Source: Caecitellus pseudoparvulus | Lineage: Eukaryota > Protista > Bigyra: Bicosoecida | Assembly: GCA_965644315.1 (NCBI GenBank) | Contig: CBFFRQ010000018.1 | Location: 1,178,001-1,242,000 of the forward strand | Length of the DNA: 64,000 nt | Direction of reading: 5' to 3' | In this document: in pieces, positions 1-64,000 of the stretch | Numbering within the stretch: the first letter of the stretch is position 1 | Layout of the letters: every line of letters begins with the position of its first letter | The notes under the pieces: model-generated | Seen by the model: the letters and a program-made list of their open reading frames with translations, nothing else | Databases searched by the model: none | Told to the model about the DNA's origin: nothing | Translations under genes and position numbers: made by a program

Positions 1-3000
1 ACTGCTGCAGGTCTGAGTGGTAGGCAGCGTGCAGCCACACGCTTGCGACGACGGCGAAGTCGGCCATGAGCACTGACACGATGCTGGTGTTCTCCAAGCT
101 GGACACGCTGAACTTCAGGCCTGCGTCAGCCGCCACAACCCGCGCCGTGTGGGTGCCGTCAGCTGGCAGGTTCCCCGCCTCCACGCCGTACACCTGCTCG
201 AAGAAGCGCAGGAGGGCCGCCTTGACGCCGAAGTTCTGCACCGTCAGCAGCGCGCCCACGATGCCGTGCATGGGCACTGCTGCCTGGATGAGCTGCCCTG
301 CTTCCTCGCGCTGCCGCACAGCCCTGCCCCTGTCATACCGCAAGCGGTTAGGGGAGCACGTCACCAGCAGCCTCAGCATGTGCTGGTAAAAGGATGCCAG
401 GCTGCGCTCCTCGCCCTGCACCAGCGTGTCGTCGATGCCCCGGGCAGGGCGCGGCTCTGTTGATGCCGACGCTGCTGCTGCTGCTGCGGCGACTTGAGCT
501 GGGGCCAGGTGCACTTGGCTGTTGCGCCGGGAGCGGCTGATGCCGGGCGCCGAGCCAGTGGACACCACCCGCCGCAGCATGTCGAAGCGGGAAGAGGGGG
601 GCGCCTCCTCCGTCCCACATGCCGTCAGCAGGGGGTCCACCTGCAGCGCAAAGTGGCACAGCGTGTGTGGGGATGCCAGGTACGGCAACAGCCCCAGCGG
701 GTGGGCCCGCGTGGACGCCAAGTCCACCGCCGGCTCCTGCACGTCCCCAATGTGCGGCCCCTTGGCAGCCTTGGCGGTCCAGCTGCTCGCCAGCTGCGGC
801 TGTGGCGCATCCACTTCACACAGCTGCCGCACGAGCATGTCCTGGGCAGCCTCGTTGCCAGTGTTGTCCACCAGGGCGAACAGCACCTTGAGCAGGCGGA
901 TGCGACTGCGAGTGCTGGTGGCGCTGCGCACCCGCTGCACCATGTGGGACACTGTCGAGTGGTGCACGTGCTTGCTGGTGCCCGGGCTGCCCACAGCAAG
1001 GCAAATGACAAGGTTCAGGACGCCAAGTCCCCACCCCTGCTGCAGGAGGAAGTAGTTCACGTGCGGCCGCAACAGCGCCTGCACTCGGGGGCTGGCCTGG
1101 GCCAGCTCCCGCAGCCCGGTGTACACCAGGCGCAGCATCTCCACGACGGGGTGAGCTGGTGCCTGAATGGACAAGCGTCCCTTGCCAGGCGCCTCATCCT
1201 TGCTGGCTGCTTCACGCATGCGCTGCAAGAAGTTGCTGGGGAGGGGCTTGGACACTGCCTGGCGCAGCAGCTCTGCGACACGGGTGCCTCGAAGGCGGCT
1301 GCTCACGGTGCCTCCCCGTGCCGCCCGACCAGCTGCTGTGCTGGCGCCGAGGACGTGGGCTGCCTTGTGAGCCGCCAGCATCTGCCGTGCAGGGATGCGG
1401 GCCGTGGACAGGAGGACATCCACGAGGCCGCAGCCAGCAGCGAGGCTGGCTGTGTCTGCGGCACCCACTTCTTCCACTGCTAGCTGCAGGTGCTGTCGAA
1501 TGCTGCGCAGGACAGCTGATGCCATAGGCGCGACGGTGGACAGGCGGCTTCCGTTGATTTCAGCGGCCGAGTGCGATGTCCGCTCCAGCAGCATGAGGGA
1601 GCGCAGGCGAGTCGTGTGCCTGGACAGCCCGTGCAGCAAGCGCTCGTGGGCTGGCGTGGGCAGCGTCATGGACCTGCGCAAGGTGCCCACCAGCTCCAGG
1701 GGCACGTGCTGCAGGCGCTGCAGGAGCTGAGCAGCCAGGCGCAGCAGGGGGGGCCACGCCTCAACGGCAGTCTGGCGCAGGAGCACCTCCCGCAGCCCAA
1801 ACCGCTCCGCAACGGCGACAAACCAGCCCGGGCCGTGGGCTGTGCGCGCGCCCGAGGGCTTCTTGAGCAGGGCCACCGCCCGTGTGGCGTCCCGCATGGA
1901 GCGTTCGCCGCCATCTGCAGCCAAGGCCACGACATCCTGCACCGCCCACACGAGGGCAGTGTCCAGGATGCGGTGCATGAGGAGGAGGGCAGCGCGCTTG
2001 GTTTGCAGGAGCAGCCGGCTCGGGATGGAGAAGAGGCGCCCCCGCCCTGTTCCCTGTTTCTCCTCCTGGCTCGCGTCCAGCACTGTGATGCAGTGTGGCA
2101 GCAAGTCCACCAGCTGCTGCCTGCCCAGGGCTCCCCGCCGCACCAGCGCGTGGGCAACGCCCAACACCGCCATGGCGCACTCGTTCTTGTCAGCCAACGG
2201 CATGCAGCGTGCCAAGAAGGTGCACAGGAAGGCGTGCAGCGCGTCAATTTGCCCCCTTGCCAGGGCAGGCAGGGGGCAGTCGGGCAACGCATCTACTTTG
2301 TGCAGCACCTCCAGGCTTAAGCTGGCCGACCGGTGGCGGGTGCGGCGTGCCTCCCCGCCGCTGCTGCCCCCGCCCTCCAAGGCGCCTGCGAGGTCAGTGC
2401 TGCGGGATACCATGGTGATGACTTCTGCGACTAGGTCTAGTGAGTCTGCGCTGTCGCCGGGCGGCGGCGTGGGCTTGCCATGCGCCACGGCGGCGAGGTG
2501 GGCCAGCGGCAGGAGGGGGCGCAAGTTGCCCAATGATGTCTCATACCCAGCTTCCGCGGGGTGGAAGACGTCACGCTGCAGTGCTGCGTCTGAGGGCGCG
2601 GCATGCTCAAGCTGAGTGGACTCCAGCGCCGCCGCGTCGTCAGCCTCGGACACGTACGGCACCACGGTGGCGAAGGCACAGGCACCCGTGGAATCATGCA
2701 GCCCCACACGGTCCTTGATGATGTGCGGCTCCAGGAATGCCACACGCAGCAGGTGCGTGAGCTGGGCGCGCAGGGGCAGCAGGTCGCCCGCCAGCGCCTC
2801 ATCCTGCACCAGGCTGCTCAGGCGGTCAAACGTCATCTTCCCGTACTTCTCCATGAGGGAGCGCGTGATGACGCCGACGCCCCCAACGCTCAGGCGGCAC
2901 AGCAGACGCAGGAAGGCCACAACAGCAGGAGTAGTGATACCGCCCTCCTCCAGCTGCCCGTGTGGACCCTCTGGACTGCGCAGAAAGGCAGCTCGCAGCT

Positions 3001-6000
3001 GGTCGGGCGGCAGAGACCCGGACGCAGCTGCACCCGACGCAACGACAGCAGTGCTGTCCGTGCGACCCAGCTCAGGTGTCGCAGGAGAGGGAGGCTGCGC
3101 CGGCGCGGCCCCTTTCAGCGCTGCCCAGTAGGCCGAAGCAGGGTGCAGCATGATGCGCAAGAGGTGTGCCGAAGAGGCGCACAGGAGGCGGCGCACGACT
3201 AGCCACTGGTTGCGGGGCAGGGGCACGATGTCGGAGCCATCGCTGGCACACATGAACTCGTGGCCGCTTTCGACAGAATGGAAGGCGCCGCTCTCCGTGT
3301 CCACTTCTCGCGCCACAACTCGGCTGAGCAGCCCCAGGAAGTTGGGCAGCAGCTGGACATTCTCGGCCCGCAGGCAAGACGCAATGAGCACTTCGATTTG
3401 AGATGTCTTGATGTCCAACAGCGCGGGGCGGTACAGCAGCAGCAGGTCCTGCAGCGACCGCGCGGCCAGCTCAGTCAATTTCGAGTCCTGCTTGCGCCAC
3501 GGCGCATCCGGCACGGTCGGCGCCTGCAGCAGCTCAATGAGGCTTTCCATGTGCATGGCCCCCGCCGCGGCAGCCTCTCGGTTGCCCAACGTCAGGCTGT
3601 ACTGCAAGTGCAGGGCCAGCAGGGCACACTTGCGCTGCACGCTGGAGTGCCAGACTGCTTGCTGCCACTGCTCGACACCCTGCCGAGGTAGAGTGAGGAG
3701 CGTGCCCGCTTCCCCCATGGTCTGCGCAGGCGAAGCGCTGGGCGGCACGTCCTGCGTCAGTACAGCCACCAGCTTCACCAGCATGTCGTGCATGTGCAGC
3801 TGCTGCAGCACTTGCTGTGTGCTTTGCGCCACGACAGGCTGTACGTCTGAGCCCGAGCCAGGCGCCACCACTGCTGTCCACCACTGCTGCACCGCTGTGG
3901 ACCCTGCCTCCAGCACTTCCTGAGACGGAGGCGGCAGGGTCGCCGTGCCTTGTGATGCTGAGGCTGTGGTGAGGATGGCTTCGTGCAGCGCGTGGGCAGC
4001 CACATGCTGCTGGGAAGCGGCGCCACGCAGCAGGGCAGTGCACTCGACGGTGGTAAAGGCGTGGCCTTGCAGCAGGCGCAGAAGCCTGAGCAAGGTGGGC
4101 AGGAGCGTGTCCAGCAGCGCTGCCTCCACATGGACAGGGGGGAGCTCTCCAATGGCACGGGCTGCCGTTGCCACACAGGCCTGCAGTGTGGGACCTTGAA
4201 ATGAGAGGGATGCCTCTGGCGAGCCGGGAACGCTTGCGCAGGCGGCGGTGGGCGGCACGACAGCAGCCTCAAAGTGCCGCACGTTGGCGAACCGGCGCAG
4301 GGTTTCAGCACACTGCGCGCCACGTGCTACCAGGTCTGCATGGTATGCTTCAATGCCAGCGCCAAAGACGCCTATGGCGGCGTCAGGGCTGTGCATGAGG
4401 GCCAAGCGGCGTTCACTCTCTGCGGTGGAGGCGACGGTGCGGCACCGCTGCAAGCTGACAGAACCTGCGCCTCGCTCCAGAGCAGGCAGCAGGGCTGAAA
4501 CCTCTGCTTCCACTGCCAGGTGCGACACGGTGCTCAGCCACATGGTGCTGCCGTCTGGCCTGGAGTGCCGCAGGAAGACGGACTCGTGCAGGAGAATGGG
4601 GGTGCCTGCACTTGGCGTGGAGTACTGCGATCGCACAGCGTGGAAGGTAGCAGCGGCTTGCCGACTGCTCACCAGGCTGAGAGCTGTGATACTGCGAGAA
4701 CCGTGAGGAATGCCGCTCTCCACGTCCGCCCACTTGCGCAGCTCCCCTGGGCGGGCAGCTGGCTGCAACTTGAGGGGGCTGGGGGTTGCCGGTGGCGCCC
4801 CCAGCGCCGCTGTGAGCCCGCTGGGGCTGTTCTGCTCCAGGACACCAAGGAACTTGCGGGAGGCCGGGTGGTACAGGACGAAGGCGGTGTCCTCCTGCAC
4901 TGCTCCACACCCCCCCGCCACCAACTGCACCTGCCAGACGGAGGAGGAATGGCACCGTGCATGTAGGTAGTTGTTGTCGTGGGTCAGCTGCTCCACCGAG
5001 CGCCCACCCATAGCCGACGCGGCATCTGACGTGTCATCCGCCGGCCCTGGCGCGCGGAAGTACAGGCTCTCCTGCCCTAGAGTCCGCCCCGCCAGGGACA
5101 CTTCGGCGGTGGCACTGACGAAGACCGTGCCCGCAACGCTGGGCAAGGCGTCCGAGGCGAGGAGCAGGTACGCCCCGCCGTGCAGCAGCAAAGCCGTCTG
5201 CAAGCCCTCCTGCCCCGCCTCCGGGGCTGGCTCGGTGGAGACAGGCTCCACAGCGCCACTTGGCCCGTCCCCGTCGTCCACCTCCAGGGGCGCAGGGAGG
5301 AGGTTGTGCTTGGAGGCGGCAGCCCCCTCCGCCGCGGCAGCCCACGCGAGGGATGCAGGCGCCGCGAAGCGAGTGGCGTCATGCAGCGAGTTCGCCGCGA
5401 ACGAATGCCCCAGCCCCAGCATGTGCGAGATGCCCAGCCCGCTGGCCGGAGAGGTGCAGGCCAGGGCCTGTGCGTCCCGCGTGTACAGCGGCACCAGTCT
5501 CCACTCCGTGACGGTGAAGCTGCGTCCGTCCTCCGCCCCCGATGCCGTGCCAGCCGTGTGCCACGGCAGGTGTGCCCCGAGGGACGTGTTGAGAAATTGC
5601 ACCATGGCTTCGCTGCCCGTGGCGACGATATGGCGGCTGGCCACCAACACCGCCTCTGCCGCCTGCGCCTGGCCTCGCACGGCACTGCCCAGTCGCATCC
5701 AGGGAGAGGCGCTGGATGCCTGGGAGGCCTGGCTCGCGGCCACGACGCGCCGGAGGCCAGTTGGCAGCAGAGCAGGACTGGCACCGAAGGGCGCCAGCAC
5801 CTTCATGAGGGCGCTTTGCCGCAGGGGCGCAGTGCCCAGGTCCACCCGCACGTCGGCACCCCACCTGTGTGAGACGAGCTGCACCGTGTCGCCCCACTGC
5901 ACCAGCTGTCCCGGGGAGCGGTCAGGGGAAGCGAGGGAGAACCAGGTGTTGGACGAACCCTCCATGTACGGGTCCTGTGAGGAGTCCTCCAGCACCAGCT

Positions 6001-8268
6001 GGAAGAGGGAGGTCTGCTGGCCCACGGTGCAGGTGCTGCCTGCGCCGCTGGTGTACTGCCCCCGCAGGCGCACGGCGAGGAACTGACCAGTTCCCGCGTG
6101 ACGCAGCTGGATGAGGTTGCCATACTTGACAGGCCCGCCTGGCTGCCTGCAGTGCTTCCACCACTCCTGCCACTCCCCTGTCGCCACGTGCAGTAGCTGG
6201 GATGGCAGGACGCCCGCAGGTAGCATGCCCGCCTCCACCGCAGCATGGCTCAAAGTGAGGGGCTGCAAGCGACCTGGGGTGGTCCAGTACGCGAGGGAGC
6301 AGGGCAGCCCAGTGACGCAGCAGGTGGTGCTGGCGTCGGCGTCAGGGGCGGACTGCGAAAACCAATGCTTCACGTCGGCGTCGTACCGCACGTCCAGCGT
6401 GACCACACCTGCAAAGGCCCCATTCCTGAAAAAGGGCACGGAGTATGTGACCATCCAGATGTCGCCACCCCCCTCGTCAAAGTACGGCGCGCTCCAATGG
6501 TCTTGCTTGCGCTGGGCTGGCGTGGCAAACCACTCGTCAGCGGTGTAGTCGTAGGCGAGGGGCTCCATGGCGATGCTCTCAGTGCCGGCGGCTGGGGCAG
6601 CCACAGCAGAGTCACCGGGGTCACTGCCGGCTCCAGCAGGCTCCCTGCCTGCCACTGCCTCGGGTGTGCTGCGGGCTGCCCAGTCAAAGCCTGGGCCGGC
6701 TTCCTCCTCCTCGTCTCCCTCCTCGTCACTCGGCTCGTCGGCTTTGCACGCGTAGAAAGACGCACGGCTGGCACTGCCATAGGCGCTTTCAGCAAAAGCG
6801 ATGCAGCTGCCGAACACCCGGGCATTGCTGGCCAGGATGTCCATGAGCAGCTCACGAAGCGCGGCGTGTGAGGGGTTCGCTTGTGGTGCCAGCGCCAGCG
6901 AGCCCTCTTTCGAGGGCTCCACGCCGTGACCCACCTCTGTTGAGTGCGGCACAGCGGTGTCCAGTGCCCGGGTGAGTTTGGCTGCCGCTGCGCGAGGCCC
7001 TGCGGCGAGGGCCTCCAGGCTGTCCAGTGCCACCAAGGTGCGAGCGACGCCGGAGGAGAGTGCCTCTGGATCGCTCACCGCCTGGGCAGCGTGGCCTTGT
7101 GCTGTGACAAGGTCCTTCTCCGAGCCAGCAGCCAGCTTCACGGAGCCGACAGTGTCTGACTCCCCCAGCTGCACGTCCATGGTGGCAACGCCAGCAAAGA
7201 CGCCTGCCAGGCGGATGGGCACAGAGTACGTGATCATGGGCACGTTGCCACCCCCCTCATCGACGTACCCATCCGACCAAGTGGCACGACCCAGCTGGCG
7301 TGGCGTGAAGTACCAATCCCACTCTCGGTACAGGGGCAGGTAGCTCGGCGGGTGCAAGTAGTCGAAGGAGATGTCCCAAAAGGGGTTACTCTCGGAGCCC
7401 TCCTCATCCCTCTGCCCGAAGATGCAGAAGATGGGGGCGGGCTCCGAGGCGTCAGTGGGCCTGAACACGCCTGCTTCGAAGGCCACTGCCATGGACAGGA
7501 TGTTGTCGTCGTTGCGCATGGAGGAGGCGATGAGCGCCTTGAGCTGCTCCTCCCGCAAGGCGTCCACGCCCACGCCCTCCACGGCCGAGGCCAGCAGGCG
7601 CGGCCACTGCGCCATGCGCTGCAGGGCAAGGTCGATGCGGGGGCCGCTGGCGACCTGAGCATCCTCCCCGAAGCGAGAGGTGGTGGCGTCCACGTTGCCA
7701 CACTCCGGCGACGGGAACAGGCGTGCTGGCGGCGAGTGCTCCGTGCACGACGCAATGAAGAGCGTGTTGGCTGAAGGGCTGGCGTGGGTGGATGTGAGGC
7801 CGAACACTGCTCCGGGCTGCGAGTCTGCTCCCAGTGCTGCCTCGCACTTGTCCGAGACGAGGCCCAAGCCATCGCCCACCCGAATGGGCCGAGCACACGA
7901 GGCAGCCCGCTGGAACACCTCAGCCATGCTGGTGGGAACATGGGGCACCCCCACACGCAACGGCGCCTCAGAAGTCGTCGATGCTGCCTTTCCTTCTGCT
8001 GGAGACAGCGCCCGTGAGGTTGAAGGGGGCGCCGCGGCCGCAGCGGGCGAGCCAGGGCGAGCCCTAGAACCACCTGCGAACCCGGCGGAGCAAGCATGAG
8101 GGCGTCCGGCGAGCAGGGGGGAAGAAGGGGCATTATTCGCACCCCTGTTACGGGAGATTCGCGATGGTCCCGTCGTGTGGGCTGCTGCCAAGCGGCGGGA
8201 AAGTCAAAGGGTGGCGAAGTTGGCGTGCTGGGCTTCGGCAGTGCGGAGTTGGGCTCACCTCCTGACAT
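1..8268 (-). CDS. IP3-receptor/RyR-superfamily protein with two N-terminal Cache (PDC) domains; partial, C-terminal part continues beyond the left edge
   Basis: The minus frame with codons starting at positions =1 mod 3 appears open from 8203 to base 1: manually translated segments have no stop, and the ORF track lists nothing in this frame below 8939. Motifs: GGPVKYGNLIQLRHAGTGQFLAV (~6140-6070, cf. ITPR1 [23 protein letters not shown]); SSSVWQVQLVAGGCGAVQEDTAFVLYHPASRKFLGV (MIR, ~4950-4845); RIH1 ~3830-3180 ending PLPRNQWLVVRRLL; RIH2 EMLRLVYTGLRELAQASPRVQALLRPHVNYFL...AAQDMLVRQL (~1140-820); VKAALLRFFEQVY (~228-190). The start is tentative: ATG 8268 with a GT-AG intron 8258..8074 that restores this frame; alternative in-frame ATG at 7927. 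Confidence 0.88.
6390..7040 (-). other. Cache/PDC sensor domain 2 (within the IP3R-like CDS)
   Basis: LRELLMDILASNARVFGSCIAFAESAY...SFYACK, then an acidic low-complexity insert, then LAYDYTADEWFATPAQRKQDHWSAPYFDEGGGDIWMVTYSVPFFRNGAFAGVVTLDV. Confidence 0.92.
7170..7640 (-). other. Cache/PDC sensor domain 1 (within the IP3R-like CDS)
   Basis: RIDLALQRMAQWPRLLASAVE...EEQLKALIASSMRNDDNILSMAVAFEAGVF...FDYLHP...WDWYFTPRQLGRATWSDGYVDEGGGNVPMITYSVPIRLAGVFAGVATMDV. Matches the membrane-distal dCache_1 module pattern of bacterial receptors (WY..P...G...WSEPYFDEGGG...M.TYSVP....F.GV.T.D). Confidence 0.88.
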
Positions 8269-10229
8269 GTTGGGTGCAGATGTAGGCAACGAGCCACGCA
8301 GCAGTACCTGAAGACGCGTGGATGGGCTTCCTGCTCTCCCTCAACGTGAGCTACTCCTTGGAGTCAGCTAACAGTGGCACGAAGGCGCTGCGGAACTTGA
8401 CCGCCCCTTGCGTGACGATGGGCAGCCGTGCAAAATCGGCGATTAGAACGGCCACGACGAGGGGCCTGGCCTAGACACATCGAGGGCATGCTGTGTTATT
8501 CTATGCTCGAAGCTTGAAGTGCTTGTGAGTCCGGTGGCTGAGCAGCGGGCTTGCTCGAGGTGCTCGTCGGCACCCCCCCTCGAGCCGTCGTGCGGGGGCC
8601 CTGCGGGAACATCCTCCGCTGCCGGCAAACGGCCGATCCTCCCACAATTACAATCATGCTCCACTCACCACGTCTTCGTGCATGTACGTGCCACAGACCC
8701 CCCATGTGCACCGGGAGCGAGCCAGTTGCCGTTTGGTCAGACATGGCCAGTGGCAGGTGCGGAAGTGTCAGCATCCATCATGTACGTGCGCTGCCCGGCC
8801 TGTGTTCCTCGTGCACACCCAACGGCATGCCAACTAGAGTCACCCGTCACCTCGCAACCAACGGTGCTGAGGCGCTTAAGCATGCCAACACTGACGGCGT
8901 GCAATGACTGGTGTGCCCTGCGCCTCACAGCCACAGCATCAAGTACCGCGCCACACCCCTCTTTGCCCAGGCTTCCTCATGACTTGCCGATCCGTCAGCT
9001 CACCATTCGTCTGACTCTGTTGCACATGGCCCGGATGCTGCGCGAGGGGGAGCTCGGCAGGTCCAACTGACGATGTAGGTGCGTGTTCCGCTGAAGTGCA
9101 GTGCACTTGACGGGGTCTCAATTCTCCGTACAGCGCGAACCATGCCATGGTCGTGAACTGTCCCACAGCACCCCAACAACGCTTGTTGGCGATCGGGTGT
9201 CGCGCAGGGTTCCCAGTGCTCTGTTTGTGACAATACGCTGACGCACACTTCACAGGCAGAGCCCGCAGCTGTCTTCTGGAGTTGTGGCCGACGGCTCGGC
9301 CAAACTGACATGTCCGTGTTCCCATCTTCTCCAGGTGCGTGCTTGTGTCCTGTCCGTCCATCCAGCACATGTAGACCATGTGCAGCACGGTCAGTTTTTT
9401 TTCGCCCCGCCGTGCGCGCAAGCGCTTCAGTGGTGGTGTCGTCTGCCAGACCGTGCCAGAGTGGCGTATGGCAATTCGGAGCTACGCTAGCGGTGGTCAT
9501 TCTTGGTGTGCAAGCGCGCTTAACAACGCGCCATGAGCTCAGCTGGGAAAGCCCCGCCACATTTTCTTCCCCCCATATTCTCAGGTTAGTGCTGGTGGCG
9601 TGTCCTTGTGAGCCCCCGTCTGTCGACTGGCTAATAGTTTGGTAGCTGCAGCCTGGTGCTCGCCTGTCGTGGCGAGTGCCAACTTCGATGGACGCACAAC
9701 GAGACGATGCCACTTTAAACCATCGCGTGTGGGCTTCTACCGTGCGGGGTGACCTGTCTCAGGCAACATGCTGTCCCTTCATCACAGACGTCGGCTCGGG
9801 ATGTATTTCCCCGGACAGCGTTTTTCAACGTGAGTGCCGCACCCGTCCCGTGCTTGTTTGTTAATGTCGGGTGCCAGCCCATGCCCTCGCACACCCGTGC
9901 ACGGCCGAACTTTGCTAGAGCCTCGCCCTTCCATGGCGGGTCCTCTCGTTCCCGTTCGGCAAGATCAGGCGCACCCGACATCAACCAATAAGTCGCCTTG
10001 GGCGGAATCCACAGCGGCGGGGCCATCTCGTGCCCTGTCAGTTACTAAGAGCCGGCCACACTTCCATCCTCCTCTGGATGCGCAGGCTATGACCTTGAAG
10101 AACTCCACTCCCGCCTCACCACCCCTTGTCGCGCCCGCACTCCGCCTCACCCCACTAAAATTCATGTTGCATCACACGGCACGACCGGGTATTGTAGTTC
10201 ATCCTGCTTGCCCACGGCCGGCGCCCAGC

Positions 10230-13200
10230 ATGGCAGGCGGCCGGAGGCATTGGGAGGCGGGACTGGCCCCAGCGCCTCCTCGCCTGGTGCGGCTGGCTTC
10301 AAGTGAGCTGCACTTTGCCGCCGCGAATGGCCGAGTGTCAGAAGTGGAGCGCTTGGTGGTGTCTGAAGGCTTCGATGTGAACAGTGTGGACCGGCAAGGT
10401 GAGGCTGCCCAGCGAGTGAAGCCAGTCCTGCGCCGTGGTCACGCGGTTTCCCCCACGACGCAGGCCGGACCATCTTGATGTTGTGCTTGGACCAGCAGAA
10501 AATGGTGGAGTTTGTTCTGCAGACTCTGCATGCTGACCCCGATGTTCGGGACCGCTCGGGGTCCACGGCGCTGCACTACGCAGGTGAGGTGCCGCGGCGT
10601 TTTCACCCAGCTGTGTGAGGCGGCAGCCCCCCTGCTCTCGGCTCGGCGCGCCAGCAAATGTCTCCGGACCAGCACCCCTCTGTGCGGCCTCTCGTATCTT
10701 TTTGCACAGCTAGGTCTGGCTTGACTCGAGCTGGCGAGATCCTGCTCAGCGGCGGCGCCACACCTTCGCTGGCAGCTCCAGCTGGCCCAAGCTCCGCCGC
10801 CGATGAGTACACACCGCTGCACTTTGCAGCTCAGGGGGGGCACGTCGGCTTCTTGCGCATGCTGATTGAGGCCGTGCCAGGACTGGAGGTTGACTGTGTC
10901 AGCCCCCATGGCTGGACAGCCCTGCACTGCGCGGCCTACGGCGGCCATGTGGCCGTGCTGAACTTGCTGGGCAAGCACGCCTCGTGCCCGCCCTTGCTGG
11001 CCCTGACCCTGCAGCCTCCTGGCAAGACGGCGCAGGAGCTGGCCGTGGCGCGGGGCAACGCGGACTGTGCGCAGTGGCTCGCCACCAAGGCGCGAGCGGC
11101 AGCGGCGGCGGCAGCAGAGGCGCGGTCCACCACGGACTCCCTGCTCAAGGCAGCCAAGCGCGGCGACCTGCCCACCTTGCAGCGCCTCATCCCGGCTCTG
11201 GGGGCGTCCGGGCAGCTGGGCGACTTGACCACCCGCACAGGCTGGAACCTCGTCATGCTGGCGGCCAAGTCGGGCAACGCGGAGGCAGTGGACTACCTCC
11301 TGCGCTCTGAAAAGCTGGGCGTGGACTTGACGGCCGCCAACAGCCGTGGGTGGAATGCGCTGCACATTGCAGCCAGCGGCGGCTCGCTGCCCGTCGTCAA
11401 GGCGCTGCTGGCGACGGGCCTGCCTGCCCAGGCCCCCACCAGCGCTGGGGCTACGTCTGCCGAGATCGCGCATGCTGCAGGGCACGAAGACCTGGCTGCG
11501 TACATCCACGCCGTGGCCATGAACGAACAGCGGGAGGAGCGCACAGCCAGTGCCTCCTTCGCCCCCTTGGCGCCCCAGGACGCGGCACAGCTGCAGGAGA
11601 GTGCGGCAGCAGATTCGTCCCCTGGCGGCGCAGCGGTTAGCTCGGGTGGGCGGGCCGCCACCAGCAGTGGCAGCGTGCGCAGCCGTCGCAGGACAGGCAA
11701 GAAGAAGGAGAAGCTGCTGTTCACGCTGGGAGGCACAGGGCCGGCTGGGCCTCTGGGCAAGGGCAAGGCTGAGGCCCACCCGTGGCTGGGTCGGCGGGGG
11801 ACAGTGGAGGTCGCCCCAGACAGGCGCAAGGGGCGCAAGGGGCGCAAGGGGCGCAAGGGGCGGTCTGGAGCAGGGGGGGCGGCAGGCAGCATGGTGGACA
11901 TGTCTGACGCCGGCCTGGATGCGGAGGGGGCACGGCAGAGCAGGCGGCGGCGCGCCGAGGCCAGGGCCATGTACGGCGCCCACGTCCTTCGCGAGAGCGC
12001 CGGGGGCCCGGACGCCGGCGCCGCCGCCCATGACGCAGGCGGTGCGAGGGTGTCCCCTGAAATGATGGACCTGCTGACGAAGCTGAGCTTGGGCTCCTTC
12101 GCCGGCGCCCTGGCGGCAGAGGGCTTTGATGACCTCCCAGCTCTCTCCTGTGTGCGGGAGGCTGACTTGGTGCCGCTGGGCATGCGCACGGGGCACAGGC
12201 GCCTACTGCTGCAGGCAGCGGGCGCCCTGTCGGTGTCCTTTGCGGGGCGAGGCGAGCGGCACTTGGCCACGACGTCCGCTGGCACGACGACGATCGGCAG
12301 CTCAGAGGGGCGGGGCGTGGACCTGGGCAGCAGCGGCACAGAGTTGCTGCCACCCCACCCTGACCGCAGCCAGTCCGTCAGCGGTGGCACGGTTGGCACG
12401 GGCGTGCGTGGGCCCTCGGACGGGGGTGGCTCCTCGCCCGGCCCCGCCCCTCGCTTGCTGCGGGCCATGACCGCCCCCCACCCAGGGGACAAGGCTGCCC
12501 AGGCGTTGACAGGCGACTTTGACCGGGTGGAGTGGGGCACAGGGAAGGCAGAGGCAGAGGAGGTCGGGACGCCTGTCAAGGGTGCCGCGGGGGACAAGGG
12601 TGAGGGCACCCCATCCACGCCAGCCGCCTCCACGGCAGTGCTGGCTGCAGAGGCAGCGGGGCGCCTGCCCCACCAGCTGGACCCCAAGGACTTCAACATG
12701 CAGGAGGTGGTGGGGGAGGGCAGCTTCGGCATCGTGCGGCGGGCCATGTGGCGGGGCATGGAGGTGGCGGTGAAGACCCTCAAGGTGGGCGTCGTGGTGG
12801 GGGACGGCGGCGTCATGGACTGCGACGCCTGCGAGGCGGGGGGGGATGGGCTGGAGGAGGAGGAGACCGGCACGCCCCTGACGCCCCAGAGCGCCAAGGA
12901 CAGCGTCCTGGCCGCGACGCTGTCTGAGCTGAGCCACGAGGCCCACCTCATGTCCCGCGTGTGCTCCCACGACCACATCGTGCAGTTCATCGGCGTGCTG
13001 TCCCGGCCCCGCCCCGCCGTCGTCACCAAGTTCATGGCGCTGGGGTCCCTGGAGGACATCCTGCTGCAAACCAGCCCCCGCAGCATGTGGAAGGAGCTGG
13101 GCCTGCCCCAGCTCGTGCGCTTGGCGGTGCAGGCGGCAGCCGGCGTGCTGCACCTGCACCACGAGGATGTCATCCACCGGGACATCGCCGCGCGGAACTG

Positions 13201-13705
13201 CCTGGTGGACCAGGGCTTGTGTGTGCGGGTGGCGGACTTCGGCTTCAGCCGCCTGCGGGACCGCAATGCGTCCAAGGGGTACACGCGGTCCACGACGGGG
13301 CCCATCAAGTGGATGGCGCCCGAGGCCATGCGCAAGCGCGCGTACAGCGTCAAGAGCGACGTCTTCTCCTTCGGCGTTCTGCTGTGGGAGATTTTCACCG
13401 GCACGCCGCCGTGGAAGGGAGAGGAAAACCTGGACGTCCTGTTCAGGGTGTGCGGCGGGGAGCGCCTGGATGTCGCCGCGCAGCCCGACCTGCCGCCCGA
13501 CCTCGTCAAGCTCATGCAGCAGTGCTGGGCGCAGGAGGCGGCGGACCGCCCTGACATGCAGGCGGTGCATGCGGCCCTGCTGCAGCTGCAGGACACCGTG
13601 GATGGGGGGCGTGTCCAGGCTGCGGCTTGCTCCTCGCCCAAGCCTGTTTTTGTAGATTCGTACGACCAGGTGCCGGCTGCGGCACCGCCAGCCCCGAAGC
13701 GCTGA
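10230..13705 (+). CDS. Ankyrin-repeat + SAM + tyrosine-kinase-like protein kinase
   Basis: Exons 10230-10398, 10464-10583 and 10710-13705 join in frame through GT-AG introns into ankyrin repeats (ELHFAAANG, GSTALHYA, YTPLHFAAQGG, GWTALHCAAYGG). SAM domain at ~12060-12220 (LLTKLSLGSFAGALAAEGFDD...GHRRLLL). Kinase motifs GEGSFG, VAVK, HRDIAARN, DFG, PIKWMAPE, SDVFSFG. Confidence 0.9.
11824..11862 (+). repeat. 9-bp tandem coding repeat encoding (RKG)x4
   Basis: cgcaagggg repeated four times inside the kinase CDS. Confidence 0.8.
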
Positions 13706-14053
13706 GTGGCAGGCACTGAGGGCGTGGTAGCGGCAGTGGAGCTGGAATACATTCAGAGGCTGCTGATCAAATTCAACACGTTCGCGGCATGCTCGATGGC
13801 TTCCTTGCAGGGGTGCCACCGCCAGTCCACGGCAGGACAGCAGAGAGGGCCTCTTCTGCCACCGAACCACCAACCCAGCCGGCACATCAAGCAGGCTGTG
13901 AAGCTGCTGCGTTCTGCCACCAGCCGCTCCAGGAAAGCAAAGTAGCATAGTCGGCAACGAGGACTTTGCTGCGGCTTGCTTCCGGCACTGGGCAGTGCAC
14001 TCTGCGTGAGCAAGCTTGCTTTGGACTTGGCTGGGAAACGCTCCTGCCGTGCA

Positions 14054-15615
14054 ATGTCAGGGAACGCCAGGAAAAAGAACGACGTACGAAGGCAAGCGCA
14101 CGGGGGACTTTCTTTTCAAAGATTCACGCATCTGAACTCCTCCGCAGAAACTCGCGTCTGCGTCGCAGCGCAGCGGGAAGCGCTTCAGCTCGCCGTACTA
14201 TGGTGTGAGCTGGCACCGATCCAGCCAGCGGTGGGCGGTGCAGATTCGCCATGGCGGGCGGCGCCTGCACGTAGGGTACTTCGTGGACGAAGTGGAGGCC
14301 GCCAAAGGCTTCGACGAGGTGCGTGCAGAGCCTCCGCAGGTGCCGCCCACGCCTCCCGCCAGCACGCCCCCAACTCTGTCCGCTGCAGGTTGCTCGCCAG
14401 CTGCGAGGCCCCGAAGCCCGCACGAACTTCAACACAGACGGCGTCTTGTGCGAGGAGGTAACGAAGTTGGTGTGTAGCTGGCCCTGTGTGGCGTGCCGTG
14501 CGTCCTCCCCCGCACTGCCCTCATCGCCCCCTGCCGCTCAGCTGCGCGGAGAGAGCGTGGACAAGTACCCCTCTGCTGCCTCCAAGTCACGCAAGCGCCG
14601 CAGAGCCGGCGCAGGGGACGGCCAGGGCGGATCCACAGGCAGCAGCAGCACTGCCTCTCTCCCCAAGTCGGCTGCCGCCGCCGCAGCAGCTGTGGATGCT
14701 GTCAAGCGCCGGCGTGGCCTGGCCACCAAGGCAGCCGCTGCTGCTGCCGCCGCCGCAGCAGCGGCAGCAGCGGCTGCATCGTCCTCCACCGCGCCTCGGG
14801 CATCTACGTCAGCCAACTCCAGCACCACGCAGGCGCCTGCCTCCCTCTCTGCGCTCACCATTCCTGCCTGGCCGGTGGGCATGAGCAACGGCGCGCCCCT
14901 GCACCTGACGGAGGGGGGCGGCACCGTCGAGACTCTGGGGCGCCTGCCGGCGGTGCTGGTGGCACAGGCCGCTCTGCAGCATGCCGATCGGTACGCCCGC
15001 GCCGACACGGCGGCAGGCGCCATCGCCAGCACGCTGGACGAGCTAGCTACTGCGACACTGCAGGCGAACGCGCCAGCCGCCGCGCCAGCCCCCAGCTCGG
15101 CAGCGGGCGAGCCCAGTGCGCCCAGTGACGCGCCGTCAGTGCCTGGTTCGCTGCGTGTATTCGTGGGGGGTGGTGTGGACAAGGATCCAGGGGACGGGGG
15201 GGACTGGCCCCCGCCCCAGCAGCGCGACAGGCACCTGCTGCACGGCATCACGCGCCCCCGCTCGCTGTCGGTGTCCAGCGTGGGGCAAGGGGGCAGCACC
15301 AACAGTGGGCCGCAAGAACACGCCGTCGCCTCCCAGCGCCAGCGCTCCAACAGTGCGGGACATGCTGCAGATGACGAGGCGCTGGGAAGCATTGCGCCGC
15401 CAGGGCTGGGAACGCCTGGGCTGCCCCTGCCTGGCGTGCGGGGGCCCCCTGCAGGCATGCCGTCCCGGCACCGCAAACCCATGGACCAGTTCTTCCTGCA
15501 GCAGCGCCTGGATGCATTTCGACGCAGCATTGAAGTGGCTGCCAGGCCGCCCAGCGCCACCCGGCGAGGGCCACCGCCTCCTTGGTTCGCCAAGCAGCCC
15601 GGCGCTGCCCAGTGA
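14054..15615 (+). CDS. AP2/ERF-domain transcription factor
   Basis: Exons 14054-14083, 14148-14318 and 14389 onward give SSPYYGVSWHRSSQRWAVQIRHGGRRLHVGYFVDEVEAAKGFDEVARQLRGPEARTNF, followed by an Ala/Ser/Pro-rich tail. A further in-frame intron is possible at ~14470-14541. Confidence 0.85.
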
Positions 15616-15658
15616 GCCACCCTCATGCTGTGGATGGGCTCCAAGTGTGAGTACGGAT

Positions 15659-17254
15659 TCACTGGATGCTGCTGTCTTTGCGCTGGGGCACGGCAGTGTA
15701 CTCCTCCCCCTGCTGCGGAGCTGTGAGGAGTGGGATTTCCCCCAGGGGCCACTTGAGTGCGGGCTCCTGCGTCACCCAGGTCATGGCGAGGCTGGCGAGG
15801 ATGGGGATGGCCAGCATGGCTGTCATGGCGATGTTGACGGGGAGGAAGTTGCCGTGCAGCTGGTCCTGCACTGCTTGGTCGATGAGGATGGAGAAGGGGA
15901 TGAAGATGGCGGTGCTGGTGTACAGGATGCCGGTGAGGCGCCCGACGGTGGCCATGCCGAACACCTTGGCGGTGTACGTGGACAGGTACGAGTAGAAGAG
16001 GGCGCGGTACATGGTGAAGAGCACCGCCGTGCCCACCTGCAGCCAGAGGTTGGGGATGCAGGTCAGGATGCCGTAGGCAAGGCCCAGGGCGAACGTGGTG
16101 TACCCTGACACCACCAGGCCCATGTTGTCCAGCAGCCAGGCAGCGACGGGGACGAAGACGACGCCAGCGGGGATGACCCACGCCACGGTGGTGGTGACGA
16201 CGTCCCCGTGCTGGGCATCACCCAGTGAAGCCAGGAAGTCGTTGGCCAGCCCCAGGAACAGGTTGGAGCGCCACATGCACACAATGCACATGGCAAAGGC
16301 AAAGCCAAACTCGACTGTGCACAGTTGCTGGCGGAAGGAGCGCGCAGACACGGGCACGGGCGTGCCGCCAGGGGACTTGTCCAGCAGCTGTGCCTCCAGG
16401 TCGCTGCCGCCCTCCTCCCCGCCGTCGGAGGGGGTGGGCGTGGGATCAGGGGAGCCCTTGCCGGCTTCTGCTTCCAGGGCAGCCCGTTCCACGCCCCACA
16501 GGACGATGGCTGCCCCGAACAGCACCACGCCCACGCCGGTGTACACCAGCATCATCACACGCAGGGAGACACCTGCATGGTACAGGGCCTGCATGACGGG
16601 GAAGACGACTGAGGAGGAGTCGAACAGGCAGCAATTGAGGCTGATGATGAGGGAGATGTACTGAGGGTACACGAACGCAGCCCTGAATGACGTCAACAGC
16701 GTCGCTGACCCTGCAAGGGGGGGGGCGGCGGAGCAACTCTGCACACAGGCCTCGCACAAGATCCACGCAGCGCGTCTCCCGCACCTGCGTATCCCAGCAG
16801 CGCAAAGCCGATGTTGTACATGAACGAGCGCTCCACAGAGGCAAGTGCAATAAGAATGCTGCCAGTGGCATGCAGCAGTCCTGCGATGAGCAGCTGGGGA
16901 GGGCAGCGCAGGGAAAGGTGGGTGAGCGGAGGCACGCACAATTTCCGCAGGCGACCCAGGCAACTGCCGACGCACCGACAGCTGGGGGCCTCCCAGGTCC
17001 AGCGTGACGCCGACAAACGTCGACCCCCCCGCGAGGACAGCACTGGCAACGCTGATGATCAAGTTGAACTTGGCTGCGTCGTACGTGGGGTCGCCGTCAG
17101 GGCCGGTTCCTCGAACGAAAAGCCCCTCTTTCTTCAGCATGAGCTCGAACGCTGCGAAGCCGTAAATCGCGCCTGAGCACAGCAGCACGCCCAGAAATGT
17201 CACTGCCACCAGAGCATCTCTGTGCAGGGTCCGAGGCCGGGACTCGGAGCCCAT
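15659..17254 (-). CDS. MFS transporter, SLC43/LAT3 (Fmp42)-like
   Basis: Multiple hydrophobic segments. Motifs LLCSGAIYGFAAFELMLKKEGLF, FNLIISVAS, ISLNCCLFDSSSVVF, FGMATVGRLTG. Introns interrupt the frame around 16700-16980. Confidence 0.8.
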   Translation of the reverse strand: MGSESRPRTLHRDALVAVTFLGVLLCSGAIYGFAAFELMLKKEGLFVRGTGPDGDPTYDAAKFNLIISVASAVLAGGSTFVGVTLDLGGPQLSVRRQLPGSPAEIVRASAHPPFPALPSPAAHRRTAACHWQHSYCTCLCGALVHVQHRLCAAGIRRCGRRAAWILCEACVQSCSAAPPLAGSATLLTSFRAAFVYPQYISLIISLNCCLFDSSSVVFPVMQALYHAGVSLRVMMLVYTGVGVVLFGAAIVLWGVERAALEAEAGKGSPDPTPTPSDGGEEGGSDLEAQLLDKSPGGTPVPVSARSFRQQLCTVEFGFAFAMCIVCMWRSNLFLGLANDFLASLGDAQHGDVVTTTVAWVIPAGVVFVPVAAWLLDNMGLVVSGYTTFALGLAYGILTCIPNLWLQVGTAVLFTMYRALFYSYLSTYTAKVFGMATVGRLTGILYTSTAIFIPFSILIDQAVQDQLHGNFLPVNIAMTAMLAIPILASLAMTWVTQEPALKWPLGEIPLLTAPQQGEEYTAVPQRKDSSIQ

Positions 17255-17706
17255 GGCTGCCGCTGGGTCAGTCTCTGGAGGAGGGCACTCTCGTCGCACC
17301 CTGGTGCGGCAGCACGCACTTGACGGACAACGCAGCCCACACGCTTTGGTCAAGCTCTCGGCGGCAGCAAAGGCTCAAACTGCAAGCATGCGGAAGGTGC
17401 TGTCAAGATGTCAGCGCTGAAGTGCGCTGGGCTGGTGTTTGACCTTTGCAGCTGTGCTGGGGAGGAGGCCAGTGTTGGCGCGTCTTGCCGCCGCAGCCGC
17501 AGGAACCAATCCAGCTTCGGAGGTCGGAGTGGCCACGTCAGCTGGAGCCCCGGCACAGGCACGGACGGCGCAGTCCGACAAATGCTGATAACACACACTT
17601 TCTGTTCTTGAAGAAGGTCTCATGGTCTCCTTGTCTGGTATCGTAGCGACGATTCTTTGCAACTCCGGCCGGCACCGTGCAAACCTTTCGACACCTGAGC
17701 TCAGCC

Positions 17707-19342
17707 ATGTCGGGGGTAAGCTTGAGGACATTCGACGGCACGCGGGCACTGTCGTCCCCCAGGAGCCTGCGGGCATGCAAACTATCAGGCATTCGGCCTG
17801 AGGAGCTGCTAAAAGTTCCCATCACCGAAGAGTAGGTGCCGCCGAGTCACCGCGGCTCGACCACGCAGCGCGCCTCGCACATGGGCGGAGGCAGGCACCG
17901 CAGCCCCGCATGTCGCGGCTTCACAGGGATGAGCGGAACTTCTGCAAGCAAGGGTACTCGGAAGTTGCCGCGCAGATGGTGGCCCTGCATGCGGAGGAGC
18001 GGAGAAACGGTGTGTGGGTTGCGTGTGCGGAAATCGCTGCTCGGCAGCTCACCCACCTTCGTGCGTCTTGGCAGAGAGCGTGGAAGAGGCTCGCCGCATG
18101 TATGAGGAACTACTGCGACAGGAAGAACAAGAGCGCACCCGGCTGGGGCTGACTGCGGGCTCCACGCTTTCTGTGCGCTCGCTCGGAGCTGCGGCACAGG
18201 AAAACATGCTGGCTTTTGAGCAGGCCCGCATGGCGCGCATCCGGGAGTCGCAGGAACGGGAAATGAAGCAGGTGCTGCAGCGGGAACTGGAGGCAGCAGA
18301 GCGCTTGGAGAAGGCCGCCGCCGACGCAGCTGCGGCAGCTGTGGCAGAGAAACAGGCGGCAAAGCAGCTGGCACTGAAACGAGCCAGCGAGGCGGAAGCC
18401 AGGCGGAAGGCAGTTACCGCAAGGCAGGCGGAGGAAGAGCGTGCAGCTGCTGCAGCTGCTGTGAGGCTGAAGGAGGAACTCGCCCGAGATCGAGAGCGCG
18501 AAGCAGCCGAGGCTGCGCGTGTCGAAGCGCGCAAACGCGAAGCACAAGCGGCTGAAGCTGTCCGGCGCGAGAAGGCCCGCGCCCGAGCCGCCGAATCGGC
18601 AGCCCGCCAAGAGGAGCTTGCAGCCCAGGCTGCTCTTCGAGCTGTCGAGCTACAGCGCCGGGAAGCTGAACGACAGCGGCGCAGAGCAGAGGCAGAGGAG
18701 CGGCGGCAGGCGGAGCGGGAGGCAGCTGCAGCCGCCCGCGCCAAGCGGCTGGCTCAAGTGCAGGAGCGGGAGGCAGCTGCGATGGCGGCGAAGCGCAGCG
18801 CGTTCTTCGAGCACCAAGCCTTGGTCAAGCAGCGCCAGGCGGAGAGCCTGGCAAAGGCGGAGGTGGAGCGCCAGAAAAAGGCCAAGGAGCGTGAGCGGGC
18901 GGCTGCTGAGCTGCAAGGCAAGCTGGAGGCGGCGCAGAGGGCGGAGGAGCAGCGCGTGCAGCGCCTCATCCAGAAAAATGCGGAAAAGGCGCGCCTGGCG
19001 GAGGAGTCCAAGGCAGTGGCGGCGGAATTCGACGAGCGCAAGGCAGTGCGGGAGACGCTCATGGCTGCTGACCGTGCGCTGAAGCTGCAGCGGCACGCTG
19101 CGCGGGAGGCAGCCCTGGCAGAGGAACGGCGAGCGCGCCTGCAGCGCAGTCAAGCCCGCGCAGAGGAAGTGCAGCGTGCAAAGGCTGCATTGGCCCGGCG
19201 GCGCGCTGAGAACGAGAAGCGCATGCTGGTGGAGAAGCACGCCCTGAAGGACAGCATGTTCCACATGCGGGTGTTTGGCAGCAGCGGCGGGGTGCAGGCG
19301 CTGCGCAAGCGCCTGCAGACGGCGGACTCCCAAGAGCCATGA
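17707..19342 (+). CDS. Long coiled-coil protein with N-terminal SPRSL..C...GI.PEEL motif (unknown function)
   Basis: MSGVSLRTFDGTRALSSPRSLRACKLSGIRPEELLK joins through two short GT-AG introns to the E/R/A/K-rich ORF 18014..19342. Confidence 0.65.
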
Positions 19343-19374
19343 GCCCGCAGCGGCCATGCGCGGAGGGAGGGGCG

Positions 19375-20727
19375 TCACTGGCCACTGGCTGCGGCGCCCT
19401 GTGCCGCGGAGGCTGCCTCTGCCGCCAGCGCTTCCTCGGTGGTCATCGGCACGAGGCCGGTGGGGGACAGGGCGCGTGGCAGGGGCTTGCCCGCCACCAC
19501 CTTGGCGAAGGTCTGGGAGACGATGAGGGGGAAGACGAGGGTGGCCTCCGCGTACACCTTGACGGGGCGGGCGCCCAGGCGGATCTTGCCCCAGGAGATG
19601 GCCTCGTCAGGCTTGGCCCCCGAGTCCGAGCCGTCGAACTCCTGGCCGGTGTTGATGAAGACGCTGAAGTCGGCGCCGTTGCGCATGAGGTTGGCGTTGC
19701 AGGTGTGGTGCTTCACCAGGCCGCCGCCCAGGATGATCATGCCGGACTTCTTGGCGCGCAGGGCGATGTCGTTGACAGCCCGGATGTCCCCTGCGATGTC
19801 CAGGATGAAGCCCTCCCGCTTGTAGGCGTGGAAGTAGATCATGTCCCCCACAGAGCCGTCGGTGAGGGCGGGGCAGAAGACGGGGATGTCGTTCTTGGCA
19901 GCCCAGTACCACACGCTGTCCTCGTTGTCGATTTCCAGGCCCAGGCGGCGGATGAACTTGCTGGGCGTCCACACCGTCCCATCCTGCTCCTGCTCATCGT
20001 GCATCTTGTGCAGGAGCGGCGCCAGCCAGTCCTCAAAGCCGCAGTAGGTGAGGTTGGGCACCAGCAGGTTCCCGATGCGGTTGTGGCCCTTCTTGCGCAG
20101 CTCCTCGCCCTTGAGGGCGAAGTCACCCATGTAGTGGGGCTTGATGCACTTCATGATGTCCTCCTCCACGCCGCCGCCCGTCGTGACGATGGCGTCCACC
20201 AGCTTGTGCTTGACAATGAACTTGATCACCTCACGCACGCCAGAGGAGATCATGTTGCTGGTGAAGGACAGCCAGATGGTGCACTTGACCTTTGCCCGCA
20301 CCTCGGGGTCCTTCAGCTCCTCATCCTCGTCAGGTTTCACGGGCTCGTGGCTCAGGCGCCACGTCAACTGCGCAGGGCGGAGGGGGGTGGGGCGTGCACT
20401 GCTGCTCGGGGATTGCGGAAATTGTGCCCTGCACACACCATGCGGTTGATCTCGTCGATGGCAAGCCCCACGTTGCTGGCCTGGAACCCAGTGTACAGGT
20501 ACTTGGCCATGAGATCGTCCAGCGAGGGGGAGGCGTCGAAATCAGGGCTGCATCGCAGGCAGCGAGCGGCAATGGGTGTGTGAGCAGGCTCAGCCTCGCG
20601 TGAAGGGAACACGCCAAGCACCGCACCCGTGCACTTCAGGAGTCCCCTCGGGGATTTCCTCGGACTTGACCAGCACCGCATCAGTGGCGAGGCCTGGAGT
20701 TGTGCCGCTTGTGGATTCAGAGGCCAT
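19375..20727 (-). CDS. DHPS: Deoxyhypusine synthase
   Basis: [72 protein letters not shown] (catalytic Lys). Two introns near the 5' end. Confidence 0.96.
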
Positions 20728-20945
20728 GGTGGTGGGTGGTGTCACGGGTTCCTGGGGCGTCAGGACTGGGTGCAGACGACGCTCTTGGTTGCCTGCCTGC
20801 GTCAAGGGGATGGGGGGGCTTTGGCGGCAAGTTGGGGCAGTAGAGTATTAGGAGGGATTCGATTTGGCAGCACCAGGCATGCTTTGTGCGCCCCTCGCCC
20901 CCGCCCCCTCTGCGTCCGCGGAGGGGAGTCCTGGGAACTGCCTGG

Positions 20946-22394
20946 CTACCCCCAAGTCACCCATGACAACAGGTTTGCCCACAGCGACAGCAGTGGCAGC
21001 CCCCACTCGTCCCGCAGGTCCTCACTGGCTGTGTTCCACACGACGAAGCTGGGCACGAGGAAGAGCCTCAGCCCGCCTCCGCCCCGGCGGTCAAGGCAGG
21101 TGTGGAAGAGGACGTGTTCACACTCCCCCACGCCGGCAGCGGGGGATGCAGGGCTGTACGAGCAGCGCGGGGAGGTGTCCAGGACAGCCCGGCGGTAGAA
21201 CGCCATGCCCCCAAAGCAAGACTGCACGGGCAGCCAAGGCCCCCCTGGCGCGAAGGCGCCCACGCTCCGGATGGCTTGCCCGATGTGCCCCTGCTGAGAC
21301 AGGAAGTGCTGCACGCCCCCCGGCCACGACGCCACTCCCCTGGACAGGTTCAGGGCCTCGCTGCGGAAGGCAAACCAGTCATAGTGCCGCCCCCGGCCGC
21401 CGGGCAGCACCCCATTGGCACACACTGCGTCCCAGGGGCGGTGGTGCTCGGCACCCGGCCACAGGGCATGCCGTGGGAGGGCCGGCGCCACATCCGGCCA
21501 CAGCGCGTACAGCCACCGGTGGGGGTCCCAACCCCGCAACATGTCACTGTCCACGACCGCCAGCGTGTCCCATGGGCCGAAAGAGGGGGACAGCACTGCA
21601 GCCAGAAGGGCGTCGCGTAGCCTGCCCAGCACTGCCGTGCGCCGTGACAGGCGGTGGGCCATGGCGGCGGAGCCGGGGTGCCCGGGTGTGGACGGCAGGT
21701 CCGCAGCTGACGGGGCGCCGCCACTGCCAGCCTCTGTGGCGGGCGGGGCAGGCACGAACACGACGCGGGGCGAGCCTGGACCGCGTGCCCAGGCTCGCAA
21801 CACGTCCCCGCTCCCGTCCAGCGAGCCGTTCTCCAGCACCGCCACAGTGCAGTTGGCGAAGGCGGCACAAGTGGCGCGCAGGGACGGCAGGAAGCCAGGC
21901 AGGGCGGCAGCGACGTCCCGAGCGAGCACCGCGACGGCCAGGTGCTCGGGAATGAGCGCAAGCTCTACGTCGTGTGCCCCGCTGCCGACGCCTGCCCAGT
22001 GCTCCGGGGCAAACTCCCGGAAGTAGGTGCCTCCCGGACGCCGGCGCAGGCTGCCCTCCAAGTCCCTGTCCACGATGGGGCCCTTGGGCGGCCCCACCAT
22101 CCAAGGCAGCACGGACAGTGGATGCGTTGCAATACCTCGCTCAGGGTGTGCCTGCATGCCCACGAGGGCGCCCCCCTCTGTGTTGTTCGCGGCGGCATGC
22201 GCCAACATGCCTGTTGCGGAAATTGTGGCGAGCAGGCTCAGCAGCGCTGCAGCGATGCACAGGGCAGTGGTCGGGCACAAGGAGCCTTTCACATGGTGGG
22301 CCGTGCTTGGTCGAACGGGAGCCGTCGCCCTTGAATCCTGACCCAGTGCAGTGGTCCCTCGGCGCTGCACTGGCCTGGCGTAGGGCCTTTGCAT
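20946..22394 (-). CDS. Type II membrane glycosyltransferase, CAP59/GT69-like
   Basis: N-terminal transmembrane segment (ALCIAAALLSLLATISATGML). Motifs ENGSLDGS, LGRLRDALL, VVDSD, DAVCANG, YDWFAFR, PVQSCFGGMAFY, CEHVLFH. Confidence 0.7.
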   Translation of the reverse strand: MQRPYARPVQRRGTTALGQDSRATAPVRPSTAHHVKGSLCPTTALCIAAALLSLLATISATGMLAHAAANNTEGGALVGMQAHPERGIATHPLSVLPWMVGPPKGPIVDRDLEGSLRRRPGGTYFREFAPEHWAGVGSGAHDVELALIPEHLAVAVLARDVAAALPGFLPSLRATCAAFANCTVAVLENGSLDGSGDVLRAWARGPGSPRVVFVPAPPATEAGSGGAPSAADLPSTPGHPGSAAMAHRLSRRTAVLGRLRDALLAAVLSPSFGPWDTLAVVDSDMLRGWDPHRWLYALWPDVAPALPRHALWPGAEHHRPWDAVCANGVLPGGRGRHYDWFAFRSEALNLSRGVASWPGGVQHFLSQQGHIGQAIRSVGAFAPGGPWLPVQSCFGGMAFYRRAVLDTSPRCSYSPASPAAGVGECEHVLFHTCLDRRGGGGLRLFLVPSFVVWNTASEDLRDEWGLPLLSLWANLLSWVTWG

Positions 22395-22522
22395 AGCTTG
22401 CTGGTGCTCAACAAAGACGCCTGCACATGCAGCGCAGACAAACAAGCGTGCATTATTACAGACATCAGAAAATGGAGACAGCGCAGCGACAATGCGGGGG
22501 AGCTGGGGCACGTGTGCCCCCC

Positions 22523-24052
22523 TCAGGTGACCTTCTTCGAGTAGTTCTTGTACCCGACGCCGAGACAGGAGGCCACGACCGACTGCTCGGCAGCCTCGTC
22601 CACCTTGAGTTTGAACACGACGCCGAAGAACTCCTTCAGCAATCGCAGCGTCTCCACGGTGTAGTGGGACATGTGTGCCGGCAGGCGCAGGCGCGAGACG
22701 TCCTCAGGGCACAGCGCCATGAAGGTCAGCATGAGCGGCGCCACGGTGCTGTCCACACACCCGCCTCCCGCAATCACCTCACACAGCAACTCGCTGGCCA
22801 GCACGCCAATGTCCTCGGGGGTGTTGGGTGCATCGCTGGCGGCTGCAGCGGCGGCGGCTGCCGTGCCGGGTGCGGCGGGCAGGGTGGCTGGCGGCGCGAT
22901 GAGCTGAGTGCTCAGCATGGTGCCGGCAGTGCTCTGGGCATACAGCGTCACGCCATATCCTGGGCTGTTGCCGCTGCTGATGCCCTTGTAAGCATCCGTG
23001 TGGATGTACACATCTGGCAGGAACTTGTTCAGCAGTGCCCTGCGGGTGGGAGGGGCAGGCTTGTGTGAGTTGGGCGCGTCGCACGCTGGCACTGCCTGAC
23101 AAAGACACGTCACAAGGCGCTGTGGTCAGAGAAATCTCATGGAGTAGAACAAACGTTCAGGAGGTCACGTAATTGGAGTATGTTAACATCACTCCACAGC
23201 GGGCGGGCAGGGCGCAGGCAAGGCAGGGGCAGAGGTCAGAAATCTCATGTAGAAGCTCATCGCCACACTAGGAGGCGCTTCACTGGTGTGGTTTGGTATC
23301 ATCACACCTCTGGCACGCAAGCAAGCAGGCACAGCGGGCAGGGGGGCTGCACGCACCTTGCTCCGTCCACCATGCGGTTGGCCATTTGGGGCGAGGTCTT
23401 GGTGCAGAACGCGATGCCCCGCACGCGCTTGATGAAACCAGGCTCGCAGATATCAATGGGCTTCAGCTCCCGCAGCGTGGGGCAGACGAGGGTGACGCTG
23501 CCTCCGCCCAGGGGCAGCGCGCCTCGAGCCTTGATCTTGAGCTCTGCGCCCTCCAGTCCGAAGGGAGCCAAGGACGGCAGGACCACGTCCCGCAGCATGT
23601 CAGCCGAGGGGTCGTGGTTGCAGTCAGTGACTCCAGAAAAAGTGACCACCACAGGCTCCTTCGTGAAAGGCAGCATGGGCAGCACGCCCTCGATGAAGTA
23701 CCCCACGCCACGCTCGGTGCCGCAGTCCACTTCCACAGCCCCTCCGCCCAGCACGCCAGGCGTGAACTTGACCATGGTTCCCGTCTCATTGATGTCCATC
23801 ACTGCACCGTGGCTCAGGTCCGACACAAGGCGCAGGAAGGCCACTTCCGTGTCTGCAGGCAGGCCGCAGGCGTGGGTGAGAACAGCGAGCTTGCGCGGTC
23901 AAGTTCCGCAGCCACGCACCTGTGACGCCGGGGCTCTCATCTTCCTGCCGGATGCTCTCGATTCTCAGGCGTCGGCCAGACAGTGCGGCGAAGACCACTC
24001 GTTGCCGGAAACAGGCTGCCCCTTGGTACACCAGCGTGCTTGCGCCGCTCAT
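22523..24052 (-). CDS. RCL1: RNA 3'-terminal phosphate cyclase-like protein
   Basis: Exons 24052-23920, 23852-23357 and 23039-22523 join in frame: FRQRVVFAALSGR, INETGT, RGVGYFIE, GVTD..DPSAD, RGALPLGGG, KRVRGIAF, ANRMVDGAR|ALLNKFLPDVYI, SPGYG, PEDIG, GVGYKNYSK. Confidence 0.95.
23118..23201 (-). ncRNA. Intronic box C/D snoRNA (RCL1 intron 2), LSU rRNA guide
   Basis: 8-bp terminal stem CGCTGTGG/CCACAGCG, C box GTGATGT, D box CTGA. Guide CATGAGATTTCT is antisense to the conserved LSU segment AGAAAUCUC. Confidence 0.8.
23230..23312 (-). ncRNA. Intronic box C/D snoRNA (RCL1 intron 2), LSU rRNA guide
   Basis: Stem CAGAGG/CCTCTG, C box GTGATGA, D' GTGA, C'-like CGATGA, D box CTGA. Guide TTCTACATGAGATTT is antisense to LSU AAAUCUC..GUAGAA. 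Confidence 0.85.
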
Positions 24053-24464
24053 GTCGAGTGCGGCGGCTTTTCAGCCTTGCGCGCACCTCTCCACACAGCC
24101 GCACGCTCCGGCACGCCAAGTGGGCGACAGCACGTGCACTGTAGGACACGTGCACCGCGCAGTTCGCGGACTTATTACCTGCCCGGGTGATTTGCTGAGG
24201 TGGACGGCGCTGGCTGGCGCCTGCGGAAGTTGCACCCCCCCCGCATCAGACGTCTTTACCCCCCTCCAAGTTCCAGAGGCTTTTCGAATTCAAGCTCACT
24301 TCCAAAACACATACTGAATGTCCCAGTCAGTCCTGTGCAACCGGCTGACGCCTTCCTGCACGGGTGCTGCTTGGCTGCACCTCTTCAGCTGCACCGTTGC
24401 TGTCTTGTGGGATGTCAGTTCACTGCAGGTACGTGCCGTGCTCCGCTGTCTGGGCTCCAGGCTC

Positions 24465-24540
24465 TCCCGTGATGATTTGACTTACGACGGTCTTATGAAT
24501 CAAGACATGTTTACCGTACTTTGTCATACAATCTGAGGCA
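24465..24540 (+). ncRNA. Box C/D snoRNA, snR73/U35-like
   Basis: C box GTGATGA at 24469, D box CTGA at 24533. D' (ATGA) guide CTTACGACGGTCT is antisense to LSU AGACCGUCGUGAG. The D+5 rule gives AGA[C]CG, the yeast Cm2959 site. Confidence 0.85.
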
Positions 24541-24764
24541 TGCAGCGGCCGCATGGCCTCCTGGGCGGAATTTGTGGCGCACGAACAGCGGTGTCAGCAC
24601 AGCCCCTCACGCCTCTTTCTCGTCGCGTCCCCCGCACAGGTGTCCCTGCACTTCACCAAACGCTCACATTGCTTGAAGTAGTAGCCCTTTCCCCCCACAT
24701 GGTGCGTGCCGCTGCCCTGCTTGTCTGTGTGCCGGCCTGACTGGTGTGGCTGGCGTGCCGCGTC

Positions 24765-24834
24765 TGGAGGGTGACGAACGAAACAAGCGTATGTCTGTAT
24801 CTTGATGACACATTTTCAGCCTTGTCTGACTCCA
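24765..24834 (+). ncRNA. Double-guide box C/D snoRNA (SSU Am28-like and Gm1126-like sites)
   Basis: Stem TGGAG/CTCCA, C box GTGACGA, C' TGATGA, D box CTGA. Guide ACAAGCGTATG is antisense to the SSU 5' end CAUACGCUUGU; guide TTTCAGCCTTG is antisense to SSU CAAGGCUGAAA. Confidence 0.85.
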
Positions 24835-24853
24835 CTCTCCCTTGTCGTGTCTG

Positions 24854-24945
24854 CGCGGGCGTGATGCCACACTTTTCATATACGTTAGACAACTGAAGGG
24901 CTGGCGCTTGCGCCGCCCATGAGGAGAAATCCGGTCTGACCCGTG
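24854..24945 (+). ncRNA. Box C/D snoRNA, snR58-like
   Basis: Stem CGCGGG/CCCGTG, C box GTGATGC, D' CTGA, C' ATGAGGA, D box CTGA. Guide CATATACGTTAGAC is antisense to LSU GUCUAACGU.UAUG. D+5 gives GU[C]UAAC, the yeast Cm663 site. Confidence 0.82.
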
Positions 24946-24956
24946 CGCCGTGCGGC

Positions 24957-25041
24957 CCTCTGGGATGACACCACACCGCAAGCCCGTGAGGCACACACCG
25001 TGTGCCGCCACCATGAGCGCTGCTAGATAGTATTTGAGAGG
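24957..25041 (+). ncRNA. Box C/D snoRNA, LSU guide
   Basis: Stem CCTC/GAGG, degenerate C box GGGATGA, D box TTGA, internal hairpin GGCACAC/GTGTGCC. Guide GCTAGATAGTA is antisense to LSU UACUAUCUAGC. Confidence 0.68.
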
Positions 25042-25143
25042 TGCCTCCTGTGTCGAGCACCGCTGGCCGAGCGGCTCCCCTCAGTCCGCTCACCCAGCCG
25101 TCTCCCCTCGTTCGCAGTCACCTCACTCACGCTTGACTCGTGT

Positions 25144-25232
25144 TCGCCCATGACGAAACCTTGTTTTATCTGTCAATCCCCAGAAAAGACGATGTTGACA
25201 AACAAACTATCTCAATCACTTTCAGATGGCGA
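25144..25232 (+). ncRNA. Box C/D snoRNA, SSU guide
   Basis: Stem TCGCC/GGCGA, C box ATGACGA, D' CAGA, D box CAGA. Guide ATCTGTCAATCC is antisense to SSU GGAUUGACAGAU. Confidence 0.75.
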
Positions 25233-25270
25233 GATCTCCCCCCCTGCCTCTGTTGCGTGTACCTGCTCGT

Positions 25271-25362
25271 CACCTGTGATTAAAACTCTGTTGTCTTGCA
25301 CCACCACTCTTAGGTGCGTCACGCACAGTGCTGATACGACAACAATCATGACTTATGAGGTG
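25271..25362 (+). ncRNA. Box C/D snoRNA, snR40/U32-like
   Basis: Stem CACC/GGTG, C box GTGATTA, D box ATGA. Guide TGCACCACCAC before a degenerate D' (CTTA) is antisense to SSU GUGGUGGUGCA, the yeast Gm1271 site. Confidence 0.72.
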
Positions 25363-25385
25363 TTTCCGTGTGTGTGGGTCTTGGC

Positions 25386-25469
25386 GGCCGAGGATTAGAT
25401 CATGTCTTGCACCACTCTGAACCCAGAATGAGGATAAGACTAACCTATACACCTTGGAGAAATGAGGCC
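25386..25469 (+). ncRNA. Box C/D snoRNA, double guide (SSU and LSU)
   Basis: Stem GGCC/GGCC, degenerate C box AGGATTA, D' CTGA, C' ATGAGGA, D box ATGA. Guides TGCACCAC (SSU GUGGUGCA) and CACCTTGGAGA (LSU UCUCCAAGGUG). Confidence 0.68.
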
Positions 25470-25524
25470 TGCCAGCCCCTGACTTGTGTCTGTGTTGCGT
25501 GTGCTTTGTGTGCTTGTTCAGAAT

Positions 25525-26928
25525 TCATTCCTCCGCCCCCCACATGGCCTGCCAGGCGTCTGCTGCAGCCGACGCCGCCTCCTTCACTTTGGAGTCCGCC
25601 GGCCCTGCCGCTTCCCACGCCGCGTCCGCTACCTCGTCCGATACGAAGTCGCTACGCAGTGGCACGGCAGCTCCAGACTCCTGCATCCACGCCAAGACGT
25701 CCGGGAGGGAGCGGGGAGCCCACCCCAGCGCCCGCAAGTCCCGCGCCAGGACTGGCTCCAGGTGCTTGCGCAGGGCTGCCGCCTTGCCGCTGCTCTGGGC
25801 CACCTGCGCCACCGCACGCAAGGTGTACAGGCCCACCTGCAGCACCGTGGAGTCTTGGGCGGTGAGCAGGCCCAGCACGCCGCACAGCGTCTCGCAGGAC
25901 ATGAGGGGCGCCGGCACCTGGGGCAGGCTCTTGAAGGCGTCGGTGAGCAGGACCAGGGAGAGGAGCTTGGCGCCGCCCGCCTCAGTCACAGCGCTGGCGA
26001 CCTCCTCCACGCCACAGGCGAGGAGGTTTGCCAGGGTCAGCGCCACGTACAGTCGGCTGGTGGCGTCGGACATCTGCTTGAAGGCGGCTGTGAGCACCGG
26101 CAGGCAGCGCTGGGACACGTACGGCAGCTGGTGCCGACTGCGCGCAGCCAAGGCAGTGGGGGGGGCGGCGTCAGGAGCGACAGCCGCGGCGGCAGCGGGT
26201 GCCCCTGCCTCTCCCGCACTCGCGGTGCCTGCTGAGTGCAGGATGCCAAAGGCGCCGTCGCCGGTGGTGGGCGGCAGCACGGCGTCTGCACAGGACATGA
26301 AGAGGAGCAGCACAGCGCCCAGCTGCTCCTGCACCATGCCAGCACCCGACGCAGTGCCGCGGGCGCCCAGCGCCGCGATGGCAGCGCCCAGCGCACCGCC
26401 CTCCACAAGGGACACTTTGTTGCCAGTCCAGCTGGACGCTTGGGCGAGCAGGAGCTGCCCACGCATGCGCAGGGCGAGGGAGGAGCGGGGGGGGGCAGGG
26501 GACACCGCGGCAGCTCGAAGGGCGGCTGCCACGACTGGCACAATGCCCAGCTTGACGCTGAGGACGGAGGGGTTCCATGCGTAGTGCAGAGCGGCGGCGG
26601 GTGGTGGGGAGGCTGCCTCTCCCTCCGCCTCGCCGGCGCTGGGCGCAGCCAGGGAGCCGTGCGTGTTCAAACTGCCAGTGAGGATGGCATGCAGCGTGTC
26701 TGTGCCCTTGGCCACTCCCGCTTGAGTGGCAGGGTCCACGGCAGCCAAGTCGTCCACCAGCGCCAGCAGTTGCAAGGCCCAGCTGCGCAGCTGCACCGTC
26801 AAGGCCTTCGTGCCCTCAGCTGAAATGCACACCTTCATGGAGGCAGGGCAGGCAAAGAGGGCCTGGGCTGTGGCGTCGTCGGCATGCTTGGCCTGCAGGC
26901 GCTGGAGGCGCTTCTTGCTCAGGCTCAT
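25525..26928 (-). CDS. Uncharacterised alpha-helical (ARM-like) protein
   Basis: Long Ala/Leu-rich ORF from MSLSKKRLQRLQ with ARM-like segments (NKVSLVEGGALGAAIAAL, AVTEAGGAKLLSLVL). Confidence 0.6.
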   Translation of the reverse strand: MSLSKKRLQRLQAKHADDATAQALFACPASMKVCISAEGTKALTVQLRSWALQLLALVDDLAAVDPATQAGVAKGTDTLHAILTGSLNTHGSLAAPSAGEAEGEAASPPPAAALHYAWNPSVLSVKLGIVPVVAAALRAAAVSPAPPRSSLALRMRGQLLLAQASSWTGNKVSLVEGGALGAAIAALGARGTASGAGMVQEQLGAVLLLFMSCADAVLPPTTGDGAFGILHSAGTASAGEAGAPAAAAAVAPDAAPPTALAARSRHQLPYVSQRCLPVLTAAFKQMSDATSRLYVALTLANLLACGVEEVASAVTEAGGAKLLSLVLLTDAFKSLPQVPAPLMSCETLCGVLGLLTAQDSTVLQVGLYTLRAVAQVAQSSGKAAALRKHLEPVLARDLRALGWAPRSLPDVLAWMQESGAAVPLRSDFVSDEVADAAWEAAGPADSKVKEAASAAADAWQAMWGAEE

Positions 26929-27091
26929 GGTGAAGTGATTTCCGCAGTGCACGGTGCTTCGAAGGCGTGCGCCTGCCGTCGCAGGAGGAGAAAGGGAACC
27001 CCGGAAGATGAACCAAGGTGCAAGTCCACATGCGAACAAAGGTGCAGTTGGAAACATTGTAGCTGGATTGTACGGTGAAGCCAGGGAGTGC

Positions 27092-28099
27092 TCACGGCGC
27101 TGGGTGCGTCGGCGTGTTCACCTTCCACGTCCGCACCACTCCGTCGTCCCCCGCACTCATGAGCAGGCCAGGTTGGGATGGGTGCCACCTGACGGAATTC
27201 ACATCCCCCTGGTGTGCGCTGGCCTGCCTGTGCACGACGGCCCACTGCCCCGTCTTGGCGTCAGGCGCCAGGAGACACACTGCGTCATCAGCCCCAGCCG
27301 TCGCGATGAGGTCCTGCCCTGGCGCCCAGTGCAGGGAGAAGGCTGAGCCCACGTGCACACCAGAGATGCTCTGCTGCAGCTTCCAAGAGCCGCCGTGCAC
27401 GGGCGCTGCCCACAGTAACACCTCGCCCTCCTCCCCCGCCGACGCCAGGCGCGTGCCGTCGGGGCTGAAGGCCAGGCACCACACCGTGGAGGCATGCCCC
27501 TCCAGCACCTGCACCGTGGCCCACTCGTCTTCGTCCCCCTCCCACACCCGGATGGTGGTGTCGTACGACGCAGACAGCAGCTGGTCCTTCATCGGGTGCC
27601 ATGCGACGAACTTGACGTCACCGGTGTGCCCCGGCAGCACCGCGGCACACTCGAAGTCGAACTCTGCGTCGGCATACCACAACCACACAGTCTTGTCTCG
27701 GCTGCAGGTGGCGACGAGGGACCCCTCTGTGTTCCACGCGATGCTCTTCACCTCGTGCTCGTGCCCTTCCAGCGTTGCCAGCGGCTCGAAGCCGCTGGAC
27801 TCCAGCTCCCACACCGCGACGGTGCTGTCGAAGCTGACGGCCGCCAAGTACCGCCCGCAAGTGGACCACTCCACAGACCGCACGGTGCGGGTGGCGAAGC
27901 CGTCCAGCGTCTCCTTCAGCACCAGTCCGCCTGTGGCCACGTCCACCCCCCACACTCGCACGCGTTTGTCTCCACTACACGTGGCCAGCATGCTGCCAGC
28001 AGGATTCCACGCACCATGCCACACACACTCTGTGTGACCGGTAGCTTCACACAGGCTCAGCATGCTGGTGCTGGAGCTGGTGCTACTTTCTGACGCCAT
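27092..28099 (-). CDS. CIAO1: Cytosolic Fe-S assembly WD40 protein CIAO1/Cia1
   Basis: LATCSGDKRVRVW, RTVRSVEWS..GRYLAAVSFDST, LEGHEHEVKS, ATCSRDKTVWLW, FECAAVLPGHTGDVK, HQGDVNSVRWHP. Confidence 0.9.
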   Translation of the reverse strand: MASESSTSSSTSMLSLCEATGHTECVWHGAWNPAGSMLATCSGDKRVRVWGVDVATGGLVLKETLDGFATRTVRSVEWSTCGRYLAAVSFDSTVAVWELESSGFEPLATLEGHEHEVKSIAWNTEGSLVATCSRDKTVWLWYADAEFDFECAAVLPGHTGDVKFVAWHPMKDQLLSASYDTTIRVWEGDEDEWATVQVLEGHASTVWCLAFSPDGTRLASAGEEGEVLLWAAPVHGGSWKLQQSISGVHVGSAFSLHWAPGQDLIATAGADDAVCLLAPDAKTGQWAVVHRQASAHQGDVNSVRWHPSQPGLLMSAGDDGVVRTWKVNTPTHPAP

Positions 28100-28350
28100 C
28101 CTGCGGAAATCGACTGAACCCTGCCGCGCACCCCTCGTGCCTCGCGGCCAGCCCTGACACACAGCTGGGCAGCGGATCAAATGCAGCGACCAAGGCAGCC
28201 TACACGAGAGCACACGGCAGCACTTGCGTGAGAGCCACTGTCGAAGTTTTGTTGTGTCCTGTGGATCGATTTGCCCGAGCGTTTCGTTCGAAACGCCGCC
28301 CCGGCCCACCTGCACCGAACGCCACAGCCACGCACGGAAAGCCCGGCGCC

Positions 28351-29940
28351 ATGGCGGACACAGGGGGCGTGTCCCTGTTTTCGACCTCCGCCAAGCGAAG
28401 CAAGGGTGTCAAACGCCCTCGGCACGACACCCCAGCAGCAGCGAAGGAACACGCGACAAGTGACGAGGAAGAGGCGGCCGCCGTGCCAGACACCTTCAAG
28501 GACATGGGCCTGCACGGGTGGCTGGAGCGCTCCCTGGCCAGCATGGGCATTACCCAGCCCACTCCTGTGCAGCAGCACTGCATCCCGGCAGCGCTGGGCG
28601 GCAGGCACGTCATCGCCTGCGCGCCCACTGGCAGCGGCAAGACAGCAGCCTTCGCCCTGCCCATCATCCACAAACTGGCAGAAGACCCCTTCGGCATCTA
28701 CGCGCTGGTGCTGACGCCCGCCCGGGAGCTGGCGTTCCAGGTGTCGGAGCAGTTCGCGGCGTTCGGCGCGCCGATGGGCCTGCGCGTCACCTGCGTCACG
28801 GGGGGCATGGACATCATCGACCAAAGCAAGGAGCTGGAGGCGCGACCTCACATCGTGGTGGCCACGCCCGGGCGCCTGGCCCACCTCATCCTCAGCAGCC
28901 CCACCCCCCCCGCTCTGGCAGCCGTGCGCTTCCTCGTCCTGGATGAGGCCGACCGCATGCTGGACCCCACCCTGGCAGCGGACCTGGCCGTCATCCTCAA
29001 CGCCCTGCCAGACGGCAAGGCCCGGCAGACCCTCGCCTTCAGCGCCACCATGACCTCCGCCCTGTCCACGGCACAGGGGCTGGCCTTCACAAACCCCTTC
29101 CTCTTCGACGCCACCCCTGAGCCGGGCACAGTGGCCTCCCTGCGCCAGTTCTACTGCTTCATGCCCGCCTCGGTGAAGGACGGGTGGCTGGCGGCACTGC
29201 TGGAACGGCATGGACCCCGCCCCGTCGGGGATGCCGGTGACTCGGAAGAGGAGGAGGATAGCGGGCGGGGGGGCGCGCGCGCCACAGCACGGGCAGGTGC
29301 CGCGGCAGCCGCCCTGGCAGCTGCTTCCTCCTCCTCAGCTGGCGCGGCATCCGAGGGTGCCTCAGACATCCCCCGTGCTGGCAGCGCCATCGTGTTCGTG
29401 CGCACGTGCAAGGGCGCCCAGGCAGTCGCTGAGATGCTGACGGAGCTGGGCCTGCCAGTGGCGGCCCTGCACTCTGTCATGAAGCAGCGGCGGCGCATGG
29501 CCAGCCTGGGCAAGTTCAAGGCTGGCGTGGCGTCAGTGCTGGTGGCCACCGACGTCGCCTCCCGCGGCCTGGACATCCCTTCCGTCGGCCTCGTCGTGAA
29601 CTACGACATGCCGCGCAGTGCGGAGGACTACATCCACCGGGTGGGGCGCACAGCCCGGGCTGGGCGCGGCGGCACGGCCGTCTCCCTCGTCACGCAGTTC
29701 GACATTTCCCTCCTGCAGCACGTGGAGAGCCGCATCGGGCGCAAGCTGGGCGAGCTGCCCACCCTGGCGGAGGACAAGCACGTGCTGCCGCTGCTGAACA
29801 AGGTCGGCACTGCGCGCAAGCTGGGCGAGATGCGCCTGGAGGAACGGGGCTTTGGCGAGCAGTTGGAGCTGGCTGCCAAGCGCAAGAAGCGCTCTCGCAA
29901 GGTCAGTGCGCTGTTCACGGCAGGGTCAGGCGGCAAGTGA
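28351..29940 (+). CDS. DDX49: DEAD-box RNA helicase DDX49/Dbp8
   Basis: PTPVQ, APTGSGKT, LAEDPFGIYALVLTPARELAFQ, DEAD, SAT, SRGLDIP, HRVGRTAR. Confidence 0.88.
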   Translation: MADTGGVSLFSTSAKRSKGVKRPRHDTPAAAKEHATSDEEEAAAVPDTFKDMGLHGWLERSLASMGITQPTPVQQHCIPAALGGRHVIACAPTGSGKTAAFALPIIHKLAEDPFGIYALVLTPARELAFQVSEQFAAFGAPMGLRVTCVTGGMDIIDQSKELEARPHIVVATPGRLAHLILSSPTPPALAAVRFLVLDEADRMLDPTLAADLAVILNALPDGKARQTLAFSATMTSALSTAQGLAFTNPFLFDATPEPGTVASLRQFYCFMPASVKDGWLAALLERHGPRPVGDAGDSEEEEDSGRGGARATARAGAAAAALAAASSSSAGAASEGASDIPRAGSAIVFVRTCKGAQAVAEMLTELGLPVAALHSVMKQRRRMASLGKFKAGVASVLVATDVASRGLDIPSVGLVVNYDMPRSAEDYIHRVGRTARAGRGGTAVSLVTQFDISLLQHVESRIGRKLGELPTLAEDKHVLPLLNKVGTARKLGEMRLEERGFGEQLELAAKRKKRSRKVSALFTAGSGGK

Positions 29941-30097
29941 GGCTGGCCGTGTGCAGTTGCAGGCCGGGCGGCAAAATACACACGCACACACAGAACCTGA
30001 AACCCACGCACGGGTGCATGGCTGAGGAATGGGACGCCTCTGGCCAGTCCCTGCGTTGCTCTGAGCTCAGCAGGCGTGGTGCCTGCGCTGCACCAGC

Positions 30098-32295
30098 ATG
30101 GCCAGCCGGCGCCGAGGGCGGGGTGGCGCGCCTGAGCCAGATGTGGCTGTGGACTGGGTGGACAGCGACGAGGACAGCGTCTCCGACACGCCAGGCGCCG
30201 GTGGCGCGGGTGGTGGCGTGGAGGATGACGGCGCAGAGCAGGAAACAGCCGACCAAGTGCGCCTGCGCCTGGCGCAGCAGTACCTCGGCACGCTGCGCCG
30301 TATGGAGGAGCAGGCAGCAGAAGATGTGGGGGCAGCAGCCGCCAGCGGCGGCACCAACCCTGCAGGGCAGCAGTTTGTCTCCCATGGCGGCTTGCCTGAC
30401 ACGATCGAGTCTCGCATCGCAGCCAGGCTGCAGGAGGACGTGCGGGCTCACACTGGCGGCCTCTTTGCCGATGCAGCAGGCGTCTTGCGCCGCCACGCTG
30501 GCAGCATCTCCACAGAGAACATGCGTGGGCATCATGTGAGTGTGCACAATTGCGCTGGCAGGCGTGCTGTTGGCCCATCCCATGGCGGGGCGCGACAGAC
30601 TGGCCTGCCTTCCAGAGGTGGCGCAGGCGACCGATTTCCGCACAGTGTTCCGCACACCCCCGCCCCTCCGCGACCCCTGCGCAGCTCACGACGACCTGTG
30701 TGGCGCTGAGCCCCGACGACAGCACAGCGTTCACCGGCAGCAAGGACTGCAGTGTGTGGCAGTGGGACGTGGAGACCGGCAAGCGCCGTCAGCTGGGCGG
30801 CAAGCGCGTGACCAAGGCAGACGTCTCCTCGGCAGTGGGCTCCTCAGGCCGCCTGCGCAAGGCCCTGGGCTCCGGCTCCGTGGCCCTGGTGGCCCAGGCG
30901 CAGCACAAGCTGGGACTGGGGGACGGCGGGCACACAGCCCAGGTGCTGGCCACGGCAGTGACGTCTGACGGCCGCAGCCTCATCTCCGGCGGACGGGACA
31001 AGCGCCTGCTGGTGTGGGACACCCGCACAGGGGAGGTGGTCAAGCGCCTGCGGGCGCACGGCGACGCCATCACCGCCCTCTCCTTCCGCAAGGGCACCAA
31101 CACGCTGTTCAGCGCGTCCCTGGACCGCACCGTCAAGGTGTGGAACATGGACAACCTGACGTACATGGACACCCTGTACGGCCACCAGACTGGCGTCCTG
31201 GACGTCGATGGCGGCGTCAAGGAGCGCGCTGTCTCCGCCAGCTCCGACCGCACTGTGCGCCTGTGGAAGGTGCCGGAGGAGTCCCAGCTCATCTTCCGCG
31301 GCAAGACCCTGGACGTCTCCCTGGATGCCGTGCGCATGCTCACGGACAGCTTCTACGTCAGCGGCTCCCAGGCCGGCACGCTGGCCCTGTGGAACGTCAA
31401 CCGCAAGAAACCTGTCGTGAGCGTGCCGTACGCCCACAACGGCACCTTGCTGGCGGGTGTGGAGGGCTGGGAGGCCGCCGGCGCGCCCTCTGTGCAGGGC
31501 GTGCCACGGGATGCGCCCGGCGCAGCTGACCATTCCCTGTGCACGTGGGTGACCTCGCTGGCTGTCCTGCGCAACTCCAACATCGTCGCGTCGGGGTCTG
31601 GCGATGGCTACCTGCGCCTCTGGCGTGTCGGCGTGTCGGATGCCCGCCAGGAGCTGGCCCACGTGGCCTCCCTGCCCCAGCGCGGGTTCCTGAACGGCAT
31701 GGCCTTTGCCTCTTCAGGGCGCTTCCTCGCCGCGGCAGTGGGCCCAGAGCACCGCATGGGGCGGTGGTGGCGGTACAAGGGCGTGCGGCACGGCCTGCGC
31801 CTGCTGCAATTGCCCATTGAAGACGTCCGTTCGCTGCCCGCCCACGGCGCCGGCGACGACGACAGTGCCACCAGTTCGGAGGAGGAGGAGTTGGTGGACG
31901 AGGGGGAGGTGGAGGAGGCCCTGCAGTCTGTGGCGGAGCGCTCCAGCCCCGCCCAGCCCTTGGCGCCTGACCTGCAGGGCATGCTGCAGGGTGTGGGTGG
32001 GAGCGAAGAGGAGGGTGGAGACGGGGAGGAGGAGGAAGAGGAGGAGGATGGTGAAGAAAGCGAGGAGGATGAAGAAGGAGAGGGTGAGGAAGAGGAGGGT
32101 GAAGAGAGTGAAGAGAGTGAGGAGGAGGAAGAAGGCGAGAGTGAAGAGGAGGCGGAAGGGGCTAGCGCTCCGTCGGCACCGCTGGGCGGCTCCAAGCGCA
32201 CGCGCCGCTCCACACGTGCCAGCGCCGTGGTGGCGACACCCTCTCCACCCAAACGCACACGGCGATCTGCCCGGCTGTCTTCTGCCAAGAAGTGA
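30098..32295 (+). CDS. RRP9: U3 snoRNP WD40 protein RRP9/U3-55K
   Basis: ETADQVRLRLAQQYL, one intron at ~30536-30684, YMDTLYGHQ, DRTVRLWKVPEESQLIFRG, GFLNG, AVGPEHRMGRW. Long acidic tail and a repeated KRTRRS motif. Confidence 0.92.
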
Positions 32296-32326
32296 GGTGG
32301 ACTGATGTGTGTACATTGCGAGGGGG

Positions 32327-33991
32327 TCACGGGGGAGTGGGGGGAGCAGCAGCCTCTCGTGTGTCGCTGGCTGCAGCCGGCACGGGGGGGTCTTTCGCAG
32401 CTGCTACGACGCGCTGCATCTCGGTGACGAGGGCTGGGATGACGGCGGCAGGGGACGTGGTCAGGCCGTCGTGCTGCAGCGTGGGCTGGCGCAGCACGTG
32501 GCAGTTGCCGATGGCGGCGGCGGTGGCCAGGCTCAGCTGCAGGGGGACGAATGCATCCTGCTCGTACACCATGGCCACAGTGGGCACAGTGTTGCGAGCC
32601 AGGGCGGCGCTGTCGTACAGAGCCGGCCACTGCTTGCGTGCCGCCAGGGCGGCTGCAATGGGGCCCAGCGGCGCCATGTCCGGGCAGTCCTCCGCCAGCC
32701 ACGGGAAGGCCATCTCGCCGTACCAGCCCCAGGGCACCTCACCGTGGGCAGAGGCTGCCTCCTCCGCCTGCTGCACGACGGCCTGGGCCGCCCAGGGTGT
32801 GCTGGGCCCCTGGGCGTAGATGGCCTCGTGCAGCAGCCAGTACAGCGGCGACCTGCCGAAGCCGTTGAAGTCCCGGATGGCCTGGGCGAAGGCGAGGTTG
32901 CTGCGCAGGCTCACTTGCTCCAGGCTGGCGTCGCCTGAGCAGACCGGCTCCGCGGGCGCCTGGGGCGCCATGGTGCCCAGCAGGGACTGGGGCGGCGTCG
33001 CGGCGACGAAGGCCTTCTCCAGCAGGGCGTGCAGCATCTCAGGGCCCTTGGTGAGGCCCAGCGCCAGGCCGCAGGAGGCCAGCAGGCGCATGGTGAAGCG
33101 CGAGCCGTCTGGCAAGGCGATGTACCGGCTGTCCGAGAGGGGCGTGGCTCCCGCCACCCCGCCGTCTGGGCGCGCCTGCACAGCTGCCTGCAGGGCGTGG
33201 ATGCGGGCGGCGTCGGCCTTGTACGCGGTGAAGTACGCCTTGGTCCGCTGGCGGATGTTGGTGTAGGTGTGCTGGTACACCTCCTGCGCTGCGGTGGCGC
33301 TGGCTGGCAGCGCTGGCAAGCCGCCTGTGATGTAGGCGCCGGCAACGGGTGGCGCCGGGAGGTCCGTTTGGGCGGCGACCCAGGACAGGTACCGCACGAC
33401 GCAGAAGCCGCCGAAGGACTGCCCCATGATGTGCCAGGAGGAGGCGGGGCCCAGGAGCTTGCACCGCACGGCTTCTGCGTCCAGGACGATGGAGTCGGCA
33501 CGGAAGCAGGCGAGGACGGAGGCCACGACGTCAGCGCCCCAGGCCTTGGCCCAGGAGGCCATGGTGGAGATGTGAAGGGGCGAGCTGCGCCCCGTGCCGC
33601 GCTGGTCCATGAGGATGATGTTGAAGTGTTCCAGCATCAGCTTCATCCAGGGCGTCTGGCCACGGGGACAGGCGCAGCCGGGTCCGCCTGTGCGCGGAAA
33701 TTGACGCACGCCTTGTGCAGTTTGGGTGTCGGCGCTGTGGCGTGCACGGGCAAGCGACGCACCTTGAAAGAACATGAGCCAAGGCTTGGGAATCGTCTGC
33801 TTTGCGTTCCAGAACATGCGGCAGAAGATGGACAGCTTGCTGGACGCCAGCGAGCCGGGCAGCGTGTACTGCAGCGTTGGGTGCAGAAGTGGCACCTGCA
33901 CAACCAAGTCTTCGGACGCGACGCCGTTGCTCCACAGCACCTTGTTCGCGTGGCTGGGGGGCGAGGGCCCCCCCGTGGCGGCACTTGCCAT
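32327..33991 (-). CDS. Proline iminopeptidase (alpha/beta hydrolase, S33)
   Basis: FQG|GPG restored by removing the 75-bp intron 33762..33688. Motifs DQRGTGRSSP, FRADSIVLDAE, GQSFGG (catalytic Ser), ITGGLP, YEQDAFV, HDGL. Confidence 0.88.
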   Translation of the reverse strand: MASAATGGPSPPSHANKVLWSNGVASEDLVVQVPLLHPTLQYTLPGSLASSKLSIFCRMFWNAKQTIPKPWLMFFQGASLARARHSADTQTAQGVRQFPRTGGPGCACPRGQTPWMKLMLEHFNIILMDQRGTGRSSPLHISTMASWAKAWGADVVASVLACFRADSIVLDAEAVRCKLLGPASSWHIMGQSFGGFCVVRYLSWVAAQTDLPAPPVAGAYITGGLPALPASATAAQEVYQHTYTNIRQRTKAYFTAYKADAARIHALQAAVQARPDGGVAGATPLSDSRYIALPDGSRFTMRLLASCGLALGLTKGPEMLHALLEKAFVAATPPQSLLGTMAPQAPAEPVCSGDASLEQVSLRSNLAFAQAIRDFNGFGRSPLYWLLHEAIYAQGPSTPWAAQAVVQQAEEAASAHGEVPWGWYGEMAFPWLAEDCPDMAPLGPIAAALAARKQWPALYDSAALARNTVPTVAMVYEQDAFVPLQLSLATAAAIGNCHVLRQPTLQHDGLTTSPAAVIPALVTEMQRVVAAAKDPPVPAAASDTREAAAPPTPP

Positions 33992-34250
33992 GCCTGCTCG
34001 CCTGTGCAGTGCTGGGCTGTTCCTGCTCACGTGGCAAGGGCAGGCGTGAGTCTCGCGGAATTTGTGCTGTGCGGAGGCTTTGAGCAGCCCCCCCGGCTGC
34101 CTGGCCGGCACACCCGCCACTCGCCGGCCGCCCGCCAAAACAAACACTGCACACCCACCCACCCGTGCAGGACGTGCCCCCTACCTGCAGCTGCCACACC
34201 AGGCATCGCTGCAGCCACCGCCGCCGGGCTTGCAAGCTGCACCAAGCACC

Positions 34251-37200
34251 ATGCAAGCCGCGGCGCTGCGAGGAGCACGCTCGGCACCGGCAGCCCGGAG
34301 CCGGGCGGCGCTGGCCAGTGCCACAGCTCCCGGGGCGTCCACTGCCCCTGCCCAGCAGACTGGCAGTGTGCCGTCCCGGTCCTCCACCAACTGGACGGCC
34401 GTCGCCAACAAGCCGTCAGGGCAAGGGCACAACCACTGGGGGTATCGGAAAGCCACTGAGCACGGCGTGGCCTTCCCTCAGCCACCACGCACGTGGGTGC
34501 CGCCAGGCGCCACGGCCCAGGTGCTGGCGGCCGACGCAAGTCTCGCCACGCAGCATCGTTTTGGCGCCCGCGTGCTGGAGTTCAACAACGCCGACAGCCT
34601 GAACGAGCTGGACGAGGGCTTTGTCAAGGCACTGCAGGCCCGGCTGGAGAGCGTGCGTGGCCGCGGAGGCGCCCAGCGCGCTCGTGCCACGCCCTGCACT
34701 TCTTTTGCTCTGCCCTGGGCACTCTGCAGTATAGGGACAATGACGCAGTGGAGGTCATCGTGCTGAAGAGCGCCGCTGGCTCGGTGCGTGACGCCCTGCT
34801 GACATGCGGGATTACGCATGGCATGCCAAGCGCTGATCCCTGAACACACGCCTGCTCTGCCGCTTGCACCTCCGCAGGTGTTCTCGTCTGGCCTGGACTA
34901 CAAGCACATCCACAGCCTGTTCAAGTCCGGGGACGAGGGCAAGGAAAAGGTGAGGCGGTGTGCACTGGCAGCGCGGAGTCGGCGATGATGGTGCGGTATT
35001 TGCAGACACAGCACCCTGCCGCGCTCCCTGGCCCCCCCCCCGCAGGTGGCTGCCTTCATGCAGGCCATGTACGAGCTGGTGCACACCATCAACACCTTTG
35101 ACAAGCCCGTCATCGTCGCTGCGAATGGCGTGGCCATGGGCGCCGGCGCGTCCCTGGCCGTCGCCAGCAAGCATTCCTACGCTTCGGACAGCACTGCCCT
35201 GGCCTTCCCCGAGACAGGGCTGGGGCTGGTGCCCAGCGGGGGCGCCTCCTACGCCCTGAGCCGCATGCCCAACGGCGCCGGCATGTACCTGGCCCTGACG
35301 GGGGGGCATCTGTCCGGCCCCGCTGCGTACTGGGCCGGTGCGCTGACGCACCTCACCTCAGACTCGGTGTTGGCGGGGGACGTCGCCCACGACGTCGGGC
35401 ATGTCTTCGCGGAGCCCCTCAAGCACGCCCGCATGGAGGAGGACGCCCGGTACCTGCGCGTGCAGCGGGAGGTGCGTGAGGACTTCGACCGCCTCAAGGC
35501 CAGCCTCATCACCACCCGCCGCCCGGAGGACGCCAACGAGGACGACCTGGAGCGCTTCTACGAGCTGAACGTCTGGTACCGCCTGCACGCCAGCGGCAAC
35601 AAGCGCATGGCAGACGCCTTCCTCAAGGAGGGCTTCGAAGCCATCGGCCTGCCCGACAACGACGTCTCCCGTGGGCGCTTCCTGGACTTCGGCTCGCCGC
35701 CCTCGGTGCTCGGCCGCGACACGCCCGCCGCATCCCACCATCTGGAGGACGCAGCGCGCCGGGACCTGGCTGTGGCAGCCCTCGGCGCCAAGGCTTCCGC
35801 CACCCTCACTGCCGAGAGCGCGCCGTCCGCGGAGACGGTGGCGCAGCTGGCCGCCGTCAAGCGTGTCTTCGGCGCCGGCGCAGGGGACCCCCTGTACGCG
35901 TCTGCGGAGGGGACGCAGGAGGGCGCAGAGCGCAGTCGCCTGGACATCCTCGCCTCCATCGCCGACGCGCGCCTGCCGGGCGACTGGGAGGCGGCCCTGC
36001 CCTCCTCCCTGGACACGCTCGTGACGGACGAGCTGGCGGAGGTGGGGTCCAACCCTGGCGCTGTGGGGGCGGAGCCCGCCGCCCTGGCCCGCGCGGTGCG
36101 TGACGGCGTGCCGCTGGCGTGGCCCCTGGGCATGCTGCCCGCCCCCGTGCTGGATGCGCTGGCACGCAGCAGCGGCGCAGGGGACACCGCCGCTGCCCAC
36201 ACCGCCATCGCTCGAGCCGTCGCGCGCGCCACGGCAGCGACTCACGGCATCCCCGTGGACCCGCTGCTGCTGCCTGCGTACGAGGCGGGGCCAGCGGGGC
36301 TGGCGGACTGGCGTGGGCAGGAGACTGTGGAGGGCACCATCCCCGGCCTCACCCTGCCGCAGCAGCTGACGCAAGACATGGATGACATCCCGGACCGGGC
36401 CTGGGAGCTGGGCACGCCGGCGTCCCCGTCGTACCACCACCCCCTGGAGGTGGACGTGGCTGGCCTGCGGGGCGTGACGGCGGATGTGGGCGACGCCGCC
36501 ACCGCCCCTGCCTGGTGGCCGGCTGCAGCGGTGGCCCCCGTGGCCAAGCCCGCCTCAGCCCGCATGGGGCTGGACTTCGCGTCGGATGGGCCCATCGCCG
36601 ACCCCGACCGCTCCGCCGCCTGGCGTGTGTGGCTGCGCAAGCGCGTCGCCGCCAACAAGCGCAGCAAGGCGCCACACATCTCCTTCTCCGCCGCCTTCCA
36701 CGCCGAGGACGCAGCGGCAGCGGAGGTGACCGGCGAGGACGCGGCAGCCACCCTGGACGCCGCCACCGTCATGGCCACCCCGGCCGGGGGGCGCCAGTGG
36801 GCGGCCGACTTTGCCCCCCCCGGCGCTGAGGGCGAAGTGCAGGCCGCCGAGGCGCCAGCGCCCCGGCAAGCACTGCCCTCCATGGCAGCCCTGGTGGGCT
36901 CCGACGCCACGCCGGCGCGGGAGGCGGCGGACGTCCACGTCACGCCCCTCGCGGCCAATGCCCTGCTGCCCGACGAGGCAGGGGCCATGGCCGGGCAGCT
37001 GCGCCTGGAGGAGGCGGAGGACGGCTCCGTGCGCCTCGTGGCGCCATCCGAGACGGGCGGCGGCGGGAACGTGTACCGCCGCGTGGACGGCGCGTGGCAG
37101 CGGGTGGGGGACCTGGAGGGCACCCTGGACGCCATCCTGCTCAAGTGGCAGGCCCACGCGCGGCCCTTCGCAGACACCACCATCCTGGGCGGCAAGCGCG

Positions 37201-40200
37201 AGGCTGCCCTGCGCCAGTTCGGCAAGGCAGAGGTGGCGTACCTGGGGGCACAGCTGGCAGCGGGGGCGGCGCCAGACGCCATCCCTGTGCAGCATGCGCC
37301 CCTGGTGGCACCTGCCCTGTCCCCTGCCGAGGAGGGCGCCCTGGACGCCCTGCTGCAGTCTGTGAAGGAGGCGGGGGACCTGGCCACCCTCGTGGACTAC
37401 GGTGTGACGGGGGCGGCCCTGGATGTGGCCAAGGCCGCCAACCCCGACCTCGCCAGCGGCTCCGCAGACGCCCTGCAGGCGTGGGTGGCGGGCATCCGCT
37501 CGGCACCCACCAGCACGCTGGAGGCGAATGCCTGGGCAGCCTTGGCACACCGTGCCATGCATGTGGCAGCAGAGGGGTCGCCCCTGCCCAAGGCATCCCC
37601 TACCGACCCGGCAGGGGATGCCAAGGCTGCGGCCGCGCTGGCCTCCACACCCTCTGCGGGTGATGGGGGGGACGCAGCGGCTGCGCTGGCGGCTGCCACG
37701 CCGGCAGGCGCCCCCACCTCCATCAACACCGCGGCCTTGACGTCGCCATACTACGCCCACGACAGCACCAGCGGCGAGGAGCTGGGGGACATGGCGCCCT
37801 CTGCCAACGCCCTTGCCGCTGCCGTGCTGGACGAGGTGGTGCAGGAGGTGCGGGGGGGCGCTTCCCGCCTGCCGGCACCCACGGCGCCTGGCGCAGACGC
37901 CGACGTCACCGTGCCGTCCCTGGCGGCCAACGCCGCTGCGCTGTCGGCGTACCGCTCCGCCAACGCGGCGCTGGCGGGGCAGGAGCTGGCGCCAGACATG
38001 GCCGCCTCCATCGACCTGGCAGCGTACGGCGGGCGCGGGCCCAGCGAGGTGTCGGACCCCACGCCGGCCCTCTTTGACTCGGCGGCAGGCCAGCACACGG
38101 CCGTGGGGCAGTACACTCGCACAGTCATGGCTCGTGCCGCGGCCCTGTTCGAGGGCGGCGGCGACGCCATGACTGCCGCTGCGGCGACGCCCTTGCCGGG
38201 GGACCTCGCCGCGGGCCTGCGCAAGCTGGCTGCCGGGAAGATGGAGGCGCCCCGCCCCGCGCCATCCCTGGCCCAGGGCGGCACGCCCCTGGCGCCCACG
38301 CCCTGGCGTGCCGACGCCCCTGCAGCCGCCCTGGCCGAGGGCCTGCAACCCTTCGCAGCGCTGTGGCTGCTGCAGGCGCTGGACGCCGGCACGCTGGGGC
38401 TGAACCTGGCTGCGCTGGGCGCTGAGCCGCTGGCCAAGGCCGGCACGCCGCTGGGCGACGCGCTGGCGGCGCCGGCTGCCGTGACCCAGGCAGCCCTGGC
38501 CGCCGGCGACGCTCTGGCCACCGCCAACTCCCCCTCGGACTGGCCCCGCGACACGGCAGCCGCTGGCATGCGCCAAGTTGAGGGCTTGCCCCTGCCCGCA
38601 GGCAGCACACCCGCCAGCGTCTCAGCTGGCTTCGCCCAGGGCGCGGCGGGGGAGGGTGAGGAGGCGGTCCCCGCCGCTGTGACGGAGGACTACGCCTACG
38701 CGCGCCTGCCTGGCCGCCTGTCCTCCATCGCCACGCCGGAGGACGCCCGGGCCTACTACCTCGCCGCCGCCGAGGTGGCAGCTGCCAGCGGCGACGTGGA
38801 GACGGCTGCCGCCGCCGCCGCGACGGTGGGCGGCGGGGCAGGGCAGGGAGCCGGCCACCTGCCCGCCGGCCCCGACGCCGACGCTGCACGTGAGTTCGCA
38901 GCGGCTGCTGCCCAGCAGGCCGCCGCCGCCGCCGCCGTGCCGGAGTTCCTGGCTCGGGAGCTGCTGACGTCGTCAGGTGCCGCGGCGCCGTCGTCCCCCC
39001 TGCTGAGCCGGCTGGCCCAGGCGGCAGGTGTGGCGCACCCGACAGGCGAGCCCGTCCCCACCAGCGCCGAGGAGGTGGCCGCCCTGGCCCACGTCATGGC
39101 CAGCATGGCGGGGGACGCGGCGTCCCTGGCCGAGGCGGCGGGGCCGCTGGGCCTGGCCGCGCCCGGTGCCCGCCCCGGTGAGGTGCTCAACAGCCTGGCT
39201 GCCCTGGCACGGGACATCCAGGACACGCGCATCGTGGCTGTGGCGGCGGCGCGGGGTGGCGCCGTGCCACCTGCCCTGGCGGGGCGGCAGCCGCCCACCC
39301 CGCTGCAGTACGCCGAGGCGCTGGGCCTGACAGACCTCATCGCGACACGCTTCTCCCTGACGGATGCGGCGGGGAACCAGCGCCTGGTGCCGCTCATCTC
39401 AGAGTCCACGGCGTGGGCGCCCACTGTGGAGCAGGCCTTCGGCGCGGGGCCCACGGGGCTGGACGCAGGCAGCCACACCAACCACGGCCCCCACGACGTG
39501 CAGGCGGCCACGCCTGGCGTCGCGGACGAGGTCTTCACGGGGCACTTCGCGGGCATGGACGGCGCGGTGTGGGAGGATGTGCGGGACATCCACGCGGCGC
39601 CCGACGACATGGCCGCGGGCCTGGTGCAGGGCAGCACCTCGGGCACCCTCACCGACGCACACCAGATGCTGGACGAGGGGGAGGCGGCCGAGGCACTGGC
39701 CCGCGCCACCCTGCTGCCTGAGTCCGCCGACCCGGACATGGAGGAGGTGGTGGAGCACCTGGCCGCTGCGGCGGTGCCCAGTGCCAAGGGCGTCACGCCG
39801 GCGGCGGCAGCTGCCAACCTCGGCGCGGCCTGGGGCAACCCTGCCGTGGCCAAGGCCCGGTACGAGGCTGAGCTGGCCGCGGAAGCAGACCGAGTCAGTC
39901 GCCGGGCGGGTCTCAGCGCAGCTGCGAGCGCGCCCTCGCCTGCCGCTGCCAGCGAGGAGGAGGCGGGTGTGTCCCTGGGGGAGGTGGAGGCGCAGGTGGG
40001 CGCCGAGGCGCTGCCGTACCTCGCCGACAGCCCCGGCCGGGCCTCGGCGCAGGGGGCCGTGACCGCCCAGCACGCCTTCATGGGCAGCGTCAGCCGAGAC
40101 GCCGCCTTGACACGGGCGGCGCACCAGCGCATGCAGGGCGGCGGCGCCGTGGCAGGCATGGATGTGGCAGACCTGGACGATGGCGGCGTGCAGGGTGGTC

Positions 40201-42242
40201 CCACCAGCGGCGCACCCAGTGCCCTGGGCCCCGCTGCCGACGCCCTGGCAGCTGCCCAGGACGCGCCGGCCTCCTCCTGGGATGCCGCCTACGGCCTGTT
40301 TGGCGAGGCCAGCCAGGATGCCTCTGCTGAGGCGGTGCTGGCCGGCGCCGCCAAGCGCTACACGCTGTCCACTGGCAACGCCAACGTGCTGATGGATGTG
40401 CTGCTGGAGAGCGCCGGCATCCAGCGTGGCCAGGCCGGCACGTCTCTGGCAGGGCGCTTCGGCACAGACGCCGCAGACGCCGCCGACGCGGGCCTGGCAG
40501 GGAGCGTGGAGGACGAGGCGCTGGCGCAGGTGACCCACGACCCTGAGTACCTGCTCAAGGCGCTGGGCTTGCCCCGCACGCCGATGACGCTGGACACGGC
40601 TGGCGCGGCCACCCAGCACTTTGCAGCAGCGGACGCGGCCCGCTTCGCCGTCATGCACCCCCGCTCAGTGAGCACCATCGTGGCTCGCCTCGAGGCGGAC
40701 GGCTCCGCGTGGGCACAGGCCACGCTGCAGCGCCTGCGGGCGTGCAGCCCGACGGCAGTGGTGCTGACCCACCACCTGCTGGTGCAGGCGGCGCGGGTGG
40801 ACTTCAACACGGCGGCGGCCATGGAGGCCCGTGCCGCCGCGTACATGCTGGGGCACCCAGACTCAGAGGCGGGCCTGGCTGCCGCAGCGAGCGGGGCGGC
40901 GCCCACCTGGACGCCGGCCACCATTGAGGAGGTGGACGAGGCAGCCCTGGCGGCTGTGCTGCTGCCAGGCTCCAGCGCCGTGGAGCTCAAGCCCCGCCCG
41001 GCAGGGGATGCGCCACTGCAGGCGCTGCGGTCGGCGGCAGTGGACAAGTGGCTGGGGCAGTGGACGGAGCACCTGGAGTCAGGCTTCGGGGCGTCCCAGC
41101 TGGGGCACCTCTTCGCTGGCCGGTTCAAGTGGAACTACGAGCTGGGGGAGCACACGGACTACGCGCCCACGCCGCCCGTGCTGCCCAAGGAACTCGCCTT
41201 CGAGACGCCGGAGGAGGCGGCCCACGCTCGCCAGGACCTGCACGAGTACGACGTGAAGGGCGTGTCAGCCCGGGAGTTCGAGGAGGGCCCCGTGGACCGC
41301 TCACGGCGGTGGCGAGAGGACCGTGCCCCCGCTGCTGGCGCGTCTGCAGGTGCCGACAGCGCCGCCCCAGTGGCCACGCCCTTCAACATCCGCGTCAGCA
41401 CGTCGGGGCTGCCGGAGCAGGACTCCCTTGCCGTGCCGCAGCCCGCGCCCGCCGTGCCCGCCTTCAACGGCAAGACGCTGCCTGAGATCGTGCAGGCAGT
41501 GCTGGCTGCGGCCGACCCCGCGGCAGCAGCCCAGGCGGCGCTCAAGTTCGTTGCCGAGGCGTCACCTGCTGTGGCCCCCACTGGCGCCGTGCCCACTGCC
41601 GGCACGGGGGAGTTGGTGGTGCACGCCGCTTCAGACGCCCTGACGTACAAGGTGTCGGAGGCGGCGGGGCAGATGGCAGGCACGGCGGGGTGGGCCCCGC
41701 CCTACACTGCCCGCCTGGACGCGCTGTACGTGCCAGGGCAGGGCGGCGAGCCCCTCACCGATGCCGCCCGCGCCGCGGCTGCCGTGGCTGGCAAGCAGGA
41801 CGGCGGCGAGGAGGCGTCCCCTGACGCGCTGCTGCAGGAGGCGACGGCCCTGCTACAGGCCCTGGCAGCGGGGGAGGAGGGCGCCGGGGCCGGGGCTGAG
41901 GGCGTGCCCACGCCAGAGGACCTCGTGGCGGGCGCCCCCTCTGCGCCCGGCATCATGACCCGCGAGACGCTCGCCATGCACGCTGACCTGCACGCTGCTG
42001 CCGTGGCAGCGGGCGTGGCCCCGGAGGACTTGTCGCAGTATGACACGTGGATGGAGGGCAAGCAGCGACGCCTGGCGGGCATCCTGGCCAAGGACGCCAA
42101 GGGCCTGGCCCTGAGCCGGGCGGAAGCAGAGGAGCTGCTGAAGGCAGACACCTTCGGGCTGGTGGCTCTGGACATGCCTCGCAAGGCGGCCGCTGGCGCC
42201 AGCGTCGGCAAGGCTGCCCCCGCCGAGCAGAACGACAGGTAA
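34251..42242 (+). CDS. Giant HIBCH/mS47-like (ECH_2 crotonase) protein with mitochondrial-type presequence and a very large insertion
   Basis: Presequence MQAAALRGARSAPAARSRAALASA; three short introns before 35046. N-half: RVLEFNNADSLNEL, KPVIVAANGVAMGAG, AFPETGLGLVPSGGASYALSRM, GMYLALTG. C-terminal part at ~40665-40935: WAQATLQRLRACSPTAVVLT...PTWTPATIEEV. Confidence 0.8.
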
Positions 42243-42427
42243 TGCACAATGCAAGTGCGACCGCTGCACGTGTGTGTGGCTGCACCGTCTTGGCAGATGG
42301 TGCAGTGCTTGCCGCGCAATTAGGTATTGACCGCAGACACCTGCGTGCGTGAGGGCGGAGAGTGAGCGCCGTTGTGCCGCAGGCACGACTTGCCCCGCGC
42401 CGGCGCAGTGCGGCACACGCAGGCGCC

Positions 42428-45400
42428 ATGGCCACCCATGTCGTGGAGCGCCGGCAAAGCCCGGACCCAGCGCGGTCCCCCTCCCCGTCACGTGACGCCC
42501 ACCGAGCACTGTTGGCGGCGGCGGAGCGCGCGGCAGCCGAAGCGCCAGCGGGCTCCGCAAACGCCAACGGGCAACTAACAGTGACTGTGGACCAGCAGCG
42601 AGGGCATGGTGGTGATGCTGGTGCGCTGTATGATGAGGCAGGAGGGCCGGTGTACTTCAGCAAGGGGCTGCAGTATGTGCCAGGTGCGTGGGCAGTGTCG
42701 CCGCGACCCGCGAAACGACGCCGACCAGCACAGGCACCTGCCGCACGTGTCCGCGCCGCTCTGCCACCGCAGTTGAGACACGGCTCATGGGGCGCCCACA
42801 CATTCATGATTCCGCCAGTGGTGCTTCCTTGGACAGCCGCATGAGTGCAGATGTCCGCGCCGGCACCACCACTGCAGATTACCTGTACCCCCCCTCTGCC
42901 ACAATGTCCCGCGACGCCGCCACGGGCAAGTGGAAGTCGCAGACGGCAGGGCCGCACGCAAAAGCCTTTGACGTGCACGTCCTGCAGCCATGGGGGGGCA
43001 AGGGCTTCTTTCGGGGGCGGCGGTCGGGCGAAGGCGCCGACGCGGGCGTTGGGCGCGAAGCGGACGTCGTGCTGGGCGCCTGGTCCTGCTGCCGGTCCAT
43101 CCACCCCGATGCACGCGGGTGCACGTCGGCGCCCAGCCACAGCTGCACCACGCTGAAGTGTGCCCAGTGTGGCGTGCGGTACGGCGTCATGGAGAACCTG
43201 CGCGCCATGGCGGGGCAGACGCCCAACTGCAAGCACCACGCGGCTGAGCCGGCGAACGTGGACGCCTTCGGGGAGCCCGTGTGGCCCTGCTGCGGCGCGG
43301 TGGGCCTGTCCAACTCCAAGTACCATAGCCACTCCGGCGGCAAGGCGTCGGAGTACGTGGACCACGGCGCCGCACGCTTCGTCCCGTGGGGCTGCCGCAG
43401 CGGCTTCCACCGCCCCGCGGTGACACCCCTCGTGGACCCCGCCACGGCCGCTGCGGCGACGCCCACTGTCGCCCTGCAGGACGCCGTGTGGACGCTGCAG
43501 GTGCTGCAGCCTGGGCAGCTGACGCCGGGCGCGTTTGACTCGGGTCTGGACAAGCTGCCGGGGTTCGTGACACGGGCCCTGGCCAAACACGACCCAGCCA
43601 GGGACGGCAACCTGACTGCGGAGCACCCGTCTCTCATGCTGCTGAATCCCTGGGAACGCATGGTGCGGGTGGACGGCGTGCCCGCCAAGGTGGGTCGCAG
43701 GGAACTGCTGGATGCCCTGAGCACCGCCAGTGCCGGCAGCGGGAACGGTGGCATCCTGGCTGCGTGGCCCTGTGTCCATGACGACATGAGTCGGCACGTC
43801 GCGAGTGGGGCCGTGGATGCGGCGGTGCTGGAGGGCCGGGATGCTGCTTGCGATGCCGTGTACGCTGCCTTCCCGCAGGCTCGCCGTGCCTCCCACGCAG
43901 CACACGGCGGCAGTGGCTGGCATCCCGACGTCCCCGACACCCCCGTGCACCCCCTGTACGTGGACGCCACCTGGTTCGTGGAGTGCGCGACGCCTAGTGC
44001 CGCCCAAGCCCTGGTGGAGGCCCTGAAGGAGGGCCTGGCCGTCGGCCACGGCACGTGCACTGCAACCCTGGACCCGACGCAGACGCTAGTCCTGGCGCTG
44101 AGCAGCCAAGGGCAGGGCGTGTGGGTGGACACCTTGCTGCCCTCCAAGGCCGTGGCCGCCTCGGCAGGTGCCGCTGGGGCACTGATGGGGGACCTGGTGT
44201 TGAAGCTGGCGGCGCGCCTGGCGCCCGTGTCCCTGCAGCGCCCCCCCCTGTCCCCCACTGCCCCGCCCGCCGCCTACGCCTCCTCTGCGGATCGTCAGGC
44301 TGTGCTGGACCAGGCGGCAGAGCTCATGCGCGCCAGCGCGTCACTGGCAGCGGGAGGGGTCGTCACGGCAGGGCGCCCCCTGGCAGCCGGGCGGGGCGTG
44401 CCGGGCCACTGTGCCCAGTGCAGCGGCCGCGAGAGTGTCACGACGCGCGTGCAGACGTCCAAGGGCGTGCAGGTGGCGCTGAAGAGCGAGGGGTGCAGGT
44501 ACCACCCCGGGTTCTGGTGCCCTGCCCTGCGAGTGCGCCAGGTGCTCATGCACCGCCCTCAGGCCATCGTGGCGGGGGCGGGCGGGCGCAAGCCTGTCAT
44601 CCGGGCTCGCAGTAGCCGGCTGAAGGGGTACATCCACGCCCCTCCAGCTGGCCGTCGTGTGCGCAAGGGCCACGCAAGTCCGCCCACACACAGAGGCAGG
44701 GTGCCCGCCCAGCGCCCGCCTAGGGAACGGGAGGATGCAGTGCTCCCATCACGCACAGCGCCGCCCACACACCCCAGCCGGCCCAAAGCGAGTGCCAAGC
44801 CCATCCCCAGCCACGGCCACGCTCCACCCTCTCCACAGGCGCCGGCAGAGGCACCCAGGACACGGGCGGACCGTGCTCCGTCCCCCAGCCCAGTCACCCC
44901 TGGGAGCTCTCCCAGGAAACCAGAGCCAGGGGGGGGCGCCCAAGGCTCCAAACCAGACAAGCGCACCGCCTCGCAGCGGAGAGTGGGCCGCCCCGCCATC
45001 AAGTACACTCTGGGCGGGCCGCCACAGACGCCGCCGCCCCGGGCCACCACCCCGCCTCCACCTGCCTCCCAGCCAGTGTGGTACTCCTCAGTGGCCGACG
45101 CAGTGGGCGTGCCCGCCCTCCGCAGCGCCATGCCCAGTCTGCAGACGGAGGTGCTGTTCCAGGGGTACGTCATCCCGGAACACGACGACGCGCCCCTGCC
45201 GGTGCCGCCGCCCTTTGACGTGCCCATCCCAGTGTACCCACCCTCCCCCGTGCCGACGCCGTGGCGGTGGCTGCATGACACCATCACAGCAGACGCCGTG
45301 CGGCCGCCACCACCCCTCCTCCTGCTGCCGGCACACACCACTCGCAAGGCGCTGGCAGGCGCCCAGACCCGCGCCCCCGCCAGCGCCCTGACCACCTGCC

Positions 45401-47058
45401 GTGGGGAGAAGTCTGCCGCCGTGTCTCGCATCGCCATGCCGCCCCGCCTTCCCCTGTTCAGCCCAGAGGGGCAGGGGAGCGGCTGGGTGGCGCCGGGTGT
45501 GCTGTGGCTGGCGCCCGTGCCCATGCTGCTGCCACCCCTGCCGCCGCGTGTGCGGAACACGGCTGCCACGGTGGTGGGGGACGACCCCGTGTACCTGCCA
45601 GTGGACGATGGGCACCGCATGCGGCGCATGTACCCCGTCATCACGCTGCCCGTGAAGAACCGCGCCGACATCCCCATCACCGTGTCTGTGTGGGAACACT
45701 TCGCAGAGGTACACCCCGCGCTCGACTTCCACCGGCCCGCCAGTTGGGGCTACCGCCTGCTGGTGCCTGACGAGGTCAGCCACACCTTCCCCCCCAGGTC
45801 CGTGTCCACCGTCACGCTGGCGGCGGCAGACCCCAACTTCCTCAGCAAGACCATGATGGCGCCGGTGGCCCTGCACTGGCGCCAGCCCACACAGGCGGAA
45901 CACGCCCTGCTGTTCTCCGCTCTCCCCCGCAAGAAGTGGCTGCACGACCGCACGCCGCCCGGCATGCCCACGCCGGGGGATGCGCCGGGCAACCCCCTGC
46001 CCACCCTCATGCCGCCGCCACCCACGCCCCTCAGCACGGCGCACGCCACCATCATGGCAGCCGCCGTCACCTCCAAGGAGGGCAACTTGGCAGCAGCCCG
46101 CAACGGCGGGCGCCTGGCTGTCGGGCGGGCTTCCCAGCACGCCCAGGCGCTGTGGGACGACGAAGTCACCCTGGCCGGCGGCCTGACCTCCCTGCACGGG
46201 GGCGCTTCCGAGGCCATGGAGCATGTGCTGGCGTCCAGCCTGGCTGGTGCGGCGGGCGCCGTCCCCCTGGCCGTCTCAGACCTGGCCCTCAGCCGACACC
46301 CTGCCTACTCACAGCGGCTGCAGGCACACTCTGGCGCCAACAGCACTGCCAAGGCTGCCGGAGGGCTGCACTGGGCGGCCCCACGGGACCACAGGCGGCT
46401 GGGCGGCAGCGGCACCCCAGCGCCGCCCGGGCAGGGAACCGGCGGTGGCAGCACCGGCAAGCGCCGGCCAGCCTCTGCGGGGCCACCTCGGCGACAGCAC
46501 GTGACGCACGAGGAGGCTCTGGACAGCCAAGCAGCCTACTACGCCGAGCGCATCGCTGCAGACGCCGCCAAGACCCGCCCGGCGCCGCCGACACGGAGGC
46601 CCGCCGTCACACGACCAGCCAGCGCATCGCCACGCCGTAAGGCGCGACCTGCCTCAGCAAAGGCGGCTCGTCGCAAGGGCCGACCGACGTCCGCGACGCC
46701 TCGTCGCAAGAGCCGACCCGTCTCTGCCAAGAGCAGGGCCAAGCGAGCCCCCGTGCAGTTCCGGGAGCCGGAGGCTGAGGTGGAGGAGGGGGGCGGTGCC
46801 CCCCCCACTCGCCCTCTGAAGCCAGATGACAGTGACGAGGCATGGCAAGCGCTGTTCGACGCACACTACCAGAAGTACCCTGATGTATTTTCGCCCATAG
46901 CGCAGCAGGAGGGGGGCGTGGGTGCCTTGCCCCCCTTCGACGGCTTTGGGGAGGCCCCCTCCCCCAGCCTTAAGCCCCCCGAGCTACGAACGCCCTCGGG
47001 GCAGTCGCCCAGGCCCGCTCAGGCCCTGTTCACAGGGGCCTCAGAGCCAGGGTACTGA
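42428..47058 (+). CDS. Large uncharacterised protein with Cys/His motifs, RRM-like segment and urease-beta-like domain
   Basis: Exon 42428-42683 splices in frame to 42773-47058. Motifs WSCC..GC...H, WPCCG...GCRSGFH, CAQC...GCRYHPGFW; UreB-like segment at 45637-45825; repeated RPASA motifs. Confidence 0.7.
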
Positions 47059-47069
47059 ACGACGCCTGG

Positions 47070-48974
47070 CTAGGCCGACACAGGTCGAGCCTGAGCCGCC
47101 TGCCACGCCGCCCGGCGCTCCGCCAGCACGGCATCCCACTCGGCAAACCGACGCGCACTGAAGGCGCTGGCAATGCAATTGGCAGCGTACACCCTCTGTC
47201 GGTGCTCGGCCGCTGCCTGGGCCGCCTGGTTTGCCGCCAGGGCCCGCCAACCACTACCTCCTCCCGCCTCCTCAATCGCACGCGCCTCCGTCGCTTGGCG
47301 CAGAGCAGCTGCTGCTCGCCGCTGCAGTGCCTGGCTCGCGGCAGCCAGGGCCTGCTCACTCAGCCGAGGAGAGGCAGTGACAGCCTCCGCTGCGTCCTCA
47401 CCTCCCGTGCTTGCCTGCGCGCTGCGCTCCCTGACTCGGGCGGCGGCAGCGGCCTGAGCTGCGGCAATGTGTGGCGGCACGGTGCCACCGGTCGCGGCGG
47501 CAGTGGGGGTGGGGGGATCCGGTGCAACCCGCGCCTGGGCAGCTCGGCGCGCCGCTCGACGACCCGCCGCCCGAGCAGCCTTGGCAAGGGCTCCTGGAGT
47601 GTGCTGCGCCCCCCGCCGAGGTGGAGGTGCCTCTGCAGCCTCGGCAACGCTGGCGCTGTGTGCCTGGGCGGCGTCATCTGCGTTGGACGAGGAGGAGGTG
47701 GCGGAGGCAGGCCGAGGCGGAGTCTGCGGCCCAGCAGAGGATGGTGTGGAGGGGGTGGGTGAGGGGGCTGCTGCTGCCGCTGCCGCCTCTGCCCGCCGCC
47801 GCTGGGCCATGGTGGCGGCAGCCAGGGCGAAGCCGTCCCAGGCGCCAATGCTGGGCAATTGCTTGGCAAGCTCTGCCACCCGCGCAAACCCCGCCCCCTG
47901 GGGCACGGCGCAGTACACGGCTCTGGACCGTCGCCGTCCCAAAGCCCCTGGCCGCGTGATGGGGGAGGGGGGCGGGGGGGGGCTCTCTGTGGGCGTGGCA
48001 TGCTTCGGCAGAGTCAGAGTGCAGGGGCGAGGAGGGGGCGTGCCAGCCCCCTCGTCAGGGCTGGTCGCCGCGTCGGCAGCCTGGCCAGCCTCCGAGGGGG
48101 GGCGAGGAGCGGGGGGGGTGTCGCTGCTGCTCTGGCTCACTGGGCTGTGGGTGGGGGCGGGGGGTTCGACAGGCGGGGACGGCATGGGCCCACCCTCCGC
48201 GTGCAGGCCCACGTGGGGTGCCCCCCCCTCCTGCCGAACGCTGCGCAGGTCTGGCATCCAGTCGTCGTCCTCGCCCCCACCGTCGTCAGGGGGGGGCAGG
48301 TCCGGCCGCAGGGGGTCATCCGAGATCCACCGCGGGTCCTCCACCTGCTCCCCCCCCTCAGGCACGGGCGCAGGCGCGGGCGCAGGGGGCTCTGGACAGG
48401 GGCGGGTCTGCAAGGCCTCGGCGGCACGCTGGGCCGCCGCCCGCACCGCGCGCTGGATGTCCAGAAAGGTGACGCCGGCGCCCCTCTGGGGGGGGGACTC
48501 GGGCGAGGGGGGCGTGGGGCGTCGCTGGCGGAGCCTGAAGGAGGGCAGGCGTGGCTTGCGTGGAAGGGGGGCGGCCTCGGGCACGCCGCGCTGGGGCACT
48601 GCTGGGCCTGTGCTCTGTCGTTGGGCCTGTCGGTGGCGGGGGGAGGCGGCTGAGCTTGGGCCGGTTCGGCGGTGGGGCGCGAGCAGGCCGGGGGTGGCAG
48701 CGGAGGAGGAGGGGGGCACTGGCGTGGCCCACACCGGCAGCGATGGTCCACGCCCCCCTGTCGCAGGCGTGGACAGGCGCTGGGGGTACGGGAATGTGAG
48801 GCGGGCTGTGCTCCGGCGGCGACCTGCGAAGTCCACGGTGGCTGGTCTCTGAAGCTGAGAGGGAGGCGAGGCAGCCTTGGGCTTCAGCATGACCAGCGGC
48901 CCCACACCGACGCGCTTGATGCGTGCTGATATGGCATGGAGGTATGCGGCCCCGGGCAGGTCAGCGTGTGCCAT
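47070..48974 (-). CDS. Uncharacterised Pro/Ala-rich protein
   Basis: 634-aa low-complexity ORF. The 5' end is uncertain. Confidence 0.5.
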   Translation of the reverse strand: MAHADLPGAAYLHAISARIKRVGVGPLVMLKPKAASPPSQLQRPATVDFAGRRRSTARLTFPYPQRLSTPATGGRGPSLPVWATPVPPSSSAATPGLLAPHRRTGPSSAASPRHRQAQRQSTGPAVPQRGVPEAAPLPRKPRLPSFRLRQRRPTPPSPESPPQRGAGVTFLDIQRAVRAAAQRAAEALQTRPCPEPPAPAPAPVPEGGEQVEDPRWISDDPLRPDLPPPDDGGGEDDDWMPDLRSVRQEGGAPHVGLHAEGGPMPSPPVEPPAPTHSPVSQSSSDTPPAPRPPSEAGQAADAATSPDEGAGTPPPRPCTLTLPKHATPTESPPPPPSPITRPGALGRRRSRAVYCAVPQGAGFARVAELAKQLPSIGAWDGFALAAATMAQRRRAEAAAAAAAPSPTPSTPSSAGPQTPPRPASATSSSSNADDAAQAHSASVAEAAEAPPPRRGAQHTPGALAKAARAAGRRAARRAAQARVAPDPPTPTAAATGGTVPPHIAAAQAAAAARVRERSAQASTGGEDAAEAVTASPRLSEQALAAASQALQRRAAAALRQATEARAIEEAGGGSGWRALAANQAAQAAAEHRQRVYAANCIASAFSARRFAEWDAVLAERRAAWQAAQARPVSA

Positions 48975-49499
48975 GGACGGGGTTGGGTGGCCTGCGGTAA
49001 TCGGTGCTGCTCAAAGCATGAAGGTCGGACGCAGCAGCCAGGTCTGCACGGGACCCCAACCCCCGCAGTGCAAGGGGTCGTCACGACCTTCGTGTCACTC
49101 GGCAGGAGCTTATGCAGCGAGTGCACGCCGCCTTGAGAGCAGGGGAGGTGCCACAAGCGTGCGTGTGCGCAGCTCGGCACTGAGCGAGGCGGCTCAACTT
49201 GGACGGGGCCTGGAAGGCGCTGAGCACCCCCACACCCGAGTGCCGGCCTCCCTCCCAGCGCAATGTGGGGCTCAACTATTCAAACATGTCAAACTTCACC
49301 CCGTGCTTGTCCGCCTGCTTTCATGGTGCTTCACACCCCCCCCAGGCGTGTGCCGGCTGCAATTGAGCGGAAATAGGCCTTTGCCTCGCACGCCTTGCAC
49401 TTGGCCTGCGCTGCGCAGGGTGCCCACTGTGCCCAAGGCAGGCCCAGCTCTTGTGCGAGACAGCCGCCCGCTGCTGTTTGCATTGCCCCAGTGCCAGCC

Positions 49500-50299
49500 A
49501 TGGCCAGTGAGGCGCAGCCACCGCGCCCGAAGAAGGCCAAGGCCGCTGCCGACGGTACAATCATCAGGTACGGCCGCAGCGCCGTGCGCGGTGCCGCCTG
49601 CCGCCGCGGGCCACAGCCACTCGCCTGCGCCACAGTGCTGGCCGATTCACCGTGTTTCCTGAGAAGTTCATGGCTCTGTCCAGCTGGAAAGCCCTGGCCC
49701 CGGCCCAGGCCGCTGCCGGCGTGTCGGAGGAGCCTAGCACTGGCACACCGCCTGCGGCTGGGGGAGGCGGCGGGCTGGCGCGGGGCCGCACGCATGAACA
49801 GCAGGCGGCGCGTGGCAGGCGCAAGGAGAAGCCGGCAGCCAAATCATCCTTCCCCCGCCTGCCTGTGGACGACAAGTCGCTGCAGACGTCGCTGCAGGCG
49901 CTGAACCACGTCAGGCACATGCTGCTGAGCACGGCGGAGGTGGCAGGGCTGGACGTCACGCACGCCCAGCACCGCCGTGGGTCGGGCACTGCCAGCACGC
50001 CCCGTGGTGCTGCGACCTGGGCCCCGCCGGCCAGCAAGGCCGCTGCTGCGCCTGCGCCTGCCGTTGCTGCGCGCAGCGTGCCTTCCTCGGCTGCCGCTTT
50101 GACGGGCGCTGAGCGGCAGCGGCTGGCGAAGGACTCGGAGCTGGAGGAGATCAGGGAAGGCAAGCGCAGGGCAGACGTGAGGGTGACCCAGTTGGAGAAG
50201 GAGCTGGAGGCGGTGAGGGCGGAGCTCATGGTGGCACAGCAACGAAACCAGCGGGCGGAAATTGAGCGCAGCCAGCCACGCCCGCCTCCCCCTGGGTGA
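49500..50299 (+). CDS. Small uncharacterised coiled-coil protein
   Basis: MASEAQPPRPKKAK exon, probable intron from 49568, then ORF 49652..50299 with a C-terminal coiled coil. Confidence 0.5.
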
Positions 50300-50349
50300 C
50301 GAGGGCTACTCCATCCGCCCTCGCTGAAGGACAATGCAACAGTGCCGCA

Positions 50350-52809
50350 TCAAGTCGCTACAGGCACCCGCATGGGCTCGTTCCAGGCTGGAGGGGGCCA
50401 CCAGCTGGGGGGCTCCAGGTCCACTCTGTTCTCCATGTCGAAGCGAATGGCGCTGTTGGCGGAGCCGTGCTTGATGATGTAGGTGGGCACGCCCTCCCGT
50501 GGCTCCAGCCAGAACCAGGACCTGCCCTCCGTGTCCTGCGTCAGGGTTGGGTGGAAGGCGGCAAAGTACGCGAAGGCGCTGCCGTTGACCGCCCGAGCTG
50601 GGGCGCCGGCCGCCGCCCGGTCCTGCTCCCACCGCTCCAGGGCGGGGCCGTGCTGGTTCACCAGGCCCTCCTCCCAGATGTCCTCGCGGAAGTAGCGCTC
50701 AGGCACCCACCTGCCCTGCCACCGCCCGTGCGCCAACGCCCAGTGCACGATGAGCTTGTTGTACATGTCGAATGACGCGTGGCTGTGCAGGGCATCCAGG
50801 ACGTCCACTGGGAAACTCGTCAACCGCTCAGGCGTCACATGCACGTTGGCAGAGCTGGCCAGGGCGCCGGGGGGGGCCTCCTGCATGGCGCTCCACATGT
50901 CCTCCAGCAGGTGTGAGGGGTTGGCTTCCCGAGGCAGGGCGGGCAGGTCCAGGGCGGACGCCGGCGCGGGGGGCAGGTCCACGCCCAGCGCCACCCAGCC
51001 CGGGCCACGCTTGACCCGGCCGCCGTCGTCACGCACGGACACCATGAGGGCCGTCCCCGGCTCCACGTAGCTGGCTGTGAGGCATGCTCCATGGCACTGG
51101 CCCTGCACCTCCTCCAGGGGTGTGTCGTCGACGTCCCCCCGAGCGCCAGCGCGCGTCATGCGGCGGGGGCGCCAGTTGCGCCGTTGGCGTGTGGTTTGCT
51201 GGCGCAGGAAGGCCTCCCCCACCGTGGGACAGCGCCCCGTGGAGGCCTGCAGGACATCTGGAATGACGTACCGAGGCACGCCCACCCGTGACAGCCACGT
51301 GCCAAACCAGACGTCATCTGCCAGGTACACCAGGCGGCGTGTGGCGGGGGTCAGGCCAGGCAGGGGCGGGGGACGGGCGCCTTCCGGCAGCAAGCTTGCG
51401 TACCACTCCGGCAGGATGTCCATGGCGGAGGCGTTCCAAGCCCACCGCCGGAACAGCACCCCCGACACGCCCATGAGCACGTCGGCCGGCTCCGGCGCAC
51501 ACAGCACGGCGGCGCCACAGTGCCACTCCCCGAACTCTGCCTGCCACTTGTCCGTGCAGACGTCGTCCATGCCGTTGCGCACGAAGTCGTAGTTCCACCC
51601 ACCGTGCTGCCAGCAGTCCAGGCCCGCTGCACAGGTGATGTTCCAGCCGCTGAACCCCACCGCGGCGCCACCGGGCAAGGCCGCCGCGCCGTCCACTAGC
51701 TTCAGCACCAAGTGCCGGTCCGGCACGGCGTCGTCGTCCACCGTCACGATGCAGGTGTGCGGGTCCTCCTCCTGGAACAGCGCCCCGAACAGCTTGGAGG
51801 CGGGCCCGAAGTCAGCGGGCAGGGGCACGATGTGCAGGAGGGGGTGCCGCAGGAGCCACGCTGGCAGGGCATAGGGCTGCCCTGTGCGCAGGGAGAAGGG
51901 CGGCACGGCGATGTAGATGGCGTCTGGCAGGCGGCTTTGGGACACGAGCGCCTGCACCACATGCACCAGGTGCCCAGCGCGGGAGGGCAGGGTGGTCAGG
52001 CCCACCACCACACGGGTGCATGGCTGTTGGCGAGGAGGGGGGGACACGGGTGTAAGGAGGTGGGCGGGGATGGCGTGCAGGGCGGGTGGAACGGGCTGGG
52101 CATCCTGGTACAGCGGCAGGAGGCGTGTGGACAGGCCTGCCACCACCCCCGCCAGTGCGTGTGTGATGGCGTCGTCACCAGGTGACTCGGGCAGGCTGGC
52201 CTCTGCCGCCGCCAGCACCCTGTCCACGTATGCAGGGGCGAGGGGCTTCACCTTGGCCCAGGTCTTGCCCGGGGGCAGCGTGTCCAGCGCTTGGAGCAGG
52301 GTCATGTTGCCGGCGTGGTGTGCCGGGCTGGGCGGTGGCTGGTGCGGCGGGGGCTTGGCGGGGCCAGCATGCTCCAGCGCCGCAGTGGGGGCGTCCAGAC
52401 GAGTCTGCGCTGCACTGGCGTGCTCCACCACTTCGCTGGGTGGGACTCCCGACTGTGTGCCGGAGGAGGCTGCGCCGGGGGCGGGGCTGACGGAGGCGAA
52501 GGCGTGGGGGCGCTTGGTGGGGCTGGGGAGGGCGACAGCAGCCGCATGGGAGGAGCGAGGGGGCAACTTCAGCGCGTGGCCGGAGAGGGCCGGGCGCTCC
52601 ACGTGGCGCCCGGCAGGGGAGGGGTGCGAGACAAGTCGGTACGAGTTGGGGATGGGTGCTTGGGGAGGGGCGCCACTGCGCAGGGCCAGGCGGCCGGGGT
52701 CGGACAGCAGGGTAAGATTGAGCAGGAGGGAGAGGGTCAAGATCACCACCAAGATCGTCTTCCAGTTGAGGCCTGTCGGGCGCTGCCCTGCCCGGCAGGG
52801 CAGTTGCAT
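50350..52809 (-). CDS. Type II membrane GT-A-fold glycosyltransferase-like protein
   Basis: Transmembrane segment ILVVILTLSLLLNLTLL, Pro-rich stem, then VVVGLTTLPSR, LVSQSRLPDAIY, DFGPASKL, IVTVDDD, GVSGVLF, ADDVWF. Confidence 0.75.
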   Translation of the reverse strand: MQLPCRAGQRPTGLNWKTILVVILTLSLLLNLTLLSDPGRLALRSGAPPQAPIPNSYRLVSHPSPAGRHVERPALSGHALKLPPRSSHAAAVALPSPTKRPHAFASVSPAPGAASSGTQSGVPPSEVVEHASAAQTRLDAPTAALEHAGPAKPPPHQPPPSPAHHAGNMTLLQALDTLPPGKTWAKVKPLAPAYVDRVLAAAEASLPESPGDDAITHALAGVVAGLSTRLLPLYQDAQPVPPALHAIPAHLLTPVSPPPRQQPCTRVVVGLTTLPSRAGHLVHVVQALVSQSRLPDAIYIAVPPFSLRTGQPYALPAWLLRHPLLHIVPLPADFGPASKLFGALFQEEDPHTCIVTVDDDAVPDRHLVLKLVDGAAALPGGAAVGFSGWNITCAAGLDCWQHGGWNYDFVRNGMDDVCTDKWQAEFGEWHCGAAVLCAPEPADVLMGVSGVLFRRWAWNASAMDILPEWYASLLPEGARPPPLPGLTPATRRLVYLADDVWFGTWLSRVGVPRYVIPDVLQASTGRCPTVGEAFLRQQTTRQRRNWRPRRMTRAGARGDVDDTPLEEVQGQCHGACLTASYVEPGTALMVSVRDDGGRVKRGPGWVALGVDLPPAPASALDLPALPREANPSHLLEDMWSAMQEAPPGALASSANVHVTPERLTSFPVDVLDALHSHASFDMYNKLIVHWALAHGRWQGRWVPERYFREDIWEEGLVNQHGPALERWEQDRAAAGAPARAVNGSAFAYFAAFHPTLTQDTEGRSWFWLEPREGVPTYIIKHGSANSAIRFDMENRVDLEPPSWWPPPAWNEPMRVPVAT

Positions 52810-53206
52810 GCTGCGCCGGGAGGTCTGCCTGCGGTAATTGTCCGAGAGCCAGGCTAGCTCACGGGCCGAAGTGACAACCTTGCGCTGCAGAGCGGACAAT
52901 GTGCACATGTGCATCAAACTTTTTGGAATGTTTTCCAACTGCCCCAAGGCGGTTGAAGTTTGTGTGTGGACGAGGGGTGAGTGGACGGGCGCTGAAGGCG
53001 GTGGTTTGGCAGCTCGTCTCTGGCTTTCGGCAGTTGTGCCCGCTGGTCACATTGCACAACAAGCCAACCCCACCGCCAGCCGACTTGCTCGGTCTGTCAT
53101 GCGTCACACGCTACGCTTGCCCCATCATTTACCGTTTGCTGAGCCACAAACGGCGTGAGGCCCACGGCTGCGCCGTCACAGCTACACCTGCGCGTGCCTC
53201 AGCAAC

Positions 53207-55033
53207 ATGCGGCTGGGAAGTCTGTGGCTGGTGCTGGGCATCGTCGCGGTGGCAGGCTGCCTCGCAGCAGGGGTGGAAGAGAAGGACCCAGAGATCTTCG
53301 AGCCCACTCATGAGTGGAAGGAAGTGCTGGACCACCAGCAGGTGCCCGGTGTACGTGGGAGGACCGTGAAACGTGGCCAAAACGCTGCCACGTGGAATAC
53401 CCCCACCCCACCCCACTCACAGGGCCTCGCCATCCGGATGGACCTGGCAGAGGGCAAGAAGTACGCAAAGTTGATGGATTCTGCCGATGACAAGGGGTCG
53501 AGCGTTGCGCTGGCAGTGGATGGGACGGGTGGCGTGGTGGAGGCAGTGGTGCCGGACACGGCAGAGGTTGCGCCGGCTGAGCCAGACGCCGTGGACGACA
53601 TGATGCGCGTGATGGGGTCCCTCCCCGAACCCGACGAGTCCTTCCGCACGCTGCTGGCGCAGAAGGACTCCCTCAGCCGCGGCGAGCTGGGCAAGCGCAT
53701 GCGAGAGCTGTGGGCACGCCGCCAGGAGGAGCTGCGCGAGGCCATGGCCAGCATGAAGAGCGAGGCGCAGCAGATGGCAGACCTACTCACCAGCCTGCTG
53801 GCAGAGGACACGACGCTGGACGCGCGTCTGGAGCTGCTGGAGGACCTCACCTTCCACGTGGGCAAGGCTGACAACGCCCGTGACTTCGCCGGCATGGGCG
53901 GCTTGCAGGCGGTCGCCTTCCTGCTCAACGACACCATGCCCCAGGTGCAGGCCGCTGCGGCCGTGACGCTGGGCACGACGGTGCGGTACGAGGCTGCCCT
54001 GCAGGCCGCCGCGCTGGAGCTGGGCGTCATGCCCGTGCTGACGGCCAACATGCAGGCGGCGGCGGAGCGCGCCACACTGGCCGCCAACACCATGCGTGTG
54101 GCGCCCTCCATGGAGTCTGTGGAGGCCCGTGCCTTCAAGCAGCAGGTGGAGGTGGCCAAGCGCTCCATCTTCGCAGCCGGCGCGCTGATGCGGGGGAACC
54201 CTGACGCCTGCCGGGCCTTCACGGCAGGGGGGGGCCGTGCCGCCCTCACGGCTGTGTTGGGCGTCATGGCGCCGCCCCACGGCCACAACAAGTGGGTGCC
54301 CAGGGCGTGGCACTCGGCGCCCGACTTCGTGGGGACGCGCCTCATGCAGCTCATGGCCAAGGGCGCCATCCTGCTGGGGGACATCACGGCGGAGGCGCAG
54401 GGGGCGCCGAAGGGGGGAGAGGGGGACACGCCCCTCCCCTCCCACATGACCCTGCTCCCGGACACGCCCGAGGTGGACCCGGAGCAGCTGGACACGCCCC
54501 TGGGCACCCAGCGGGAGGTGCAGCGCACGGAGCGCGACGCGCTGCTGCTGGAGCAGGCTGCGCGGCAGGAAGAGAACCCGCCCCCGCCGCCCGACCACCC
54601 CCTCGCCGGCATGTACGACGACGCCATGTGTGGGCAGCTGGGCCAGGCCCTGGCCATGTGCCTGTGGGCGGGGCAGGGGCCCTCCGTGCCCTGTCCGCCC
54701 AGCACACAGGAGGCGCTCTTCGCAGCCCTGGCGCACGCCCTGGGCGGCTCCGCCCGCGCTCTGCACCGTCAGGGCGGCGACATCTCCGTGGATGGCACGA
54801 TGGAGCTGTCGGGCGGCCTGTTCGAGGCGCCCCAGTGCGGCGTGCCGGTGCAGGGGCCGGAGGCAGCGCCGTGGGTGGGGCCCCTGTACGCGGCAGTGAG
54901 CCGGGCAGCGGAGGATGTCCGTGAGGGCACCAGTGCCTTCCTGGCGTCCCGGGAGGCGTTCGAGGACCCGCTGCCCTTGCACCGCGCGGTGCTCTTCGTC
55001 GCCTCGACCATGGGCCTTGACGGCTCGGCGTGA
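53207..55033 (+). CDS. SIL1: ER nucleotide exchange factor SIL1/Fes1-like
   Basis: Signal peptide, FEPTHEWKEV...QVPG|GLAIRMDL.EGKKYAKL (probable 72-bp in-frame intron at ~53351-53422), LEDLTFHVGKADNARDFAGMGGL. Confidence 0.8.
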   Translation: MRLGSLWLVLGIVAVAGCLAAGVEEKDPEIFEPTHEWKEVLDHQQVPGVRGRTVKRGQNAATWNTPTPPHSQGLAIRMDLAEGKKYAKLMDSADDKGSSVALAVDGTGGVVEAVVPDTAEVAPAEPDAVDDMMRVMGSLPEPDESFRTLLAQKDSLSRGELGKRMRELWARRQEELREAMASMKSEAQQMADLLTSLLAEDTTLDARLELLEDLTFHVGKADNARDFAGMGGLQAVAFLLNDTMPQVQAAAAVTLGTTVRYEAALQAAALELGVMPVLTANMQAAAERATLAANTMRVAPSMESVEARAFKQQVEVAKRSIFAAGALMRGNPDACRAFTAGGGRAALTAVLGVMAPPHGHNKWVPRAWHSAPDFVGTRLMQLMAKGAILLGDITAEAQGAPKGGEGDTPLPSHMTLLPDTPEVDPEQLDTPLGTQREVQRTERDALLLEQAARQEENPPPPPDHPLAGMYDDAMCGQLGQALAMCLWAGQGPSVPCPPSTQEALFAALAHALGGSARALHRQGGDISVDGTMELSGGLFEAPQCGVPVQGPEAAPWVGPLYAAVSRAAEDVREGTSAFLASREAFEDPLPLHRAVLFVASTMGLDGSA

Positions 55034-55411
55034 GCGGGCGCCAGTGACGTGTGTGTAAGGGCAGCGGGGACTTCAACCCAGTGCTTGGTGTGAATGCATG
55101 TGGGGTGCCAGGTGCGGGGACAAAGCAGGGCCACCGTGCGTGCTGGGACGGTCACCTCGGCAAGGACGCCGCCGTCGAACGACGCCGGACGGCAACAGCC
55201 TCGCGGCAGGCACTGCGAGGCTGGCCAAATCACTCGCTCCAAGATACGACCTGCACCCCCATGTGATACCCTGCACGGTCCCCGGTGGCGCCTCCGTCCT
55301 GTTGCTTGGCCTGCCCCTCCCTGCTGCAGCTGCAAGCAGTGTCGCGCGTCAACTTCCGCACTCGGGCCCAGTCTTTGCCCGACCCAGGCCCTGCTCCGCC
55401 CAGCGCCCAGC

Positions 55412-56829
55412 ATGGACTACTTCAACAACTCCAAGCACTGTGACCTGGTGGTCACCGTGTCGTCGGTGCGTGCTGTGCGCAGCGGGGCGGCGCGAAGCAG
55501 GCACCCTGTCGCCCGTGGCGCGGTGCTGCAACTGCATCCACGCTCGCGCCCGCTCACAGGACTCCGAGGCGGACCAGCAGACCTTCAACCTGCACAAGTT
55601 CCCCATGATTTCCAAGTCCCGCTTCATGGACGGTGCGTGCACGTGCACGTTCGCACGGCAGGCGGCGCCCGCAGCTCGCGGCCACTGGGCTGCCTGGCTT
55701 GGCACCGGCAAAATCCGCACCTTCACTGGTACACCTGCGTACGCTCTGCCCTCCCCGCCCCACAGAGCTCGTGCCGCATGAGGCGCGCCCCAATGGGGAG
55801 CCAGCACGCATCAAGATCGACGGCTTCCCCGGCGGCCCTGCCGCCTTCGAGCAGATCGCCAAGTGGTGCTACGGCATCGACATCGACTTGACGGTGGACA
55901 ACATCGCCTTCGCGTACTGCGCCGCGCGCACCCTGCGCGTGCCGGAGCTGGAGAAGAGCACGGAGGTGTTCATGACGCAGGTGGTGCTGAAGGACATCGT
56001 GCGCTCCACGGCCGTGCTGCGCGCCGCCACCAGCATCCAGCACATGAGTGACGAGATGCTAGAGGGCCTCATCGGGCACTCCATCAACGCCATCGCCTCC
56101 ATGTTCGAGCACATCCCAGAGCTGAACACGCTGCCCACGGACGCCTTCAGCTGCATCGTGCGCACGGCGCGGGACCTGGGCACGGACAAGAAGGCGCTGG
56201 AGGCGTCCGTGGTGGCGTTTTGCGAGGCCAAGATCAGTGAGGGGCCGGGGAAGCTGGCGGTGGATGAATTCGTGGAGGTGGTGGCGGCGGCGGGGCGCAT
56301 CGACGACATGGGGCACTGCGAGGCGGTGTACCGCCTGCTGGAGGTCATGATGCAGCACCACACGTCTGACGCGGAGGCGGAGGTGATGTGCAAGGCCCTG
56401 CACGAGCTGGGCTTCTGGGTGTGCCTGCCGCACTCCGTCATTGAGCGCGCCTACTCAGACCGCAACGTGCCCGACCGGTACATCACCGTTGCCCTCATGG
56501 CGGAGAACCGGCACCTGCTGCAGGTGAACGAGCAGCTGTACGAGAAGGTGGAGCAGCTGACAGACCTGCTGCATGCCGAAGGCGGCGGCGGCGCCATGGT
56601 GCCTGCGGGTGGCAGCGGCGGTGGGCGAGGACGCCCCGCCCTCACGGCAGGTGCGCCCACGCCCGCCTCCACGGCGCCTTCCCAGTACTACGCACCCCCT
56701 ACCTCCACTGCTGGCGCTGCCGCGTACACCCCGGGTCCCTCCACTGCCGGGGCTGGGGCAGGGGGGGCAGCCACCACCCCCTACCGAGCTGCTTCAGGGG
56801 GGTATGGGGGTCCCGGGCGCGCCCAGTGA
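55412..56829 (+). CDS. BTB/POZ protein resembling the NPH3/RPT2-like (NRL) family
   Basis: Spliced: CDLVVTV|..FNLHKFPMISKS|..IDGFPGGPAAFEQIAKWCYGIDIDLTVDNIAFAYCAA. C-terminal AYSDRNVPDRYITVALMAE is followed by a coiled coil. Confidence 0.8.
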
Positions 56830-56925
56830 GGCGTGTGTGCCGCGCACCTGGGTCGACGCCCCTTGTCAATGCAACTAGCCGCGTGAAGGGCAGTGGACTG
56901 CCTACCTCTCTCAAGCCTGGCCGCG

Positions 56926-59098
56926 TCACGGCGCCGCCCCGCCCCCATCCAACAGCTGCCCCCCGCCGCTGGCACGGTGCTCCAGGCTGGCCAAGAAGCC
57001 TGTCCGGCGCACCAGCGGCATGCTGACACTGTCCACGAGGGCGGAGCCTGACGTGATGTGGTCTGCCACCACCACGAAGTCGATGGGGTGCTGCTCTGCC
57101 AGGAAGCGCAGGGCAGCCACCTCCAGGTACGAGACGCCGCCCAGGAAGCACACGACGACGGTGCGGCGGCGCGTGGAGCCGCCCTCGAAGCGGGACACGC
57201 CACCCCCCTCGCCGCCAAGCGCAGCGGCAGTGGCAGCGGCAGGGGTCGAGCCGGCGCCAGCCCCCCCTCCAGGCTGCACCTGCGCGTCGCCCAGACTCTG
57301 CTCCTTGGCGGCCTGACGCAGGGCGAGGGTGGGCGCCTTGACGTGCTTCACGGCGGCAAAGCCCCGTGTCAGGGCGACGTTGATCATCTGCACGCTGAGG
57401 GGGGCGTACCCCGACGTGAGGTAGTGCGGCGTGGTGGGGCGGTGCACGTCCACCTCCGCCGCCACCAGCCCCAAGTCGTCCCTGATGGCGGGCCACGGCC
57501 ACACGACGCCGCCAGAGCCAAAGGCGGCAAAGGCGCCCGAGTCATGGCCTCGGGCGCGCAGGAGACCACACGCCTCCAGCTGGCTCAAGGTCAGCACGTG
57601 CTCGAAGCCGAACGCGTCCAGGAACTCCTTGCGGAGGGCGTCCAGGGCGGCCTTCTTGAGTCCACCGCAGCACTGCGAGTGCAGGCACAGCAGGCGCAGG
57701 GTGGAGGTGGCGTCGCGCTGGCGTGCCATGGCGTCGGCCAGGAACTCCGCCACGCCCCGCTCGTTGTCTTGGTCTAGCATGGCGCGCTCCATCTGCCACT
57801 GCTCGGAGAAGGCGGGGGAGGTGGACACGTCCTGCACGAGGCCCGCCAGGTTGATCATCTGCGCGATGCCGCGCACGTGCTGCTGCTTGCCTGGGATGTT
57901 CTTCACAAAGGCGCTGATGTCGTCCGTCGCGTCCAGCGTGTGCCGCGCCTCGTACCACTCATTCAGCTCCTTGGCCTGGGCCTTGAGGAACTCAGGCACC
58001 ACCGCCACGTGCATGCTGCGCACAGTGGCGTACATTTGGTCGCTGGCGTTCAGCGCGATGCGCACGGGCGGCGCGTCGGGCGGCGGCTCCACCTCTGCGT
58101 CTGCCGCACGGCGCTTGTCTGGATCGGCGGCCAGGTGCTTGGGGTGCAGCATGAGCGTGCCCGATGCCAGCGTCAGCGTGTCGTGCACCAGCGCCTCGAA
58201 GGAGAGCGGGGACAGCAGGGGCGTCACCAAGTCGGCCGTGCGGTCCAGGATGACGATGTCGCTGAGCGTGCCGGATGCGGGGTACGCCACGCCGTCGGCA
58301 CCCCCCGCATCCACCACGCTGTTCTTGGCCTCCAGCAGGGACTGCGCCACGGCGCAAGACAGGTCCCCGCATGCGTGCACGTGCTGCGCCATGCCGTACA
58401 GCAGCTGCATGCGGTGCAGGGCCCGGCTGACGCGGCTGACCAGGGTGTGGTCTTGGTGCAGGAAGCAGTCGGCGAACCCCGTGGGGCAGTGCATGCTGAG
58501 CAGGTCGTCGTCCAGGGGGATGAGGTCCACCTCGCAGCTGTCCAGGGAGTCCAGGTCCTCCCGCACACCCTCCTCCTCCAGCACCCGGTCCGCGATGAAG
58601 CTTCGCTGAGGGGTGAACAGCACGTGGTACGACGGCTCCGGGTCGCACTCCAGCTGGTGTGCCTTGATGCTGCGAGCCACCAGGCGCGCAGCCGCCAGCG
58701 TCGGCTGCACCATGAACACCGCGTTCATCGTGCTCGCGAATGGCACGTCCAGAGCCATGGGCACGACAGTCGTGTCCTGCGCAGGCAACAGGCGAGGTGC
58801 GTGCCGGCGCTCACAGCTTGAAAGCGAGTGCCACGCACTGGGAGGCTCTTGAAACCGTCTGCAAACAGCATCCGGACGCCAGTCATCAATGCTGCGTCCA
58901 GGTACAGCGTCTTCGGGCCAGGGATCTGCGGCGCAGCGTGAGTTAGGTTTGCCCCTGGTGCAGTGCAGCAGCTCTCTTGACGCCGGCGCACACCATTTCA
59001 AGGGACTCCACCAGCTGCTGCCCAGCATCTTGCTGCAGTGCTGTGAGGTCCAGTGCCCCTGCATTCAACGAAGGAATGCTGCCGTATGCGAGAGACAT
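56926..59098 (-). CDS. VPS33: Sec1/Munc18-family protein VPS33
   Basis: LVESLEM|IPGPKTLYLD, DLIPLDDDLLSM, ILDRTADLVTPLLSPLSFEAL, TLRLLCLHS..CGGLK, FLDAFGFEH, SGYAPLSV, FLGGVSYLEVAALRFL. Confidence 0.9.
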
Positions 59099-59261
59099 GG
59101 CGGGCTTGCTGCTGAAGGAGGCACGCTTGCCCAACTCCTGGCCCAAGTTCCGCACCACGGCGGCGCAATCCCCGCGCAGCGCCAAATCCAAGTGCCAACG
59201 CACATGACAACGAGCTTCTGTTAATTTAACGCAGCACGTACTTGTGCCTTGAACCAGTGGC

Positions 59262-59858
59262 ATGGCCTCTGAAGTCGGCACGGGGGCCTCCAGCGCCCCC
59301 ACTGACCTGGCGTCCAAGCTTGCCACCGTCACTGCCGTCAAGGCCGAGGGCAACGACGCCTTCAAGCAGGGCGAGGTCAGGGCCGCACTGAAGTCCTACA
59401 AGAAGGCCCTCCTGCACATGGCCTCCCTGCGCTCCGCATCCAACGGCGAGGCCGGCCTGGCCGATGCGCTGGGCAAGGGCCCGACCAAGCTGACCGACGC
59501 CGAGACGCAGCAAGTGCGCAGTCTGGCCAGCACTGTCCTCCTCAACATCGTCGCCTGCTACCTCAAGCTGCAAGACGGCGCCAAGGCCCTCAAGTACGCC
59601 CAGCAGGCGGCCGCTGAAGGTGCTGCGCCCCCCGACAAAACCGCCCTGCGCCTGGGCCAAGCGTACCTGCTCAAGGGTGACCTGTACAATGCCGAGGAGG
59701 TGCTGAAGAAGGCTGCAGAGGAGCACACTGCTGGGCCCGTGGCAGTGGCCATCCGCAAGGCCCTGGCCACGGCTCGCTCCCGCAGCAAGAACGCGCGCGC
59801 TGCCTTTGGAGCCAAGCTGTCAGCTGCATTCGCCAGTGCCGCCAGTGGCGGCACCTGA
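59262..59858 (+). CDS. TPR protein (FKBP/TTC9-type TPR clamp, no PPIase domain)
   Basis: KAEGNDAFKQG...YKKAL, LNIVACYLKL, KTALRLGQAYL. Confidence 0.8.
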   Translation: MASEVGTGASSAPTDLASKLATVTAVKAEGNDAFKQGEVRAALKSYKKALLHMASLRSASNGEAGLADALGKGPTKLTDAETQQVRSLASTVLLNIVACYLKLQDGAKALKYAQQAAAEGAAPPDKTALRLGQAYLLKGDLYNAEEVLKKAAEEHTAGPVAVAIRKALATARSRSKNARAAFGAKLSAAFASAASGGT

Positions 59859-60725
59859 CGCCGGCTGGCACAGCAGCATGCAGGCGTGCTCGCCCCACGT
59901 GTGACGGGAGAGCCTGAACCCCACGCTGGCACTGTGCTGGGCCAGCCCCTTGGCCAGCCGCCCTAGCAGCTGCTCCACGCCCGGCACACAGTCCGGGTCA
60001 CTCACCACCAGCACCGTGGGCGGGGTGCTGGGGCTCCTCTGCCCGCCACGCATGAGGGCTAGCAGCGTCGCCTGCAGCCCCGGCAGGGCGTGTCTGGAAT
60101 ACACCACGTCACACGCCAGCACCAGGCCCACGGGGGGCGCTGCCGCCAGCACCGTCTCCTCCGCCCCGGTCCCCCACGCCAGCCCCATCACGGGCGGCGG
60201 GCCGTGGCCGGTGTCTGCCAACAGGCCTGCCAGGGCGGCACGTGCGGCGTCCACCTTGGCGGGATGCTCCGTTGCCACCGCTGCGTGCCCGCTGTCCACG
60301 GCAAAGGCACAGGGCAGGGCATGCCCCGCCCCAACTTCCAGCACTGCCCCAGCCGCCAACGCCACTCGCACAGCTGTCACCACCGGGTGCTCGGGGCTGC
60401 TGGTGGGAGGCTGCACAGCCCCCGCCAGCACCTGCGTCGCCACCACAGCGCCAGCCCACAAAATGCTGCTGCCTTCGCCGTCTGCCTCCAGTGGCTTCTC
60501 GCGCAGGCGCAGCAAGTGGCCACTCGTGGGATGCAGCACTGCCCGGCAGTGACACCCGGTGCCAGGCTCAAATGCGCCGAACGACGCTGCCAAGTCCCCC
60601 GGGCCGCGCAGCGCACCCACGTCCTCTGCCCAAATAAACTCGCTCAGCGGCGGACCGGCAGCCCCGCCGTGGACAATACGTAGCAGGCGCCCTTCACGAC
60701 CTCGGCTGGGGTCACTTGCCGCCAT
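59820..60725 (-). CDS. Methyltransf_16 (METTL21-like) protein methyltransferase
   Basis: SILWAGAVVA, VLEVGAGHALP, LAWG, LVLACDVVY. Confidence 0.75.
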   Translation of the reverse strand: MAASDPSRGREGRLLRIVHGGAAGPPLSEFIWAEDVGALRGPGDLAASFGAFEPGTGCHCRAVLHPTSGHLLRLREKPLEADGEGSSILWAGAVVATQVLAGAVQPPTSSPEHPVVTAVRVALAAGAVLEVGAGHALPCAFAVDSGHAAVATEHPAKVDAARAALAGLLADTGHGPPPVMGLAWGTGAEETVLAAAPPVGLVLACDVVYSRHALPGLQATLLALMRGGQRSPSTPPTVLVVSDPDCVPGVEQLLGRLAKGLAQHSASVGFRLSRHTWGEHACMLLCQPASGAATGGTGECS

Positions 60726-61368
60726 GCGAGCCACCCTCCACCAAACTTCCCATCCACGCCTGCGTCTCAGGCGACTTCAACGCCGCGTAGGCAGGGGCGC
60801 CCAGTGCCCCAATGACAAGTCCTGCCCAAGCGCCGGTCCAGGGCCGTCTCCCTGCATTGCATCACACGCTGTGCGTGCTGCAATGCACCGCGCACGATGC
60901 GGAAATCGCTCAGCCGACACGCACCTAGAGCCCCCCACAGGGAAAACGTCACGCCACTCGCCACAAACCAGTTCACACTGCACTCTGGCTGGCCGCTTGT
61001 GTACGCTGCCACTTGCTCCGTTGCCAGGAACACAGACGTGAACAGCGCCACTCGGCGAGCCCGCCCAACACCAGCCAGCCGCTGCACAGAAGGCCAGCTC
61101 ATGTCCACTGGCACAAGCCCCGAGGCAGCGTGCGAAGGGAGTCTTTGCTAGGGCACTCCACACTCACGAGCTCCGTGACGTGATGGGGAGGGTTTGAATT
61201 GTGCCATCCTGGTGGCAATGCTGCTGCGAGCCGTGGAGAGTTTGAGGTTGTCGAGCACTCGCTTGTGCTGGCTCAAACCCCAATGCCCACGACCGCGAAC
61301 AGCAACACTTTGCCTTGCACCTGTGTAAGGCGTGTGTGTGATCAGCTTGCGCCTGTTCAAGCACAGCC

Positions 61369-63655
61369 ATGGCGAGCCTGGCGTCAGCGGGACACGGCGC
61401 CGCGTCGGCGACCGAGACACAGCGCCTGGCCAGCATCGCCCAGGCCGTCACGCAGGCACCCGAGGTGAGTTGAGGGGGAGCTTTCTGGCTTGAAGTATGA
61501 TGCCTACGAGCATATATGGCCCCCATCCGCTTACTGCAGCGCTTCTACCGCCCTGATGAGGAGCTAGCGAGGGATTTGCGGGAGGCTGTGAAGCTGGCTT
61601 TTGACGCAGGTGAGTGCCGACGCAGGCGGGGCTCCAGCTCGTGACAGAGGCAGAGCACGCAACTATTCACTGCGCAGGTGCACACAGTGCGTGTGTGACA
61701 GTGCCCCTTCCGGAGCTGTACGTGGATGGCTTCGATGCGGACCAGATTTGGGAGGAGTTTGAGGTGCAGGTGCGGAAATCGAAGGCGGCAGCGTTCCGCC
61801 AGCACAGCCCGCCGCACTGTGCTTGACGCGCTGCGCTGCGCAGCACAAGGGAGCGTTGGGCGCCCTGGACAAGCGCTTGGATGTGTTGTTGGGCCGGCTG
61901 GAACAGGTGTCCCTCCCCTCCGCTTTGGTGCCTCGGCACCTGCCAAGCGCCGATGTGGCGCAGCATTCCTCGTCAGACTCGGGCAGCGTGGGCAGCGCAG
62001 ACAGCTCTGACAGCACAGACAGCTCGCAAGACCTGGACCACGGCAGTGACCGCACAGACACTGAAGCAGAGCCGGGCGAGGAGGCCCTGCAGGACCTGGT
62101 GGCGGACATGGACGCCTTCGACGCAGCGCACCAGGGGCTGGCGCTGGAGGGCGCTGACGAGGATGGTGACGACTTGATCGACTACTCCAAGCCTGTGCCG
62201 CAGGCAGGCGGCAGTGGGCAGCCCATCATGTACGAGGACTTCTTCGGCCCCCGGCCGTCGGGGGGGCGCGCCGCGTCTGCCGCTGCTGCGGGCGACTTCG
62301 GGTCGGACTCCGAGGGGGATGATGACTCTGACGGCAACGCAGGCATTGCTGCGTTGGGCGGCGCGGACAGCGAGGAGGAGGACGCCATTGTGAACCACCT
62401 GCACGAGGAAGGGCGGGCTGGCGACGAGGAGGGGGAGGCCAGTGACAGCGGCTCGGAGTTCGACGTGGACGATGGCGGGGCGGTGGGCACCCGCGCCGGC
62501 TTGCACTTCCCCGTGCGCTCTGAGCGCCCCGCAGAGACGCCAGAGGTGCTGTCGACCTTCCAGAAACGCCAGGCTGCCCTGGCGCGGGAGGTGGCGGAGC
62601 TGGAGGAGGCGGCAGTGGCGTCCAAGACGTGGGAGCTGCAGGGTGAGGTGGGCGGGAAAACGCGCCCCGTGAACAGCCTCCTGCACGCGACGCTGGACAC
62701 AGAGGCGCGGCGGAAGCTGGCGCCGGTGGTCACGCCAGCCTCCACGAATGCCCTGGAGGAGCTCATCAAGCAGCGCATTCGCGACGAGGCGTGGGACGAC
62801 GTGGAGCGCCGCGTGCTGGACTCTGAGGCTGCGGCACTGCAGGCGAAGAAAGACCTGCCTGACGTGTCCACGAGCGGGGACAGGGCCGGCCTGGGTGAAG
62901 TGTATGCGAAGGAGTACGAGAAGCGCGTGATGGGCGTGGCGGAGGAGAGCGAGGAGAGCAAGGTGGAGGTGGAGGTGGCGGGGCTGTGGGCTGCGTTGTC
63001 GCGGAATTTGGACGCGCTGACCAACTTTCATTTCACGCCCATGCCCGCCGTGCCCGAAGCCGGCATCGCCGTCAAGCCCGGCGTGGCAGCTGTTGCCATG
63101 GAGGAGGCGCTGCCTGGCGCCGTGGCAGCTGACGCGGCCCAGGCGCCGGAGGAAGTGCACGCACCTGCGCGCGGCCACGGCAACGCGGCGGCGGAATTGA
63201 CCTCTGCGCAGCGCAAAGCCCACCGCCGCGCCGCCAAGGTGGCAGGGCGCAAGCGCCGCCGCGAGGCTGCAGCACAGGACGCCCTGCGTGCCGCCGCCGA
63301 CCCCAAGCGCGCCAAGGCCTCTGCCGACGCTCGCATGCGGGAAGACCTGGCGCGGAACAAGGCAGTGTCCCTGGCCGCTGGACGGGGCCCTGCTGCTGCC
63401 GCCGCCGCTGGTGCTGCTGGGAGGGGGCAGCTGGCTGACGTGGCGACGTCAGGTCACATCAAGTCTGGCGCCCTCTTCAGCGCCCTGCAGGCAGAGGCCC
63501 AGAGCAAGATCGCACGTGCAGCTGGCACGGCCGGCCGTGGCGCTGGTGCGGCGCCAGCTGGCAGCGCCGACGGTGCCGAGCTGCGGCGTAGCAAGAAGAA
63601 GCGCGGCAAGGGCGGCAGGGGTGCTGCCTCCAAAGCCGCTGGCCTGCGCCTGTGA
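61369..63655 (+). CDS. MPP10: U3 snoRNP protein MPP10
   Basis: Three 5' introns. LPELYVDGFDADQIWEE, IMYEDFFG, LSTFQKRQ, WELQGEV...RPVNSLL, LEELIKQRIRDEAWDDV, LGEVYAKEY, LDALTNFHFTP, APEEV. Confidence 0.93.
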
Positions 63656-63678
63656 ATGCACAGACCCCTCCCCCCCCC

Positions 63679-64000
63679 TCACAGGGCCTGCATGTGCTCG
63701 GTGAGGAAGGTGAGGCCCTCCTCCAGGCCCTCCCCTGACGTGGCAGACATGCCCTGCACCGCCCAGGTGCGCTCCCCGAGCAGCGCCGGCAGACCCAGCT
63801 CCGCCTGCACCTCCTCTACCGCCGCCGCCGCGCCCGCGTCTGACTTGTTGGCCACCACGAGGCACGGCACGCCTTTCAGGTCCGGGGACTCTAGCACGGA
63901 AGCCAGCTCTGCTGCGGCGGCGGGGAAGCGCTCCCGGTCGGTGCTGTCCACGACGAAGATCAGGCCTTGGGTGCCGGCGAGGTGGTGGGACCAGTGCGGG
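63679..64000 (-). CDS. ARF/ARL small GTPase (partial; 5' part outside the window)
   Basis: PHWSHHLAGTQGLIFVVDSTDRER...LVVANKSD...SATSGEGLEEGL. Confidence 0.88.
   Translation of the reverse strand, partial: PHWSHHLAGTQGLIFVVDSTDRERFPAAAAELASVLESPDLKGVPCLVVANKSDAGAAAAVEEVQAELGLPALLGERTWAVQGMSATSGEGLEEGLTFLTEHMQAL

Follow-up and report, generated by a model that had tools for sequence, protein, structure and literature searches.

By its sequence, a gene of the marine protist Caecitellus pseudoparvulus encodes a complete channel of the IP3R family, a candidate for Ca2+ release, and structure modelling places two bacterial-type Cache modules inside its suppressor beta-trefoil. The gene leaves the stretch of 64,000 nucleotides analyzed here (the window). 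Its minus-strand frame (8203..2) comprises 2,734 codons without a stop in the open-frame translation, as the first-pass annotation had proposed for one long frame joining the Cache and IP3R parts, and in the adjoining DNA it runs on beyond the window until it meets a stop near C18:1173650. The whole frame amounts to 4,184 codons stop to stop, and to 4,092 aa counted from ATG 7927 (Table 1). Translation may start at this ATG or possibly at ATG 8268, via an intron of 74 to 77 nt; the in-frame AG acceptors available to the candidate first exon would yield introns of 74 to 275 nt.

Table 1. Features of the Cache-IP3R locus and its neighbor (window positions; aa, residues counted from ATG 7927)
Feature	Position	Strand	Extent and evidence
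Cache-IP3R coding frame	2..7927	-	aa 1-2642 of 4,092; remainder outside window
Candidate short first exon	8259..8268	-	ATG 8268, GT donor 8258; sequence inspection; unproven alternative start
First strands of suppressor beta-trefoil	7742..7894	-	aa 12-62, ahead of Cache pair; AlphaFold pLDDT 64-81
Cache module 1	7169..7630	-	aa 100-253, distal PDC type; PF22673 E 3.4e-16
Cache module 2	6386..7054	-	aa 292-514, long low-complexity loop; PF22673 E 5.6e-23
Cys-rich linker and helix	6149..6331	-	aa 533-593, from Cache2 back to trefoil; alignment
Remainder of suppressor beta-trefoil	5480..6148	-	core aa 594-701; HHalign P 97.2%, E 5e-11
MIR/IP3-binding-core beta domain, diverged	4508..5215	-	about aa 905-1140; HHalign E 2e-4, 39 columns
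ARM1/RIH1-like helical region	3170..3847	-	aa 1361-1586; HHalign weak but collinear, E 0.019
Central linker (CLD)-like region	1922..2947	-	aa 1661-2002; HHalign E 3e-6 and 6e-4
ARM2/RIH2	815..1768	-	aa 2054-2371; HHalign P 95.7%, E 9e-9
Ankyrin-repeat kinase gene, head-to-head	10230..13702	+	Pfam; start approximate, read from sequence

Architecture of the channel

ARM3/RIH_assoc, the TM/pore region and the Zn finger follow beyond the window, where the pore had been expected. Pfam profile searches matched Ion_trans (PF00520, E 1e-12) and RIH_assoc (PF08454, E 4e-21) there, and HHalign gave P 100% over 426 columns of the pore region. The filter motif GGGVGD at aa 3948, of the GGG[IV]GD type, agrees with vertebrate ITPR1, as do the intact Ca2+-site and Zn-finger motifs (CEGHN, TELTQGPC, CFICG, HKHN, and YTGIESY). 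An Ion_trans pore with this filter, RIH_assoc with the Ca2+ site and the C2H2 Zn finger, and an N-terminal trefoil are the features that assign the protein to the IP3R/RyR superfamily. Compared with one second strain, the coding frame has a pN/pS of 0.12, indicating purifying selection; Cache module 1 carries three synonymous and no non-synonymous changes.

The protein, of about 4,090 aa, has many low-complexity insertions, and its middle domains are strongly diverged: aa 720-2640 have no Pfam match, neither MIR nor either RIH domain being recognized, and aa 530-2640 have no PDB match by phmmer. The orthologue L019 matched Ins145_P3_rec, MIR (E 8e-5), and RYDR_ITPR in Pfam, the latter two below cut-off. 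Among the middle domains named by the first-pass annotation, RIH2 is well supported by HHalign, MIR and RIH1 weakly (Table 1). AlphaFold armadillo matches for aa 860-1760 were discarded as evidence (model pLDDT 36). Such divergence, which leaves Pfam silent, would suit a cation channel or receptor that has a non-amine ligand, is not a Ca2+-selective store channel, and sits on a food vacuole, an acidocalcisome-like organelle or the plasma membrane; protist IP3R-like channels do sit on varied organelles. We nevertheless regard this as very improbable, given the agreement of the filter, Ca2+-site and Zn-finger motifs with ITPR1.

The domain order (suppressor-MIR-ARM1-CLD-ARM2-ARM3/RIH_assoc-TM pore-Zn finger) is that of ITPR1-3 and of protist IP3Rs such as the EukProt PLAT protein P0006, which share the GGGVGD filter and the Glu, Glu, and Thr of the Ca2+ site. 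The Caecitellus channel differs from them by an insert of about 530 residues (Cache-Cache-Cys-rich) at the position of the suppressor arm, an apparently eroded IP3 site, and a separate pore clade. The pore and RIH_assoc score about equally against RyR and IP3R, and the trefoil aligns to RyR2 domain A, but Pfam finds no SPRY, RyR-repeat, or EF-hand match, and length and collinearity are IP3R-like.

Cache modules within the suppressor domain

Both Cache modules lie about where they had been annotated and score well above the curated PF22673 cut-off of 27 bits (60 and 82 bits). Module 1 matches 3li8 with a structural Z of 17.3, and module 2 was aligned to 3lic and CqsR; the profile scores and a PDC fold with N-terminal helices identify the two as members of the Cache superfamily. 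Their closest sequence relatives are bacterial, in line with the type first proposed. However, each module consists of one distal-type PDC unit and is not a full dCache (PF02743 only E 0.2, both units distal-type, no TM nearby); the parts that transmit the signal in bacteria, a membrane anchor and the proximal PDC unit, are missing. A sequence scan found no hydrophobic helix within aa 1-1668, as previously noted for the surroundings of the Cache domains. The distal modules of bacterial and archaeal dCache_1 receptors (3LIC, 3LIB, CqsR, PctD, PacA, and McpX) share the fold (Z 14-17) and pocket residues, and unsolved SpoIIE/RsbU- and Ser/Thr-kinase-linked receptors are also among the nearest PF22673 systems. 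Unlike these, the Caecitellus modules are predicted to be cytosolic, with two distal units in tandem and without flanking TM/HAMP, proximal PDC, or R/D clamp.

The Cache pair had been thought to be grafted ahead of the suppressor trefoil. That it is joined to the channel in one frame stands, and so does the trefoil, but the AlphaFold model puts the pair inside this domain and not in front of it, with aa 12-62 preceding module 1. Residues 11-702 of the model align (VIA-align) with the IP3R3 suppressor 3jrr (Z 14.6), and RyR2 domain A (Z 15.6-16.0, with 16.0 to 2mc2). It is this structural evidence that settles the insertion, the pre-Cache strands being insignificant by HHalign when taken alone (E 0.07). 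The suppressor domain matches Pfam weakly (E 0.003), another HHalign run gave P 94.9% for the trefoil remainder, and the orthologue P0030 has a weak match to Ins145_P3_rec positions 4-47. The last trefoil strand probably lies near aa 805-815, after an insertion. A place within the suppressor trefoil implies a cytosolic location for the Cache pair, as first proposed. The linkers at aa 68-98 and 258-295 have low confidence in the model. In several orthologues, the Cys-rich linker contains two CxxC pairs, which are degenerate in the Caecitellus channel. It has no significant match in Pfam or Atlas; it may be a Zn-binding module, with some resemblance to a ZZ-type finger.

An artefact (assembly chimera, bacterial contamination, Cache exons spliced out, or a separate gene) has a negligible probability. 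Independent DNA contigs from four studies span the junction without gaps, nine other long loci share the domain order, trefoil strands flank the Cache pair on both sides, and introns lie within the Cache exons of a Perkinsus gene model.

Pocket chemistry and proposed gating

The predicted pockets consist of F170, W205, Y206, Y221, D223, M231, T233, and D251 in module 1 and of Y392, W466, F467, Y482, D484, M492, T494, and D512 in module 2. At all eight positions, the residue type is shared by both modules of the Caecitellus channel, P0002, and P0025 (the N terminus of the last being 29% identical to that of Caecitellus), and it agrees with the nearest bacterial receptors. The ligand-facing Asp, Met, and Tyr are among the best-conserved columns; the pocket is degenerate in Perkinsus Cache1 and partly so in P0026. 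The pockets map onto PctD W155 (placed by transitive alignment), F188, M215, S217, and D235, whose mutation lowers affinity 5- to 373-fold (PMC10589655), and onto CqsR D171/D198, required for ethanolamine sensing (PMC7046293). In both modules, the equivalents of PctD W155, F188, Y189, M215, S217, and D235 are F/Y, W, Y/F, M, T (for S), and D. By these alignments, both pockets retain the aromatic, the Met, and both Asp positions known from the amine sensors PctD and CqsR. An aromatic at the position of PctD A204 goes with small, not quaternary, amines, and most of the best structural matches are to proteins that sense amines or polyamines.

None of three strict motifs occurs in the modules. The amine motif dCache_1AM lacks its R103-D133 clamp, since module 1 has R156 at the D133 position and module 2 has no equivalent of it; the Arg of the amino-acid motif dCache_1AA (YxxxxRxW...Y...D) gives way to W203 in the first module and to D464 in the second; and the purine motif dCache_1PU (McpH F167, D169, and Gly at the terminal-Asp position) is replaced by Thr at F167 and Asp at G185, by the McpH equivalences stated in the source paper. 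The nearest bacterial subfamily is 3LIC-like, SpoIIE- and kinase-linked, and we found no established ligand for it.

We lean, a little beyond even confidence, towards a Ca2+-release channel with a small cytosolic molecule, probably an amine, as its tuning ligand. It would be a homotetrameric intracellular channel of IP3R architecture with two Cache pockets inserted in its cytosolic suppressor domain. A small primary amine or amino-alcohol, of the ethanolamine or methylamine type, would bind with the aromatic residues of the pocket to one side and its two aspartates to the other, and closure of the pocket would move the C-terminal helix of Cache2 and the Cys-rich linker, both of which run directly into the trefoil. 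The resulting shift of the suppressor domain would raise or lower the opening probability of the Ca2+-co-activated pore; in mammalian IP3Rs, the suppressor domain couples ligand binding to gating (PMC9694693). The ligand of the Cache pockets would act in place of IP3 or alongside it; the IP3 site looks eroded. Several points count against this reading: the missing R103-D133 clamp, the pocket decay in Perkinsus Cache1 and P0026, the lack of a proximal PDC unit and membrane anchor, the low model confidence of the two linkers, and the PI-PLC and trypanosome IP3Rs considered next.

On a weak alignment (HHalign E 0.019), the IP3-coordinating residues indeed look mostly lost: the equivalents of R504, K508, R511, Y567, and K569 are Q, Q, Q, N, and E, so that five of the six ARM1-side contacts are changed and R568 is retained. 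The beta-side motif (R265, T267, and R269) is not conserved across the family and not alignable by profile. These apparent losses, and the retention of the Cache pocket residues over deep divergence, speak against gating by IP3 or Ca2+ alone with the Cache ligand as a minor allosteric modifier, as ATP and caffeine are for IP3R/RyR. We consider this unlikely, despite several points in its favor. The genome encodes one PI-PLC and no second IP3R-type channel was found in it, its single RIH_assoc match being the channel described here; besides R568, the Ca2+-site residues are intact; and trypanosome IP3Rs answer to IP3 despite a poorly conserved site.

Less probable still is that the Cache modules are structural or interaction units without a small ligand, which would join neighboring subunits or channels as dimers or provide a docking site, for example, for the ankyrin-repeat kinase encoded next to the channel. 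Cache domains dimerize via long helices, and pocket decay is tolerated in Perkinsus and P0026. The head-to-head kinase is kept in two relatives with a channel about 38% identical (the kinase being 44-49% identical to the neighbors in L009 and L010), but it is not seen at more distant family loci, and a structural role does not demand the conserved ligand-facing Asp, Met, and Tyr.

An old family and its meaning

The architecture recurs at the nine other long loci and in fragments, including a gene of Perkinsus olseni, an alveolate parasite of shellfish, that the current annotation splits into three hypothetical proteins. Spliced relatives (Perkinsus, L019, L020, L022, and L023) were compared exon by exon, and all five pores tested group in a single clade (100/100). 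By these sequence comparisons, the architecture is an old family whose members include, as a minimum, one probable stramenopile and one alveolate. The horizontal acquisition initially considered, if taken as a recent one-off transfer, does not agree with this distribution or with the introns that interrupt the Perkinsus Cache exons; introns, pore clade, and synteny rule out recent transfer or contamination. The Cache pair itself arose either by duplication or by two acquisitions: a quick Cache tree sets modules 1 and 2 apart, and a constrained tree joining them is 27 log-likelihood units better (p-AU 0.80).

Cache domains also occur in the eukaryotic channel subunits and receptors alpha2delta/CACHD1 and GPR158/179, but extracellularly. 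In alpha2delta/CACHD1, a VWA domain is inserted and the amino-acid motif is present (PMC8915833); Pfam finds no VWA domain in the Caecitellus channel. The module profile reaches E 3e-3 against CACHD1 and 2e-28 against bacterial 3LIC, which points to a separate acquisition of Cache. Prokaryotic pentameric ligand-gated channels fused to Cache (PMC549065) likewise combine sensor and ion channel in one chain, but theirs is an unrelated channel with an extracellular sensor in terminal fusion. In keeping with the novelty first suggested, no paper describing Cache in an IP3R was found in the literature searched on Cache, IP3R/RyR, and Perkinsus (the eukaryote dataset of PMC8915833 lay outside this search), nor did the supplements of PMC4822843 contain the architecture.

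Many IP3R-like channels of protists have eroded IP3 sites, and their opening stimulus is still an open question (PMC9694693). Since the sensor domains lie within the gating region, the channels described here may answer, in place of IP3 or in addition to it, to a metabolite, for instance, a small amine. Tentatively, we go further and suggest an old protist family opened directly by a small cytosolic metabolite that enters Cache pockets of bacterial derivation, for example, an amine set free from digested prey or from a host; IP3 would no longer be the trigger. An identifiable ligand-binding module inside the gating domain makes the question of the opener directly testable, isolated Cache domains being routinely expressed and screened. 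With this family, a sensor that is mostly extracellular would work in the cytosol and without a VWA domain, Cache would apparently have entered eukaryotes on a separate occasion, and a giant channel would have had its ligand changed in nature, through a domain inserted at the suppressor arm. The family also pinpoints the gene for an IP3R-type channel in Perkinsus olseni.

The Cache-IP3R gene and its neighbours

On the minus strand, 2,734 codons run without a stop from position 8203 to position 2 of the window, which corresponds to G000:C18:1178001-1242000. With the adjacent DNA, the frame spans 4,184 codons from stop to stop, or 4,092 aa counted from the ATG at 7927, although an ATG at 8268, reached via a short intron, may be used instead. 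The part beyond the window matches RIH_assoc (E 4e-21), Ion_trans (E 1e-12), and solved RyR and IP3R chains (E 1e-42 to 1e-47), and a GGGVGD filter is present where the first-pass annotation had expected the pore. The protein also carries a CFICG/HKHN zinc finger, together with the motifs in which the activating Ca2+ site of vertebrate ITPRs lies. Against ten canonical IP3R-like proteins, profile comparison showed collinear suppressor, MIR, ARM1, CLD, ARM2, ARM3, and TM regions, MIR and ARM1 being weak; an orthologue matches Ins145_P3_rec, MIR, and RYDR_ITPR directly in Pfam. No other RIH_assoc match occurs in the genome, and a vertebrate IP3R N terminus, a query of limited sensitivity, retrieved no further IP3R. 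The IP3R-family frame with Cache domains noticed earlier is real and extends beyond what could then be seen: it encodes a complete IP3R-type channel whose suppressor domain has two Cache modules of bacterial type inserted in it.

An assembly chimera at the Cache-trefoil junction, flagged earlier as a risk, is contradicted by contigs from four studies that cross it gap-free; a single 24-kb metagenome contig covers window positions 3100-9000 with 66 substitutions. A second strain differs in the frame by 81 synonymous and 28 nonsynonymous changes (pN/pS 0.12), with 6 and 1, respectively, in the Cache modules. With the junction spanned and pN/pS so low, we regard an artefactual architecture as extremely improbable. 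The gene lies head-to-head with a kinase gene, a pairing kept in two relatives (44-49% identity) and seen in none of the more distant Cache-IP3R loci.

Coordinates of features in the window and at related loci (G000, Caecitellus genome; C, its contigs; L, loci)
Feature	Location	Strand	Remark
Ankyrin-repeat (SAM) kinase gene	window 10230-13702	+
Kinase paired with channel, relatives	L009:399-2918; L010:1264-3819
Stop-free frame, 2,417 codons	window 34989-42239	+	most G+C-rich window part
Stop-free frame, 1,473 codons	window 42637-47055	+	most G+C-rich window part
Cys-rich module	window 6149-6331	-
Probable Cache-IP3R gene, annotated as three hypothetical proteins	L017:10001-25373		Perkinsus olseni JABANP010000024.1
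502-aa opposite-strand ORF	L017:19288-20796		inside Perkinsus RIH_assoc region
Sole PI-PLC-X match	L021 (G000:C80:246206-246640)
VWA_N/VWA/Cache protein, 1,557-codon frame	L006 (G000:C79:152658-155795)	-	alpha2delta type
dCache_1/PF22673 + HAMP, 549-codon frame	L007:934-2580 (G000:C18, about 350.1-351.8 kb)
18S rRNA gene, 1,697 nt (short)	L012:1501-3197 (G000:C81)		tandem copies

Cache modules within the suppressor trefoil

An AlphaFold model of aa 1-720, with a mean pLDDT of 63 and values of mostly 65-90 in its folded parts, builds a single trefoil from strands at aa 12-62 and at aa 594-701. A structural search matched model residues 11-13 through 701-703 with RyR2 domain A (Z 16.0; another at Z 15.6, rmsd 2.1, 137 residues) as well as with IP3R suppressor domains (Z 14.6 and 14.1), and it matched the Cache part with sensor domains at Z scores reaching 17.3. 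In agreement with the modelled insertion, Pfam splits Ins145_P3_rec around the Cache pair, with profile positions 4-47 ahead of Cache1 in one orthologue (weak match) and 97-174 behind Cache2 in the Caecitellus protein. The gap between them is the position of the suppressor-domain helical arm. The Cache pair is therefore an insertion into the trefoil and not a fusion, whereas the first-pass annotation had placed it in front of the IP3R N terminus. Since the insert is enclosed by the trefoil and there is no hydrophobic helix ahead of aa 1669, the modules must lie on the cytosolic side, as had been proposed.

This predicted location differs from that of Cache domains generally, which are mostly extracellular, and eukaryotic dCache proteins of the alpha2delta/CACHD1 type carry a VWA insertion. 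Cache-channel fusions are already known among prokaryotic pentameric channels. The same genome encodes a separate, alpha2delta-type Cache protein and a frame with a bacterial-style receptor layout. The Cys-rich module has two CxxC pairs in the relatives P0026, P0042, and P0025 and in Perkinsus but is degenerate in Caecitellus; no database match to it was found.

Pockets, candidate ligand, and proposed gating

Mapping onto the bacterial amine sensor PctD recovers the published numbering (PMC10589655). Both modules have an aromatic residue at W155, Trp at F188, Met at M215, Thr at S217, Asp at D235, Tyr at A204, and Asp at Y206. Both aspartates line up with residues of CqsR, D171 and D198, that are needed for ethanolamine sensing (PMC7046293). 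An aromatic residue at A204 reportedly hinders quaternary amines; small amines are bound by several sensors of this kind (PMC10589655). Neither module has the R103-D133 clamp that the strict amine motif demands, and the amino-acid and purine motifs are missing as well. Because the pockets nonetheless resemble those of PctD and CqsR, a small amine is our best guess for the ligand, not an assignment. The residue set is whole in the relatives P0002 and P0025, partly decayed in P0026, and decayed in Perkinsus module 1.

We lean, by a narrow majority of our confidence, toward a metabolite-tuned channel, in which the Cache modules would bind ligand and control the pore. Ligand would close one of the Cache pockets, and the movement would travel through the end helix of Cache2 and the Cys-rich linker to the suppressor trefoil. 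The trefoil would in turn act on the gate, as it does in mammalian IP3Rs, with Ca2+ as co-activator. Gating by IP3 or Ca2+, with the Cache modules as minor modulators, seems to us unlikely though worth weighing. The single PI-PLC in the genome means that IP3 could be made; against this, five of six ARM1-side IP3 contacts are replaced (weak alignment, E 0.019), although protist IP3Rs often show such erosion and those of trypanosomes respond to IP3 nonetheless (PMC9694693). A scaffold role for the Cache modules is rather less probable, and passage of a different ion or residence on a different organelle is quite improbable. Relative to these, metabolite tuning remains our preferred reading.

A protist channel family and its age

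Cache-IP3R channels form a protist family, of which we could not find a description in full-text literature searches, most subscription journals being outside their coverage. The architecture recurs in P0002 and P0003, whose N-terminal regions are 38-39% identical to that of Caecitellus, in P0025 and P0026 (locus L015), and in the intron-containing loci L019, L020, L022 (N-terminal part only), and L023, along with further N-terminal fragments; the spliced relatives were analysed one exon at a time. The Perkinsus olseni hypothetical protein KAF4695122.1 reads trefoil-Cache-Cache-trefoil; downstream of it, in the same orientation, lie models with RIH_assoc and Ion_trans. These downstream pieces follow the family profile in order, and the pore is 47% identical to that of Caecitellus versus 35-38% to canonical IP3Rs. 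The three models are probably one gene; two of them lie 3.4 kb apart, with an ORF on the opposite strand in between. The gene model has spliceosomal-type introns within both Cache modules.

The closest relatives of the Cache modules belong to bacterial receptors linked to phosphatases and kinases, and the two modules may have arisen by duplication or by two acquisitions. Two apparently bacterial proteins, P0045 and P0046, contain, apart from a signal peptide, only distal-type Cache modules in tandem, a parallel to the tandem layout; P0045 is no close relative in the Cache tree. The Caecitellus 18S signatures are stramenopile-like and possibly bicosoecid. In a pore tree of 20 rows, all five Cache-bearing sequences that were included group on a single branch (support 100/100), P0025 being on a long branch. 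Since a stramenopile-type host and Perkinsus have the architecture in common, the Perkinsus Cache modules contain introns, and the pores form a single branch, the Cache insertion is old: either a common ancestor of stramenopiles and alveolates already had it, or it passed from one group to the other.
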